A stretch of DNA of 64,000 bases from an uncultured Spirochaetota bacterium (GCA_963783575.1 CAWAOD010000009.1:1-64000); one strand, 5' to 3'. Shown: positions 1-64,000, counted from the first letter of the stretch. Numbers and translations: made by a program. The notes: a model not told the origin generated them from the sequence alone.

Positions 1-297
1 AAAGCACTATTATGGCCGGTTCCCGATCATTCGATATGATTCCCTGCCAGCTCTCTCCGGGTACATATTCCTCTATCACCATGTGCGCATTGGATCCGCC
101 AGCTCCAAATGAACTTATTCCGGCTATCCTCGGATATTCTTTTTCCTCTCCCCCCTCTTTAATCCTTGGCCTCACCCATTCCCTTAATTCCTGATTTACT
201 ATAAAAGGAGTATTAACAAAATCTATATTCGGATTTAATACATTTGAATGCAGCGATGGAACCAGCTTTTTATATTTCATCTGAAATAGTACCTTGG

Positions 298-1527
298 TTA
301 TGCCAGTATCCCCGCTGCAGTTTCGCAATGCCCTATATTCGATTTGGCTGACCCTATATAGCAATATTGTTTATCCTGACTATCTTTTATAAACGCCTGC
401 GCTAACCCGGTTATCTCTATCGGGTCTCCTAGATTCGTCCCTGTCCCATGCGCTTCTATATAACTTATACTTCTTAATTTTACTTTCGCCTCTTCTATCG
501 CTATTCCTATTACACTGGCCTGAGAATTGGGATTCGGAACCGAGTATCCGTTCGTTTTACCCCCATGATTTATTGCGCTTCCCTTAATGATTCCATAGAT
601 ATTATCTTTATCCCTTATTGCTTCTTCAAGCCTTTTTAAAATAACAACGCCAACCCCTTCTCCCGGTATATAGCCGTCTCCTCCTATACCGAAACTTTCG
701 CAATGCCCCTTGCCGGATATAAACTGCCCGGCGCTCAGCATTAAATACTTATTCGGATGAATGCTGATATTAACCCCTCCGGCTATTCCCATATCCGTTC
801 TTCCCTGCTTTAAATCCTGACAGGCGATATGTATCGCTGTCAGGGACGATGAGCACATAGTGTCTATTGCCATGCTTGGCCCATGAAGATTTAAAAAATA
901 TGATACCCTGTTGGCTATACTCGCATGGATGCTGGCAATACCCGTTTTCTTCCCACTTAAGCTTGCCTCAGCCCCGAATAACTGGTATTCCCCATACATT
1001 ACTCCCGCATAAACGCCCACCTGCCCCGCGAGTCGTCCCGTTCTTTCCTTCTGCAGATCTTTTCTTGTATATCCCGCATCCTCCAGCGCCAGCCATACTT
1101 GCTCAAGAAACAGCCTTTCCTGCGGGTCGATTATTGCCGCTTCCTTCGGGGATATATTGAAAAACAACGGGTCAAACTTATCCACATCATTTATAAAACC
1201 GCCGTATTTGCTGAAATGATGTCCGGATTTTGTCCTGTCTTCCGTATAAGATTTACGCCAATCCCATCTGTCTCCCGGTATTTCTTTGATGCAGTCTTTT
1301 CCTTTTTTCAAATTCTCCCAATATTCTTTAATATTTCCGGCTTCAGGATATCTTCCCGATACCCCTATTACCGCTATATTCAATGGGGTGCCAGCCGAAG
1401 ATTGATTATTCATATCATGAAATCTGATCCTTCTTTTTAAAGCCGGTGTCCCGGAAAAAAACTCTTTCGTCTCAATTTTTCCCCCGGCTGATCTTTTCCC
1501 ATTTTCCTCCAAGCCCAATAATCCCAT
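298..1527 (-). CDS. PKS fragment: KS2
   Basis: DPQERLFLE, DTMCSSSL, EAHGTGT, KSNIGHCE. Confidence 0.9.
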   Translation of the reverse strand: MGLLGLEENGKRSAGGKIETKEFFSGTPALKRRIRFHDMNNQSSAGTPLNIAVIGVSGRYPEAGNIKEYWENLKKGKDCIKEIPGDRWDWRKSYTEDRTKSGHHFSKYGGFINDVDKFDPLFFNISPKEAAIIDPQERLFLEQVWLALEDAGYTRKDLQKERTGRLAGQVGVYAGVMYGEYQLFGAEASLSGKKTGIASIHASIANRVSYFLNLHGPSMAIDTMCSSSLTAIHIACQDLKQGRTDMGIAGGVNISIHPNKYLMLSAGQFISGKGHCESFGIGGDGYIPGEGVGVVILKRLEEAIRDKDNIYGIIKGSAINHGGKTNGYSVPNPNSQASVIGIAIEEAKVKLRSISYIEAHGTGTNLGDPIEITGLAQAFIKDSQDKQYCYIGSAKSNIGHCETAAGILA

Positions 1528-3583
1528 GAAGTTTGTCTTTGTAATTTTTCAAAAAATATCCCGTGATTTCCTTTAAGGTCCGATATTCAAAAAACAGTGT
1601 CTTTGACAATACGCCAAAACTCTCTTCCAGTTTACTGGTTAATTGCATTACCATGACGGAATCAATCCCGTATTTCTCGAATTCCTCTTCATCTCTAATT
1701 TTGTCGAAAGATAGCTTCATTACTTCCGATAGCCGTCTTTTAAAGTAATTTATCGCTTTTTCTTCCGGAATCTCCTTATCAATGACAAAACTCTCTTTCG
1801 TTTCCGGATAGGATAAATCCTCCGGTATATCATTTGTTTCATTTTTAATGAATATATTATCAATTTTATTTATATCACCTTCCAAAACAATTATTTCCGA
1901 TTTATTTAAATCATAACTCCGATACATCGCTTTAATTCCATTTTCTGTCTTCAACGGAACCAATGCCCATTTTCCCAGCATCATTTTTTTAGTTTCATCG
2001 TCAAGCTTCATGCCGCCTTCCGCCCATAGCGGCCAATTTATGGAGACGGTTTTTCCTCTTCTTTTCTTTTGGCTTACCAGAAGATTTCTATACTCCGCAT
2101 ATCTATCCATAAACGCGTTTCCGCAGGCGTAATCAGCCTGTCCTATATTGCCAAAGGCTCCTGCAATCGATGAAAACAGTATTACGAAATCCAGGTTCAT
2201 ATCCTTTGTCATTTCGTCCAGATTTATTAAACCTTCAACTTTCGGAGCCAAGACTTCCAGGAACTCTTCTATGGTTTTTTTAATAATGAAGCTGTCTTTT
2301 ATGATCCCTGCGCAATGTATAATTCCATTTAGACATCCATACTCCTCCCGGATATTTCCTATCAATGATGCTGCTTCTTTTTTATTGGCGGCATCCATAG
2401 CCCTATATTCAGCTTTTACGCCCATGCTTTCCAATTCTTTTATAAAATTCTCTTTATTTTCCGTTATTTTTGAGCGTCCTGCCAGAATAAGCCTTACTCC
2501 CTTTGTTTTTATTCCTATCTCTTTAGCAAGGATCAACCCCAATCCGCCCAGCCCTCCGGTAATCAGGTAGACTCCTTCATTCTTCCAGATTGGCGGCGCT
2601 TCCTTTTGCATGCTCTCAATTTTTAATAATCTTAAAACCCGCCTTTTATTATCCTCATCATATCTTATCTCTTCATCGTCGATTTGCCCGGCATTCTCCT
2701 CTATTATCCTCGATAAATCATTGCTTTCATTCACGGTGATTATCTGCCATTTTATCCTTGGGTTCTCCTGTCTTGCGGTCTTTAATAAACCCGACATTCC
2801 GCTGAAGATACCCTTTTCCTCTTTGTTTTCCATCAATACCTGAATTAAAACATCGCCTTCCGGCTTTGATCTCAATATCTTCTGAATCTCATTGAAAACG
2901 CAAACCGCGTATTCTTCATATCTTTTTGACGGTTTTTTCTCTTTAGAATCCAGATGAAGATAGTTTGATGCCGGATCCTCTTTTTCTACTCCGCTTATTT
3001 CACAGAGTATTACCAAGCGTTTCTCATAATGGATTGAATTCTGTATTGCCTTAATTTCTTTTTCCTGCCAAACTGGCTCGAGAAGAATAACATTAAGATT
3101 TGCGGATTTTTTATCGGGATCAAAGTTTCCTTCCAATTCCCTGAAAACAAAACCCTTCATTCTTACGCATACTATTCCATCCTCACTGCAAACTTCCATA
3201 TCCAATTTTTGAGTTTTGCCTTCTCCATGAACGCCTTTTGAACGCCTAGCTAACGCCCACATTTTTTCCGTGCATTCATTTAAAATCTCAAGACTCTCCA
3301 AAGCATACGGCAGGCTGAGCTGAAGGCTGTTTTTCCCCTGCAATAACGCCAGCGCCGCCTGCAGCGCGCCGTCTATTATGCCCGGATGCAATATATACCG
3401 ACCTATTTCTTCTAACGTTTTCGGCAGCTCAAGCCACGCCAGCGCCCGGTCCCCATCCGTGTACAATTCCCTTATCGCTCTATGAGCCTCTCCGTAATTT
3501 AATCCAGTCTTTTCAAACGCTCTATAACACTCTTCCCGGGTTATTTTCTTCCCAAATTCTCTTCCTGACGCTTTCCATATCAA
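1472..3583 (-). CDS. PKS fragment: DH C-terminal half, ketoreductase, ACP
   Basis: LHPGIIDGALQ; KR GGLGGLG, HCAGIIKD, GQADYACGN; ACP YGIDSV. Confidence 0.9.
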   Translation of the reverse strand: MIWKASGREFGKKITREECYRAFEKTGLNYGEAHRAIRELYTDGDRALAWLELPKTLEEIGRYILHPGIIDGALQAALALLQGKNSLQLSLPYALESLEILNECTEKMWALARRSKGVHGEGKTQKLDMEVCSEDGIVCVRMKGFVFRELEGNFDPDKKSANLNVILLEPVWQEKEIKAIQNSIHYEKRLVILCEISGVEKEDPASNYLHLDSKEKKPSKRYEEYAVCVFNEIQKILRSKPEGDVLIQVLMENKEEKGIFSGMSGLLKTARQENPRIKWQIITVNESNDLSRIIEENAGQIDDEEIRYDEDNKRRVLRLLKIESMQKEAPPIWKNEGVYLITGGLGGLGLILAKEIGIKTKGVRLILAGRSKITENKENFIKELESMGVKAEYRAMDAANKKEAASLIGNIREEYGCLNGIIHCAGIIKDSFIIKKTIEEFLEVLAPKVEGLINLDEMTKDMNLDFVILFSSIAGAFGNIGQADYACGNAFMDRYAEYRNLLVSQKKRRGKTVSINWPLWAEGGMKLDDETKKMMLGKWALVPLKTENGIKAMYRSYDLNKSEIIVLEGDINKIDNIFIKNETNDIPEDLSYPETKESFVIDKEIPEEKAINYFKRRLSEVMKLSFDKIRDEEEFEKYGIDSVMVMQLTSKLEESFGVLSKTLFFEYRTLKEITGYFLKNYKDKLHGIIGLGGKWEKISRGKN

Positions 3584-4256
3584 TTCTTTCCGCTTCTTTT
3601 GATTTATTTGTTATTCTTCCAGTTCCCCGGCAGTAGATTATCTCTTCCTTTGATGCTCCGCTATTACCGTATACTATATATTCCATACTGCCATCATCTT
3701 CAGGATAAAGAGAGATATTTATCTCCTTCGGTCCATCATCCGCAATGAACGGCTGCTGCCAGACCATATCTTCCAATAGAACCGCTTGGCCACATGCTAC
3801 AGAAGCTTTTTCTATGGCAGCCCTGGCCATCTCCATATAAGCTGACGCTGGCAGCACCTTCCGCCCTTTTATCACATGATCTCTAAGGAAGGGCTCCTCA
3901 CCAGTAAAAACGCTTGTAAAGCACTGCTTTTCGATGCTGGATGTGTTTTCATGAAGCAACGGATGCAGCTTTTTTAAACCTCTATTTCCCGGCTCCTCAT
4001 TCTTATTCTCTATCCAATGCCTTTTCCTGGCGAACGGATAGCCCGGCAGGCTGTATTCATAAATGCTTTTCGTTTTTTCATACAATTTATCCCAATTAAA
4101 ATTCAATCCCTTGACCCATAATTGAGCCGGCTTTAATAAACTAGCCTCTTCTATTGCTTTATTGATAATATTATCCTCTAAATTATTTAACGCGATTATG
4201 AGCTGCATCATTCTTCTTGATATCCCCCTTAAACCAGTATGAATTTCCGCTATCAT
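3522..4256 (-). CDS. PKS fragment: post-linker and dehydratase N-terminal half
   Basis: LPGYPFARKRHW, HPLLH, DH motif FLRDHVIKGRKVLP. Confidence 0.9.
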   Translation of the reverse strand: MIAEIHTGLRGISRRMMQLIIALNNLEDNIINKAIEEASLLKPAQLWVKGLNFNWDKLYEKTKSIYEYSLPGYPFARKRHWIENKNEEPGNRGLKKLHPLLHENTSSIEKQCFTSVFTGEEPFLRDHVIKGRKVLPASAYMEMARAAIEKASVACGQAVLLEDMVWQQPFIADDGPKEINISLYPEDDGSMEYIVYGNSGASKEEIIYCRGTGRITNKSKEAERIDMESVRKRIWEENNPGRVL

Positions 4257-6324
4257 TAAGCCTTTCCCGCAATTCTTTGATATCTTTTACTATTACCGCA
4301 TTTCTGATTTTTCCCTTTTGATCTTCATGCTGCAGGCTATAACAAATCCTTTCAAGCAGCTGCCGTTCGGTTATTCTGCCTTTCCTATCCTCAATATCAT
4401 TATTTATCCTTTTTTCCGCTTCCTTGATTTTTTTATGCAATTCCTCTTCCGTCTCCGCCGAAAAGATCATCAGGCATTCCTCTATAAAACAGCCTTTTAT
4501 CTTCGATGTGTAATATTTCAAATTTGCATTCTCTTCTTCAGCCTTGAAATAAAAATCCATATTTATATCGCCGCCGTTCATAAATGCCTGCATGATGCCG
4601 TTTTGAATATCCTCTTTTATTGTTGAGCCTGAATGGCCGCCTATTTGTATTCCCCGGAGGGTTTCTTTTTCCGCTCTGCCGGCTCTAAGCACAAAAGCAT
4701 TTTCTTTGTCTTGAGCAGATATTTGGCTATTCATCCAGCTTTTTTGCCATTCGCTTTTCAACTCGATATCCAAATCCTTTCTCTTTACTAAAAAAGGATA
4801 TTTCCTGATATTATTAAAATTAATTCTGCTCTCCATCGAATCCGATATGTTCTTAAATAAGCCTTGAGAGGGATTGAAAATAAGTGATAAGGCTTCCTGA
4901 AGTGTAATTATTCCATCCAAAACAAGATTTTGCAGTTCGCTGAAACTTTCATTTTTTATCTCCTCCCGGCCGCTCAAATTCCATTTCCGGTTCACTTTAT
5001 TCAGGCTTACCTCGACTATCAAAGCCCATATAAGCTTTTGCTCCTTGCTCACTGCCTTATTGCTCTTTATTATTTCCCATTCTTCCTTATTAAGCAAACT
5101 TCCCCATTCATCCACATTATTCTTAAATGTATATTGCTCATTCAATAATAATCCAGCCTTGCCTGCTATTTTTTCATATTCATCTTCAGTTATTTTAATT
5201 TTTGCCCTCAGACTTTTCAGATAATCCTTTTTAATATAATAATCCGGAATTATGTTTTTTGTAATAGAATCATAAAATAGGATTCCTCTTTCTTCCTTTA
5301 TTTTTTGCATTCGGTCCTTTGGCTCCGGCTGTCCTGTCAGCCAGCCATAAGCCTCCTCCAGGCTTAATTTCCCTGCTATGACCGCACTTATTAAAAACCC
5401 GGCCTTCTCGCCCTTTATAACATCTGGTTTTAAGCCCAGCTTTATAAATAACTCGCTTAAGCCATAAAGCAAAATAAATTCAATCTGTTTATATCGGTTC
5501 GCATTTATCTTATTATTTTGAAAAATATTTCCGGCCAAATAACTCAACCCATCCACCGATTCCTTGAAAAATTCATTATTTTCATATAAATCCCTGGCCT
5601 GGTTAATTATTTCCCGGGTAACTTTTATGCTGCCGATTTCCAGAATCATGGCGCCTTTATCGCTGGTCCGGCTTATATTTTCATAATTATCCAGCAGCAG
5701 TCCAAGCTCCTCAGTATTCCCGACCATTCCTCCGTATCTATGCCCGAACATTTCTCTTCCCTGTATTGCTTTTTGGCAGAGCTCCCCGATATCTATTTTT
5801 TTTGACTCTTCCAGATGAACATAGTTTTGATACTTTTTTATCAGGTTTTGCAGGCCCTCTTCATCTTTAGCCGATACGGTAAATGGATAGGATTTTTGCT
5901 CTTTTAATTCTTTTATTTTCTGTTTGTAGCTTGTTAAAATAACATGGCTGTTAACACCCCCAAATCCGAACGAGCTTATTCCGGCAATATATGGTCTTTC
6001 TTCCAATTTTTCCCAATCCTGTTTTTTAAGAGCCACTCTAAAGGGGCTGTTTTCAAAATCTATTATTCTGTTTATCTTTTCAATATTGATAGTCGGCGCA
6101 ATTAAGCCTTTTCGCATCATCAAAAGCACTTTTATCAGCCCCGCCATCCCGGATGCCGCTTCCAAATGCCCGATATTTGACTTAACCGATCCTATGGAAC
6201 AGTAATTCCTTTTTTCAGTATCGAATGCCTGCTTTAACGCCTCTATTTCTATAGGATCTCCTAAACTTGTCCCCGTTCCATGAGCTTCGACATAGCTTAT
6301 TTCCTCCGGCATTACACCAGCCAT
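4183..6324 (-). CDS. PKS fragment: KS1 C-terminal part, degenerate AT-like region, repeated KS-AT linker
   Basis: EAHGTGT, KSNIGHLEAASG, SSFGFGGVNSH; AT-like GLKPDVIKGEKAG...AGKLSLEEA lacks GHSxG. Confidence 0.85.
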   Translation of the reverse strand: MAGVMPEEISYVEAHGTGTSLGDPIEIEALKQAFDTEKRNYCSIGSVKSNIGHLEAASGMAGLIKVLLMMRKGLIAPTINIEKINRIIDFENSPFRVALKKQDWEKLEERPYIAGISSFGFGGVNSHVILTSYKQKIKELKEQKSYPFTVSAKDEEGLQNLIKKYQNYVHLEESKKIDIGELCQKAIQGREMFGHRYGGMVGNTEELGLLLDNYENISRTSDKGAMILEIGSIKVTREIINQARDLYENNEFFKESVDGLSYLAGNIFQNNKINANRYKQIEFILLYGLSELFIKLGLKPDVIKGEKAGFLISAVIAGKLSLEEAYGWLTGQPEPKDRMQKIKEERGILFYDSITKNIIPDYYIKKDYLKSLRAKIKITEDEYEKIAGKAGLLLNEQYTFKNNVDEWGSLLNKEEWEIIKSNKAVSKEQKLIWALIVEVSLNKVNRKWNLSGREEIKNESFSELQNLVLDGIITLQEALSLIFNPSQGLFKNISDSMESRINFNNIRKYPFLVKRKDLDIELKSEWQKSWMNSQISAQDKENAFVLRAGRAEKETLRGIQIGGHSGSTIKEDIQNGIMQAFMNGGDINMDFYFKAEEENANLKYYTSKIKGCFIEECLMIFSAETEEELHKKIKEAEKRINNDIEDRKGRITERQLLERICYSLQHEDQKGKIRNAVIVKDIKELRERLNDSGNSYWFKGDIKKNDAAHNRVK

Positions 6325-6341
6325 TTCGATCGCTTTTTGAA

Positions 6342-7229
6342 TTACTTCCTTTTGTAATCTGATATTGGGAGCGCTAATCGACTGGGATGAATTATGTGGT
6401 TCACAGCCGTGCCTTTTACTATTCCCAGTATCTTATGCCCTTTATTCAGCGCATTGGCTAAAGATGTAAGCAAAACAACACCGGCGCCTTCACCCGGCAC
6501 ATATCCGTTGGCTTTATAATCAAAAGGCTTGCATTTGCCGTCGGGACTCAGCATTCTTGCCTTGGAAAAAGAAATATATCTGAAAGGATGGCATATAACA
6601 CTAACACCTCCGGCAAAAGCGTAAACGCTCTCACCTTCTTTTATGCTATTGCAGGCATCATGCAACGCAACCAGCGAAGAGGCGCATGCGGCGTCAATGG
6701 ATTTACTTACACCCTCCAGCCCTAAAAAATAGGATATTCTGTTTGCCAGGATGGAAGCATAGTTCCCTACGCATGAATAGCTGTCTATGTTATTTGAGGA
6801 TGATATGTTTAATTGGTAATCCAGGGCCATTACGCCGATAAAAACGCTTGTTTTGACTTTTTGAAGTTCTTTTAATTTGATATAGGCATCTTCAATACAA
6901 TGCCAACTTTCTTCCAGCAGAATCCTTTGCTGAGGATCAATGTTTTCCGATTCTCTTGGCGATATATTGAAAAAAACGTTATCAAAACAATCTATTTGAT
7001 CTAAAAATCCGCCCCATTTGCTGATGCTTTTATTCGGTTCATTGATGTCCCGTGAATAATATTTTTTTATATCCCACCTGTCTTTTGGGACTTCACTGAT
7101 GCAATCTTTACCTGTTATTAAGTTTTGCCAATATTCTTCATAATGATTTGCGCACGGAAATCTGCATGCCATTCCGATTATCGCTATATCTGTATTTTCT
7201 TTTTTTTCATTATCCCTTTTCAAATTCAT
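6342..7229 (-). CDS. PKS fragment: KS1 N-terminal part
   Basis: DIAIIGMACRFP, DPQQRILLE, active-site DAACASSL. Confidence 0.9.
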   Translation of the reverse strand: MNLKRDNEKKENTDIAIIGMACRFPCANHYEEYWQNLITGKDCISEVPKDRWDIKKYYSRDINEPNKSISKWGGFLDQIDCFDNVFFNISPRESENIDPQQRILLEESWHCIEDAYIKLKELQKVKTSVFIGVMALDYQLNISSSNNIDSYSCVGNYASILANRISYFLGLEGVSKSIDAACASSLVALHDACNSIKEGESVYAFAGGVSVICHPFRYISFSKARMLSPDGKCKPFDYKANGYVPGEGAGVVLLTSLANALNKGHKILGIVKGTAVNHIIHPSRLALPISDYKRK

Positions 7230-7372
7230 AAGATCCTCATATGATTAAAATCAGAAAAACTTAAAGCATCTTCTATTGGAATTCCCTCGGCAGAGCTAGG
7301 GATAATCTCCACATATCTATACGCAACTTTGTTGCGTAAGGAATCTGAACCTGGTCAAGCAGACTGCCCTGA

Positions 7373-7395
7373 TGGTTCGACAGGCTCACCACAAG
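7373..7395. repeat. REP-like 23-nt element TGGTTCGACAGGCTCACCACAAG
   Basis: Related copies at 37781-37796, 49738-49760 (reverse complement), 49784-49849 (interrupted) and 56348-56368. Confidence 0.65.
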
Positions 7396-7755
7396 GCTTC
7401 TGTATCAATTTTTCGAATATTTATAGTGGATCAATGGGCAAACTTGTTAAAGGTAATAAATGATTCTATTTTTTCAACAATATAACTTAATAGATAATTA
7501 TACTTCAAGTAAAAATATAATTCAAAAAAACAATAAACGACCTCGAAGCAAGATGTGAGATATTTCGCAAGAACACTAAGGAACCGAAGATCCTTATGTT
7601 TAAAGATTAAAGCACTTTCATAATAGTATTGAAACGGACATTCCAAAATTAAATAGCATGGTCTTTTCCACACTGGATAAAGCCGCCAAACCCAATAAAG
7701 AAAACCGCTTGATGAATTTTTGTTTTATTGTCCCTTAAGTGCCGATTAATATACG

Positions 7756-8619
7756 CTATCTTATAATTACGTTTGAAATCTCCTCAAGTACTGTTTCCGA
7801 TCCGGACATTATTTGTTTTACAGCAACCCTTCTATCTGAATCCTCAATCATAAGGCTTAAATTCTTTAAAAATGGCTCCATCAGCTTGCCTATAAAAGGA
7901 TCTCCCATTGCGACAATAAGTATAGTGACGTGAAATTTTCCGGCCTTTGTTGTTACTGTTTCTTTTCTGTCATACCGGAAAGTAAGTGGAAAAGGTTCCT
8001 TCATAAAATCCGGAATTACATAGTAAAAAATTCCAGGGCTATGAGGGTCGATTAAGCGATAAACGAAACTTGTTGAAAAAGCATCCACTGTTGGAAAATT
8101 GGGGTTGACATTAATCGTGTAGCTTTTTGTAAATATTTCATCGCTCCTTATAGATTTTGAAGTATATTTCACAATGCCTTTATCCGGATAAAATTGATAG
8201 TGTGAATAGATCATACCTCCAACGCCGAAATTGGCGAAATCTTTCAATTCGTTGGTACTTAAGTTTGCTTCCGATATAATCGCAGAGCATCGAACCGGAT
8301 CGATCAGGACCGATACCGGCCATTTTGTATAATTTTCAGGAAGCTTTCTGCCTCCCATCGGGGAAATAATATCCTCATAAACCCTGTAATAAAATCCTCC
8401 ATCGGCCTTTTTTTCTTTTATAGTAACAAAATACTCATCAATAGTTTTTTCCCCGCCCTGATACATGCCGTAATGAAGGAATTCGCCATCCTTAATTTCA
8501 GTTACCGGATAGGGCTTCATGGGAATTTCAGGAATTTTACCTCCAAGTGGAAAAGCGAAACTACCCATAAATAAAATAAAAACTAAAAATTCCATGAATA
8601 ATTTTATAAATCGGATCAT
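7756..8619 (-). CDS. Secreted hypothetical protein, DUF3108-like C-terminus
   Basis: 287-aa ORF with GGAGG RBS, N-terminal hydrophobic segment, ETVTTKAGKF motif. Confidence 0.7.
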   Translation of the reverse strand: MIRFIKLFMEFLVFILFMGSFAFPLGGKIPEIPMKPYPVTEIKDGEFLHYGMYQGGEKTIDEYFVTIKEKKADGGFYYRVYEDIISPMGGRKLPENYTKWPVSVLIDPVRCSAIISEANLSTNELKDFANFGVGGMIYSHYQFYPDKGIVKYTSKSIRSDEIFTKSYTINVNPNFPTVDAFSTSFVYRLIDPHSPGIFYYVIPDFMKEPFPLTFRYDRKETVTTKAGKFHVTILIVAMGDPFIGKLMEPFLKNLSLMIEDSDRRVAVKQIMSGSETVLEEISNVIIR

Positions 8620-8834
8620 AACATTACCTCCAGCGATAAGAGATAATAAATTTTAGCATCATCCGAACTTAAAAACAATAGGACAATGGTACCATATTGA
8701 TGAGACTCCGGTACTTTTTTTCATATAAGTCTATTCAGTCAGATATATTTTACTATTTATTAGAAATAAAGTATTATTTATATTATATTACACACATATT
8801 GACTTGATATATATATAGTTATATGCAAATATAG

Positions 8835-8850
8835 TACTGACTGGTCAGTA
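8835..8850. promoter_or_regulatory. Probable TetR operator TACTGAC-TG-GTCAGTA
   Basis: Inverted repeat immediately before the TetR start; TTGACT at 8799. Confidence 0.6.
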
Positions 8851-8854
8851 TAAG

Positions 8855-9472
8855 GTGATGTTTATGATTGTTAAAAGTGCGAAAAACAGAATTATATCCG
8901 CAGCAATTAAAACTTTCGCTAAAAATGGATTTGAAGGTTCCCGTGTGGATGAGATAGCAAAAGAAGCAGGTATTCCAAAATCTCTGATTTATTATCATTT
9001 CCGAAGTAAAGATGAGATACTGGATGTAATCAACAAAAGACTTCTTTCGGAATATGAAAAACTAATCCATAAACAAATCGCATCCAGTGAAGATCAAACA
9101 TCCAAAGTAAATGATACTGCGGATACTGAAAGCCCCTACATGGAATTTATGGAAAAAAATATCGATCTTATTCGGATTATTTTTATTGAATCATTGAAAA
9201 AATCCAACAAAAAACCAGGTTTATTCAAAGTTGTGGAAATTTTACTAAAAGATGAAGGCAATGTTTTGGGCACAGGACTGGATGATAAAAGAGACAAGGA
9301 TGAACGGCTGATAGCGGAATTTTTCACTAATATCATTCCCAATCTTGCTTTTTTATGTTTTCAGCAATTTTGGGCCGGGTATTATAATCTTTCAAAAAAA
9401 GAACTGAGAGATATTTATTTGAAAATTTTTCAGCAGACCCATATGGCTTATCATAGGAAGAATAATATTTAA
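8855..9472 (+). CDS. TetR/AcrR family regulator
   Basis: HTH FAKNGFEGSRVDEIAKEAGIPKSLIYYHFRSKDEI. Confidence 0.92.
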   Translation: MMFMIVKSAKNRIISAAIKTFAKNGFEGSRVDEIAKEAGIPKSLIYYHFRSKDEILDVINKRLLSEYEKLIHKQIASSEDQTSKVNDTADTESPYMEFMEKNIDLIRIIFIESLKKSNKKPGLFKVVEILLKDEGNVLGTGLDDKRDKDERLIAEFFTNIIPNLAFLCFQQFWAGYYNLSKKELRDIYLKIFQQTHMAYHRKNNI

Positions 9473-9514
9473 TTTTTTTGAATTTGAAAGTAAATAATGA
9501 TAAAAGAAGATTGT

Positions 9515-10093
9515 ATGAAAGTTTTATTTATTAATTCAAGCCCGAGGAAAAATGGTGTTACCTCAACTATTTTGGAAGGTATTAGAAGCAATCTGCATGA
9601 CTGTCATCAAGTCAGCTGGATTAATATGACGGGCACCTCAATTAAGCCGTGCATCGGCTGCCTGAAATGCCGGCCTGATAAAAAATGCGTACAATCCAGG
9701 GACGATGCCCATAGAATCGGGGAGTTAATTAAAGAGAGTGATATTTTGATTATTGGTTCTCCCTGTTATTGGGGAAATATGAGCGGGGAATTAAAAATAT
9801 TGTTTGACAGAAATGTTACCACTTTTGAATATGCAGATGTCGGAATTCCAAAACCCGTTTTATCAGGAAAGAAAGCAATTCTTGTAATAGCTTCAAACGC
9901 TCCATTTCCTTTTAATCTAATAAAATCTCAAAGTCAGGGCGCTGTCAATTCCATATTGAATATATTGAAAGCTGGAGGGATCCAAACTATCGGAATAATT
10001 AATGTACCGAATACACGCATGTTTGATAAAAATAGCAAGAAATGGCTGAAAAAAGCGACGACAATGGCCCACAAAATTAACCTGCTTTTTTAA
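9515..10093 (+). CDS. Flavodoxin-family / iron-sulfur flavoprotein (NADPH-dependent FMN reductase-like)
   Basis: NSSPRKNG, CIGCLKC...C, GSPCYWG; start 9497 or 9515. Confidence 0.88.
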   Translation: MKVLFINSSPRKNGVTSTILEGIRSNLHDCHQVSWINMTGTSIKPCIGCLKCRPDKKCVQSRDDAHRIGELIKESDILIIGSPCYWGNMSGELKILFDRNVTTFEYADVGIPKPVLSGKKAILVIASNAPFPFNLIKSQSQGAVNSILNILKAGGIQTIGIINVPNTRMFDKNSKKWLKKATTMAHKINLLF

Positions 10094-10994
10094 TCAGATA
10101 GGCCAGTGAAATGCGGCTTTTTACCCCGGTTTTCTGATAAATTTTATAGATATGGTTTTTAACCGTTCTGACGGAAAGAAACAGTTTTTCACTTATAAAA
10201 CCATTTGACTTACCCTGAATCAGCATTTCTACAATTTCAACCTCACGTCCTGTAAGATTATACTTTTGAATGAACGAGGGTTCCAAACTTATATTCAATA
10301 AACTATCCGGTAATTTACTAACGCTTCGGACAAAAAAAACAAGAAAAAAGGTATTCCAGATTATGTAAAAAAACAAATTTAACCAGTTCATTATTGTATT
10401 AAGGGGATTAAAGTACAGCCTCCACAATATAAAAAAATGATCCAGGTAAAGAAATAGCATCAGGATAATCAGGCTGATTCCCGTTTGTTTTTTTTCAATT
10501 GTTTTTAGCCTGCCGTAAAATATAAGAAATATGACTATATTATATGGGGCTGAAAGTACCAGAAAAGTATCATCCGGGAAAGGCAAAGATATAGAATATG
10601 AAAATTGTCCGTAGAATAATCTTACCATATACGGATTCAGTTTAAATAATGTTAAAAATAAAATAAGAAAAACCAGAATTTTATTGCCAGTTTTTCTGAA
10701 CGGTACTTCCAGCATTGTATGAAATGCTACAGATAGCGATAAGCAAAGAAGGAAAGATACGTCCGAATGAATTCCAAACCAGTATAATTGCATTAAGCTA
10801 TCAAGAGGAAGGCTTGATTGCAGATAAAATTGGATAAATTGAAAAAACAGCATAATGTTCAGAACCAGATAAAAATATGAGAAGTTATTCCATTTTCGAT
10901 TTTTATCCTTACGGGATAAAAAAACAGAAAAGGCAAAGGCAATAATACACATAATCCATATGATAAAAAAGACAGCAGAATAAATATATTCCAT
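10077..10994 (-). CDS. Membrane-anchored LuxR-type HTH regulator
   Basis: About 7 hydrophobic segments then LTGREVEIV...LFLSVRTVKNHIYKIYQK. Confidence 0.88.
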   Translation of the reverse strand: MEYIYSAVFFIIWIMCIIAFAFSVFLSRKDKNRKWNNFSYFYLVLNIMLFFQFIQFYLQSSLPLDSLMQLYWFGIHSDVSFLLCLSLSVAFHTMLEVPFRKTGNKILVFLILFLTLFKLNPYMVRLFYGQFSYSISLPFPDDTFLVLSAPYNIVIFLIFYGRLKTIEKKQTGISLIILMLFLYLDHFFILWRLYFNPLNTIMNWLNLFFYIIWNTFFLVFFVRSVSKLPDSLLNISLEPSFIQKYNLTGREVEIVEMLIQGKSNGFISEKLFLSVRTVKNHIYKIYQKTGVKSRISLAYLIKKAG

Positions 10995-11208
10995 CAGATT
11001 TTTCCTTTAATTATAATACAATTAATATAAAAAAAAGATCAACATATAAAATATTTTTAACTCAATTTAAAATTTTATGCCTGAAGTTGAAAAAACTCAA
11101 ATAAACTACCCCGCAGATTCCAAGGCGGGCTGGAATTGATAGCCAATGCACTTACTCAAACAATTTAACCGGAAGAATTTATAAACATTCTTCCTTTTAA
11201 TAAAAGTA

Positions 11209-11253
11209 TTGACAAATAAAAATATTTAATTTATAATATACAAGCTTGTATAT
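11209..11253 (+). promoter_or_regulatory. Consensus sigma70 promoter with overlapping PadR operator
   Basis: TTGACA(11209)-17 bp-TATAAT(11232); perfect palindrome ATATACAAGCTTGTATAT 11236-11253. Confidence 0.8.
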
Positions 11254-11266
11254 ACGAGGTTTAATA

Positions 11267-11806
11267 ATGTCCACAAGATTGGTTATTCTTGGTTTATTGA
11301 AAAGCAAACCCCTTTACGGTTATGAATTAAAACAGGTTATTGAGGAGCATATGGGGGATTGGACTTCCATAGCGTTCGGATCAATCTACTTCGCACTGAA
11401 CAAGCTTAATGAGGAAGGTTTTGTTGAAAGAGTAAGCGAGGAAAAGTCAGGCAACAGGCCATCAAGAAGCATTTTTCAAATAACAGAAAGAGGGAATGGG
11501 GAATTTACTAGAATACTCAAGGAAATCTGGCTGAACAACGACCGGCAGTATTATCCTCTTGACATAGCGCTGGCTTTTTCAGATTCCCTGCCGGCAAATG
11601 AAATAAAAGGCTACATAAAAAAACGCATTGATTATCTGGATTCCGCTTTGAATTATGTAGAAGTGCATAAAAGAGAGCAATTAACGCAGCAGGATATACC
11701 AAAAACGGTTAAAATCATATTTGCTCACACCGAATATCATTCAAAGGCTGAAAGGGACTGGCTGATAAGTGTTTTAGAGAGTTTTGACAGTGGAGAATTA
11801 TCTTAA
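11267..11806 (+). CDS. PadR family regulator
   Basis: ILGLLKSKPLYGYELKQ, FGSIYFALNKL; ATG at 11267 follows GAGG. Confidence 0.92.
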   Translation: MSTRLVILGLLKSKPLYGYELKQVIEEHMGDWTSIAFGSIYFALNKLNEEGFVERVSEEKSGNRPSRSIFQITERGNGEFTRILKEIWLNNDRQYYPLDIALAFSDSLPANEIKGYIKKRIDYLDSALNYVEVHKREQLTQQDIPKTVKIIFAHTEYHSKAERDWLISVLESFDSGELS

Positions 11807-11817
11807 ATTTTTTGTTA

Positions 11818-11837
11818 AATATACAAGATTGTATATT
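11818..11837. promoter_or_regulatory. Second PadR-type operator AATATACAAGATTGTATATT
   Basis: Near-identical to the palindrome upstream of padR. Confidence 0.7.
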
Positions 11838-11864
11838 CAATATAATATATTAGGAGGTAAATTT

Positions 11865-12524
11865 ATGGGTAAAAAAAGAATTCCGGAAACTAACGAGGGA
11901 ATCCAGGGAGAGTTCAATGTCAGAGATTACGATGCCATGCAAAGAAACATGAGAGACCGTAAAATAATCGAAACCGACTATATTATTCAATCCGGCATTA
12001 TAAAAGGTAAAGTACTGGAAATCGGCCCGGGGCCAGGCTATCTCGGGCTGGAATGGCTGAAAAAGACGCAAGAAACTACACTTTTCTGGCTGGAAATTAG
12101 TGAGGATATGAAGAATATAGCGAAAAAAAACGCCGAAGAATACGGATTAAACGGCAGGATTAATTATACCATTTCGGATGCGACAAAAAAGTTCCCGTTC
12201 GAAGAAGATTATTTTGACGCCGTCTTTACAAACGGTTCACTCCATGAATGGGCTAAGCCTATTGAGGTCTTTAATGAAATCGGAAGGGTATTAAAAAAGG
12301 GCGGAAAATATTTTATAAGCGATTTAAAAAGAAATATAAACCCCGCGCTTGAGTTTCTTATGAGCACAATGATTAAGGCAAAATCGATGAAAAAAGGGCT
12401 TTACACTTCTGTTCAATCGTCTTACCTTAAGAACGAGATTTCAGAGATATTATTGAACAGCACCCTTGCAAATTTCATAGTATCAGAAAACGCTTTTGGG
12501 ATAACAATAACGGGAACAAAATAA
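11865..12524 (+). CDS. Class I SAM-dependent methyltransferase
   Basis: VLEIGPGPG, FPFEEDYFDAVF, RVLKKGG; AGGAGG RBS before ATG 11865. Confidence 0.9.
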   Translation: MGKKRIPETNEGIQGEFNVRDYDAMQRNMRDRKIIETDYIIQSGIIKGKVLEIGPGPGYLGLEWLKKTQETTLFWLEISEDMKNIAKKNAEEYGLNGRINYTISDATKKFPFEEDYFDAVFTNGSLHEWAKPIEVFNEIGRVLKKGGKYFISDLKRNINPALEFLMSTMIKAKSMKKGLYTSVQSSYLKNEISEILLNSTLANFIVSENAFGITITGTK

Positions 12525-12544
12525 TACTCGAGTCCGCTACTTAC

Positions 12545-12568
12545 GGCAAGGGGCACTAGCCCCTTGTC
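12545..12568. terminator. GC-rich hairpin between convergent genes (terminator or REP-like)
   Basis: GGCAAGGGGC-ACTA-GCCCCTTGTC. Confidence 0.5.
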
Positions 12569-13073
12569 AAATCAAATCACTATATGAGCAAGTTACCAAA
12601 TCACTTTCCTCAATATTGCATAATTTTAGATAATAATTGCATTGTTCAAGAAGCTTTTCCCTGCCGATATTCCCGGTCTGGTCAACCGCCTCAATCTCAA
12701 AAAAATCGCCAAGATCACCTACGCGGTCGATATGAAATTTAACATTTCCGATATAATAAATTTCTCTTTCTTTATCCACAACCTTTAATATTCCTAAAGA
12801 TGAACTCAGCATTTCCTTTATTATGGAGGATGGTTCCGTTTTGTACAGCATATAGCTGCATTCTTTAGGCCCCTTTTGATCATCCCTTTGATAGAATATC
12901 AGGTTATTTTCAATATTCCCTTCCCTTAATTTCAGCCTACCGTTTTGAACATTAAAATAAGTATCTGTCTGATAATCCAGCCCTTTAAAATCAGCCTTTA
13001 AACCGGTTAAAACAGACTTTATGGCTTCAGGATATTTAATTCTAGCCTTGATTTCAACATTTAAATAAGACAT
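12567..13073 (-). CDS. cyaB: CYTH-domain protein, class IV adenylate cyclase-like
   Basis: NVEIKAR, QTDTYF, RLKLRE, HIDRVGDLGDFFEIE. Confidence 0.85.
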   Translation of the reverse strand: MSYLNVEIKARIKYPEAIKSVLTGLKADFKGLDYQTDTYFNVQNGRLKLREGNIENNLIFYQRDDQKGPKECSYMLYKTEPSSIIKEMLSSSLGILKVVDKEREIYYIGNVKFHIDRVGDLGDFFEIEAVDQTGNIGREKLLEQCNYYLKLCNIEESDLVTCSYSDLI

Positions 13074-13436
13074 AAAAGACCCCTTAAATTAAATGTAATT
13101 CATTATTTTATTATCTTATAGATTTATTTTCAAGAACTGACGGATTGTTTCAAATCGGGATTTTTATGTAAACTCCTATCAAATACCGTTCAAGTTAAAT
13201 AGAGAATACTTGGGTTTTAAACCGTCAATATTTTCCCTGGAACTTTTTACTGCATAGGATTTTAGTAATAATAATATGGAATAAATGGAAAATAAAAAAA
13301 TAATTAATTAATATTTATTTTTATCATTGACTTACAAACTTATTGAAATTATAATTTAGATATTTCTTTTCTGTAATTTAAGATATCAACTTGCATTTTG
13401 CATGCGACTTGGTATTAAATATGTTAGGAGGGAAAA

Positions 13437-13859
13437 ATGAAAAAAATCGCTTTAGCCTTTTTACTCTGTTCAGCAACTTTACTTTTGCTATCATGTCAAG
13501 CATCTACAGTTAATTCAGGATCTGGTAGTTCGGGGTCAAGTAGTTTCACTTTATCCGGAACATTAACATTTACTACAGTAAGCCCAAACGGACATACGGC
13601 TCAATTAAAGCTTGTAACACATGGCGGTTCATCTACAGCTACTGCTCTATATTCTGTTTCAGCCGTTTTTTCCGGAAACACCGCTAATTATTCAATTTCT
13701 GGGATTGCTGCAGGCACATATACCGGATGGGCTTTTATTGATATGAATAATAGCGGCGGCTCACAGCCCGATACCGGTGATTACTATGCAACTTCAGATA
13801 TTTCTATTTCAGGTAATAATACTTCTGATATACCAAATACGGCATGGATTTACTATTAA
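13437..13859 (+). CDS. Lipoprotein, beta-rich hypothetical
   Basis: Signal peptide with LLSC lipobox, Ser/Gly linker, strong RBS. Confidence 0.8.
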   Translation: MKKIALAFLLCSATLLLLSCQASTVNSGSGSSGSSSFTLSGTLTFTTVSPNGHTAQLKLVTHGGSSTATALYSVSAVFSGNTANYSISGIAAGTYTGWAFIDMNNSGGSQPDTGDYYATSDISISGNNTSDIPNTAWIYY

Positions 13860-14147
13860 AAACTATTAGTTTATCTTAAAGCTTGCTTCGATTCCTTTAG
13901 ATTTCTTGCGTAATTTGTTTATTCCGCCAGCAGAGGAAGAATAAGCACTTTAGCTTTACTGTCTAGAAATTTCCGGATTTTTTCTATATCTTTTTGTGTG
14001 GCATTATTAGGATAATAATGCATAGGTATAATATATTTTGTTTCTGTATCGAGGGCGCTTTTTTCCAGAGCCTCTATCATTAATTCCACTCATCGGCATT
14101 GTATAAAGCATACCTATCAGGATTACATTATTATTTTCTTTCAGGTA

Positions 14148-14959
14148 CTATTTAAGGTCTTTTGCCGATAAAACCCCGGCTTTTTTAAGCAAGTTTACAA
14201 CTTCCGGATTATTACCATTATTGATGGCATAATCTAATGCAGTTCGTTTATCAAACCCGATAACATTTAATTTACTATTATTCTCGATTAATAGCCGAAT
14301 GAAATCAGGCTGATTATAATAAGCCGCCCAATTTAAAGCATGGTCTCCAAAGCTGTCAACCGCGTTCACGTCGACCCCGTATTCTATCAATATTTTACCT
14401 GTCTCAACGGCTCCGACACTGGCTGCAACCATTAACATTGTGACATTGTTGGCGTTGACATTCTGATAGCCGTTTATTTTTTTTAAAGGGTCTAATCCCG
14501 CTTTGATCAATATTTTAATCGTTTTAGGATTACCGGCTTCAACCGCAAATGCCAGCAAATCATTATTGTTTAGTTTAGATTTTATATCTGCACCTGCATT
14601 TACCAATATTTCAACAATCTGATAGTTTCCCTTTCGAATTGCGTAATGTACTGCAGTTAAACCCATCGTATCCTGTATGTTCAAATCAGCTTTATTTATT
14701 ACTAATGAATTTACAATTCAACATTACCGCTTCGGGAAGCAATTATTAATGAGGTTGCGAAATTGGGATCGGCAGCGTTAACATTGGCTCCCAGCTTAAG
14801 CAATTTATTTACTTCATCCGGATTTCCATCCTCGACAGCCGTTAATAGCTGGCTGTCTAATTCTAAATTATTTTTGTCAAAAGATTCTTTTACCGGTGCT
14901 TTCATACAACTTACAATAAACAACAGTCCAAAAATCAAACAAAATGATTTTACTTTCAT
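14148..14959 (-). CDS. Ankyrin-repeat lipoprotein, split by one frameshift
   Basis: IVSC lipobox and ankyrin repeats; adding one A near 14717 gives GNVEIVNSLVINKADLNIQD and joins the two ORFs. Confidence 0.85.
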
Positions 14960-15574
14960 ATTTTTCTCCTTGCATAAAACTTTTGATTATTCTATCATGA
15001 ATATAGATTCTAATATCACCGAAATGAAAAATCTATAGTCTAAAAAGATCATTTTTTGAAAAATCATATGATAATTTAAGACTATTAATAAAAACAATAA
15101 TTTGAAGCCGATCATTTTTAAGTATAATACTTAAGACTATTTGCAGTTTCCAGCTTATCCTTGTGTATTTGTTTTACCTTTTTTAATATTTTATATAATT
15201 TGAAAAATCTCATTAAAACCAGTTTTTCCAATAAATCGGAACTACCCTAAAGTTTTAAAATTACATTATGGAAGAAAGACAAAACTTCATCAGTTTATCT
15301 AAAATGCACTAAAAAATAAATTTTAGAACCATTATTAACTATCTTTCACTTTGATCAGCTTTTTCTCTTTTATTTTAAGGAACATATCGTATATTCTTTC
15401 GATTATATTTCGAGATTTTCCATTCTCCAGTTGATTTTTTTCCAGCCGGCTTAATTGATTCAAATTAATTTATTCAAATTTATCAAAGGCAATAATTTTG
15501 AATATTTCCCGGCAATAAGGTACAATTTATTTGGTAAGGATGTTTTGTTAATTTGTTTTAAACGGAGGATCATC

Positions 15575-16541
15575 ATGTATCATAAGATAACTTTAATTTT
15601 AACCGTTTTGTTTATTTGTTTTAATTCTCTTTTTTCTGAGGATTCAACACCTGTTGAAAAGTATGGTTTGCTATCCGTAAAAGGAACACAGATTATCGAT
15701 AAAAATGGCAATGCCGTTCAGCTTAAAGGGGTAAGTTTATTCTGGAGCCAGTTTGGTGACAAATACTGGAATTATGACGCTATTTCATATATAGTCAGCA
15801 ACTGGAACGTGACTGTAATCAGAGCCGCGATGGGGATTGAAAGCGGCGGTTATCTCACAAACAAAGACGCTGAAACCGTAAAAGTTAAAAATGCAGTGGA
15901 CATTGCCGTAAAACTTGGAATATATGTCATTATCGATTGGCATGATCATCATGCCTCAAGTCATCTGAAAGAAGCCTCCATGTTCTTTAAAGAAATGGCA
16001 AAACTATATAAAAATACTCCCAACGTTTTGTATGAACCTTATAATGAACCGCTTGTTAATGAAACCTGGGATAGTGTAAAAGATTATTCGGAAAAAATAG
16101 TTAAAATAATCCGGACTGAAGGGGTTAATAACATCATAATAATCGGTTCTCCGACATGGTCGCTTGATGTCGATTCAGCTTCTCTTGACCCGATAAAAGA
16201 CTATGAAAATATAGCTTACAGTCTTCATTTTTATGCCGGATTCCATAAGCAGGATGTGCGTGAAAAAGCTGAATTTGCCATGGGCCGGGGCGTCGCGATT
16301 TTTGTCACGGAATGGGGTACATGCAACACTTCCCGGAAACGGAGGCTTTGATCCGAAGGAAAGCGACTTATGGATTGCCTTTATGGATAAATATAAAATA
16401 TCATGGTGCAATTGGGCTTTGAACGATAAGGATGAAACAGCTTCAATACTTATCCCTGGGGCAAGCGCAAACGGCGGCTGGACAGATGCGGATTTAACCG
16501 AATCCGGTAAATATATCAAAGCTAAACTTCTGGGGAATTAG
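15575..16541 (+). CDS. Glycoside hydrolase family 5 endoglucanase, split by one frameshift
   Basis: IIDWH, YEPYNEP, LHFYA, FVTEWG, SWCNW; removing one C at 16332-16334 restores EWGTCNTSGNGG. Confidence 0.9.
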
Positions 16542-16581
16542 AATTAGCATAACTCTAAAAGCCAAAACAGCAGATAAATTC

Positions 16582-16836
16582 TCAGCTTCTCCATAAATAA
16601 TCTTCACCTAATTGTGTTAGAAAAATGTAGTTATCTTCCCCTATTTTAATAAAACCTTTTGATTCAAGGGATTTTAAAATATTTTTCAGATCTTTATAAT
16701 TGAGCAGGCTCATATAATTTTGCTTACGCTGCGCATCTGATATATCCTTCATTGAAATGCCGTTATCAGTAATAGTTTTATAATGCTTGAATATTTCCAA
16801 AAACTCTTTCTCGGCGTTATTTAAATTCTCCGACAT
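16582..16836 (-). CDS. Small winged-helix-like hypothetical protein
   Basis: LKSLESKGFI...LTQLGEDYL pattern. Confidence 0.55.
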   Translation of the reverse strand: MSENLNNAEKEFLEIFKHYKTITDNGISMKDISDAQRKQNYMSLLNYKDLKNILKSLESKGFIKIGEDNYIFLTQLGEDYLWRS

Positions 16837-17057
16837 TTACTGCCCCTTGTTTGAGTTTGGGTTCTGCTGAACATACTAATAATTCTACTGATTTTTGTCA
16901 AAAATAACAAATGAATTCATAATATTTATACTGAAAATATATAAATACAAGCAAAATATCTTATTACTGATTTATTTGTTGATTATAGAAAGGCTGTATA
17001 GCCCGGTAAATTATTTATCTTTTAAGCAGCTTTTATTTATAATATGTTGAGGAAAAG

Positions 17058-20000
17058 ATGTTTCGTTTAGCCCACATTCTATTCGGGATAGAATATGAGG
17101 AAATAAAACCGGCTCTTTTTTGTTTTTTGCTTTCATTCATTTGGGGTATTACTCAGGTCTTAACGCTGACTGCCGCCAATACATTATTTCTGAATAATTT
17201 TTCCGCAGCCCAGCTTCCATATATTTACATCTTCAACGCTGTATTAATTCCGGTAATCGGTCTTATATTCATAAGGATCAGTAAAAGAATCAGTTTTGTT
17301 AAATTTTTCTTTTTTGTATGCTTATTTTTTATCATATGCCTTGTTTTTTTCCGGCTTCTGCTATTCTATCAGCAGGAAAAATCGGCAGGTATTTTACTTT
17401 TAATTTGGTATGAAATTGAGTTTACATTAACCGGTATTTTGATCTGGGGTGTTGTCGGCAGATTATTTACCGTCAGGCAATCAAAGCGGCTTTATTCTCC
17501 TATCACAATAGGCTCTGATATTGCGGTTATAATATTCGGTTTATTAACGTCCATTCTGTCGAAAAGTGCAGGAATAAATAATTTTGTCCTGATTACATTG
17601 TTCACGCATTTTTCAGCAATCTTAGTATTTTATATAATTTTTAGAACTTACGGTAAAAGACTTAATACTGCCTATGAAAAAGAAAAAATCGCAGAAGAGG
17701 ATGAGGATTTACAGATCAATCTCTTCCGGCTTATTATCAACAATAAATTTATTTTTGGGATTGCAGCGGTTGCGGTATTTTCTACCATAAATTATTATTT
17801 TACCGACAACGCTTTTTATAGGGAAGCACAGATAAACATCTCGGGTACCGATGATTTAGCCGGTCTTATCGGTAAATTACTGGCAGCAATTTCTTTTGTA
17901 ACCATTTTAACGAACGGATTTATTACCGGTAGAATAATAAAAAAAACGGGAATCTCAGGCGGATTACTAATTACACCTGTTATTATGGGGGTCGTGGTTT
18001 TATTATTTATTATTTCTTCGTTGCTCAATCTTACTTCCAATATTATTTTATCCATAATAATTCTGGTTAAAATTTTCCAGACCGTCTTAATGGAAACAGT
18101 TAATATTAATGTATTTTTCAATCTTTTACAGACCCTTCCCAGCCAGGAAAAAAATACTGTTAGTATTTTTTCCGAAACTTTAATTTCTCCTATTTTCGGC
18201 GGAATTTCCGGGGGACTGTTATTGATAATCAACCAGATTTTTCATTTTGGACCGGTTGGAATCTGCATTGTATTGGAATGCATAATGATTTTCTGGATTG
18301 TTATTTCTGTATATACTGGTAAAAAGTATCAAAAAAATCTGAGTGAAAGCCTGGAACGGAAAAGATTATCCGGTGAAAGCCTTCCGGTAAATGATCCAAA
18401 TTTAGAAAAGATTCTTCTTGGGAATTTAAGCCATTCTAATCCTTTGATTGTTGTTTATTCCATTGATCTGCTTAATAAAATCAATTCTATGGAATTATAC
18501 AAGCATCTTCAACAGCTGTCAACTCATCCTGATTCTCTGGTAAGGAAAAAAGTGGCTGAGGAATACGAAAAGATCGGAAAATATGAGGATTATGATTATT
18601 TGTACAGATGGTTTAAAAAAGAAGCCGATATTGAAGTCAAAGCATCTGTTATAAAAGCGCTGGCATTTACCAATGAATTGGATTCCTATGATATTTTGGC
18701 TTCATTGACAAATGCAATAAATAAAGATATCAGGATGGCTGCAATTAACGGTTTGATCCGCTATTGCGGAATAGAAGGTATTATTCATGCAGGATCGGAG
18801 ATAAAAAATTTATCCCTTTCAGAAAGCAAAGAGGACCGTGTTTTCGCGGCGGAATGCATCGGTAATACGGAATTAACAAACATATACAGTATGCTGATTC
18901 CTCTCTTAAAGGACGATGATTATTCTGTCAGAAAAGCAGCGATACAATCGGCAGGTATTTTATTAAACCAGAAATTATTACCAGGGATCATAGAAAATAT
19001 TATGATTGAGCCTTTACAGGGAGTTATTATCAATACCCTTGTGCAATTTGGGGATACAGTATTCCCGGCTTTGGAAGAACTGTTCTACAAGAAAAACCAA
19101 ACCCAAAAAATCCGGATTCTAATTATCAATATTTATGGACGAAAAAAGGGAAATCTAGCTATCGCTTTATTAAAGAAAAAGCTAATTTTTACCGGCTATC
19201 CAATTATTTATGAATCCCTTGCCGCGTTATTATTGTGCGGCTATGAGCCTGATCAGAATGACAAAGAAGCTATTGAAAAACTCTTAAATGAGACCCATTC
19301 TTATATAGTAAGGATAATTAAGGTTATGGTTATACTAAGCGATGATAAAAATGACTTCCGGATTGTGGAAGCTCTTGAGGAAGAAATGACAAAATATAAA
19401 AAACTGTTATTTCTGATCCTATCATTTTTATACGATCAAAGTGAAATCAGAAATATTCAATTTAATTATTTTAATAAAGAAAATGAGGATAAGAAAGATT
19501 TAGCCGTTGAGCTTCTTGGAAATTTATTATCCAGGGCACATGGACCTTTAATTCTTCCTGTAATGGAAGATATTCCACTGAAAGAGAAACTATTGATTTT
19601 GATATCATTAAACAAAAATCAATCTATGGAAAAAGACGCCGTAATTCGGGAAATAATTCAGGATGAAACGTTTCTGCAGAATAACTGGCTTAAAATCACA
19701 GCATTTAACTATCTGAGTTTAATTGATAAAAACAAGGTATTGAATGAAATTAATTATGATAATTTATTGTATGTAATTGAATCTACTATGGTCTTGAAGA
19801 AAGCGGATATTTTTAAAGATATTGCCCATGAAGATTTAATGGAAATAACCAGGTACACTGAAAAAAAACATTTCAAAGCCGGAGAGAAAGTGTTTTCTTA
19901 CGGCGAAATTGGCGATTCTATGTATTTTATCGCTAAAGGAAAAGTATATTCACATATCGGCCAAAAAACTATTCTGGAATTAGTGGATGATGGTATGTTC

Positions 20001-20657
20001 GGCGAGCTGTCCGCGCTTATTCCGGAACCAAATATTACAGATGTCACCTGTCTGACGGACACTTCACTAATTTGTATTAATCGAAGCAAGTTATATCAAA
20101 TAATTGAAGATAATATGGAAATCACGAAGTCCATTATTTCGGCTCTTTGCAGGAAATTCAAAGACCTTGATATTCCTTTAAAAGAAAAAAAAATTGATCA
20201 GGAAGATGAGAATTCCAATGAAAGACTGTCTTATGAAAATAAAAATATGTCTCAACTGGATAAGATGATGATATTAAAATCTGTAAATTTATTTTCCGGT
20301 CTTCCGGATGATATCCTGCTTGAATTATCGGCTTTAGTCAAAGAATATAATTTATATCAGGGTCAAACGTTATTTAAAAAAAATGATTTTGGACACTCCA
20401 TGTATATTATAGTTGAAGGATCTATGAAAGTTCATGACGGGGATATCTTCATCGCGCGGCTGGGGTCTGGCCAGATAATCGGCGAATTGGCGGCATTATC
20501 CATGGAAAGACGGTCGGCTTCCATAACCGCTTTATCATACGGCCTGTTATTTAAAATAACCGGAGATTCACTCTATTCTTTAATCTGGGAACACCGTACC
20601 GTAGCCCGGAGTATGATAGAAATTCTGGTGCGGAGAATACGGGCCAGAATCAAATAG
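17058..20657 (+). CDS. MFS/Npt(TLC)-like membrane domain + HEAT repeats + two cNMP-binding domains
   Basis: About 12 TM N-terminus (F.VRQSKRLY motif), HEAT repeats, GDSMYFI/FGELS and GHSMYII/IGELA..RSAS. Confidence 0.85.
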   Translation: MFRLAHILFGIEYEEIKPALFCFLLSFIWGITQVLTLTAANTLFLNNFSAAQLPYIYIFNAVLIPVIGLIFIRISKRISFVKFFFFVCLFFIICLVFFRLLLFYQQEKSAGILLLIWYEIEFTLTGILIWGVVGRLFTVRQSKRLYSPITIGSDIAVIIFGLLTSILSKSAGINNFVLITLFTHFSAILVFYIIFRTYGKRLNTAYEKEKIAEEDEDLQINLFRLIINNKFIFGIAAVAVFSTINYYFTDNAFYREAQINISGTDDLAGLIGKLLAAISFVTILTNGFITGRIIKKTGISGGLLITPVIMGVVVLLFIISSLLNLTSNIILSIIILVKIFQTVLMETVNINVFFNLLQTLPSQEKNTVSIFSETLISPIFGGISGGLLLIINQIFHFGPVGICIVLECIMIFWIVISVYTGKKYQKNLSESLERKRLSGESLPVNDPNLEKILLGNLSHSNPLIVVYSIDLLNKINSMELYKHLQQLSTHPDSLVRKKVAEEYEKIGKYEDYDYLYRWFKKEADIEVKASVIKALAFTNELDSYDILASLTNAINKDIRMAAINGLIRYCGIEGIIHAGSEIKNLSLSESKEDRVFAAECIGNTELTNIYSMLIPLLKDDDYSVRKAAIQSAGILLNQKLLPGIIENIMIEPLQGVIINTLVQFGDTVFPALEELFYKKNQTQKIRILIINIYGRKKGNLAIALLKKKLIFTGYPIIYESLAALLLCGYEPDQNDKEAIEKLLNETHSYIVRIIKVMVILSDDKNDFRIVEALEEEMTKYKKLLFLILSFLYDQSEIRNIQFNYFNKENEDKKDLAVELLGNLLSRAHGPLILPVMEDIPLKEKLLILISLNKNQSMEKDAVIREIIQDETFLQNNWLKITAFNYLSLIDKNKVLNEINYDNLLYVIESTMVLKKADIFKDIAHEDLMEITRYTEKKHFKAGEKVFSYGEIGDSMYFIAKGKVYSHIGQKTILELVDDGMFGELSALIPEPNITDVTCLTDTSLICINRSKLYQIIEDNMEITKSIISALCRKFKDLDIPLKEKKIDQEDENSNERLSYENKNMSQLDKMMILKSVNLFSGLPDDILLELSALVKEYNLYQGQTLFKKNDFGHSMYIIVEGSMKVHDGDIFIARLGSGQIIGELAALSMERRSASITALSYGLLFKITGDSLYSLIWEHRTVARSMIEILVRRIRARIK

Positions 20658-20661
20658 TCTT

Positions 20662-22077
20662 TTATGAATTTGTTAAATTTTGCATTAAAGTAAAAATCGC
20701 CTGATCATTGTATTGAGCCCTATATTTTTTTAGTTTTGCTTCTTTCCACTTTTTATAAATTGCCTTCATTTGTTCCCTCTGAAGTATTTCATAGATACTT
20801 TTTGAGGCCGGTTTATAATCTATGGAAAACTTTTTCCCTTTACTATTGGTAATTATAAATGAATCTGGATTGCTTATATAATAATTTGAAATATCCAATT
20901 CGGTAATGCTAGATTTTGCGGCATTTTGAATTTCCTGTTCCATAGAAACTGCAAGGTCAATCTTTAAAAGTTTTTCAGCGGCCTTATCCATGTCTTTACG
21001 AAATTGAGCCGTTCTTTCATATTTATCTTTTTGCGCCCTGGAAGTAAAAATCATGGTGTTGGAAAAAGCATCAATCTTGTTTTCAAATTCCTGAATATTC
21101 TGAGAAGGTTTTAACTCCCGGTTAAATATATTTAAATAAGCCAGGATCTGTGACCAATTATAGATTGAATCGTATATTTTCAATAAAGGTAAATCGCCGG
21201 GTATATTTCCAATATTATATGTTTGATTGCTGACTTTTATGCCCTGCCCGGCAATATTTATTTCAAACAGATTGGAATAAAACCCGGGGAACTCATAAAC
21301 GTTATATGACTGGTCACAAAGATTCAATGTTAGCGGGAAAAAACTGACATTCCTCTCAAGTTTACGAAGCTCAGGTATTGTTTTTTTCTCCGACGTCGAT
21401 TCAACATAGATAATATATATTCCGTAAGGAGTTTCAATAAGATTGGTAATAAGGCCCGGTTTTTTTGCCGAGAATACCGCATCATCAAACGGCCTGGCAG
21501 TAACACCGCGCGGTATATATCCTATATACCCTCCCGATGAAGCGGTAGCTTTATCATCCGAATATTCTGCCGCCGCCTTGCAGAATTCTGCCTTAATGTT
21601 TTTAGAACCGGAAAGATGAGATAATAATTTTCCCGAGTTTTCCCTTATAATATCCTGATCGGGATAATTGTAAATTTTTATCAGGATTTGCCTTAACTGG
21701 ACGACATCAAAGGCATACTTTTCAGCATCATGGCTGTATAATCCCTTTCCCTTGTCATACAAGGTTAAATAATATGCCTTATTCGAATAAAGGCCGGATT
21801 CATTGATAAATTCTTCACTATTTGTATAATCCGATGAAATCACTTCAAAATATATAAGATCTGCAACGACAAAATGATCGGTAATGACTTCTTTGTACCA
21901 TTCTATTCCATTTGTTTTTATATTTTTATCGGCTAAGGCATAGCCTTTGAAAAAACTATGAACATCACTTGTTTTAACAAAATGCCGCTGATTATTGTTA
22001 TCCTCATAAGATACAATCGCAGGATTATAACTGCACGCTGAAAAAAGTAAAATTATAAACAGCAGCCTGATAATCAT
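20662..22077 (-). CDS. PpiC/parvulin-type peptidylprolyl isomerase lipoprotein
   Basis: FSAC lipobox; AAEYSDD...SGGYIG...PFDDAVF...ETPYG. Confidence 0.8.
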   Translation of the reverse strand: MIIRLLFIILLFSACSYNPAIVSYEDNNNQRHFVKTSDVHSFFKGYALADKNIKTNGIEWYKEVITDHFVVADLIYFEVISSDYTNSEEFINESGLYSNKAYYLTLYDKGKGLYSHDAEKYAFDVVQLRQILIKIYNYPDQDIIRENSGKLLSHLSGSKNIKAEFCKAAAEYSDDKATASSGGYIGYIPRGVTARPFDDAVFSAKKPGLITNLIETPYGIYIIYVESTSEKKTIPELRKLERNVSFFPLTLNLCDQSYNVYEFPGFYSNLFEINIAGQGIKVSNQTYNIGNIPGDLPLLKIYDSIYNWSQILAYLNIFNRELKPSQNIQEFENKIDAFSNTMIFTSRAQKDKYERTAQFRKDMDKAAEKLLKIDLAVSMEQEIQNAAKSSITELDISNYYISNPDSFIITNSKGKKFSIDYKPASKSIYEILQREQMKAIYKKWKEAKLKKYRAQYNDQAIFTLMQNLTNS

Positions 22078-22860
22078 TTATCTTATTTTTACGAAATTCA
22101 CTTTCGCATACCTGTCCAGATTGAAATTGATAAACATATTGCCTGAATGAGTACCGTTAGTCCCATCCATTGTTGTAATTGTATATGCCGTAAAACTCCT
22201 GGTATTTGTTAAATCGGGCGGCAATTCTGCTATTGTATCTTTTGTTAGCCAATGCATTTGGCCCGCAGCGTCAAAGTTGTAATAATAACTGAATATTGTG
22301 ACCATAGTCGTTGTTTCCGTAATATAATCATTTGTTTGTGTAAGAACCGTATTTCCTGCGACGTATTCCATGTTAGTATCTGTGACCGTATAATCGTAAG
22401 TATAATTGGTGTAAATCCTGATATTGGTAACCGCATCCTGGTTTGTCGCAAATCCGGACCCGTATGGGTAATGCGATACGCTTACCGTATAATCCACCGG
22501 TGCGATCAAATCAATAGATTGGTTTGATTCATTGATATAATATCTGAAGTAATAATTGGTGGCATAATTATAAACTACACCGTTGGAATAAGAAATGATA
22601 TCAACGGAATTATCCTGTTTAAACTTCAACGTGTATACATCGGTATCTGTAATGGTTTGAGCGGTATTTGTTACCACTGCATTACTCTGGTACGGATCCT
22701 CATAAGATTCGAATGTAACAAGCCATTCTCCCAGTATTTTCGAATTATCAGTATTCGATGAATTATTACCACCTCCCGATAATTGCGGAATTTGATTCAT
22801 ACAGCCTGTAGCAGATAAAATTAAAAGCAACATCGGGAATAAATATATTATTTTTTTCAT
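22078..22860 (-). CDS. Thr/Asn-rich lipoprotein, paralog of 22879-23787
   Basis: ATGC lipobox; shared motifs GEWLV, NYATNYY, IDLI.P.D, GTNG. Confidence 0.8.
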   Translation of the reverse strand: MKKIIYLFPMLLLILSATGCMNQIPQLSGGGNNSSNTDNSKILGEWLVTFESYEDPYQSNAVVTNTAQTITDTDVYTLKFKQDNSVDIISYSNGVVYNYATNYYFRYYINESNQSIDLIAPVDYTVSVSHYPYGSGFATNQDAVTNIRIYTNYTYDYTVTDTNMEYVAGNTVLTQTNDYITETTTMVTIFSYYYNFDAAGQMHWLTKDTIAELPPDLTNTRSFTAYTITTMDGTNGTHSGNMFINFNLDRYAKVNFVKIR

Positions 22861-22878
22861 AATCCTAACCTCCCGGGA

Positions 22879-23787
22879 TTAATTCTGCTTCTGAAAATTT
22901 ACAATAGAATTAAATTCAGGATAATGCTCATAGGACTCTGACAATTCGTAGTAACCGTTCGTTCCTTTTGATTCAATAGTAGTATATGTAGTATGGCTGC
23001 GATTATCGCTTTCAGGCGTATGAGAAACTTCCAGGCTTGGCCTCCAATACATCCTGCCGTTTGTATCAATAGTAAACTTATATGTAAAAACACTTATAGT
23101 TTTTTTACTGACTTTTGCCGTATCGTAGACTTGTTCAGGTACAGTAAAGACAGCGATCTGATCCGTTGAGACATTTGTCACCTGGTAATCAGAGGTAAAA
23201 TTGGTATATACAACCGTTTGATAATTCGAAAAAGTATCGTAAACATTTGTATCGATGGAAACAATATTACTGGAAGAATCGTAATTTGTTGTAAAATTGG
23301 TATTGGTATAGTCAATATTGGTTGAAGGTATGTAAATCCCTCCTATCGGCTCATAATATATAGTTTCTTCCACATCGATCGGAGATATCAGATCTATGGT
23401 CATTGTATCTTCATGCAGAGTATAATAGTAATAATTTGTAGCCCAGTTGGAAACAGCCCCGTTTGTATAATCAATAATATCCGCTGTAAAGTTAGTTTTA
23501 AAAAGAAGCGTATAACAGGCAGAATCTGTAATTGAACTGCTCATGTTTGTCACAATCTGAACCAATTCTCCATTGTCATTCAAAACTTCATAGGTTTCAT
23601 ACAATACAAGCCATTCGCCTTGAAGAGATTGCATATCGGATAACCGGCTTTGGCTTATGCTTGCATTTAATGCTGTAGTAGTTGAAGCAGGCTGATTCTG
23701 GCAGCCTGAAAATAAGAATAAAATTAAAAAAGGAATAATGAATATAAATATCCTGATTTTAGTCATTTTTCCCTCCTTTTTCCTCAT
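22879..23787 (-). CDS. Thr/Asn-rich lipoprotein, paralog of 22078-22860
   Basis: FSGC lipobox; same shared motifs; true start probably the second Met (23766). Confidence 0.8.
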   Translation of the reverse strand: MRKKEGKMTKIRIFIFIIPFLILFLFSGCQNQPASTTTALNASISQSRLSDMQSLQGEWLVLYETYEVLNDNGELVQIVTNMSSSITDSACYTLLFKTNFTADIIDYTNGAVSNWATNYYYYTLHEDTMTIDLISPIDVEETIYYEPIGGIYIPSTNIDYTNTNFTTNYDSSSNIVSIDTNVYDTFSNYQTVVYTNFTSDYQVTNVSTDQIAVFTVPEQVYDTAKVSKKTISVFTYKFTIDTNGRMYWRPSLEVSHTPESDNRSHTTYTTIESKGTNGYYELSESYEHYPEFNSIVNFQKQN

Positions 23788-23844
23788 CCTCTACAATTGA
23801 GGAGAAATACTTATTTTTACAAATTCTTCATTTCATTACTATTC

Positions 23845-25782
23845 TTACCATCCATCGGGCTTTGTGCTGTTGTATAAATCGCCGCAATTTGTACTCCATG
23901 AGTAAAAATGCGAATTTGTATATCTGAGCAATGTCCAGTCATGACTATATATAGTACCGAGAGAATAATATCTGCTCCACACACCACTAATACCTAGACT
24001 TATTCCCCCATCCAGCGAGAATCCGGCATGCAATGATGTATCAAAATAAAGCGCTATACCGTTGGCGGTAGACAGGGCCGCTCTCGCCAGTGCCGTCCCC
24101 GACATATAACCCACCGCGTTTAGCGCAGGCCCTATAAGATAGGCTATTGACATATTCGGCCTCAACGCCAGGTATGGTTTGAGTGTAGCGCTTATATCCC
24201 CAATTATGGTAGGATAATTCGGTTTCAGTTGAAAATCGGATATCGGTCTTGCGGATGTGTTATCATGTATCTTAAACCAGGAGTAATATACGTTGTAATC
24301 TACGTGAAATCCTATCTTTCCGTAAATCATAACACTTGTCGATAAGGCTACCTGTCCTGTAGCGGAGAAGTTAACACCCAGATACAGAGGAAAACTGACA
24401 TATACCGGAACCCAACCTATTGCAAAACTAAAGCCAGGGGCAAAAATTTGCTGTTCTCTATTGTATGAATAGGTAATTGCTCCCACTAACCCTAATGTGG
24501 TGGTATTGGATAAGGAAATATAAGACTCGAAAAAGCCTTTCAGATATATCCACCCGGTATCAACTTTTACGTCAATGTAAAAATCCCCGTAAACATCATC
24601 ATCAACAGATATGGTAAACTGGCCCCCGGCTTCGCTTTTGTTGCTGAGATCGGCATATTCATCCAACAACGTTTTATTTGATATCACTTTCAGGTTGTTA
24701 TTAATCGGGTTATTGCCGGACAAACTTTTGAAGCTGGCGCTTATTTTCGGAGAGTCAAATTTATGAGTACTAGTATTGTAGTCGAATTCCATGCTGAATG
24801 ACAGCCTATGATGAAGGAATTGAAGATCATATGATCTGGTCGGCGACCGATTTTGATTATACATCGTATTCAGTTCGCTGACACTTCCCTTTATCCGAAA
24901 ATACATAGTATCGAACGCATCTTTCCCGATAACATTCGTGTAGGAAGCCTGTATGGTACTGATAGTGCGGCTTACAGAATAAACCTCACCCAGAATGCTT
25001 TCTTTCTGGCCGATAATGAAGTCGCCCGCTACTAACTGAGGCGACTTGCTCTTGTCAAAAGAAACGGAACCAGATGTCTGCCCGACGGCCGTGCCAGACA
25101 TATCCTTGCCTATAATTAATTTTCCGTTCGGCTTGATATTAAGTATCCCTCCCGGATAGGCATAATCCTTATAATTATCAGGCTTCAAATAATAAAGAGT
25201 CCTTGTTCCTTCTTTTTGCGAAGATAAAAACATGAATAGAACGGAGTCCTCTAATCCTTCCCTTGCCGGATAGCCCGTATTTTTATAAGGAATGTAAGCA
25301 ACATCATCCGTTCCGTCATTATCCAGATTATAGCTTTCATTTGCCTTTAAGGTGACATTTTTAACATCCTGGTAAATGCTGCCGTCGTTGTTGTAAAGAA
25401 TATATTGAAAAGTCACTTGTGACTCATCAGCACTGATAATATATACATAGCCGTACTTTGCCGAGCTTTCGATGGGGGTTCCCGTATTCTCTTTCAATAC
25501 AGGATCATAATAATACTGTATCCTGTCCATACGTATCTGGATTCTCGTACCTGCTAAGAGATTACAAAAAGTTTCGTTCGTTGAATAGATCATGCTTCCG
25601 CCTACATAAGCACCCTGCAGTAAATCATCAAGGCCCTGTATGGATGGAATTACAGGTACAGATGATTTTACTTGACCCGGTTGATTAGCCTGCGAAGAAT
25701 TTGCATTGGGATTGAGCTGACAGGAATAAATCAAAAAGATAGCAGGTATAATCATTATTAATGAAGATAGAATCCTGACCAT
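23845..25782 (-). CDS. Large lipoprotein, beta-rich C-terminal region, unknown function
   Basis: IYSC lipobox, GGAGG RBS, 645-aa ORF. Confidence 0.8.
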   Translation of the reverse strand: MVRILSSLIMIIPAIFLIYSCQLNPNANSSQANQPGQVKSSVPVIPSIQGLDDLLQGAYVGGSMIYSTNETFCNLLAGTRIQIRMDRIQYYYDPVLKENTGTPIESSAKYGYVYIISADESQVTFQYILYNNDGSIYQDVKNVTLKANESYNLDNDGTDDVAYIPYKNTGYPAREGLEDSVLFMFLSSQKEGTRTLYYLKPDNYKDYAYPGGILNIKPNGKLIIGKDMSGTAVGQTSGSVSFDKSKSPQLVAGDFIIGQKESILGEVYSVSRTISTIQASYTNVIGKDAFDTMYFRIKGSVSELNTMYNQNRSPTRSYDLQFLHHRLSFSMEFDYNTSTHKFDSPKISASFKSLSGNNPINNNLKVISNKTLLDEYADLSNKSEAGGQFTISVDDDVYGDFYIDVKVDTGWIYLKGFFESYISLSNTTTLGLVGAITYSYNREQQIFAPGFSFAIGWVPVYVSFPLYLGVNFSATGQVALSTSVMIYGKIGFHVDYNVYYSWFKIHDNTSARPISDFQLKPNYPTIIGDISATLKPYLALRPNMSIAYLIGPALNAVGYMSGTALARAALSTANGIALYFDTSLHAGFSLDGGISLGISGVWSRYYSLGTIYSHDWTLLRYTNSHFYSWSTNCGDLYNSTKPDGW

Positions 25783-26081
25783 ATAAGCCTCCTCTATCTT
25801 AATCGGTAATTTACAACCCTGTTATTATTGGACAAGGCATGGAACTTTTATATTTTAATTCTGAATATATTAAAAAACTAGCGTGACATTATATTACGAA
25901 ATTTCTCATTTTATTATTTTGTTTTTCTTGTCAAAGTAATAAATAATACCGAATTACATAATGGAACATATAGATATTTAATTATAGTATTGGAATAAAC
26001 ATTATTATCAATATTTATCTCGCGCAAATTATGGCATAATAAAAAAAAATAAACAAGGTGGTGAATACTCATGTGCTAAAT

Positions 26082-27329
26082 TTATTTGATATTGAAGGCT
26101 GAGGCAAGCTTAATAAGTTCGTATCTATTTTTAATGCTGAGCTTATTGTAAATGGTAAAAAAATGATTTTCAACTGTACGCCGTTTTATTTTCAGTTTTT
26201 CGCATATTTCACTATTGGAAGTACCGTTTATCCCAAGAATAATGATCTCAAGCTGTCTATCGGTGAGATGATATTCTTCCTTAAACCTTTTGATTTCCTT
26301 ATATTCTTTTATAATCAACAATACACCCATAAAATCGCCGAATTTATCCGTTATACGTGAAAAATAGGAAAAAGCGTTTACAGTTTCATTCTTTCTCCTA
26401 TAATTCACTATGTCTCTCAAGTAATTTATCTTACCCGAAAATAAATTCTGCAGGTCAATTTTTAATAAGGGCTTTAATTCCAGGATACTATAAATTTCTT
26501 TATTCACCAGGTCATCCATTCTGTCCTGTAGAGTATCGCGTGCTTCAGAGTTTGCTTCTATTATTTTGCCTTCAGTGTCTAAGATAAGGATCATATCGCT
26601 GATATTTGTTAAAACTTCATAAAATAAGTCTTTTATCTCAAAATTCAGGAATTTATATTTTACGAAAGCGTAATAGAGTCCAAAAATGTAAAAGGATATA
26701 ATGATTGGGGTTAAATGAGGGCTGAAGTTTGTGAAAAAAACCGGCATAACAATATCAATAACATATTCGATCAAGAAAGAGATTGTAGAAAAGGATAAAA
26801 TTATTATGCCCTGCTTCTTTTCCTTTTTAGAAGAAGTTTTTTTAATCCACCTAAATAAAAAGTAAGAAATTACCAGGTAAAATATACTGATAAATAGAGT
26901 ATATGCAGCAAACCAGAGGGTATTGGACGCATCTTTAAAAATCCAGAATCCGTACACTTTCCTTGTGTTCATTAATACTTTATCCGCCGATATTATAAAT
27001 ATGGAAATAATAAAAGAAACAAGATAAGACAAAATAATGATTATTTTAGGTACTCTTGTTCTGGTCAATATAATTACGAAATGAAATAAAAACAGGAAAA
27101 AAATAAGCAATAAAAAAAACGCGATTTTCTGGAAGAATATCAATTGCCCGATAGAATCCGAATATTGGAGTAAGAATTTACAAATGATATAAAGAGCAAT
27201 AATAACTGTTTGTATAAAAAATAATATATGCAGTGAATTTTTTCTGTTTTTTAATAAAATATTAAACCCAAGCATCATGCATAAAACGGCGAGGAAAATC
27301 ATGAAATATGATGTAATATTAAATAACAT
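26082..27329 (-). CDS. 7TM sensor + PAS + LuxR HTH regulator
   Basis: HisKA_7TM-like N-terminus, PAS (ISDMILILD..GKIIEAN), LTDRQLEII...RRTVENH. Confidence 0.85.
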   Translation of the reverse strand: MLFNITSYFMIFLAVLCMMLGFNILLKNRKNSLHILFFIQTVIIALYIICKFLLQYSDSIGQLIFFQKIAFFLLLIFFLFLFHFVIILTRTRVPKIIIILSYLVSFIISIFIISADKVLMNTRKVYGFWIFKDASNTLWFAAYTLFISIFYLVISYFLFRWIKKTSSKKEKKQGIIILSFSTISFLIEYVIDIVMPVFFTNFSPHLTPIIISFYIFGLYYAFVKYKFLNFEIKDLFYEVLTNISDMILILDTEGKIIEANSEARDTLQDRMDDLVNKEIYSILELKPLLKIDLQNLFSGKINYLRDIVNYRRKNETVNAFSYFSRITDKFGDFMGVLLIIKEYKEIKRFKEEYHLTDRQLEIIILGINGTSNSEICEKLKIKRRTVENHFFTIYNKLSIKNRYELIKLASAFNIK

Positions 27330-27454
27330 ACATTATTTTATTAAAAAAGCAGTTTTATGTCAACCCCGATCAGATTAGGTTGAATGAACGTGCAGGTTAT
27401 TATAATAATTATGGAAATTGAAAATCCAGATGTTAAAGGTGATTGAGAAATAAA

Positions 27455-28312
27455 CTAAATTTTATCAAATAATTTTTCTTCTATCCAACGGATGAGGATT
27501 TCTGTTTCCTGAAGGCGGTTAAAATAGATCTCTGAGATATCGGAATGGTGCCTGTTTTTTATCACGCGGAGAACAGCCAAACCCTTTTTTTTCTCATTTA
27601 TCCTGTTAACAAACGATTCGGATCGGTTTATTTCTACAATCGGATCTCTATTGCCATGAAGGCACAAAACCGGTATATTTTCGCTTCCTGTTATATATCC
27701 GATAGGGCTTGCTTCTTTACGGCTTTCTTCCGTCGGGGCAAAGTCGTAGTACATCTTTTCGTTATTTCTGTTTTTACTGTGGAATGTAATATCCAGAGGT
27801 CCGCTTATAGAAATCATTCCGCGGAAATATTCCTGATCAATGTCATACATTTTCTGCATCTTGCGGTTAAAAACCAGCAGTCCCGCAAGTTCACCCCCGG
27901 CTGACTGACCTGCGGCTATTGTTTTTTTATAATTCAGCCCGAACCTGTCTGAAATTTCCATACATTTTTTAAAGGCTGAAAATACATCCTCCATCTGCGC
28001 TGGGAATTGATAACGTGGCGCAAGCCTGTACCCGGGCATAACAGTGGGAAACCCGTATTCAGCAAGAGAAAATCCGATAAATTGCATGATTTCGGGATTG
28101 AACATCCTCCACCCGCCCCCATGAATAAAAAACACAATTCCATCTTTCCTGTTGCCTGTTTTCGGAGAGAATACAAGTAAATACTGGTTATCGGATCCGC
28201 CATATGAAATTTTATCTTTACTTATTTCTTTCATGCCTTTCAAATTTTTCCTTAATGCCCGGATTGGAAGGGAAGAGCTCCCCAATAAATCCTCAATCGT
28301 CCATAATAACAT
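27455..28312 (-). CDS. Alpha/beta hydrolase (esterase/lipase)
   Basis: HGGGW, YRLAP, GQSAGG, HGNRDPIV. Confidence 0.9.
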   Translation of the reverse strand: MLLWTIEDLLGSSSLPIRALRKNLKGMKEISKDKISYGGSDNQYLLVFSPKTGNRKDGIVFFIHGGGWRMFNPEIMQFIGFSLAEYGFPTVMPGYRLAPRYQFPAQMEDVFSAFKKCMEISDRFGLNYKKTIAAGQSAGGELAGLLVFNRKMQKMYDIDQEYFRGMISISGPLDITFHSKNRNNEKMYYDFAPTEESRKEASPIGYITGSENIPVLCLHGNRDPIVEINRSESFVNRINEKKKGLAVLRVIKNRHHSDISEIYFNRLQETEILIRWIEEKLFDKI

Positions 28313-28321
28313 ATCATTTCC

Positions 28322-29047
28322 TTATAAATGAAAAAATCGTTTAAACTTGATTTTCCTTTTCAAAATATAATGAAGAGCAAGAAAAAATAACGCTAGCGGA
28401 AAGAATAAAGATATTGCAACAAAAGACCAGCTGGGAGCAATTTTCCCCGTATAAAACCTTGACAGCATTATATCCAGTCCAAAATTGAATATACCGGCGG
28501 CAATAAGAATAAAACCTCCAATATTCAACCCTTTATCTTTAATATTTATAGACAATATTATCACCAGTATGGATAAAACATAGAGCAAAATTAATAAAGG
28601 CAGGCCCAGCGGAAAAAACCATTTTATTTTCCCTCCCAGATTATCGAATATAAATAATAAAACCCCTACCGTGATCATAATTCCGGTTGAAAGAACCAGG
28701 GGTTTTCTTATAAAAATTAAAAACAATGTGCTGCAAATCCAGGCGGCTACCAGTGAAGATAAGGGATATCCCGCCCAGGTTTTTAGCCCGTTCAATTGAA
28801 TGCCGATCGTCAGTATGACAAAGAATGGCGTAAAAAGCAGAATGGAAAAAATCATCCAGGTAAGGTAAAGATTGCGTTTATCCTCTATGGATTTCTCAGT
28901 TACAGTTTCAGGATTTGTTTCCGGGTATTGATTTTTTGGAATTTCTTCCCTTCCGGAAAACTTCCGGATCGGGCTATTGCACAACGGACATAATTCGACA
29001 AATTCATCCACTTCGACTCCGCAATGTGAACAATACGGCATATACAA
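28322..29047 (-). CDS. Zn-ribbon membrane protein (DUF6320-like)
   Basis: CSHCGV...CPLC then about 6 TM segments, ends RFFHL. Confidence 0.75.
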   Translation of the reverse strand: MYMPYCSHCGVEVDEFVELCPLCNSPIRKFSGREEIPKNQYPETNPETVTEKSIEDKRNLYLTWMIFSILLFTPFFVILTIGIQLNGLKTWAGYPLSSLVAAWICSTLFLIFIRKPLVLSTGIMITVGVLLFIFDNLGGKIKWFFPLGLPLLILLYVLSILVIILSINIKDKGLNIGGFILIAAGIFNFGLDIMLSRFYTGKIAPSWSFVAISLFFPLALFFLALHYILKRKIKFKRFFHL

Positions 29048-29051
29048 CCCC

Positions 29052-30377
29052 TCAATTAGTCATTATTTTAACAGGAATCCCCAGTTTTACCAGGCTTCTG
29101 AAAAAATACATTTCAATTTCAGTTTCCCGGATAACTCTCCCGAATGAAATAAACACATTATTTTTAAAGCCTATAACTCCGCAATTGCATTTTGTTTCCG
29201 GATCAGGTCCGGGTATAAAGTCAAATCCTTCGATGTATTCCGCTATTTTATCCGGCATGGCAGCCAGGCCAAGGTTGGAAAGGCTGCCGGACGAAGGCTT
29301 ACCGCCGACCTTGCTGTGAATATAATTCAAATAAATATCTTTAATAAAACGGGGTACAAGCCTCACCGCGATATATTTTTCACCGCGGACATTCCGCGCC
29401 ATATCCGGCTGTATGGATTTCGCGTTAGCCATCATCCGGATATAATGATAAACCTGATTTAGTATTTCATCAAAACTGTATTTTCCAAGTACAGGGTTAA
29501 TTTCGGGAGTGATATACAGAATAAAATTTCTCAAAGTCTTTGAAGGAAATAAATTCCTTAAATTAATTGGTACAATAATCCTTATGGGCCCGGCTGCTCT
29601 CTTTCGGTTTGATTCGTATAACCGGAAATATACTTCCTGAAAAGACTCGATGAATAATGCTACCAGTATGTCATTCACAGTTACTTTTTTTTCTTTTGCC
29701 AGGCCGCTTAATTTATCCAGAGGCACAATCCCGGTTATGATATGATATTCACCAGGATTAAGCAAATTATAAGGCAGATGAAAGGCTTTACTTTGCTTTG
29801 CCGGCGGCGGGGCATTTTTATTATAATATTTCAAAAACGAATCCCCGGATTCTTCGGGATCGGGTTTCTGTCCGGGCTTTAAAATATCACCCCAATCATC
29901 GATGGGACCGGAATCCAGATTTATATATTCCGCTGTTAAAGTTTTTAAAAAAGTCAAAGCTCCTGATCCATCAGTCAGGATATGTGAAAATTCAGCGGCG
30001 ATCCTGTTTTTAAAAACCCTTATCCGGAATAAGAACGATCCTTTCCTCTTGACCGGCATTTTCTCGCATGGAAACCTTGAATCCGGAAGAATTTTAGGAA
30101 CAGCGCCTGTCTGCTCCAGATAATACCAGAAAAATCCCTTATGAAGAAAGACCCTGAAGTAAGGAAAACGTTTAATTGTGTTTTCAAGAGCCTTTTGAAT
30201 AAATTTGATTTTAACCGGACTTTTCAGATAAACCGAAACCCTGAAAATAGTGGTTAATTTTGAAGAAACGATGGAGGGAAAAATTTTCCCGACATTATCC
30301 AGCCTGTACCAGTAATCCTGATCCACACTGGTATTTCCGGATATTTTATCTTTTTTCAAAAAAGACTCCCTTAACAT
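29052..30377 (-). CDS. Alcohol acetyltransferase-like (condensation/CAT-fold) protein
   Basis: WYRLDN, GFFWYYLE, HILTDG (HxxxDG), NLRNLFPSKTLRNF, SNLG. Confidence 0.85.
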   Translation of the reverse strand: MLRESFLKKDKISGNTSVDQDYWYRLDNVGKIFPSIVSSKLTTIFRVSVYLKSPVKIKFIQKALENTIKRFPYFRVFLHKGFFWYYLEQTGAVPKILPDSRFPCEKMPVKRKGSFLFRIRVFKNRIAAEFSHILTDGSGALTFLKTLTAEYINLDSGPIDDWGDILKPGQKPDPEESGDSFLKYYNKNAPPPAKQSKAFHLPYNLLNPGEYHIITGIVPLDKLSGLAKEKKVTVNDILVALFIESFQEVYFRLYESNRKRAAGPIRIIVPINLRNLFPSKTLRNFILYITPEINPVLGKYSFDEILNQVYHYIRMMANAKSIQPDMARNVRGEKYIAVRLVPRFIKDIYLNYIHSKVGGKPSSGSLSNLGLAAMPDKIAEYIEGFDFIPGPDPETKCNCGVIGFKNNVFISFGRVIRETEIEMYFFRSLVKLGIPVKIMTN

Positions 30378-30481
30378 CTCAATTAGCAGGAAAAATTATT
30401 TTTTGATGTTTATTTTAACCTGCCCCTCAATTTTCGTCAAAAACCCGGCTTTCTGTTTCAATATAAATATTAATAAAACTA

Positions 30482-30540
30482 TTGACTTTTATTATCCCAT
30501 GTATTATACTTTAATCAATTGATTTAATCAATTGATTTAA
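30482..30540 (+). promoter_or_regulatory. Sigma70 promoter followed by tandem palindromic operators
   Basis: TTGACT-17 bp-TATACT, then AATCAATTGATT twice (30513-30537). Confidence 0.7.
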
Positions 30541-30553
30541 TTTGGAGGTTAAT

Positions 30554-31417
30554 ATGAATATTAATGGTAAGAGTATCCTGGTAACCGGGTGTTCAAGCGG
30601 TATAGGCCGGGCTTGCGCTGTTCTTCTGGCAGACAGAGGCTTTACGGTATTTGCCGCTGTCCGAAAAGAAACTGACGCACAAAACCTGAGAAGACTCAAT
30701 TTAGAAAACCTGATTCCTTTATGCCCTTTAGACCTTTCCAGGCCGGAACATTTACCGCAAATATTTGAAAAAGTATGTGTGGAATTGAATAAACTTGGCC
30801 AGGAAGGTCTTTTCGCGATTATAAATAACGCCGGAGGCGGTTTTATATCCCCGATAGAACTAATGGATTTAAATAAATTCAGAACCGAACTCGAAACAAG
30901 ATTGACCGGCCCAATTGGTTTATTGCAGACATTTCTCCCGATGCTCCGTAAGACTCAGGGCAGAATTCTCTGGATCGTAACGCCGGCATTAATGCCCATT
31001 CCATTTGACTCAAGTCTACATGCCTGTGATTTTGCCGTAAATAACCTGGCCAGGACGCTGAACATAGAATTGAAACCCTGGAATATTCCGGTCGTTATGG
31101 TCCGCTGCGGCATGATTAAGACAGAATCCGTTGAAAGATCTTACGGGGAACTTGAATCCAATATAAAAAACTGGCCGGAAGAAATATCAAAACTTTATAA
31201 AAAAATTCTCGATGAAGTAGTAAAAAAATGGCATGATTTTGATAAAAAAAGGACCGATCCTGCTGAAGTAGCAAAAATAGTTTATAAGGTGCTTACTGCT
31301 CAAAAACCAAAAAACAGATACAGGATCGGTTATATGTCAGGAAAATCCGCTATGCTTGAGTTATTTCCGCAATCCTTTGTTGATTCCATTATGATGAAAA
31401 GGCAGAATAAATATTGA
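30554..31417 (+). CDS. SDR family oxidoreductase
   Basis: LVTGCSSGIG, INNAG; canonical YxxxK not present; GGAGG RBS. Confidence 0.85.
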   Translation: MNINGKSILVTGCSSGIGRACAVLLADRGFTVFAAVRKETDAQNLRRLNLENLIPLCPLDLSRPEHLPQIFEKVCVELNKLGQEGLFAIINNAGGGFISPIELMDLNKFRTELETRLTGPIGLLQTFLPMLRKTQGRILWIVTPALMPIPFDSSLHACDFAVNNLARTLNIELKPWNIPVVMVRCGMIKTESVERSYGELESNIKNWPEEISKLYKKILDEVVKKWHDFDKKRTDPAEVAKIVYKVLTAQKPKNRYRIGYMSGKSAMLELFPQSFVDSIMMKRQNKY

Positions 31418-31509
31418 TAATGGAGAAACCCGGCAGAACGGTTTGCTTATATTGCAAATATCCGTCCGATGAATTATAATTTTACAATTAGCAGTTGGAG
31501 GGCTGGAGA

Positions 31510-32104
31510 ATGGCTAATGAAGAACAATCCATGCGCGACAGGCTTATTCTTTCAACAATATACATGCATCGAAAAAGTGGGAATTCATTCTGTTACAATA
31601 AGAAGCATAGCAAAGGAAGCGAAAGTCAACAGCGCGGCAATAAATTATTACTTCGGCTCTAAGAAAAAACTAGTCAGGGCCGCTCTGCTGAAGGCAAGAA
31701 ATAACGCTATGGCCAATATTGAAATGTTCGATGAAAAAGGGAAAAGTCCTTTTGAAATTTTACAATCCTTTTTCCTTCACAATTTTGAAGGCATAGCCAA
31801 TTACCCTGAAATAACAAAAGCCTATTTGTATATTCCTTTTACAAAGAAAATATATGACAGGGAAACCATAAACTGGCTTAATAAATTTCTTGAGGAAATT
31901 TCAAATAATATTAAAATATTCCGGCCGGAAATAGAAGTTAGCGAAATCAAATTAATCGTTACTCAAATGCTGTCGGCTATGCTTTTCCCTTCAATTTTTC
32001 CCGGAATGTTTGATGAATTCACCGGAGACCTGAAAAACCCCGAAAGTCAAAAGGCCTACATCGATTGCCTGCTGAATCATTATTTAAAATCAGCCAAAAA
32101 ATAA
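31510..32104 (+). CDS. TetR family regulator with a probable frameshift near 31560
   Basis: MANEEQSMRDRLILSTI in one frame joins TCIEKVGIHSVTIRSIAKEAKVNSAAINYYFGSK after removing one base. Confidence 0.8.
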
Positions 32105-32147
32105 TATTTTTATACTGAATTTTACTTTACTTATTGGCTATTGTTTT

Positions 32148-33650
32148 TTATGCAATTATCGCATTATTTTTTAATGGCAAATTTACAATAAATTTTGTCC
32201 CAACTCCAGGCTTACTTTCCACCCGGATGGTTCCTACATGTTTTTCAGCTATTTTTTTACACACCGCAAGCCCTATCCCGCTCCCTTCATACTCGCTTTT
32301 TCCATGAAGACGCTGGAATACTCCAAATATTTTATCATAATAAATCTCATCTATACCGATGCCATTATCTTCTATAACTATACTGCAATACCCATCCGGG
32401 ACTTCTTCCGCCGCATAAATTTTTACTGCAGGCGGCTCCCCTGGTTTGTGAAACTTCAATGAGTTGCCGATAAGATTTTGAAAGAGCTGCCGCATCTGGG
32501 TCGGATCGGCATTGATTACAGGCAGCAAGCTTAACTCAACGCTTCCGGCAGTCTTTTCTATCTGAACTTCAAGATCAGTTAGAACTTCTTTCACTATTTG
32601 AAAAAGATCAACAGAGGTATATGGCTCCGCATGAGTTGTTACCCTGGAATAAGTCAACAGATCATTAATCAATGCCTGCATCCTTACAGCGGCATTTTGC
32701 ATTTTCTCCATATATTCGCTGCCCTTACCGTCAATAACAGTTTGATATTTATACAGCAGCCGCTCGCAGTATGAATTTATCTTTCGAAGAGGCTCCTGGA
32801 GGTCATGGGATGCTATAAAAGCAAATTCCTCCAGTTCGGTATTGGAACGTTTCAGTTCTTTATTGAGTTTGATTATTTCACCGGTTCTTTCTTCAATCTT
32901 TTGCTCCAAATTCTGGTTCAATTCTTCAAATTCAGTTTGTAAACCGGTAAATTTAGTGAGTAGAGTATAAGCCATAGATAATATAATAAACAAAAAACTA
33001 TATTCGGCGATATAAATGGACGCATATATTCTTGAAGATACCATTATATCGTTGACAACTCCAAAGAAATAAACAATCAGGCTTATTATAAGAACAGTCA
33101 GCATTTTTTCTTTATTTTTAAGATATTGTCTTATTAAAAGATATAAAAAATATAAATAAACTATGATGCTGGATAACATACCAAGTGAATAAACGATTCC
33201 CGCTTCGCCTTCAAAATAAGTGATTTTTAACAGATTTGAAATATTAATATTTTTTATGGCCGGCCTGGAAGAAGTTAATGACAGCTCCGGACTTATAAAC
33301 GGAGTTAAAAAGAGAGCTATTAAAAATAGCAGGATAAACCATGTTATAAAAATCTTAATAATTTTATTGATTCTTTTTTCAATAAAAATCGAAGCGAACC
33401 ACATAAGAAAAATAGTCTCGAGAAATAAATTGTCAAGCTGAAGCCTCTGCCAGAAAATTCCATCCTGTAATGTGTTGGAATTGTACAGCCCGGCACAAAA
33501 TATATCATAAGATCCGGTACTAAAACATAAAAGGGCGAATGGAAGATTTTCTTTCATTTTCGGCCGTTTTAAATACAAAAACAGGTGATAAAAACCCACA
33601 TAAAAATTTATTGCCGCCATTGCTATACAAGGAACAGACAATATATGCAT
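32148..33650 (-). CDS. 7TM sensor histidine kinase
   Basis: ASHDLQEPLRKI, NLIGNSLKF, DNGIGI, GSGIGLA. Confidence 0.93.
   Translation of the reverse strand: MHILSVPCIAMAAINFYVGFYHLFLYLKRPKMKENLPFALLCFSTGSYDIFCAGLYNSNTLQDGIFWQRLQLDNLFLETIFLMWFASIFIEKRINKIIKIFITWFILLFLIALFLTPFISPELSLTSSRPAIKNINISNLLKITYFEGEAGIVYSLGMLSSIIVYLYFLYLLIRQYLKNKEKMLTVLIISLIVYFFGVVNDIMVSSRIYASIYIAEYSFLFIILSMAYTLLTKFTGLQTEFEELNQNLEQKIEERTGEIIKLNKELKRSNTELEEFAFIASHDLQEPLRKINSYCERLLYKYQTVIDGKGSEYMEKMQNAAVRMQALINDLLTYSRVTTHAEPYTSVDLFQIVKEVLTDLEVQIEKTAGSVELSLLPVINADPTQMRQLFQNLIGNSLKFHKPGEPPAVKIYAAEEVPDGYCSIVIEDNGIGIDEIYYDKIFGVFQRLHGKSEYEGSGIGLAVCKKIAEKHVGTIRVESKPGVGTKFIVNLPLKNNAIIA
32176..32830. repeat. 655-bp near-identical repeat (HisKA+HATPase), copy A
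   Basis: Matches 34081-34735 with only about a dozen substitutions by eye. Confidence 0.9.
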
Positions 33651-33699
33651 TTATTACCTTCCCTGCAAAATCCATCTATTCTACTGAGAAAACTCTATT

Positions 33700-33984
33700 T
33701 TCACCCTCGTTCCCTGCTCCACAGGGAAATCCTGAATATTATCACCGTATCACTTTTCTAAAATTTCACCTCAATAACCCCCGGTTTACCTCCGGGAAAG
33801 GCATATTTCAAGCTGTTCGCCAGCAATTAATGACCTGTTTCTTTCAGTTAGCCTATAAGCTTCATTTCCAGAATATCAAATCCGAATTTGTTATTATCAA
33901 TCCTGAAATTTCCCGGATTTTTCTGATCTCCAAAATATGAATTTCATGAAAATCTTTACTGACATCAATTCCTACATTTATCAC
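33700..33984 (-). pseudogene. IS110-family transposase N-terminal fragment abutting a HATPase remnant
   Basis: GGAGG + GTG 33984: MINVGIDVSKDFHEIHIL; downstream LLANSLKYAFPGGKPGVIEV interrupted by stops. Confidence 0.6.
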
Positions 33985-34061
33985 TATGTACCTCCCAAAA
34001 ATCTATTGTTTTTCGGAAGGTTTTCATTAATTTATTTATCTGCTCTATTATAGCAACCTTT

Positions 34062-35837
34062 TTAAATGATCATTCTCAGCGGCAAATTTACAATAAATTT
34101 TGTCCCAACTCCAGGCTTACTTTCCACCCGGATGGTTCCTCCATGTTTTTCAGCTATTTTTTTACACACCGCAAGCCCTATCCCGCTCCCTTCATACTCG
34201 CTTTTTCCATGAAGACGCTGGAATACTCCAAATATTTTATCATAATAAATCTCATCTATACCGATGCCATTATCTTCTATAACTATACTGCAATACCCAT
34301 CCGGGACTTCTTTCGCCGCATAAATTTTTACTGCAGGCGGCTCCCCTGGTTTGTGAAACTTCAATGAGTTGCCGATAAGATTTTGAAAGAGCTGCCGCAT
34401 CTGGGTCGGATCGGCATTGATTACAGGCAGCAAGCTTAACTCAACCCTTCCGGCAGTCTTTTCTATCTGAACTTCAAGATCAGTTAGAACTTCTTTCACT
34501 ATTTGAAAAAGATCAACAGAGGTATATGGTTCCGCATGAGTTGTTACCCTGGAATAAGTCAACAGATCATTGATTAAAGTCTGCATCCTTACAGCGGCAT
34601 TTTGCATTTTCTCCATATATTCGCTGCCCTTGCCGTCAATAACAGTTTGATATTTATACTGCAGCCGCTCGCAGTATGAATTTATCTTTCGAAGAGGCTC
34701 CTGGAGGTCATGGGACGCTATAAAAGCAAATTCCTGAAGCGCCCGGTTACTCTGCTGAAGCTTATTATTAAAAGACAGCAATTCTTTCTCCGACTTCTTT
34801 CTATCTGTAATATCCCTGATAATACAGACCATACCGATTTTTTGCCCTGTTTTATTTTTGATAACCGATCCGTAAAATAATACCGGAATTATACTCCCGG
34901 CTTTTGCTACAAGCTCCGTCTCAAGATCAAAGATTTCTTTACCCGATAGCAGTTCGTCCATTATAGTATTTATTATTTCTACATTTGTAAACAATATACC
35001 CATTGATTTTCCTATGACTTCCTCCTCTTGGTGCCCGAATAGTTTTATAAATGAGGGATTTACCTCCACAATTTTATTATCCAAATCAGTTAAGATTAAA
35101 GATCCCGGCATTGTTGCAATTATATTTTCAGCGGCTTTCATCGGGTCTACCTGAAATAAGTCGTATTTCCAGATTGCGTACCCAATACAAATATTTAATA
35201 AGGTAGTTGAAACCGAATCGATTTTCTGATATTTAATTCCAAGCAATGGCAGTGTTACTTCACCAATTGCGATGAGAAAAACAATAAAAAGGCCTATAAA
35301 GATATACTTTGTCTGATTTTTTTTTGTTTTATCTTTATTGATAAAATAAAATCGAATGAGAAGAAACAATGCCGAGAAGGCCGATAAAAGACTCCAAATA
35401 ATGAATATTTGATAAAACAGAGATGTTTTTATCAGTATGGCCGGTGCGTTACCCGAATAATACAATTCCGGATTTCCGGTTAAAAAATTCGTTGTGAGAG
35501 TTAAAACAGAAAAAATAAATGCGGGAAAATATAAAAAGACATAAATAAATTTATTATTTAACAGCTTTTTTTCTTCAGTAAAAACTAAAATAAAATGAAC
35601 AAAAGCCGGTATTGAAAAAAACCAGAAAGAACCGATTTTGGCCCAGGCATAAGTTGTATTTATATTATTTCCCTGGTAGTACATAAATTCTAAAGTAAAC
35701 ATCCAATAAACTATTAACAGATTAAACAATGCAAAAATTTTATTAAGACGCTTTTGCTTATTACTGTGGTAAACTATATCAGCAATTATTAGTCCAATGA
35801 TAATAGTAAATAAAGGGATTAATACTTTAGTGTTCAC
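34062..35837 (-). CDS. 7TM + PAS sensor histidine kinase
   Basis: HisKA_7TM-like N-terminus, PAS (VEVNPSF..LFG, RDIT), same kinase core as 32148-33650. Confidence 0.93.
   Translation of the reverse strand: MNTKVLIPLFTIIIGLIIADIVYHSNKQKRLNKIFALFNLLIVYWMFTLEFMYYQGNNINTTYAWAKIGSFWFFSIPAFVHFILVFTEEKKLLNNKFIYVFLYFPAFIFSVLTLTTNFLTGNPELYYSGNAPAILIKTSLFYQIFIIWSLLSAFSALFLLIRFYFINKDKTKKNQTKYIFIGLFIVFLIAIGEVTLPLLGIKYQKIDSVSTTLLNICIGYAIWKYDLFQVDPMKAAENIIATMPGSLILTDLDNKIVEVNPSFIKLFGHQEEEVIGKSMGILFTNVEIINTIMDELLSGKEIFDLETELVAKAGSIIPVLFYGSVIKNKTGQKIGMVCIIRDITDRKKSEKELLSFNNKLQQSNRALQEFAFIASHDLQEPLRKINSYCERLQYKYQTVIDGKGSEYMEKMQNAAVRMQTLINDLLTYSRVTTHAEPYTSVDLFQIVKEVLTDLEVQIEKTAGRVELSLLPVINADPTQMRQLFQNLIGNSLKFHKPGEPPAVKIYAAKEVPDGYCSIVIEDNGIGIDEIYYDKIFGVFQRLHGKSEYEGSGIGLAVCKKIAEKHGGTIRVESKPGVGTKFIVNLPLRMII
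34081..34735. repeat. 655-bp near-identical repeat, copy B
   Basis: See copy A. Confidence 0.9.
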
Positions 35838-35889
35838 CTGCCTGTCCCCTATTCCGGGAAATTAAGTTTTTATTAATACCTGGAAATGA

Positions 35890-37677
35890 TTAATTTTCAC
35901 CGCTGATCTTCTTAATAAGTTCAATTCCTATGCCATCTTTTCCCGTTTCTTTTATCAATATATTCAATATTTTTTCTTCGGGCAGAGGCCGGCTTAAGAT
36001 ATAACCCTGGATATTATCGCAGTTATGTTTTTTTAATATATCAAATTGCTCAATAGTTTCAACTCCTTCAGCCAAGATTTCCATATTCAGACCATGTCCC
36101 ATCGTAATTATCGAATTTACAATTATAATATCGGCTGGGCTTTCAGTCATATGCATAATAAATGATTTATCGATTTTCAATATATTACAGGGTATTTGTT
36201 TTAATCGGTTGAGGGAAGAAAAACCCGTACCGAAATCATCAATGGAAATTTGAAACCCAATCGAACGTAATTCACTCAATTTTGAGTTCGTTATCTCCAT
36301 ATCGTCCATAAATATGGATTCGGTTACTTCCAATTCAATTAAGCTGGAAGAAATATGATATGTTTCTATAATCCCCATTAAATGCTGTGTAAAATCCGGC
36401 TTATTAAATTGATTAATAGGCAGATTAATCGAGATGGGAATAAGCTTCAATTTTGCCCGCTCCCATTCACTTAATTTCATACATACGGTATTAATCACCC
36501 AGTCGGTAATATTAGATAGCAAATTGTTTTCCTGAGCGAAAGGAATAAAATCAGCCGGGGAAACAATGCCTCTTTCACTTTGATTCCATCTTATAAGAGC
36601 CTCAAGTCCGATTATTTTTCCCGATTTTATATTCATTTTGGGCTGGTAGTAAAGCAGAAATTCATCCTTTTCTGTTGCTTTTCGAAGATTATTAATCATA
36701 TTTATCTTTTCAAGAACATTTTCAGTCATGGATGTTTGATAGTAATGAAAGCAGTTTTTGCCCTGCTTTTTTGCAAAGTACATTGCATTATCCGCATATT
36801 TTAGCAGATTCTCAGCATCATTAGAATCCGAAGGATATAATGCAATGCCGATACTTACACCGGTAAATAACTCATGATTTTCAATAATATATGGTTCATT
36901 GACCGATTTAATAATTCTAGCAGCCACAATGGAAGCGTCCTCAAAGGAACCGATTTCGGTGAGAGAAATGGTAAATTCATCCCCTCCCTGCCTGGCGACG
37001 GTATCTATCAATGTTTTTAAATTATTCCTGGCCATAATATCACTCTTTCTGATAGATGCATAAAGACGTTTGGCCACTTCTTTTAAAAGCATATCCCCAA
37101 TATGATGCCCAAAAGAATCATTAATAAGCTTAAAATTATCCAGGTCCAGATATAGAACCGCCATCATTCTATTATACCTGGTTGCATGGGCTAAAGAATA
37201 GTTTAATTGTTCTTTAAAAAATACTCTATTGGGAAGATCGGTCACCTGATCATAATAAGCCAGATATTTAATCTGGTTTTCTCTTGATTTCTTTTCTATT
37301 GCATACCGAATTGAACGCTCTATCTGGTCCTGATCAATCTTGCCTTTAATCAGATAATCCGAAGCCCCTTTCTTCATGGCAAATAGATCTACTTCACGAT
37401 TGTTGTACCCAGTTAACATAATAATAGGAATATTCTTATTATTCTCCGATAATTCATTAATCAAGTCAAGGCCTGACCTTGCCCCTAAATTATAATCTAT
37501 GAGAAACAAATCATAAATGCCCTTTTCTATTTCGTTTAAAGCATTTTCATAACTCAATGCCCAATCAACCGAATATTTTTGCTCCTTAATATCCATGATT
37601 ATATCTTTAATCAGTTCATAATCCTCTTTATCATCATCGACAAGAAGAATCCGTATTAAGTCTTTATTATCCATCAA
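35890..37677 (-). CDS. REC-GGDEF-EAL response regulator (diguanylate cyclase/phosphodiesterase)
   Basis: LLVDDD, GGDEF, EALIRW, DDFGTGFSSL. Confidence 0.95.
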   Translation of the reverse strand: MMDNKDLIRILLVDDDKEDYELIKDIIMDIKEQKYSVDWALSYENALNEIEKGIYDLFLIDYNLGARSGLDLINELSENNKNIPIIMLTGYNNREVDLFAMKKGASDYLIKGKIDQDQIERSIRYAIEKKSRENQIKYLAYYDQVTDLPNRVFFKEQLNYSLAHATRYNRMMAVLYLDLDNFKLINDSFGHHIGDMLLKEVAKRLYASIRKSDIMARNNLKTLIDTVARQGGDEFTISLTEIGSFEDASIVAARIIKSVNEPYIIENHELFTGVSIGIALYPSDSNDAENLLKYADNAMYFAKKQGKNCFHYYQTSMTENVLEKINMINNLRKATEKDEFLLYYQPKMNIKSGKIIGLEALIRWNQSERGIVSPADFIPFAQENNLLSNITDWVINTVCMKLSEWERAKLKLIPISINLPINQFNKPDFTQHLMGIIETYHISSSLIELEVTESIFMDDMEITNSKLSELRSIGFQISIDDFGTGFSSLNRLKQIPCNILKIDKSFIMHMTESPADIIIVNSIITMGHGLNMEILAEGVETIEQFDILKKHNCDNIQGYILSRPLPEEKILNILIKETGKDGIGIELIKKISGEN

Positions 37678-38295
37678 ATCTGCTCCCGATTAATTACATT
37701 TTCTAATATAGAGTAAGAAACTTCGCGATTTGATATTTTTAATTTTACTTTCCTGATAGAACATTCAAAAACTTTTTATATTCGATAGGCTCACCAATCA
37801 AGCCTGCCAAAACGTTCAATAAAAAATTATCAAGCAAAACATTTAATCTTATACTATTAAAGGTTTAACAAATTATTAAATAATAAATTTGATAAGAATC
37901 ACTCAGTTCTGATTTTATAAGTAATATTACTATATTAATTTAATTATTGCAAAAAAAAATGAGAATCCAATAATCTAACTTGAACTGTTTTAATAAAATA
38001 TCACCCTCCGGCTTTTCCCTGTTTTGTCAATTCATTATAAAATGAGCGTATCATTAAAGAATCTGCTTTTAATAATATTTTACCGGTTTTTTAAGAATGT
38101 TAAAATATTTATTATTTTAAAAAGATATCCGCCCTCCTGTGGCAAATAATAACGTTGCGAGCCATTGATTATTAGACTTTTTTTAAACATCTTAAAGCAA
38201 GATTCTAATAGGAAATTAATTTGCAAATCTTTCATAAAATAACTAAAATAAACGATCGAACTTTGTTCAACCAATAATATAAAGGGGAGAAATAA

Positions 38296-39930
38296 ATGGA
38301 AAAATTCTTTAATAATCTAAAAATAACCAGTAAATTAATGGTTATGCTGGCAATTTCAATAATATTTTTTATTATATTTGTATTTGCATTCTTTCTGCAA
38401 TTAACCTCTCAGGAACATCAAATCACAGCAATATTTAATAATAGATTGGATAATTATGAAACTTATTCAAAAATACATAATGATATTCTTGATGTACAGG
38501 TTAATCTATTCCAGATGATTTCCTGGGCTAATGCTAATTATCAAAATTCCCAAATAATAGAAGTAGGAAATGAGCAAAAATCATCTATTGAGGACACCGA
38601 GAAATTAATTAACGAATATATTAATCTTGGAAAAATAACCCCGGAGGAGCGGCAGCTATACCAGGAATTGTTAACCAATCTGCTGGATTATAAAGATTGG
38701 GCTTTGAGTGTAATAGATATGGTCGGGAAGGATATTCCCACGGCCACAATGTTTATGAGTACTGCAAACGACAAATTTATACTCTTAAAAGGGACTTTAC
38801 AAAAATTGAAAATATTTGAAAACAATCAAAGTAAAACAAAATATAATTCCTCTGTCCAGCAGTCAATATTAATATTCATAATAGTTGTCGCGGCTTTTAT
38901 AGCGGTTTTAATGTCCATTTCTTTATATACCGGAAAAATCATCATCAAACCACTGCAGAATGTAATAAATATAATAAAAAGAATTGTTGAAGGGGATTTC
39001 ACAAATAAAGTCGAAGTGGACACAGGTGATGAAATAGGCGAAATGGCCGGTTATTTCAATATTTTAGAAGAACAGATCAGGGATTTATTAAAAAAAATAA
39101 AAGAATCATCGATTGTATTGATTAATGCAATACAGGGATTATCGGTTTCCTCAAAAGAAATATCCGCAACATCAACCCAGCAGTCTGCCGGTGTAAAGGA
39201 GATTGTTACCACAATGGAGGATTCAAACATACTCAGCCATGAAATGTCAAAATCCATCAGTGAAGTAGTAAAGATTGCTTTACAGACTAAAAGCAATGTT
39301 GAAATAGGCGTTTCATATGTTAAGAACAGTCTATCCAAGATGGAAGAAATTAAAAATAAAAACATGGATACGATTCATGGCATTCGTCTGCTTGGTGAAA
39401 AAATCGAAAATATCTGGGATATTGTTAATATAATCAATGGAATTGTCGACCAGACAAAAATTATCGCGTTTAACGCTGCTCTGGAAGCATCATCGGCAAG
39501 CGAGGGCGGTAAGAATTTTCAGATTGTAGCAAGCGAGATCAAACGTTTAGCCGATAATACTATGACCTCCACCAAGGAAATAAAAGCGAAAATAAATGAA
39601 ATTCAGCGTTCGTCAAATAATTTAATCATAATCTCCGAAGATGGAACGGAAAGAATAAAAGAAGGATGGGAATTATCTCAAAATTTGGAAGCGGTATTCG
39701 GGGATATATTAAATTCCGCGGAAATCTCGGCGAAATCATCGGAAAATATAGAATTATCGATCAAACAGCAGGCATCGGCATTTGAGCAGATCCTGCTGAC
39801 GCTTAAAGAAATCTCCAGCGGAATAGAAAATTTTGTTTATTCCACCAAACAGACCAGCCAGACTACCGAAACCCTTAAAGAAATAGCCGACGGTTTAAAC
39901 AAAACCGTTGAAAATTATAGATTGGAATAG
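38296..39930 (+). CDS. Methyl-accepting chemotaxis protein (2 TM, 4-helix sensor, HAMP)
   Basis: HAMP DEIGEM, hairpin QTKIIAFNAALEA. Confidence 0.93.
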   Translation: MEKFFNNLKITSKLMVMLAISIIFFIIFVFAFFLQLTSQEHQITAIFNNRLDNYETYSKIHNDILDVQVNLFQMISWANANYQNSQIIEVGNEQKSSIEDTEKLINEYINLGKITPEERQLYQELLTNLLDYKDWALSVIDMVGKDIPTATMFMSTANDKFILLKGTLQKLKIFENNQSKTKYNSSVQQSILIFIIVVAAFIAVLMSISLYTGKIIIKPLQNVINIIKRIVEGDFTNKVEVDTGDEIGEMAGYFNILEEQIRDLLKKIKESSIVLINAIQGLSVSSKEISATSTQQSAGVKEIVTTMEDSNILSHEMSKSISEVVKIALQTKSNVEIGVSYVKNSLSKMEEIKNKNMDTIHGIRLLGEKIENIWDIVNIINGIVDQTKIIAFNAALEASSASEGGKNFQIVASEIKRLADNTMTSTKEIKAKINEIQRSSNNLIIISEDGTERIKEGWELSQNLEAVFGDILNSAEISAKSSENIELSIKQQASAFEQILLTLKEISSGIENFVYSTKQTSQTTETLKEIADGLNKTVENYRLE

Positions 39931-40046
39931 CCTCTCCCCCAACCCCACTCCATTCACGGAGAGGGGAGAAAGAGGCAGAATGAATTATACAATGTGAAGC
40001 TACTACCCCTTCTCTATAAATGGAGAAGGAGGACGGGGGGATGAGG
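39931..40046. repeat. REP doublet (REPIN-like inverted pair)
   Basis: CCTCTCCCCCAACCCC..GGAGAGGGG and inverted CCCCTTCTC..GGAGAAGG..GGGGATGAGG between the two MCP genes. Confidence 0.65.
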
Positions 40047-40077
40047 CTGAGGAAATATTTAAATTTGGGAGAATGAA

Positions 40078-41802
40078 ATGATTACAAAAGAATCTTTAAG
40101 TAAAATTAAACTCAATATAGTTCTGACGATATTTCTGTCCAACTTCTTCGTCCTGGCATCAAGTAAATTCTACGATGCTTTATTCAGCAATTATTTTGAT
40201 TCCATAACTGCAAGTCTGTTATTCAGATTTCTTAATATATTTGATCCGCTGGTATTTTCTGTTTTTATTGTAATGGCTATTTTCACAAGTTTTGTTATAT
40301 TAAAATATTTAAAATACCTTTTCATTTTCCTGGAAAAAGAAAAAGAGTATGATAAAGCAAGAACTGCGACCGTTAGTATTCCATGGATTACACTGGTTGT
40401 TCAGACAATATTCTGGGGCCTTGGGGCAACGGGATATTACATTATTAATAACTGGCATGCAGATAACGGCATTCCCTACGGCTGGGAGCTGCTGCTTAAA
40501 GTAAGCACGGGTATTGTCGGTTCTTTATATACATCCCTTGTTATCAACATCATATTAATGAAATCAAAAGCGATGTTGAATATGACGGACATACGCCCGG
40601 GGGAAAATGATTTGTTCACCAGGGTCAAAGATTATTTAATTATATTTGGAATCTCTTTTTATCTGGTCATAAATATATCTTACCGCGCTTATTACACAAT
40701 GAATGCGGTAAAAACCCAGGATGGCGGGCTGTTTATCATTGGTACCATTCTTTCAGGCATTTTCTTCTTTGCGGTCTGTTTTGGACTTATAATTCTTTCA
40801 AAAAAAGAGTACAATTATCAGCTTAAATACTTAAAAGAAAAGCTCGGTGAAATTTCAGAAGGAAACATTGATCTTTCAAAGAGAATATTTTTGATAAACT
40901 TTGATGAAATCGGCGAACTGGCTGTCAATGTAAATAAGGTAATCGGAAACATTGAGATTTTGATAAAGAATATTGAGAAATCAACAAAGGAATTATATAA
41001 GTCAACACAAAACCTATCTGTTTCATCAAAGGAGATTTCGGCCACATCAACCCAACAGGCTGCGTCTGTGAAAGAAATAGTCTCTACAATGGAAGACACA
41101 GACCTTTTGTCCAAACAGGTTTTAAAATCCATAGGCGATGTTGTAAAAAATGCTACCAACACAAAATACAATGTTGAAATAGGAGTATCGATTGTAAAAA
41201 ACAGCCAGAATAAAATGTTTGAAATCAAGGACAAAAATAATGAAACCTTAACCGGAATCAAATCACTTGTTGATAAGATCGAAAGCATCTGGGATATTGT
41301 CACTATTATTAACGGTATTGTGGAACAGACCAGGATCATTGCCTTTAACGCGGCATTGGAAGCGATTTCCGCGGGAGAAGCCGGCAAGAATTTCCAGATA
41401 GTTGCTAACGAAATTAAACGCCTTGCGGACAATACAATGGCATCCACTCAGGAAATAAAGACAAAAATAAATGAGATTCAGCATTCTTCAAGCGATTTAA
41501 TCATAGTATCGGAAGATGAAACCGAAAGAATCAATGCCGGCTGGGAGTTATCCCACAAACTGGAAGAAGTGTTTAAAAATATCTTGACTTCATCGGAAGT
41601 TTCCGCTACTTCTTCTGAAAATATCGAACTATCGACAAAACAACAGGTATCGGCCTTCGAACAGATCCTGTTAACGTTAAAAGAAATATCGAATGGCATT
41701 GAGAATTTTGTGATTTCCACAAAGCAAACCAGTGAAACAACCGAAGCTTTAAAGATTATGGCAGATAACCTGAATAAAATAATTGAAAAATATAAAGTAT
41801 AA
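40078..41802 (+). CDS. Methyl-accepting chemotaxis protein (multi-TM)
   Basis: FDEIGEL, QTRIIAFNAALEA, AGEAGKNFQIVA. Confidence 0.93.
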   Translation: MITKESLSKIKLNIVLTIFLSNFFVLASSKFYDALFSNYFDSITASLLFRFLNIFDPLVFSVFIVMAIFTSFVILKYLKYLFIFLEKEKEYDKARTATVSIPWITLVVQTIFWGLGATGYYIINNWHADNGIPYGWELLLKVSTGIVGSLYTSLVINIILMKSKAMLNMTDIRPGENDLFTRVKDYLIIFGISFYLVINISYRAYYTMNAVKTQDGGLFIIGTILSGIFFFAVCFGLIILSKKEYNYQLKYLKEKLGEISEGNIDLSKRIFLINFDEIGELAVNVNKVIGNIEILIKNIEKSTKELYKSTQNLSVSSKEISATSTQQAASVKEIVSTMEDTDLLSKQVLKSIGDVVKNATNTKYNVEIGVSIVKNSQNKMFEIKDKNNETLTGIKSLVDKIESIWDIVTIINGIVEQTRIIAFNAALEAISAGEAGKNFQIVANEIKRLADNTMASTQEIKTKINEIQHSSSDLIIVSEDETERINAGWELSHKLEEVFKNILTSSEVSATSSENIELSTKQQVSAFEQILLTLKEISNGIENFVISTKQTSETTEALKIMADNLNKIIEKYKV

Positions 41803-41824
41803 TAATACAGGGGTTTTAATAAAT

Positions 41825-42320
41825 ATGAATAATAAGGAAATTTTACAGGCAATAAAAGAAAAAGAAAACCGGATTGATGAGAATCCGGCTTCAGCAATTG
41901 CGGTTCAAAAATTTCTCATTTTTTCAATAGAAAATAAGAAATTATGCTTTAATGCCGAACTGGTTAAAGAAATATTATTGAATACACAGATATTTTTTAT
42001 TCCTTTTTGTCCTCCGTATGTCAGCGGCCTGATCAACCGCCATGGAGAACCTTATACGGTCTTTGATTTGAGTGTTCTCCTGGAAAATCAGAAACAGGAA
42101 TCTACCAAGCTAATCATAATGAATGAAAAAGATGATAATATAGCTTTTATAATTAAAGAAATTATTGAAATTGCGGATATTTCTCAAAATGATGTTTTTA
42201 AAATAGATGCACAGGAAAATGAAATTGAATTTATTCAGGGCTTTATTCTCATATAATAATGAGAAAGTATTCATTGTAGATTTAAATAAAATCTTAAAAA
42301 GGCTTGAAAATGACCTCTGA
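41825..42320 (+). CDS. cheW: CheW, with a frameshift near 42243
   Basis: IPFCPPYVSGLINRHGE; removing one T restores LFSYNNEKVFIVDLNKILKRLENDL*. Confidence 0.8.
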
Positions 42321-42822
42321 TTTAACGGTTGAGTTTCTTCTGCTGCATTATTCAAATATTGATTTCCTGATTAATAGAGCTGAAATTCAAAGCAGCCTTT
42401 TTATAGATAATTATAAGAAAATAAAAAGTAAAAACAGGTATTTGACCGGAATTATTCATTTTAATAATGAAAATATCCTGTCTGTGGATTTTGACAGTTA
42501 TTTAAAGGAAACCTTCAGATTAAATGAAAATAATGATAATTCAATAGCCATCGTTTATGATACAGCCGCTTCCGGTTTATACAAAAATATTGGCCGATAC
42601 TTTATTAAAAAAAAAGGATATCCGGAATTAAGCCCCAATCATATCGGCCTGATAATTAACAACAATTTTGAACTGGTTAAAGTGCCTCTTTACGGAATAA
42701 AACTGATGCCGGAATCGTTAAGAAAAAATAATTCGGAAAACGGTATTCTGGGAATCAGATTCTCAGAAGGTAAAAATCAATATTATATTGATATTGAAAG
42801 AATAATTAAAAAATTATTTTAA
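42310..42822 (+). CDS. Divergent CheW-like protein
   Basis: YLTGIIHFNNENILSVD motif and operon position. Confidence 0.6.
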   Translation: MTSDLTVEFLLLHYSNIDFLINRAEIQSSLFIDNYKKIKSKNRYLTGIIHFNNENILSVDFDSYLKETFRLNENNDNSIAIVYDTAASGLYKNIGRYFIKKKGYPELSPNHIGLIINNNFELVKVPLYGIKLMPESLRKNNSENGILGIRFSEGKNQYYIDIERIIKKLF

Positions 42823-42834
42823 GGGGAGATTTGA

Positions 42835-43848
42835 ATGAAACTGCTAATAGTTGATGATTCGGCCCTGGTTCGAAATATAGTAAAAGATGTTATCAAAGAT
42901 AGTAAAGAGATCATTCTTGTCGGAGAAGCTACAAACGGCGAAGAAGCAGTTAAAAAAAACAGGGAATTGTCACCGGATTTAATAGTAATGGATATTGATA
43001 TGCCGATTATGAATGGGCTGGAAGCGACAAAAAAAATAATGAAAGAAAAGCCTGTCCCTATTATGATTTTTTCAAGAAATACTGACACAATCAATAATTT
43101 TAACTCAATGAAGTACGGCGCCGTTGACTGTATGCAGAAACCTGAATTCAGTTTTTTTAATGACCAGCAATATCATAAAGATTTTATCAACAAATTGATT
43201 ACACTGGCAAAAATAAAAGTAAGGCGTGATATTCCGAAAGTTTCAGAAGATCTGCAGATATCTCAAGAACCGGGTATTTTTGTTAAGATGATTGTTATGG
43301 GAGCCTCTACGGGAGGGCCAACCGCCGTTGCAAAGGTCTTAAGCGGATTACCCGAAGATTTGCCGGTGGGAATCGCCCTGGTTCAGCATATAGAAACCGG
43401 CTTTGATGAAGGATACGCCCAATGGCTTGCTTCCGAATCAAAATTAAAAGTAAGACTGGCAAAAGACCGTGATTCTCCTGAAGCCGGGGAAGTGCTAGTA
43501 GCGCCGACTGATAAGCATCTTGTTTTTAAGAATAAATTATTGCATCTCGAAGACGGAGCCAAGGTGCTCAATCAAAAACCAAGCGTTGATGTTTTATTCG
43601 AATCCGCCGCCAACTGTTTTGGAAGCGAGTTAGTCGGTGTTTTATTGACCGGGATGGGATCCGACGGCGCTAATGGCTGCGTTAAAATTAAGAAGAGTGG
43701 CGGTTATACGATTGTCCAGGATGAAAGCTCATCAATGATCTTCGGTATGCCGAAAGTCGCAATTGAAAAAGGCGGAGCTTCTATAGTTGTCCCGCTTAAT
43801 GATATTTCAACCCTGCTTATAAACCTGGTTTTAATGAAAAGACAATGA
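42835..43848 (+). CDS. cheB: Chemotaxis methylesterase CheB
   Basis: REC plus GASTGGP, VQHI, KPSVDVLF, LTGMGSDG. Confidence 0.96.
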   Translation: MKLLIVDDSALVRNIVKDVIKDSKEIILVGEATNGEEAVKKNRELSPDLIVMDIDMPIMNGLEATKKIMKEKPVPIMIFSRNTDTINNFNSMKYGAVDCMQKPEFSFFNDQQYHKDFINKLITLAKIKVRRDIPKVSEDLQISQEPGIFVKMIVMGASTGGPTAVAKVLSGLPEDLPVGIALVQHIETGFDEGYAQWLASESKLKVRLAKDRDSPEAGEVLVAPTDKHLVFKNKLLHLEDGAKVLNQKPSVDVLFESAANCFGSELVGVLLTGMGSDGANGCVKIKKSGGYTIVQDESSSMIFGMPKVAIEKGGASIVVPLNDISTLLINLVLMKRQ

Positions 43849-43855
43849 ATAGGTT

Positions 43856-45313
43856 GTGTATGAGGGAATAATGAAAGAAAATCATATTATCCATCATCAG
43901 CAATATCAAAAAATATTGAATTTGATTGAATCGCGGCAGGGAACCGTTTTTCCGGAATCTCACGGCGATATAATCCTGAATGCCATAAATGAAAGAGCGG
44001 ACGTTCTTCAAATAAGTCCTGATTATTATTTTTCGGTCCTTTGCACGGAGCCGGAAGAATTAAAAATTTTCTTCAATCTTATTTCGATCAATGAAACTTA
44101 TTTTTTCAGGGAAGAAAAACATTTTAATATTTTAAAAGACTCAATACTGCCTGTTATCAGAGAAAAAAAAGAAACTGTCAATTTATGGTCTGTCACCTGC
44201 TCTACGGGTGAAGAGGCTTTATCTTTGGCGATGATTACGGAAGAATTTTATAATATTGAAAAAAACAAAAATTTTCGGGTCTATGCCACAGATATTAACA
44301 CAAATTCATTAAGCGTTCTAAAATCCGGAAAATATGCTAAAAATTCCTTCAGAAAAGACGGATCTTCATTCAGCGGTTTATTCCAAAAATATGGCTATAA
44401 TGAAGACAATTTCTGGACAGCCGGTCAAGAAATAATGGGAAAAATCGAAATTATACCCTGCAATCTTTTGCAAAATAATATTGATTTTATTCCGGATGAA
44501 AGCATTAATATCGCTTTTTTTAGAAACACAATGATCTATATGAAGCAGGAGCAAAAAATCAAGGGGTTAATAGCTATAACAAAAAAAATCATCCCCGGTG
44601 GATTTATTTTCCTTTCATCCTCGGAAATCCCTACAGTGTCACATCCTGAATTGATTATTATTGAAAAAAACGGGATTTATTACTTTCAAAAAAATAAAAA
44701 CCAGGAAGCAATTGAGAAAACAGAAGCAATGTCGGGCAGTGAACAAAAGAATAATCTGCAAAACTCCGGCCCGGTTATTCCGGTTTCCACAAGAGATTCA
44801 ATCAGCCTGGATAAGATTATAGAATTATGCTGTCAATACGGACATAAAGATAAGGCTGAAAATGAACAAAAACAAAATACAGATAGAAATCTTGAAATCA
44901 GCAAACAAATCTTAAGATCCGTTTCCATAATCAGCCACAATGAATTCGAAAAAGCAAAAAAATTGCTGTGGAAAATTGAAGATGAAATATCTCAAAACCA
45001 TATCACTCAATATCTTTTGGGATTAATAGAGATATTGGGCGGTAACAGCCGCAAAGCGGCAATTTACTTTGAAAAATCCATATCTTTAAACGGCCTGTTA
45101 TGGCTGCCGCATTTCTATCTGGCAGGCGTTCTAAAAGATATAAAACCTCAAAAAGCCTTAATGGAATATAGTATCTGCAGGGACTTGATAGTTCAGGCCG
45201 GGAAAAGCCGTCAGAATTTTTTGAAATATAATTTTTTAATAGAAAATTTTGATGAAATGTACTTTTACAAAATGTGTGAAAAATGGATTAATAAATTAAG
45301 TTTACAAAGGTAA
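43856..45313 (+). CDS. cheR: CheR methyltransferase with C-terminal TPR-like region
   Basis: INETYFFRE, CSTGEE, ATDI, FRNTMIY. Confidence 0.92.
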   Translation: MYEGIMKENHIIHHQQYQKILNLIESRQGTVFPESHGDIILNAINERADVLQISPDYYFSVLCTEPEELKIFFNLISINETYFFREEKHFNILKDSILPVIREKKETVNLWSVTCSTGEEALSLAMITEEFYNIEKNKNFRVYATDINTNSLSVLKSGKYAKNSFRKDGSSFSGLFQKYGYNEDNFWTAGQEIMGKIEIIPCNLLQNNIDFIPDESINIAFFRNTMIYMKQEQKIKGLIAITKKIIPGGFIFLSSSEIPTVSHPELIIIEKNGIYYFQKNKNQEAIEKTEAMSGSEQKNNLQNSGPVIPVSTRDSISLDKIIELCCQYGHKDKAENEQKQNTDRNLEISKQILRSVSIISHNEFEKAKKLLWKIEDEISQNHITQYLLGLIEILGGNSRKAAIYFEKSISLNGLLWLPHFYLAGVLKDIKPQKALMEYSICRDLIVQAGKSRQNFLKYNFLIENFDEMYFYKMCEKWINKLSLQR

Positions 45314-45327
45314 TAACGAGGTATAAT

Positions 45328-47559
45328 ATGGCCATATCAAAGAGCAAGTTTATTAATAAATTTCTAGATGAATTAAAAGAAAATACTCAATCGCTGGAAA
45401 ACGGAATAATCAGTTTAAAAAAGAATCCAGATGACTCTGAGGAGATTAACAATCTATTAAGGGCTTTACATACAATAAAAGGTTCCTCCCGGATGATGAA
45501 TTTTCCAAATCTGGAAAAGATAGCTCATGCGCTTGAAAATATAATTAAAGGGTTAAAAGAAAAACGTTTCCTGATTAACAATAACCTTGTGCAATGGATC
45601 TTTATATCCGGGGATATCCTGAGAATTATTGGAAATCAAATTAAGGAAACTGAGGAAGACGAATTTCAACATACCGAAAAAATAGTAGAAATTTGCGAAA
45701 AAATATGCGCTAACGAACCGTATAATTTTGATGAAATTAAAATTGAGCTGGATGCGATTAAAAATCAAAAACAAATGATGATTCCCGCCGAAAAAACTTT
45801 AGAAACAGAAAAAGTTTCAATATCAAATCAAGGCCGGGGAAATGAGCCTCAGCCGCGCGTTGACGGAAGTACTTTAGGTGACAGTACAATAAGAATAGAA
45901 GTGAATCAGATTGATACAATAATTCAGCTGGCGAACACCCTGTCAATAAAACAGCTTCATTTGAGAAAAAATTATGACATGATCAATACTATTGAGGAAA
46001 TGTCCCAGGAATTGATCGGGCTCTATTCTCAAAACCCAAAAGAGTATCAAATAAAGGCCAAAGAATTTCTTAAAGAAATCAAGAAGAGTAAAATGGATTT
46101 CCTGGAAAACGCCGGTGAAATTGAAAGTAATGTTATTGATCTTCAGGAAAATATTGTGAATCTGAGAATGCTTCCGATCGAAATCATACTGGGATCATTA
46201 CCGAAGATGGTCGAAGAAACCGCAATTTCTCTATCAAAAGATATTGATTTAAAAATCTCAAAAATGAATATTAAGCTGGATAAGGTGATTCTTGAAAAAA
46301 TCAATGACCCTATTCTGCACCTCCTTCGTAATTCCATTGATCATGGCATTGAACCGCCCGAGGAAAGAGAAAAAAAAGGCAAACCCGGAAAGGGTACGAT
46401 TGAGATAAACTGCTTTTCGGAAGGGGGGCATATCATAATCCAGTTAAAGGATGACGGAAGAGGATTCGATTATGATAAAATTAGACAAAAGGCAATAGAA
46501 AATTTTCCCATGCAGGAAGAGGAAATTAAAAACTGCAAAGATTCGGATTTGATTCGCTTTTTATTTATGCCGAATTTTTCCACAAAGGATAACGTAACCG
46601 AATTATCCGGCAGAGGAATAGGCCTGGATATAGTTAAGCTGAATATTGAAAAAGTTAAGGGTAAAATCCTTCTGGAAAGCGAAAAGGACAAAGGGACATG
46701 CTTCACCCTTGTTTTGCCTCATTCTCTTGCGACAATTGACGGCCTTTTAGTCTTATCCGCAGGGAAAAAATTTTTGATCCCTTCGAACTTTATAAAAGAA
46801 ACTTTTCTGATAAACCAGGATGATAAAGTAAATATTAACAACAGAGAAATGTTTAGATTAAGGGAAAATCTTATCCCTCTTTATGATTTATCTTCATTAT
46901 TGCAGTTACCGATGGAAGAGGAAGAAAGCAGCGATTTTGTTATTGTAATAGGCGGCATACGTGATAATATCGGCATAAAAGTCAATCTGATTCTGGGCTA
47001 TTACGATGCTCTGGTATCAAAGCCTCTGCCGAAGAATCTTCAGAAACTTAATTATTTACAGGGCGTTGTTTTTGATGAAAACTTCAACCTGATATCGATC
47101 CTTCATATAACGTCATTAATCGATAAGTTCAACTCCCTCAAAGATATAGACATAAAGAAAAGAGTGGTGGAAAGGAAACATGAGGATAAAACCATTCTTG
47201 TTGTCGATGATTCAATTAATACGCTGGAAATTGAGAAATCGATGCTGGAGCTGGAGGATTACAAAGTATTAACAGCCTCGGACGGAATTGAGGGACTGGA
47301 AAGGCTGCGCCAGCAGAATGTTGATTTGATAATAACGGATATCAATATGCCTCGTATGGACGGATTTACCTTTATCGAAAACCTGAAAAAAATAACCGAT
47401 TACAGAAATATCCCAATAATTATCGTCTCTACATATAATAATGAAGAATATAAGCAGAAAGGCAGACCTTTAGGTGTTGAAGGATATATCATAAAATCGA
47501 GTTTTGACCAAAATAACCTTATTTCAACGGTCCAGAAATTAATAGGTAAAGCGAGGTGA
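45328..47559 (+). CDS. cheA: Hybrid CheA-REC kinase
   Basis: LHTIKGSS, HLLRNSIDHGIE, SGRGIGLDIV, CheW domain, C-terminal REC. Confidence 0.95.
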   Translation: MAISKSKFINKFLDELKENTQSLENGIISLKKNPDDSEEINNLLRALHTIKGSSRMMNFPNLEKIAHALENIIKGLKEKRFLINNNLVQWIFISGDILRIIGNQIKETEEDEFQHTEKIVEICEKICANEPYNFDEIKIELDAIKNQKQMMIPAEKTLETEKVSISNQGRGNEPQPRVDGSTLGDSTIRIEVNQIDTIIQLANTLSIKQLHLRKNYDMINTIEEMSQELIGLYSQNPKEYQIKAKEFLKEIKKSKMDFLENAGEIESNVIDLQENIVNLRMLPIEIILGSLPKMVEETAISLSKDIDLKISKMNIKLDKVILEKINDPILHLLRNSIDHGIEPPEEREKKGKPGKGTIEINCFSEGGHIIIQLKDDGRGFDYDKIRQKAIENFPMQEEEIKNCKDSDLIRFLFMPNFSTKDNVTELSGRGIGLDIVKLNIEKVKGKILLESEKDKGTCFTLVLPHSLATIDGLLVLSAGKKFLIPSNFIKETFLINQDDKVNINNREMFRLRENLIPLYDLSSLLQLPMEEEESSDFVIVIGGIRDNIGIKVNLILGYYDALVSKPLPKNLQKLNYLQGVVFDENFNLISILHITSLIDKFNSLKDIDIKKRVVERKHEDKTILVVDDSINTLEIEKSMLELEDYKVLTASDGIEGLERLRQQNVDLIITDINMPRMDGFTFIENLKKITDYRNIPIIIVSTYNNEEYKQKGRPLGVEGYIIKSSFDQNNLISTVQKLIGKAR

Positions 47560-47566
47560 TTATATA

Positions 47567-49420
47567 ATGGGAAAAAAAATCCTTTTGGTGGATGATTCGG
47601 ACGTAGTTGCAGGAATAATGACTGAAACACTGAACGAAGAAGGTTTTGAGATTATCAGGGCTGTAAATGGAGTCGATGGAATCATAAAAGTATATAATGA
47701 GATTCCTGATTTAATTATTACCGATGTGGAAATGCCGCTTTTAAAGGGCTATCAGGCAAGCCGTCTTTTAAAAAACAGAAGAGGTGTAAAAGATATACCT
47801 ATCATCATGCACACGTCTCTTTCCGAGGATAAAGACCAGTTTTGGGGAATTTCCGCTGGAGCGGACGATTATGTTGTAAAGGATTTCAACCATCTGGATA
47901 TAATAATCGCAAAATCTAAAGAACTAAGCAATCATCCTCCTTACCAAATTGAAATGATTAAAGAAGATGCTCCAAAGATAAATCAGAATTCAATCTTTGA
48001 AATGCTAAGCAATCTTCTGGACACTCAGCTCTTTCAGTCAATAATTTTAAATGAACTTGCGGATATCGGGAAAAATATAGAATCTTTGAAGGATACCGTC
48101 TATGAAATTATGAAGCTTCTCGATAAAGTGTGCGAACACCACATAATAGTAATGTTCTTAATAAACAATAAAAACTTTGTTCCATTTATACTGCCTTCCT
48201 TAAACTTGTTTGAACATGATGTAGAAGATTTTTATAAAATATGTCTGGGTGACTTCTATCATTTTTTTGATAAAAAAGCTGTTAGTGAAGAAAAGGAAAC
48301 GATATTCGGTATCAATGGCCGGAAAGATTATCATAAAATCAGGCTTGATCAGAATAAAATCAGTTCTTATACCTGCCTTGAATTAAAGGGAAAAGGCAGC
48401 GTAAATATCGGAACAATTCACATAGGTCATTTTAATAATAACTATTTTTCGGAATCAATCCTTGCGAATCTCTCGGTTTTTACCAAGGGGGCTGGCATCA
48501 TCCTTGAAAATTCACTGCTATTACAGCAGATAACATCAATGGAAAAGAACATCCGAAGTGTTTTTTCAAAATTTGTGCCTGCTGATATCATAGACGACCT
48601 TGTAAAAAGAAAATCCACATCCTCTCTGCTGATGGGAGAAAAAAGAAATGTCGCCGTTTTATTTTCTGATATCCGTTCTTTTACCAGTATTTCGGAATAT
48701 AACAAACCGGAGGATGTAGTAGCCTTTTTAAACATCTATTTTGAAATTATGTGCAAAATAATTGTCAGGAACGGCGGAACCATTGATAAATTCATCGGCG
48801 ACGCAATACTTGCAGTTTTCGGAGCGCCGAAAAGCTATGAAGACAATGATTACAGGGCTGTGAAGTCCGCAGTAGAAATGATTCAATCGATAAAAAAAGT
48901 CGTATACCCGAAAGTCAAACTTCCCCCTAACGGCTTTGAAATAGGAGTCGGAATTAACGGAGGCGATGCTATTGTCGGAAACATCGGGTCAAGGGATAAA
49001 TTCGATTATACCGTAATCGGGGATACCGTAAATCTGGCATCACGCCTGGAAGGATTAACAAAACATTATAAACAAAAAATAATAATTTCCGATACTGTTA
49101 TGGAAAAAGTTAAAGGGCTTGTCTTGACGAGAGAAATCGATACCGTAAAAGTCAAGGGAAAGGATGAATCCACAACAATTTATTCTGTGGAAACCGAAAA
49201 CAATCCGGCGGTTAATGAAGACGCTCTTAAAAATTACTCAAAAGGTTTATCAATGTATAAAATCAAAAACTGGAAAACCGCGATTGAATATTTTCAGGAG
49301 ACATTGTCAAAAAAGCCTGATGATAGTATTTCCAGAATATACATCGAACGCTGCGAAGGTTATTTGAAAAACCCGCCTCCCGCCGATTGGGACGGGATAG
49401 AAGTTCTGGATTTTAAATAA
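47567..49420 (+). CDS. REC - linker - class III adenylate cyclase - TPR-like tail
   Basis: REC; FSDIRSFT, DKFIGDA, DYTVIGDTVNLASRLE (K/D adenine-type residues). Confidence 0.93.
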   Translation: MGKKILLVDDSDVVAGIMTETLNEEGFEIIRAVNGVDGIIKVYNEIPDLIITDVEMPLLKGYQASRLLKNRRGVKDIPIIMHTSLSEDKDQFWGISAGADDYVVKDFNHLDIIIAKSKELSNHPPYQIEMIKEDAPKINQNSIFEMLSNLLDTQLFQSIILNELADIGKNIESLKDTVYEIMKLLDKVCEHHIIVMFLINNKNFVPFILPSLNLFEHDVEDFYKICLGDFYHFFDKKAVSEEKETIFGINGRKDYHKIRLDQNKISSYTCLELKGKGSVNIGTIHIGHFNNNYFSESILANLSVFTKGAGIILENSLLLQQITSMEKNIRSVFSKFVPADIIDDLVKRKSTSSLLMGEKRNVAVLFSDIRSFTSISEYNKPEDVVAFLNIYFEIMCKIIVRNGGTIDKFIGDAILAVFGAPKSYEDNDYRAVKSAVEMIQSIKKVVYPKVKLPPNGFEIGVGINGGDAIVGNIGSRDKFDYTVIGDTVNLASRLEGLTKHYKQKIIISDTVMEKVKGLVLTREIDTVKVKGKDESTTIYSVETENNPAVNEDALKNYSKGLSMYKIKNWKTAIEYFQETLSKKPDDSISRIYIERCEGYLKNPPPADWDGIEVLDFK

Positions 49421-49511
49421 TTAACCGGTCGAGTAGAAGAATAAGCGATGGAATTTAGATTGATAAAAATATTTTCTCCATTTACTCTCATTTGTTAACG
49501 AATATTAGGGT

Positions 49512-49783
49512 GAGAATATAAAGCTGTTTCAAGCTTTGGATTTCATTGCGGAATTGACTCAACATATCCCGCCGAATGGAAAGCAGGAAAAATGATGCGG
49601 AAGGTAAACTGGAGAAATTCAAGGCGGCGGATACAGCTCAAGATGTTCCCGTGGAAGAAAAAAGCCCGGAAGATACCAAAGCCGAAAAGAAAAATTCGAA
49701 TCAGACATGGGCCAAACTTATACAAAAGTCTTTGAAGCCTGTGGTGAGCTTGCCGAACCATCGATCCTATGATTTGCCCGAAG
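49512..49783 (+). mobile_element. IS91-family (Y2 rolling-circle) transposase remnant
   Basis: ENIKLFQALDFIAELTQHIPP and WAKLIQK-VFE(V)-DPMICPK, the latter interrupted by a 23-nt REP-like insert. Confidence 0.75.
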
Positions 49784-49795
49784 CTTGCACTGAGC

Positions 49796-49939
49796 TGGCC
49801 TGCCGACGCCGGGATCTCCGGCAGGTAGACAGCAGACAGGTCGAATGTGTGAGTTTTGGATTGCATTTTTTTTGTTTTTTTTGATTATTTTATTGCAATT
49901 TTTTATTCAGTTAATTACAATTCTTCCTATCAGTCAGTT
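49796..49939 (+). repeat. 144-bp element end with promoter and oriIS-like motif, copy 1
   Basis: Near-identical to 53082-53225; TTGCAA(49893)-17-TACAAT, then TCTTCCTATCAGTCAG. Confidence 0.85.
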
Positions 49940-49978
49940 TGATTAATATCTCTAAAAAAGTATTTTTGGAGGGTATTT

Positions 49979-51643
49979 ATGTTAATAAAATTATGTGAAT
50001 TAGTTTTTCCAGTTGCCTTCATTATTCTGCTCGTTTGCTGCAGTATGTCGCCTTCATCTCCCTCATCGGGGAGTAGCTCGTCATCCGGCGACACAAATAT
50101 ATCGGCCCTCATAAACAGCGTGCCCGAATTTTCGCTTAGCACCCCTGCTACAAACATCTCAACCAACACTAATATCGGATGCAGCACCAATACTACGACA
50201 AACGGCACCGCCATAGCGGACACACTATGGGTTACCAACGCCGTGAATTACAGCCTGTCGGCTGACCCGAGCACTTTCGTCCTCTTCAACCCCCTGGCCA
50301 GCGTCTTATGGCCCGGCGACCTTGTCCAGGGCAATTCGCTTTCCGCCGTCCCCAACCCCGTGCCTGTGACAAACAGGGCGCCGATGACAGTCACCCTGGC
50401 GATAGTAGGCGGCGGATCCAACACCTATTCACGAACCGTTATCCCGACACTGGCTTCGATCAACCAGGCAGAAAATGATATTCTGGCTTCATATGGCGGA
50501 GGTACACCCGCGAACATCTCGTTCAGCGTCAGCCAGGTCTATAACGCGAGCAGCCTGAACTTTATGCTCGGCGGGGCTTACAGCGGCGGGACTTATTCCC
50601 TGGCCGCCCAGTTCAATATCGACTGGAGTGCGGTTTCCCAGGTGGTAGTCGTTAAATTGTCCCAGAACTTCTTCACCATGGCCGTCACTCCCCCGCAAGG
50701 TATCGGGGGCTGCTTCGGGCCTGGCACCACCGTTGCCGAGATCAGCCCATATACCGGGCCAGGCAACCCCATGTGCTATATTGACAGCGTCACCTATGGA
50801 AGACTTTTCTATCTTATCTATACGACTTCCTCTACATCTCTTAACCTTGCCGACGCCATCGGCTTCGGATATAACGGCGGGGTCGTAACAGGTTCAGTCA
50901 CCAATAACACACAGTTCAATAGCGCCATGAGCAACGTCAATGTCCAATTCTACGCCATGGGCGGGGATTCCTCGCTCGGGTTCAGTGTCGCACAGGCCAA
51001 ATCCATAAGCGGGATTTTAAGCATCCTCGGCAACAATGTCACTTTTTCTTCAAACAACGTCGGGGTGCCGGTCTCGTACACCGTCCGCTACCTTAAGGAC
51101 AACAGCCTTGTAGCCATGAACAGCACTACGAGCTATACTGTCAATCAGGCTACCCCGTACTCTCTTGGCAATTCGTATACAATGTCCGGCTTTGAAGTGC
51201 AATTTGTATCGACATACGCCACAGATGGATGGCTTAACGGCGATTTCCTGTGCCATCTGAGACTGGTAACAAACGGCGTGTTATTACCGAATCAGGCAAC
51301 CGGTGCGACCGGCAATATGGATTATTGGGTTGATGGATGGTATAGTGACAAACAGACAAAAGATGTTTCGTCGCCTTTTCAGACCACTGTTTATTTAAGG
51401 AATGACGGGAATGATACTTTGTCATTTCTAGCAAGTTTCATGGATTATGCTGGCGGCGATGCACCAACTGTAGAGTATGACTTTAAATATGACGCTACAA
51501 GACAAGCGTGGTACTGTGATAAAGACGGTGGTCTAGCAATAGTACCTAACGCTCCCCTGAACGTGGGAATTAAGGCATCTTGGTCTGGATTCGCAGGTGT
51601 TATTGATGGGTTTTCATTCAATTGTAGTATTACCCCCCAGTAA
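49979..51643 (+). CDS. Thiol-activated cytolysin family (CDC-like) lipoprotein
   Basis: LLVCC lipobox; LWPGDLVQG, QNFFTM, YIDSVTYGRLFY, GVPVSYTVRYLKDNS; no undecapeptide. Confidence 0.85.
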   Translation: MLIKLCELVFPVAFIILLVCCSMSPSSPSSGSSSSSGDTNISALINSVPEFSLSTPATNISTNTNIGCSTNTTTNGTAIADTLWVTNAVNYSLSADPSTFVLFNPLASVLWPGDLVQGNSLSAVPNPVPVTNRAPMTVTLAIVGGGSNTYSRTVIPTLASINQAENDILASYGGGTPANISFSVSQVYNASSLNFMLGGAYSGGTYSLAAQFNIDWSAVSQVVVVKLSQNFFTMAVTPPQGIGGCFGPGTTVAEISPYTGPGNPMCYIDSVTYGRLFYLIYTTSSTSLNLADAIGFGYNGGVVTGSVTNNTQFNSAMSNVNVQFYAMGGDSSLGFSVAQAKSISGILSILGNNVTFSSNNVGVPVSYTVRYLKDNSLVAMNSTTSYTVNQATPYSLGNSYTMSGFEVQFVSTYATDGWLNGDFLCHLRLVTNGVLLPNQATGATGNMDYWVDGWYSDKQTKDVSSPFQTTVYLRNDGNDTLSFLASFMDYAGGDAPTVEYDFKYDATRQAWYCDKDGGLAIVPNAPLNVGIKASWSGFAGVIDGFSFNCSITPQ

Positions 51644-51727
51644 CGATAGGTTATCGAGCATCTTCAGGGAGTAAGAGTTGGGATTATAACTTTGTTTGCT
51701 TCAGATAAATTTTCAAACTCAATTTAT

Positions 51728-53058
51728 AGGATACAGTTTATGAAATTATGAAGCTTCTCGATAAAGTGTGCGAACACCACATAATAGTAATGTTCTTAAT
51801 AAACAATAAAAACTTTATTCCATTTATACTGCCTTCCTTAAACTTGTTTGAACATGATGTAGAAGATTTTTATAAAATATGTCTGGGTGACTTCTATCAT
51901 TTTTTTGATAAAAAAGCTGTTAGTGAAGAAAAGGAAACGATATTCGGTATCAATGGCCGGAAAGATTATCATAAAATCAGGCTTGATCAGAATAAAATCA
52001 GTTCTTATACCTGCCTTGAATTAAAGGGAAAAGGCAGCGTAAATATCGGAACAATTCACATAGGTCATTTTAATAATAACTATTTTTCGGAATCAATCCT
52101 TGCGAATCTCTCGGTTTTTACCAAGGGGGCTGGCATCATCCTTGAAAATTCACTGCTATTACAGCAGATAACATCAATGGAAAAGAACATCCGAAGTGTT
52201 TTTTCAAAATTTGTGCCTGCTGATATCATAGACGACCTTGTAAAAAGAAAATCCACATCCTCTCTGCTGATGGGAGAAAAAAGAAATGTCGCCGTTTTAT
52301 TTTCTGATATCCGTTCTTTTACCAGTATTTCGGAATATAACAAACCGGAGGATGTCGTCGCTTTTTTAAACATCTATTTTGAAATTATGTGCAAAATTAT
52401 TCTAAAAAACGGCGGGACAATTGATAAATTCATAGGCGATGCAATACTCGCAGTTTTCGGGGCTCCGAAAAGCTATGAAGACAATGATTACAGGGCTGTA
52501 AAATCCGCTATTGAAATGATTAAATCAGTAAAAGAGGTTTCTTACTCTAAAATAAAACTTCCGCCGAACGGTTTCGGAATAGGAGTCGGAATTAACGGAG
52601 GCGATGCTATTGTCGGTAACATCGGGTCAAGGGATAAATTTGATTATACGGTAATCGGGGACACCGTAAATCTGGCCTCGCGCCTGGAAGGATTGACCAA
52701 ACATTATAAACAAAAAATTATAATTTCCGATACGGTCATGGAAAAAGTTAAAGGACTTGTTCTGACAAGGGAAATCGATACGGTAAAAGTAAAGGGAAAG
52801 GATGAATCCACGACAATTTATTCTGTGGAACCGGAAAATATTGAGGCTAATTATGAAGAAGCTCTTAAAAATTATTCAAAGGGTTTATCCATGTATAAAA
52901 TTAAAAACTGGAAAACGGCAATTGAATATTTTCAGGAAACACTATCTAAAATACCTGATGACAGTATTTCCAGAATATATATTGAACGCTGCGAAGGTTA
53001 TTTGAAAAACCCGCCTCCCGATGACTGGGACGGGATAGAAGTCCTGGATTTTAAATAA
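51728..53058 (+). repeat. Duplicate of the 3' 1331 bp of the adenylate cyclase gene (ORF 51748-53058, REC missing)
   Basis: Collinear with 48090-49420 at offset 3638. Confidence 0.95.
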
Positions 53059-53081
53059 TTTACCCGCCTGCCTGGCCTGCC

Positions 53082-53225
53082 TGGCCTGCCTACGCCGGGA
53101 TCTCCGGCAGGTAGACAGCAGACAGGTCGAATGTGTGAGTTTTGGATTGCCTTTTTTTTGTTTTTTTTGATTATTTTATTGTAGCTTTTTATTCGGTTTA
53201 TTATAATTCTTCCTATCAGTCAGTT
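53082..53225 (+). repeat. 144-bp element end with promoter and oriIS-like motif, copy 2
   Basis: TTGTAG(53179)-17-TATAAT, then TCTTCCTATCAGTCAG. Confidence 0.85.
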
Positions 53226-53245
53226 ATATTGACAAGGAGAACTTT

Positions 53246-54424
53246 ATGAAATCATTATTAATGCTATTTTTTTGTTTTGCTATGTTTTATTTTTCGACAG
53301 GTTATACCACCAATTCTGAAAAATTTTTTGCGGGTCCCTGGATATCAATAGCCTGTTCGACTGACGGCAACCATATAGTGGCCCTTCAGGAGGATGGCGG
53401 TTACACGATATATATATCATCCGACAAAGGGGCTACCTGGAAGAGGCATGAGATCGATGCTAAATACGTGATGGCTGTTACCTGTTCCGATGATGGAAGT
53501 CTTATAGCAGGTTGCTTTAGCGAGGGAGGTGCTTTTGGACATGCCGGAGTTTTTACTTCGAGTGATGGGGGTGAACACTTTATTAAACATAAGTTATCAG
53601 GTTCTAGACTATGGTCATCAGTAACCAGTTCGGCTGATGGTAGTCATCTTGCGGCCTGTCTTGACAATTCTGTAATGAGTTCACCCGATGTTTGGACATC
53701 TGAAGATGGTGGTAATACTTGGACCGAGCATAAGTCGGTTGGATATAGTCGCTGGAAATCAATAGCATGTTCAACTGATGGGAGCAAATTAGTCGTTTGT
53801 GATGCTTTTTCTAACGTCTTATTATCTGAAGACTATGGTGTTAACTGGAACAAAAAACCTCCTTTGACAACTGATTATGAGAGTTTTTTGCATATATCAT
53901 GTTCTTATAATGCAAGTCTCATTGTTTACAGCAGCGCCTTTGCAGGCACAGATAATAATAATAGTGATAATAATAATAAAAGAAACATAAACGTTTATAT
54001 CTCTACTGATGAAGGACTAAACTGGACAAAAAAAATACTTAAGCAAACTGTATTATCAAGTACTTGTTCTTACGATGGCAGCAATATATTCGTATTTAGC
54101 GGACAGATTGGAGATGGATTTATTACCCATGATATCGGTGGTTATATCGATATTTCAACCGACGGAGGAACCAGCTGGTCCGAACAAAAAGCTCCGTTAT
54201 TATGTTGTATAACATGCTCCTCCAATGGAAGCTTTATTGCGGGAGGTGATAGTCATGGCTATATTTATATTTCAACAGATAGCGGGAAAACATGGACCTC
54301 AAATAACACCTACATTCAGAGTGATAGCCTGGCTGTAACGAATAAAGTAGGACAAACAACCAACGAGAACACCCCTGTCCAAAAATTAAAAATAATACAA
54401 AGTTCGCTTAGTAATAAAACTTAG
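53246..54424 (+). CDS. Secreted BNR/Asp-box beta-propeller protein
   Basis: Signal peptide; repeats SxDGGxTW and W.SIACSTDG. Confidence 0.85.
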   Translation: MKSLLMLFFCFAMFYFSTGYTTNSEKFFAGPWISIACSTDGNHIVALQEDGGYTIYISSDKGATWKRHEIDAKYVMAVTCSDDGSLIAGCFSEGGAFGHAGVFTSSDGGEHFIKHKLSGSRLWSSVTSSADGSHLAACLDNSVMSSPDVWTSEDGGNTWTEHKSVGYSRWKSIACSTDGSKLVVCDAFSNVLLSEDYGVNWNKKPPLTTDYESFLHISCSYNASLIVYSSAFAGTDNNNSDNNNKRNINVYISTDEGLNWTKKILKQTVLSSTCSYDGSNIFVFSGQIGDGFITHDIGGYIDISTDGGTSWSEQKAPLLCCITCSSNGSFIAGGDSHGYIYISTDSGKTWTSNNTYIQSDSLAVTNKVGQTTNENTPVQKLKIIQSSLSNKT

Positions 54425-54934
54425 ACGTTACTGCCTAATTATTGTCCTAACGGCGATTTTACATCTCAGGAAATAATAATTAATCCTCGCTATGATTCCT
54501 ACATCCCTAATCTCAAAGATAAATGGCATTTGATAGTTGCTGAAGCTGGCGGTTCATTATGTGCCGATGCCCAGGCTGAAATAAAAAATGGTGAGGCGCA
54601 TGTAATTATCAATTGGAGTAAATTTAATGATCCTTGGAGAGTACAATTGTGTATTTTGCCAATAATTCTTGAAAATGGGAAAACATACAGGCTAAAATTT
54701 GATGCTAATTGTGACAACAATTATAAAATTAAAGTTGGAATTCACAAGATTGAAAAGAATTGGAAACGTGTAACCGAAAGAAGTTTTGATATAGATTCTG
54801 AAAAAAGAACATACTCATTAATTTTTAAAATGGTCGATTCTGCTCAGGATAATTATAGACTTGAATTTAACTTGAACGGCAATAAGGGCAATTTCTGGCT
54901 CTCCAATGTTCATGTTGAAGAATCAATGGAATAA
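54425..54934 (+). CDS. CBM4/9-like carbohydrate-binding domain, in frame with the upstream propeller across one TAG
   Basis: NYCPNGDF...PWRVQL...LENGKTYRLKFDA...RLEFNL; no stop between 54425 and 54932. Confidence 0.7.
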   Translation, partial: TLLPNYCPNGDFTSQEIIINPRYDSYIPNLKDKWHLIVAEAGGSLCADAQAEIKNGEAHVIINWSKFNDPWRVQLCILPIILENGKTYRLKFDANCDNNYKIKVGIHKIEKNWKRVTERSFDIDSEKRTYSLIFKMVDSAQDNYRLEFNLNGNKGNFWLSNVHVEESME

Positions 54935-55215
54935 ATAAGCCAAAAATTTAACGGCAGTAATATATGAACAGGTTTAGTATTAACCCGATAGTTGACCTAT
55001 GCTATCTTGGCGGAAATACTTTAAATTCAATTTAAGATGGTCTGACAGATAGTCGCCGCTCATTTGCGCAGATCAGTGCGCCGAACCGGGGCGGATCTCG
55101 CCCCGCCAGTTCCTCCGCCTGGTCTACCTGGCACAGCCCGAGATGATGGTCAAACTTTAAAATAAGTACCGAAAATATCCCCGTTACGTCAAATATTTTT
55201 CTACTCGAAATTTCG

Positions 55216-55263
55216 TTTTATTGCAGTTTTTTATTCAGTTAATTATAATTCTTCCTATCAGTC
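55216..55263 (+). repeat. Promoter/oriIS-like repeat, copy 3
   Basis: TTGCAG(55221)-17-TATAAT-TCTTCCTATCAGTC. Confidence 0.85.
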
Positions 55264-55290
55264 GCTGTCGGCAAGGTTGTTTCCGGTAAA

Positions 55291-56130
55291 ATGCAATTTA
55301 GGGGGCAAATAATGAACAGGCTTTTTGAATTATTAGATGGTATCGAAATATTCCATCGTATCTTTAAGTTCGCAAGCGTATCATTCATGAACAAGGTCCT
55401 TTTAACATTAATCGGCATATTTTTGCTTGATGTTATTCTTTTTCTTGCATATCCTTTTCTGCCGAAAGACGAATTGGCCGGGATACCACATTACGGTTTA
55501 TTATTAGTCCTGCCGGTTGTGGCAATATGTATTATCATCTGGTATATATTTTACCGGATAAACAAAGCAAGCATGTCATCATTATCCAGAGCGGCAGCCG
55601 ACGGAGATACCCGGAAATGCAGTGAACTCATTGAAAACGGGGCTAAAATTGACGCAAAAACCCTTCTGGGAGATACTGCGATTATTTATGCCGCTATGAA
55701 CGGCCGAAGGGAAACCCTTGAATATCTTATTTCAAAGGGGGCCTCCGTCGATATTTATGATGTCGAACACAAAACTCCGCTCCTCGCGGCAGTTGAATAT
55801 TGCAGCGGACATGAATTAATAGAAATAATGAAAGTATTGCTTGACGTCCATGCTGATACAGAAATTACCGATAATTTGGGAAAAACGGTACTCTGGCATG
55901 CGGTACGCCGGAAAAACGCCGAAGCCGTTAATCTTCTTATCCAAAAGGGCGCCAATGTCAACGCAACATATTGTTCCGATGACAGGTTTAATCAAACGGA
56001 AGTTTATAATCTGGAAATCGATAAAAATTACAGGAGCGTACTCGACGATGTACCGCCGGATGCCCACGAAATAAGGAAGATGCTAATTGATGCAGGAGCA
56101 AAAGAAACATTTCTTGACGGCAAAATCTAA
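55291..56130 (+). CDS. Membrane-anchored ankyrin-repeat protein
   Basis: Two TM segments, then GDTAIIYAA, KTPLLAAV, GKTVLWHAV. Confidence 0.88.
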   Translation: MQFRGQIMNRLFELLDGIEIFHRIFKFASVSFMNKVLLTLIGIFLLDVILFLAYPFLPKDELAGIPHYGLLLVLPVVAICIIIWYIFYRINKASMSSLSRAAADGDTRKCSELIENGAKIDAKTLLGDTAIIYAAMNGRRETLEYLISKGASVDIYDVEHKTPLLAAVEYCSGHELIEIMKVLLDVHADTEITDNLGKTVLWHAVRRKNAEAVNLLIQKGANVNATYCSDDRFNQTEVYNLEIDKNYRSVLDDVPPDAHEIRKMLIDAGAKETFLDGKI

Positions 56131-56421
56131 AACAATATGCAAAGTTGATTGTACAAATATACGAGGGTTAAAATGAATAAAATCTTTATTTCTTCAATTA
56201 AATCAATAATCTTCCAAAAACCTATATAATCAGAACCTACTTGTAGTGGTTCCGTCTTATCCGGTCGCCGGGTGATTTTTGCGAAGTAAAAAATTGCTCG
56301 AGGAGGCCGTCACTAAGCTCCCATCGATACAATCGCTACCGCGATCACACTTCGATAAACTCAGTGCACCGCTCGGGAATCGAAGAAGGCTTTTTTTAAA
56401 TCTCCAATATGTACTAACTGG

Positions 56422-56600
56422 ATCCTCATTGTTTAAGGGTGAAAAAAGAAATGTAGCCGTTTTATTTCCCGATATCCGTTCATTTACCAGTATTTCTAAA
56501 ATTTATATCGAACGCTGCGAAGGTTATATGAAAAACCCGCCCTCCGCCGATTGGGACGGGGTTGAAGTTCTGGATTTTAAATAATTTACCGGTTGAATAG
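56422..56600 (+). repeat. Internally deleted copy of the adenylate cyclase 3' region (copy 3)
   Basis: GEKRNVAVLFPDIRSFTSIS joined directly to KIYIERCEGY...EVLDFK*. Confidence 0.9.
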
Positions 56601-56761
56601 TGGAAAGGTAACAGTATAATTTTTCCTCCCAGTTAGCCATTATTATTCGATATTTTGATAAAAATGAACTGTTGTCTTTTTTTGACAAAAATTCTACTCT
56701 TGAATATATTTCTCAAAGATTAGAAATTAAACTGTAAACTTTAACAGTTTGGGCGGGATTT

Positions 56762-59050
56762 ATGAATAATAATTTTGATGTTGTTGTGATCGGATCAGGT
56801 ATTGGGGGTATGGCTGCAGCGGGTTTATTGGCAAAATTATTAAAGAAAAAAGTATTGGTACTGGAAAGGCATTTTGAACTTGGCGGATTGACGCATATTT
56901 TCAGAAGAGGGAATTATTCCTGGGATGTGGGACTCCATTATGTCGGGGAAATGGGCAATGGGGAAATCCCGAGACTTCTTTTCGATTTTCTGACCGACGG
57001 TAAATTGTCCTGGAATAAGATGCCTTCACCTTTTGAGAAATTTATTTATCCTGATTTCACTTTTGAAGTACCGGATAATCCTGAAAGATATCGGAATAAT
57101 CTAATAGCGCTTTTTCCGGACGAGGAAAAAGCAATTAAACGATATTTCCGGGATATACGAAAGGCAGCAGGCTGGCACATCAGGAACTATGTCATTAAAT
57201 TTCTTCCGTTTATTATTAATGCCTGGATCCGGATGATAAATCTGCCCGGACAAAAACTGGCTCTTACAACCACTGAAAATTATTTTAAAAACCGCTTTAA
57301 AGATAATAAATTAAAAGCTGTACTTGCCAGCCAGTGGGGTGATTACGGCCTTCCCCCCGAAGAAAGCGCATTCGCAATCCATTCGTTAATTGTCACTCAT
57401 TATCTTAAAGGAGGTTATTACCCGAATGGCGGTTCTTCCCGAATTGTGCAAAATATTGAAATGATCGTGGAAAAACAGGGCGGTGAATGCCTGGTAAATC
57501 AGGAAGTACAAGGAGTTATTATCGAAAACAAGAAGGCCGTTGGTGTCCGGGTTCTTGACAGGAATGGTCCTATACCGATAGAAGAAACTTTTTATGCTCC
57601 TATTGTAATATCGGATTCCGGTGCATGGAATACCTATGCAACCCTTATTCCGGATAAATATTCGGAATCGGTAATCAAACGTTTAAAACATATGAATCAC
57701 GGTCATAGCGCAGTTATACTGTTTTTGAGACTAAAGGGTTCTCCGGTGAGCCTGGGAGTTAAAGGTGAAAATTACTGGATTAACGATATTTTTGATCATA
57801 ACGGACTGTCCGGACAAACCCGCCGTTTATTGGAAGGAAATCCTGTAAAATGCTATGTATCCTTTCCTTCAATAAAGGATACGACAACAGAAAATCATAC
57901 TGCGGAAATCATTGCGCTTTGCGACTATGAGGATTTTGCTTCCTGGCAAAGCCAACCATGGAAAAGACGGGAAACAGTTTACTACGAACTTAAAGAAAAA
58001 ATAGCCGGTGGTCTTATAAAACTGGCGGAGAAGTATATACCGGGAATAAAGGGGTTGATTGAATACCAGGAATTGTCCACCCCTTTGACAATGGAACATT
58101 TCACGAACCGGATTAATGGGGTAATGTATGGAATCCCGGCGACTCCAGATCGTTATAAACTTAACTTTCTAAAGATAAGAACTCCCGTTCAAAACATATT
58201 TCTTTGCGGTTCCGATATTCTTTCAGTGGGCATTGTCGGCGCATTGATGGGAGGAGTGGCAACCGTAAGCCATATAATGGGAATGCGAGGTTTTTTCAGG
58301 ATATTGTCGGAAGTCAGAAGATCAAAAAAGATCTATGGTGAAAGTTCATTGAATATTATTCAGCCATTGCATCCAACTAATCGGACCCAGGTTGAAGGAT
58401 GTGTTGATTCTATAGAACAATTGACTGATACAGTCTATGAAATAATATATCAGCTGGAACGGGATGTCCTTTTTTATCCGGGCCAATATGCTAAAATACA
58501 GGTTGACGAAACTATCTGGAGAGAATATTCCATTGTAGAACTTCAAAAACAGCTGCTAAAATTCATAATCGAAACAAGAACGGACGGTCCCGGCTCGAAG
58601 TATATACTGTCATTAAAACCCGGGGACATAAGCCAAATCAGACTTCCATCAGGAGAATTTATTCTTCATGCCGAAGAAACAGGCAAGGTTTTCATCGCAA
58701 CCGGTACAGGCATTACCCCTTTTATACCCATGTTTCAAGAGCTGGCCGACCGGGATTTTCATGATAAGGTTTATCTTTATTTCGGATGCAGGTCCCGGAA
58801 AGATTATTTTATTTCCCGATATATTGATAAATTAAAAAATAAATTAGACTTCCATGAAATAATTTGTCTGAGCCGGGAGGAAAGGAGCGGAAATTTCATC
58901 AAAGGCCGGGTTACCGGCCCGCTGAACAATATACAGGGAAAGCAGATAGATTTTGAATATTATATTTCCGGAAATTCCAATATGATTATGGATGTCTCCA
59001 AACTGCTTCGAAGTAAAGGTGTTAAACGGCTGTATACGGAAAATTATTGA
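56762..59050 (+). CDS. Phytoene desaturase/RetSat-like FAD oxidoreductase fused to an FNR-type FAD/NAD(P) reductase module
   Basis: GSGIGG, WDVGLHYVG, SQWGDYG, STPLT; C-terminal REYSI, ATGTGITPF, YFGCR. Confidence 0.85.
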   Translation: MNNNFDVVVIGSGIGGMAAAGLLAKLLKKKVLVLERHFELGGLTHIFRRGNYSWDVGLHYVGEMGNGEIPRLLFDFLTDGKLSWNKMPSPFEKFIYPDFTFEVPDNPERYRNNLIALFPDEEKAIKRYFRDIRKAAGWHIRNYVIKFLPFIINAWIRMINLPGQKLALTTTENYFKNRFKDNKLKAVLASQWGDYGLPPEESAFAIHSLIVTHYLKGGYYPNGGSSRIVQNIEMIVEKQGGECLVNQEVQGVIIENKKAVGVRVLDRNGPIPIEETFYAPIVISDSGAWNTYATLIPDKYSESVIKRLKHMNHGHSAVILFLRLKGSPVSLGVKGENYWINDIFDHNGLSGQTRRLLEGNPVKCYVSFPSIKDTTTENHTAEIIALCDYEDFASWQSQPWKRRETVYYELKEKIAGGLIKLAEKYIPGIKGLIEYQELSTPLTMEHFTNRINGVMYGIPATPDRYKLNFLKIRTPVQNIFLCGSDILSVGIVGALMGGVATVSHIMGMRGFFRILSEVRRSKKIYGESSLNIIQPLHPTNRTQVEGCVDSIEQLTDTVYEIIYQLERDVLFYPGQYAKIQVDETIWREYSIVELQKQLLKFIIETRTDGPGSKYILSLKPGDISQIRLPSGEFILHAEETGKVFIATGTGITPFIPMFQELADRDFHDKVYLYFGCRSRKDYFISRYIDKLKNKLDFHEIICLSREERSGNFIKGRVTGPLNNIQGKQIDFEYYISGNSNMIMDVSKLLRSKGVKRLYTENY

Positions 59051-59147
59051 ATTTGCGGCAAGTTCAGAAAATATATTACACAAATAATGGCCGTGATCTT
59101 CCAGCTTCATGTTCTGCTCGTCCCCAAGCCGTAGCCAGGCTTCCGCA

Positions 59148-59273
59148 GAATTTTAAGGAGACGTTATAAAAAATACCAGATGATCAAAAATTTATATCAA
59201 GCGCTGCGAAGGTTATTTGAAAAACCCACCTCCCGCCGATTGGGACGGAGTTGAAGTTCTGGACTTTAAATAA
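59148..59273 (+). repeat. Degenerate copy of the adenylate cyclase 3' terminus (copy 4)
   Basis: GCGCTGCGAAGGTTATTTGAAAAACCCACCTCCCGCCGATTGGGACGGAGTTGAAGTTCTGGACTTTAAATAA. Confidence 0.9.
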
Positions 59274-59302
59274 TATCGAAAACATATTTTTGGAGAGAAT
59301 TT

Positions 59303-59896
59303 ATGGCTGAATTGACACCGCCCAGGGACATTCGTTTTATTGAACAAAAGGACCGTGTGGAATGCCGGCTGAAATCCGTACCTGTTAGATCATTTTTCAT
59401 GATTCCTTTCTCAATATTCTGGATGGGATTGATGTTTAAAATATGTTCTACAGGATATCACCCATCTGATTTAAAAATTCTTGCTATTATATGGCTTGTT
59501 ATTTCCTCACCGGGGTTTATTGTATTCTTTATTGGCTTTGGTTCTCTGTTCAATCATCAGTCGATATTTATCACCAATGACCGGATTACTCACTTGAAAA
59601 GATCACTTCCATGGCCCAGCCGGTATCATCTTTTATTGGAAGGATTGACTAATGCGCAATGTATAGTTCGAACATATCAAAGATCTTCACTAAGAAGAGA
59701 GCAAAACCTGGGATTAGCATTTGAACGTTTCGATTATATACTCCGGTTTTTCTTCGGTACTGACAAAAAAACCGATTGGAACATCAACCTTTCCAAGAAT
59801 CAGGCAGAATTCATTGTGAGGTGTTTGCAGGATAAATTTAATCTCCCGGAATCCCTCTCTAAGGATAATATGTCCGATAGTTTCGGCAAAGTTTAG
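59303..59896 (+). CDS. Hypothetical 2-TM membrane protein
   Basis: GGAG RBS, 197-aa ORF with two hydrophobic segments. Confidence 0.7.
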   Translation: MAELTPPRDIRFIEQKDRVECRLKSVPVRSFFMIPFSIFWMGLMFKICSTGYHPSDLKILAIIWLVISSPGFIVFFIGFGSLFNHQSIFITNDRITHLKRSLPWPSRYHLLLEGLTNAQCIVRTYQRSSLRREQNLGLAFERFDYILRFFFGTDKKTDWNINLSKNQAEFIVRCLQDKFNLPESLSKDNMSDSFGKV

Positions 59897-59932
59897 AATA
59901 ACTAAAGAAGACTTTATAAATAAGAGGTTAGT

Positions 59933-60425
59933 ATGAATATTTATAAGAAGATCGCCCTTGTAGCTCATGACAATAAGAAAAAGGGACTTATCGAATGGCT
60001 TGAATTTAACTGGAAGAACCTGATTCAGCATAAACTGATCTGCACCGGAACGACCGGAATGCTGGTGGAAGAGGCTCTTAAAAAAAAGCTTAAAGAGGAA
60101 AACAATACCCACGAGCACTATGATATTGTCAAACTGAAATCAGGCCCGCTGGGTGGAGATCAACAGCTTGGATCTATGATAGCGGAAGGACTGATTGATA
60201 TGATAATATTTTTATGGGACCCTATGGAGCCTCAGCCGCATGATGTGGATGTCAAAGCCCTGCTTCGTATTGCCGTAGTATATAATATCCCGACTGCCTG
60301 CAACCGTTCAACGGCGGATTATCTGATTTCTTCTTCCTTTGATTTCTTCTTCCTTAATGAACGAAAAGTATACCCCAATAATGGAAGACTACAGCGGTTA
60401 TATCCACCGTGAATTCAGTCTTTAA
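59933..60425 (+). CDS. mgsA: Methylglyoxal synthase, C-terminus frameshifted by a 16-bp duplication
   Basis: IALVAHD.KK, TGTTG, SGPLGGDQQ, PHDVDVKALLR. Confidence 0.93.
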
Positions 60426-60504
60426 GAAATATAATTTTTTATTGAATCACTTTTTACCGGTTGATTTTTTTGGTTTTTATTCATACAAGTCTCTATTTAT
60501 ATTC

Positions 60505-62089
60505 TTAATCGTAATATTTAAGATACTTCCATGCTTCTTTCATTGGGTATTTTACTTTTCTGCATACATATACCGGAAGGTCAGTATTGGAAGGCATTGT
60601 GTAATTGTTCCTGATAACAGTGGCAAGAGTAACATCCTCAAAAAAAGGGGCAAAGTATTGTATGCTTTTGGTTACAACTAACATAACTTCCCATGAATTT
60701 TCTCCCGGTCCCCACAGAAAATAATTCAAATGCCCGCTCACCGGCATGAGGCAAACCGTATTTTGATCCTAAAAGATCTACCGCGCCCGCCGGGCCGTAC
60801 CAGTCTGCAAGAATTCCGCATTTTGCACGGTCTTCCTGAGAAAGGCCGTTATAAACCCCGGCAACGGTTTTGACCAGATCATCCCAGCCGATCCTGTTTG
60901 AAAATTCCTGGGGATAGTCCGATTTAGGAAATTTGAAATCCCTGACAGGTTTATAAAGAAATCCGAAAACTTTTGAGTACGCGGGTAAAAGATCCTGCGG
61001 CAGTATAGGAAGGGATGAAGGTGCTACCAGGATGCCCCCGGCTATAAGGTATGAAATAGCCGCGATCTGCAAACTTCTTTTTCTTTGTAATCCGGAAAAC
61101 TTTTCTTCGATAAAGATTGCGCCTGAAGCTATTAGAGGTATGAAAAGCTCTGCCAGCATAAAGCTTCTTGCATGTAAAAAGAATACTAATATAAAAGTAA
61201 CCAGGAACAAAATACCGAAAATGCCGTAATTTGTCTCCCCGAAACGTCTGAAAATCCTGTACAATCCGATGCCCAGCAGAGGAATAAGCAACGGGTTCAT
61301 TGTCAAGGCTATATTTATAAAATACTCAGGGATTGAATATTGAAATAACAGATTTTTACTATAATTCGTCCAGTATTCGAGGGTGGGCCAGTGATTGATT
61401 TGTTCCCAGATTGCATAGGGCGATATTATGGCCAGGAATATTCCGGCGGCAAGCCATGGCCAGGGGGTTGAAAAATGCCTGTTGTATTTTGAAATAAGAA
61501 TAGCAATAAAAAGTCCTGGTGCTAAATATAAAATTTTTGTTTTGGTCATACAGGCAATACCTGCTACAAGACCCAGCGATAACCAGAGTTTTAAATTACC
61601 GGTCTTAATAAATTTTATAAGAATAAAAAGAAATATGGAAAGTACCAGCTGGTCGATGCTGTCGTAACAGAAAAAAGAATCCAGTATAAGCCATACGGGA
61701 GCTGTGATGAACCCCAACGAACTGATCGCAGTTGCAAGTAGTTTGCCGGTTAATTCCTTTGTTATAAGGCATACAAAGACAAGTGTCGCCGAACCGGCCA
61801 GCGCCGGAAATATATGATACCCGATCAGGGATTCGCCGAATATCAGGCGGCTCAATGCCACCAGGGCGGGTACTATCGGCGGGAGGTCTACATAACCGAA
61901 AGCCAGGTGCTTGCTGAGAGCTATTGTATATAGTTCATCGCAGAAATAACCATAATTTTGAGCTGTAAGCATATGAATTGTAAATTTTATGGCGGCGAAA
62001 AATATCACCAATAAAGTAAATTGAGACAATCCGAACAATGGCTTTTTAATTTGCCCGGAAAATCTTTCAAAAATCATAGCGCTACCCAT
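60505..62089 (-). CDS. GT39/ArnT-PMT-like membrane glycosyltransferase, one frameshift near 60742
   Basis: YGYFCDELY, LAFGYVDLPP; removing one G restores GLPHAVSGHLNYFLWGP. Confidence 0.85.
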
Positions 62090-62391
62090 AAAATAGCTCC
62101 TTTTCATTTAATTTCTTATCATTTCTGTAAAACAAACTTTATTGATAATATTTTTATACATTTCCAAATTAATTCTTTACTCATTTTCGGCACTCTTCAA
62201 ACCAAGATATAGTTTTATTAAAAAAGCATCTGGACAGCCATACGCCTTGCCGTAATTCCTTCCATGGGCTGGTGCAAGCTTCGTCCCGGTCAGGTTGCAG
62301 GACAAAGACCATACCGCGCTAGGCTGCGAAACAGCCTCCAGGAGCAGCAGCGCCTTATCGCTAAGGTTTTTCGAAACGCTACTGATTTCGA

Positions 62392-62697
62392 TTACCGGCA
62401 TGCGGAAAGAATGTAATTTTTAACTATAGAATCCTCGATGCTGGTAACACTTTCAGTCGGTATATCGGCGGTAAAAACAACTATCAGATCTTTTTCCGGG
62501 AAAACATACATCATTTGTCCCTCATGGCCGCGAGTGGCAAATCCCCCAAAATTCGGAATCCAGCAATGATAACCGTAAAAGCCTTCCCCCCACCCGGTTA
62601 TTGAAGCTACTTTGGTAGATTCATTGACCCACTCTTCCGGCACAACCGATACATCACCCCATTTGCCCTTTTTCAAATAAAGGTACCCAAACCTGGC
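62392..62697 (-). pseudogene. C-terminal fragment of a beta-lactamase-family serine hydrolase
   Basis: ARFGYLYL..GKW....VPEEWV, YGY.CW, GHEGQ...VFPEKDLIVV; 5' part missing. Confidence 0.8.
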
Positions 62698-62838
62698 TTG
62701 ATGGTTCTATACATATATTCAAAAGAGAAGAAGAATTAAATTATAAAGTGATAGAGGATCAAAACAAAAAGAGAATAGCTTAAAGAAAAAGGGATATTTT
62801 AAAATAAATAGAAAGGGGACATTTTAATTTGCTTGACA
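62697..62838 (+). mobile_element. IS1202/ISNCY-like right-end remnant
   Basis: LDGSIHIF...KRIA* followed by GGGATATTTT / GGGGACATTTT repeats ending TTGACA. Confidence 0.55.
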
Positions 62839-62856
62839 CAATCTTTTGTAGTTATA

Positions 62857-62916
62857 TTGACAATTCTTTTTAAATAATCTATTATATAATGACTGAATAT
62901 TCAGTCATTATATAAT
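62857..62916 (+). promoter_or_regulatory. Sigma70 promoter with perfect 36-bp palindromic operator
   Basis: TTGACA-17-TATTAT; ATTATATAATGACTGAAT/ATTCAGTCATTATATAAT 62881-62916. Confidence 0.8.
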
Positions 62917-62936
62917 TTTATTGAGAGAGTGAAATA

Positions 62937-64000
62937 ATGTCACCAAGAAGGAAAGAAATTAATGAGCAGATCCGTAGCGACCGGCGTAATCAAATACTTC
63001 AGGCCGCACTGAAAGTCTTCGGTAGGAGAGGACTGGCGGCGGCAAAAATCAGTGATATAGCAACCGAAGCTGGATTCAGCCACGGATTGGTTTATAATTA
63101 TTTCGAATCAAAGGATGAAATTTTCACAGAACTGGTTAAAGAGGCCCTGGATTACTCCTTGGGTATAATAGCCGCTGCTGTTAAGATGCAGGGTACTGCA
63201 TGGGAACGTATTCAAAGTATAACCGAGACAATAGTAAATGGGGCTTACCAGGGCATAGCGCCTTATTATATTTTGATCATGATCCAGGCATTCACATCGG
63301 ACGCTGTTCCTCCAGAGGTTAAGGAACTTTCCACCAGACAATCCCTTGCCTATAATGAAATGATGCTCCCCCTGATCAGGGAAAGCCAGCAATCAGGGGA
63401 GATAGCTCCCGGTGATCCTAAGCAGTTATCAATAGCCTACTTTGCACTGATACAGGGCCTTGCGATTTTGAAGATCCAGGGGGGGAAATCTATTCCTGAC
63501 CCATCTCCTGAGGTTTTACTGCGACTATTGCGTAATGGTCCGGTAATGATCGATGAAAACGATACATTCCAATCTGCTGGTTTTAAACCGGTCTTTTCAG
63601 ACGAAACTCTAGTCTATCAAACTTCAGATGGTAAATCAATTATTATGGTAATAATAAGAAAAATCAGTGAAAATGGTGAAAAACTCTTGAGAGTTGAAGA
63701 GATTAATAAAAAGACAGGTGAAAAAACACTGATTTCAGCCAGGGCTGATGATCTACGGCCAAGATCAGTACAGATTTACAGCGGTAACAGTGAGAATGTT
63801 CTTCACATTAGATATTCTTCCAATACTGCCGTTTTTGAACTTCCAGATCATAAATCCCAAAAGACAATTAAACTGAAAAACAGCTTTTATGATATGCATA
63901 CGATCACCTACCTTTTCAGGGGTTATCCCTTCGGCAGCGGAACCAGAGTCAATTTTAGTATCGTTACCGATGGATCAAAAAATGGCCCATCGGGTAGTTT
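62937..64000 (+). CDS. TetR family regulator with long extra C-terminal domain (partial, runs off window)
   Basis: Hand-translated open frame: MSPRRKE...ILQAALKVFGRRG...AGFSHGLVYNYFESKDEI, no stop to 64000. Confidence 0.88.
   Translation, partial: MSPRRKEINEQIRSDRRNQILQAALKVFGRRGLAAAKISDIATEAGFSHGLVYNYFESKDEIFTELVKEALDYSLGIIAAAVKMQGTAWERIQSITETIVNGAYQGIAPYYILIMIQAFTSDAVPPEVKELSTRQSLAYNEMMLPLIRESQQSGEIAPGDPKQLSIAYFALIQGLAILKIQGGKSIPDPSPEVLLRLLRNGPVMIDENDTFQSAGFKPVFSDETLVYQTSDGKSIIMVIIRKISENGEKLLRVEEINKKTGEKTLISARADDLRPRSVQIYSGNSENVLHIRYSSNTAVFELPDHKSQKTIKLKNSFYDMHTITYLFRGYPFGSGTRVNFSIVTDGSKNGPSGS

What the first reader, a model, noticed from the sequence alone, without database searches (positions are those of the whole stretch)
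47567..59896. Integrase-free gene-capture array anchored on the 3' end of a chemosensory adenylate cyclase (ISCR/complex-integron-like layout)
Seen: the cyclase 3' end occurs four times (ending 49420, 53058, 56584, 59273), and each is followed by unrelated cargo. The order is AC1-IS91 remnant-ori/promoter-CDC-like toxin-AC2-ori/promoter-propeller/CBM4-ori/promoter-ankyrin-AC3-degenerate ori-RetSat/FNR-AC4-membrane protein-mgsA. Copies differ in 5' extent and decay outward, which suggests successive events. Known: ISCR1 (IS91 family) co-mobilises flanking DNA, and its circles recombine into the integron 3'-CS to give 3'CS-ISCR1-cargo-3'CS. Inference: the same process may build a chromosomal cassette array here, with a signalling gene tail as the homology anchor and a complete cyclase always kept in front.
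Basis: partly seen in the sequence, partly recalled or inferred. Interest (0 to 1): 0.9.

Follow-up and report, generated by a model that had tools for sequence, protein, structure and literature searches.

The report
Gene-tail scars marking serial DNA insertions
Behind an intact signalling gene of an uncultured spirochaete lie three left-over copies of that gene's tail with foreign genes between them, most likely scars of repeated insertions guided by sequence homology and not by a dedicated enzyme; this is a curious variant of a known process, seen so far in one genome only.

Summary
The 3' end of a receiver-domain adenylate cyclase gene occurs four times (ends 49420, 53058, 56584, 59273) and nowhere else in the 4.9 Mb genome. 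Unrelated, co-oriented cargo lies between the copies: a CDC-like cytolysin, a BNR propeller with CBM4_9, an ankyrin protein and a CrtI/RetSat-FNR fusion.

The array carries no recombinase domain in any frame. AC1 and AC2 form a mosaic. About 540-620 nt are virtually identical, then about 710 nt differ by 12% with dS 0.63 and dN/dS 0.06. The tails are therefore alleles that diverged as working genes, not in-situ decay.

My best reading (about 0.5) is serial, homology-anchored insertion at the end of a conserved che operon, Campbell-type or homology-facilitated illegitimate recombination. Each event displaces the old tail. This resembles rhs C-terminal displacement and T6SS effector-immunity arrays.

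The ISCR/IS91 part is weak:
- The "ori" is a portable sigma-70 promoter and leader found before genes elsewhere, with no IS91 target tetranucleotide beside it.
- The IS91-like remnant occurs in one unit only and has marginal support (E 0.12, from a relative's copy).
- No intact IS91 transposase was found, though those searches had silent controls.

No comparator genome or read data could be obtained, so misassembly and population variation remain untested.

The parts
47567..49420 (+). AC1: intact 617-aa response-regulator receiver plus class III adenylate/guanylate cyclase with a TPR-like tail; last gene of the cheB-cheR-cheA cluster
   Evidence: Pfam Response_reg 1.1e-23 and Guanylate_cyc 5.2e-27. 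Orthologues with the same cheA-cyclase order in G001/L001 (81% aa) and G006/L002 (75% aa).
48101..48717 (+). Block of AC1 virtually identical to AC2 (51739-52355): a recent duplication or gene-conversion tract
   Evidence: Differences between the copies lie at 48097, 48100 and 48179, and the next is at 48718. 3 of 91 differences fall in the first 628 of 1337 nt, binomial P 7e-21.
48718..49794 (+). Divergent patch: the 3' half of AC1 (12% different from AC2) plus 368 nt that AC2 lacks; bounded on the left by the identical block and on the right by the REP-like element
   Evidence: 88 differences in 709 nt. dS 0.63, dN 0.039, dN/dS 0.06 over 241 codons. The 368-nt stretch is unique apart from one short remnant match.
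49558..49794 (+). Decayed fragment resembling the C-terminal region of an IS91/ISCR-family transposase (weak support); frameshifted and cut at both ends
   Evidence: Related fragments at G000:C3:30280-30390 and G011:C4:239987-240151. The G011 copy reads ...AWVRLIQKVIEVDLMACPKCGS and its best NCBIfam match is ISCR clade Ia transposase, E 0.12, profile positions 433-465 of 509. The window copy has no match in Pfam, NCBIfam, the protein database or plasmids.
49795..49842 (+). REP-like GC-rich hairpin element (copy 1), part of the 145-nt intergenic module B1
   Evidence: 32 copies in the genome by blastn, including the 2 in the array. It differs from copy 2 at 1 of 48 positions.
49888..49935 (+). 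Promoter and leader element p1 (TTGCAA-17-TACAAT, ending TTCCTATCAGTC), 44 nt before the cytolysin-like gene
49979..51643 (+). Cargo 1: 554-aa CDC-like (thiol-activated cytolysin family) lipoprotein-like gene, foreign by composition
   Evidence: Pfam PF01289 6.6e-36. GC3 0.58 against 0.27-0.44 in neighbouring genes. 0 of 11 other family genomes have a match at E<=1e-10. The nearest Atlas clusters are cytolysin-family, commonest in Myxococcota and Bacteroidota (a lead only).
51728..53064 (+). AC2: 5'-truncated cyclase copy with an intact 436-aa ORF (51748-53058) lacking the receiver domain; its left junction with the cargo lies at an imperfect microhomology, AGGATAC
53081..53225 (+). Module B2: REP-like hairpin, 45-nt spacer and promoter/leader p2, starting 22 nt after the AC2 stop codon
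   Evidence: 94.5% identical to 49795-49939. Differences by part: REP 1 of 48, spacer 1 of 45, promoter 6 of 48.
53246..54424 (+). Cargo 2a: 392-aa BNR/Sortilin-Vps10-type propeller protein
   Evidence: Pfam. 1 of 11 family genomes has a partial match at 35% identity.
54530..54934 (+). Cargo 2b: CBM_4_9 domain ORF without a good start; possibly the broken C-terminal part of cargo 2a
   Evidence: Pfam CBM_4_9 4.8e-09. The reading of the sequence upstream of the ORF is my own.
55216..55263 (+). Promoter/leader p3, 28 nt before the ankyrin gene. A variant GC-rich hairpin at about 55072-55109 lies upstream
   Evidence: p1 and p3 differ at 2 of 48 positions, p2 and p3 at 4 of 48.
55291..56130 (+). 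Cargo 3: 279-aa membrane-anchored ankyrin-repeat protein
   Evidence: Pfam Ank_2 4.1e-21.
56262..56389 (+). Dispersed short repeat with a terminator-like hairpin, between the ankyrin gene and AC3
   Evidence: Copies on C16, C11 and C6 and in G011. Terminator-like site at 56257-56275.
56422..56600 (+). AC3: two joined cyclase pieces (matching 48619-48693 and 49325-49436), an internal deletion between 8-nt repeats; the tail reading frame is intact
56682..56710 (+). Separate promoter-like site, TTGACA-17-TATATT, before cargo 4; not homologous to the 48-mer
   Evidence: 11 of 12 consensus matches, the best in the region.
56762..59050 (+). Cargo 4: 762-aa fusion of a CrtI/RetSat-like flavin oxidoreductase with an FNR-type reductase
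   Evidence: Pfam and NCBIfam. The best family homologues are 34-35% identical and lack the FNR part.
59150..59274 (+). AC4: last 125 nt of a cyclase allele, with the final 29 codons in frame
59303..60412 (+). Distal flank: a 197-aa membrane ORF of no known family and mgsA
   Evidence: An mgsA paralogue (87% aa) lies on C12.

Best explanation
The locus is a recombination-scar array. The cyclase is the last gene of a conserved che cluster, and gene order differs between related genomes beyond it. DNA from diverged relatives that spans the cyclase and whatever lies behind it has homology on one side only. Such DNA has entered at least three times. One end recombined homologously inside the cyclase, which keeps a full-length gene whose 3' part may be the donor's. 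The other end joined illegitimately, or a circle integrated by a single crossover. Each event pushed the previous 3' end downstream as an orphan, so the newest unit lies next to the gene. Later homologous exchange among the repeated modules (cyclase tail, REP-like hairpin, promoter/leader) made the copies mosaic. No dedicated recombinase is needed, only RecA-type recombination plus DNA uptake or transfer. Each cargo gene is transcribed from its own sigma-70-type promoter. What is shown: the repeats, the mosaic, the selection signature, the foreign composition of cargo 1, and the absence of recombinase domains. What is inferred: the order of events, the entry route, and one-sided homology as the cause.
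For: (1) All three orphans keep the exact 3' end with the stop codon and are cut at the 5' side at different points. (2) AC1 and AC2 are a sharp mosaic. 3 of 91 differences fall in the first 628 nt and 88 in the last 709 nt (P 7e-21). (3) The divergent half has dS 0.63 and dN/dS 0.06. Among the four tails pS is 0.28-0.62 against pN 0.014-0.072. The copies therefore diverged while under selection as working genes, as alleles of different lineages would, and not as dead duplicates. (4) The four tails are closer to each other (6-15 differences in 87 nt) than to the orthologues in G001 and G006 (21-30 differences). Donors would thus be close relatives. (5) Cargo 1 has GC3 0.58 against 0.27-0.44 around it. 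The three cargo proteins searched have no close homologue in 11 other genomes of the family. (6) No recombinase or transposase domain occurs in 13 ORFs or 74 further frames. The nearest of 15 tyrosine-recombinase matches is at C9:589280. (7) Synteny ends exactly at the cyclase stop in all 3 genomes that hold the che-cyclase cluster (G000, G001, G006), and each has different genes after it. (8) The AC2 left junction lies at an imperfect microhomology, AGGATAC..TATGAAATT. (9) comEC and dprA are present; this is weak evidence because both are widespread. (10) The same logic has been proposed for T6SS effector-immunity arrays and for rhs orphan 3' regions (passages of PMC5361080).
Against: The evidence comes from one metagenome-assembled genome (89.85% complete, 4.91% contamination). 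No intermediate forms, donors or circles have therefore been seen. Module B1 is far more similar to B2 (REP and spacer differ at 2 of 93 positions) than the adjoining cyclase halves are. A simple one-step import does not explain this, and extra conversion or patch-replacement steps are needed. The divergent patch 48718-49794 could be an ordinary allelic replacement unrelated to how the array formed. Three cargo genes join the same promoter/leader within about 4 nt, which hints at some site preference that pure illegitimate joining does not predict. Homology-facilitated illegitimate recombination is rare where it has been measured (PMC5361080 passages).
Confidence: 0.5

Rival explanations
1. 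An IS91-family element sat behind the cyclase. Rolling-circle transposition that missed its terminator produced circles carrying the cyclase tail, the element and adjacent cargo. These circles then recombined into the resident cyclase tail, as ISCR1 circles do with the integron 3'-CS.
For: Unit 1 has the layout anchor - transposase-like remnant - outward promoter - cargo - partial anchor copy. This parallels 3'CS - ISCR1 (with POUT promoters in its oriIS region) - variable gene - 3'CS (passages of PMC6218425). The related remnant in G011 has ISCR clade Ia transposase as its best NCBIfam match, at the right profile position (433-465 of 509), E 0.12. Its sequence...WVRLIQKVIEVD..CPKCG, resembles the C-terminal motif of IS91-family transposases as I recall it; that motif comes from no call.
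Against: The remnant is in 1 unit only and is absent between the AC2 tail and B2, where 16 nt stand in its place. It is cut at both ends, so the 48-mer is not its natural downstream end. The 48-mer occurs before genes elsewhere in the genome and in another genus with no transposase beside it. 0 of 3 copies abut CTTG, GTTC or GTCC, and no subterminal palindrome is conserved (rule). No longer relative of the remnant was found in 35 genomes of the order, in the protein database or in plasmids. No Y2_Tnp or Zn_Tnp_IS91 match was found in G000, though both controls were silent, so this last point is weak.
Confidence: 0.12
2. Tandem site-specific islands. Integrative elements whose attP mimics the cyclase 3' end inserted one after another at an attB in the tail, as phage 21 and e14 do in icd (recalled). 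Their integrases were later lost or act in trans.
For: An intact gene in front with orphan tails behind, newest first, is what tandem accretion at a 3'-end attB gives. AC4 (125 nt) has att-like size. A 28-nt block is conserved in all four tails. The genome has 15 tyrosine-recombinase matches, several of them in repeated paired sets.
Against: No integrase or remnant of one occurs in any unit. AC2 carries 1.3 kb of gene homology upstream of any plausible core, and AC3 carries a piece from 700 nt upstream; site-specific insertion does not produce this. The units are small (2.7-3.6 kb) and lack any other mobile-element genes. Conservation of the 28-nt block is equally explained by the protein motif.
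Confidence: 0.1
3. Old tandem paralogues. The lineage once had several full-length cyclase paralogues in a row with other genes between them. Three lost their 5' parts by deletion, and gene conversion made part of AC1 and AC2 identical.
For: Purifying-selection divergence is also expected of long-lived paralogues. The genome holds many cyclase paralogues. Gene conversion between neighbouring paralogues is seen elsewhere in the window (32176-32830 against 34081-34735, 98%). A cyclase-tail-like sequence exists on its own at C9:510468-510698.
Against: G001 and G006 each have a single cyclase and no tail remnants within 10 kb downstream. All three truncations removed the 5' side and kept the exact 3' end, which random deletion does not predict. 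AC2's truncation point abuts a gene of foreign composition.
Confidence: 0.13
4. Assembly artefact. Strain variants of one locus in the metagenome were concatenated, or a foreign fragment was joined in.
For: The genome is a metagenome bin with 4.91% contamination and two contigs of about 50% GC. Read support could not be checked.
Against: The assembly resolves about 30 copies of a 1.7-kb insertion sequence at about 99.5% identity in contigs of up to 743 kb. A 620-nt identical block should therefore not confuse it. The junctions are specific, with cargo starting 25-44 nt after a shared promoter. Each unit has its own diverged tail, which concatenated haplotypes of one locus would not give in this order.
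Confidence: 0.08

Closest known systems
rhs 'C-terminal displacement' and Vibrio cholerae T6SS effector-immunity arrays, proposed to arise by homology-facilitated illegitimate recombination (Kirchberger et al. 2017, PMC5361080, passages read; Jackson et al. 2009 seen only as a reference cited there)
   Same: An intact gene sits in front and orphaned 3' pieces are strung out behind it. New material enters next to the gene and shifts older material outward. The homologous anchor is on one side only. No integrase is involved. The orphans resemble alleles of other strains.
   Different: In those systems the displaced 3' parts are the variable toxin tips with immunity genes, and selection for immunity explains why they are kept. 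Here the displaced part is the conserved tail of a signalling enzyme, the payload is unrelated genes inserted between the tails, and nothing obvious selects for keeping the orphans.
ISCR1 in complex class 1 integrons (Lallement et al. 2018, PMC6218425, abstract and passages read)
   Same: The layout anchor - transposase region - outward promoter - variable gene in the same direction - partial second anchor copy matches unit 1. Cargo is driven by a promoter supplied by the upstream module.
   Different: There is no intact transposase. The remnant occurs in one unit only. The promoter element is not an IS end by the tests available: no target tetranucleotide, and copies stand before ordinary genes. 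The anchor is a chromosomal signalling gene, not the 3'-CS.
Prophage or island insertion into the 3' end of a gene with a substitute 3' end, such as phage 21 and e14 in icd of Escherichia coli (recalled; no paper read here)
   Same: The gene stays intact because the incoming DNA brings a diverged copy of its 3' end, differing mostly at synonymous sites. The original end remains as an orphan at the far side.
   Different: Those elements encode an integrase, and their duplications start at a defined att core of about 100-200 nt. Here there is no integrase, and the duplications reach 1.3 kb with different left ends.
Integrons
   Same: A co-oriented array of unrelated genes that grows at the end nearest a fixed point.
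   Different: No IntI, no attI and no attC sites are present. A separate repeat array with AAC...GTT-ended repeats beside a truncated tyrosine recombinase lies on another contig (C5) and shares nothing with this locus.

Membership tests
IS91/ISCR rolling-circle element | HUH Y2 transposase gene (Pfam Y2_Tnp, Zn_Tnp_IS91) | tested here: not met
   No such domain in 13 ORFs or 74 further frames of 49.4-59.9 kb. Only a 79-codon fragment is present, with no family match. Its relative in G011 matches an ISCR transposase model at E 0.12.
IS91/ISCR rolling-circle element | oriIS end with subterminal palindrome, abutting the target tetranucleotide CTTG/GTTC/GTCC (PMC13181058 passages) | tested here: not met
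   The bases after the 48-mer are AGTT, AGTT and GCTG (0 of 3 match). The 8-nt palindrome ATTGCAAT is present in 1 of 3 copies.
IS91/ISCR rolling-circle element | Intact copies of the element in the genome or in relatives | tested here: inconclusive
   PF04986 and PF14319 found nothing in G000, but their controls rang in 0 of 14 genomes. The remnant peptide found only 2 further fragments in 35 genomes of the order. Nothing longer was found in the protein database or in plasmids.
Integron | IntI integrase with attI, and cassettes each ending in an attC site | tested here: not met
   No Phage_integrase match nearer than C9:589280. There are no inverted-repeat sites at the cargo ends (one search lists only 2 weak inverted pairs). 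The attC-like repeat family of C5 has no copy at 47-60 kb.
Site-specific integrative island at a gene 3' end | Integrase in the element, and a direct repeat that starts at a fixed att core | tested here: not met
   No integrase. The left ends of the repeats lie at 48090, 48619 and 49290 in AC1 coordinates.
Homology-anchored displacement array (HFIR or Campbell-type accretion) | Intact gene followed by 5'-truncated orphan copies that all keep the 3' end | tested here: met
Homology-anchored displacement array (HFIR or Campbell-type accretion) | Orphans are diverged alleles acquired by transfer, not in-situ duplicates | tested here: met
   dN/dS 0.06 at dS 0.63; pS much greater than pN for all 6 tail pairs. 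The test does not by itself exclude long-lived paralogues.
Homology-anchored displacement array (HFIR or Campbell-type accretion) | Recombination breakpoint inside the anchor and microhomology at the non-homologous joint | tested here: inconclusive
   A sharp breakpoint lies between 48180 and 48717. There is a 7-nt plus imperfect microhomology at 51728-51747. Later gene conversion could give the same picture.
Homology-anchored displacement array (HFIR or Campbell-type accretion) | Simpler intermediate forms and donor arrangements in other strains | not testable with these tools
   No other genome or contig with this tail was found.

The most novel reading that the evidence does not exclude
The locus is a working, recombinase-free gene-capture site. 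It uses the conserved tail of the last gene of an operon, a REP-like hairpin and a portable 45-nt promoter/leader with sharp edges as reusable homology modules. Any DNA from relatives that carries one of these modules can then be added and expressed at once. The same portable promoter, found before unrelated genes here and in another genus, would be the expression adaptor of this system. Arrays of this kind would then be expected at other synteny breakpoints of transformable bacteria.
Probability: 0.2. Interest if true: 0.65.

Novelty: new variant of a known kind. Interest (0 to 1): 0.4.

Why it matters
If the reading is right, the array shows that ordinary homologous recombination at the edge of a conserved operon can build an ordered, expressed array of foreign genes. 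This is something usually credited to integrons, ISCR elements or integrases. Orphan gene tails would then serve as a datable record of successive acquisitions. It would extend the 'displacement' model, known from rhs and T6SS toxin loci, to a housekeeping-type signalling gene. It also suggests a simple genome-wide signature, 5'-truncated copies of a gene lying downstream of the intact gene, for finding such hot spots. As it stands this is one locus in one metagenome bin, so its general value is unproven.

Tried and rejected
- **Comparator loci.** The cyclase protein scan of genome contigs gave only 2 distant relatives, neither with an array. The metagenome contigs protein scan and a degenerate tail pattern both gave nothing. 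The tail 28-mer was found in 0 of 400 other Spirochaetota genomes. DNA of the whole interval against 40 relatives matched only the cheA-cyclase part in 2 genomes, plus scattered short repeats.
- **Reads.** One run was listed, with a 0.05 share of the sampled words. The laying call returned an error and used the cap, so no read evidence exists for or against the assembly, variants or circles.
- **IS91 remnant.** Pfam, NCBIfam, the 5.8-billion-protein search for longer proteins (twice) and tblastn against plasmids (twice) gave nothing. The one exception was a single E 0.12 match for the G011 copy.
- **Plasmid or phage origin of the cargo.** blastn of 49421-57400 found no match in either collection.
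- **Genome-wide screen for the same phenomenon.** 286 local direct-repeat pairs were listed. The one locus I inspected (C5 199-223 kb) is a paralogue family with shared upstream regions, not tail orphans. The rest were not examined.
- **Contig C12 as a co-binned donor lineage.** Rejected, because it carries the same insertion sequences as the rest of the genome.
- **GTT-type integron core at the promoter/cargo joint.** Considered and rejected: p3 lacks it and there are no attC partners.
- **Silent-cassette antigenic variation** (as in vls or tprK). Considered and rejected: the copies differ little in protein (95.6% identity) and dN/dS is 0.06.

Full report
**Setting.** The window is the first 64 kb of contig C9 of a 4.9 Mb, 18-contig, 37% GC genome bin (89.85% complete, 4.91% contamination). 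Its nearest named relatives are MAGs of uncultured Spirochaetota. The finding lies directly behind a cheB-cheR-cheA cluster.

- The repeat finder and a self-BLAST of the window both show the 3' end of the cyclase gene four times:

| Copy | Coordinates | Description |
|---|---|---|
| AC1 | 47567-49420 | Complete 617-aa protein with receiver and cyclase domains (Pfam) |
| AC2 | 51728-53064 | 1337 nt, 93.2% identical to 48090-49426; intact 436-aa ORF without the receiver domain |
| AC3 | 56422-56600 | Two pieces matching 48619-48693 and 49325-49436, joined at an 8-nt repeat |
| AC4 | 59150-59274 | The last 125 nt |

- A 152-nt tail query finds only these four places in the genome.
- A 28-nt tail pattern with up to 3 mismatches finds 4 sites in this genome and none in 400 other Spirochaetota genomes.
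A membrane ORF of no known family and mgsA follow. All lie on the + strand.

**What the repeated 'ori/promoter' is.** The 145-nt module found twice (49795-49939 and 53081-53225) has three parts.
- The first 48 nt are a GC-rich hairpin element with 32 copies in the genome, that is, a REP-like dispersed repeat.
- A 45-nt T-rich spacer follows, seen only in these two copies.
- The last 48 nt, present a third time at 55216-55263, read TTGCAA-17 nt-TACAAT (or TATAAT) and end with TCTTCCTATCAGTC.
- A profile of the three copies finds 13 sites in the genome at E<=1. All 13 are followed within 150 nt, on the same strand, by the start of an ORF of at least 80 aa. The figure for random positions is 812 of 2000 (0.41^13 is about 8e-6).
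- A 91% identical copy in a genome of another genus (G011) stands immediately before an RBS and ATG. It lies behind a helicase-like gene (by its start as printed, not run against a family library), with no transposase nearby.
- Conservation stops sharply at ...TATCAGT in all copies.

I read this element as a promoter with its first transcribed bases. Its spacer is conserved too, so the copies share descent and are not merely convergent. It is not an IS91 origin by the available tests. IS91-family oriIS ends abut a CTTG, GTTC or GTCC target tetranucleotide and carry subterminal palindromes (passages of PMC13181058). Here the next bases are AGTT, AGTT and GCTG, and no palindrome is conserved. 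The site before the RetSat-like gene is an unrelated TTGACA-17-TATATT match, not a degenerate copy.

**The 'IS91 remnant'.**
- The 368 nt that separate the AC1 tail from the module (49427-49794) contain a 79-codon open frame at 49558-49794.
- It has related fragments at G000:C3:30280-30390 and G011:C4:239987-240151.
- The window copy matches nothing in Pfam, NCBIfam, the large protein database (longer proteins) or plasmids.
- The G011 copy translates to ...AWVRLIQKVIEVDLMACPKCGS. Its best NCBIfam match is 'ISCR element clade Ia family transposase' at E 0.12, profile positions 433-465 of 509.
- This agrees with my recollection of the C-terminal motif of IS91-family transposases, which is not a tool result. 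It remains below significance.
- The fragment is cut at both ends and frameshifted in the window, and it is present in one unit only. At the AC2 tail, 16 nt stand in its place.
- No Y2_Tnp or Zn_Tnp_IS91 match was found in the genome, but both searches had silent controls and prove little.

**No recombinase in the array.** None of the 13 ORFs or the 74 further stop-to-stop frames of at least 45 codons between 49421 and 59932 matches any integrase, resolvase or transposase family at E<=0.01. The genome has 15 tyrosine-recombinase matches; the nearest is at C9:589280.

**The key evidence is the pattern of differences between AC1 and AC2.**
- The alignment has no gaps. Of its 91 differences, 3 lie in the first 628 nt (at 48097, 48100 and 48179) and 88 in the last 709 nt, starting at 48718. 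The chance of such a split under uniform divergence is 7e-21.
- In the divergent half there are 65.3 synonymous and 21.7 non-synonymous differences, giving dS 0.63, dN 0.039 and dN/dS 0.06.
- The last 87 nt of all four tails behave the same way. pS is 0.28-0.62 and pN is 0.014-0.072 in all six pairs.
- The four tails differ from each other at 6-15 positions, and from the orthologues of G001 and G006 at 21-30 positions.

The orphan tails are therefore not decaying duplicates of the resident gene. They are copies that diverged for a long time under selection as parts of working genes, in lineages closer to this genome than its nearest sequenced congener. The identical block shows a very recent duplication or conversion.

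**The cargo looks acquired.**
- The CDC-like gene has GC3 0.58, against 0.27-0.44 for every neighbour.
- It has no match at E<=1e-10 in 11 other genomes of the family.
- Its nearest Atlas clusters are cytolysin-family proteins, commonest in Myxococcota and Bacteroidota (a lead only).
- The propeller has one partial 35% match in 11 genomes.
- The oxidoreductase fusion has only 34-35% matches, which lack the reductase part.

**Context in relatives.** Only two of 40 related genomes hold the cheA-cyclase pair. Both have a single cyclase and no tail fragments within 10 kb downstream. Each is followed by different genes: a multi-pass membrane protein, an NHL-repeat-like lipoprotein and aconitase/sdh in G001; and a pirin- and katG-containing set in G006 (labels by eye from the translations). 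The G001 downstream genes lie on another contig in this genome. Gene order thus breaks exactly at the cyclase stop codon in all three genomes.

**Best explanation.**
- DNA from a diverged relative that spans the cyclase and its own downstream genes has homology to this chromosome on one side only.
- Integration could occur by a homologous crossover within the cyclase with an illegitimate joint nearby, or by a circle integrating through one crossover. Either route keeps a complete cyclase, inserts the donor's downstream genes and leaves the former 3' end behind them.
- Three such events, newest nearest the gene, give the present order and the increasing structural decay outward.
- The AC2 left joint lies at an imperfect microhomology, AGGATAC..TATGAAATT.
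- comEC and dprA are present, which allows DNA uptake but proves nothing.
- The same mechanism, with the same absence of an integrase, was proposed for orphan immunity-gene arrays in V. cholerae T6SS clusters and for orphaned 3' regions of rhs genes (PMC5361080, passages read).

**What does not fit neatly.**
- The REP and spacer parts of the two B modules differ at 2 of 93 positions, while the adjoining promoters differ at 6 of 48. Promoter 1 is closer to promoter 3 (2 of 48) than to promoter 2. The modules are therefore themselves mosaics, and further exchanges must be assumed.
- The divergent patch 48718-49794 is bounded on the left by the identical cyclase block and on the right by the multi-copy REP element. 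It could be a simple allelic replacement laid over an earlier duplication-with-insertion.
- Three cargo genes join the promoter/leader within about 4 nt of each other. That is more regular than illegitimate joining predicts, and it keeps some site-specific or element-end explanation alive.

**Rivals.**
- The ISCR-like model fits the layout of unit 1. ISCR1 is known to carry outward promoters in its oriIS region that drive the adjacent variable gene (PMC6218425). The model fails the tests listed above for the other units and for the 'ori'.
- Tandem site-specific islands would need integrases, of which no trace remains. They cannot explain 1.3 kb of gene homology upstream of any core.
- Old tandem paralogues would explain the selection signature. 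They would not explain the consistent loss of 5' parts, the single-copy state in both relatives or the foreign gene at AC2's truncation point.
- A misassembly is unlikely given how well the assembly resolves about 30 near-identical 1.7-kb insertion sequences. It could not be tested with reads.

**Limits.** Everything rests on one bin. No second instance of this tail, no intermediate form, no donor and no circle were seen. The literature comparison rests on passages of three papers and two search listings. I did not search for a prior description of cyclase-tail arrays as such, so I do not claim that none is in print.

**Verdict.** The ISCR/IS91 mechanism is mostly not supported. The locus is best filed as a new variant of homology-anchored displacement arrays. 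Interest is moderate.

Noticed in passing
G000:C5:457400-480000 (L021 = C5:456500-470500): A C-terminally truncated tyrosine recombinase (L021 944-1603, a 219-codon open frame ending ...YIQELLGT) is followed by at least 7 copies of a repeat of about 250 nt (82-95% identical) at irregular spacing of 0.7-10 kb, with small ORFs between. The repeat starts ..AACAGCGGCTATA and ends TATAGCCGCACCGTT, so its ends are inverted and of the AAC...GTT type, as in integron attC sites, but the unit is unusually long. Further copies lie on C10, C4, C12, C16 and C9.
   Followed up: partly
G000:C9:510468-510698: A stand-alone 73-codon ORF (MISREKMEMLKYYNKGL...YIERCDVF..PPEDWDGV...) is 44% identical to the cyclase tail. 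It lies behind flgK, an insertion sequence, flgL and a third, 159-aa ORF (flg labels by eye from the ORF starts; no family search was run on them). The 'tail' may therefore be an independent small domain.
   Followed up: partly
window 32148-33650 and 34062-35837 (- strand): Two neighbouring genes share a 655-nt, 98.3% identical 3' end (32176-32830 against 34081-34735), while the 5' parts show no match in the window self-BLAST. This is another local case of 3'-end homogenisation. The genes at 38296-39930 and 40078-41802 share a 71% identical 3' part.
   Followed up: no
window 49888-49935 and 12 other sites in G000; G011:C2:1003175-1003219: A promoter/leader element of about 45 nt with a conserved spacer and sharp edges stands before unrelated genes in two genera. 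It is a candidate 'mobile promoter'.
   Followed up: partly
window 54425-54934: The CBM_4_9 frame is open upstream of its TTG start (it reads ..NGDFTSQE..) and has no good start codon. The propeller and the CBM may be one gene broken by a stop or frameshift, or by a sequencing error.
   Followed up: no
G000, genome-wide (for example C12:87990-89705, C12:19698-22235, C12:18643-19698): There are at least three high-copy insertion sequences: about 1.7 kb with roughly 30 copies at about 99.5% identity, about 2.5 kb with roughly 14 copies, and about 1.07 kb with roughly 5 copies. One 1.7-kb copy abuts a REP-like hairpin (C15:173560 next to 173579).
   Followed up: no
G000:C5:3402-4858, 15009-16465, 30933-32380; C15:6573-8020, 26288-27747: Five repeated sets of two adjacent tyrosine-recombinase genes sit inside large repeated blocks of 2-6 kb. 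This is probably a multi-recombinase mobile element in several copies.
   Followed up: no
G000:C7 (48,955 nt, 52% GC) and C17 (13,132 nt, 49% GC): Two contigs have a GC content far above the 36-39% of the rest. They may be contaminants or foreign replicons in the bin. They hold no relative of the CDC-like gene.
   Followed up: partly
G000:C12:54568-54975: A second mgsA copy (87% aa, 76% nt identity to window 59933-60412) has a REP-like hairpin next to it.
   Followed up: no
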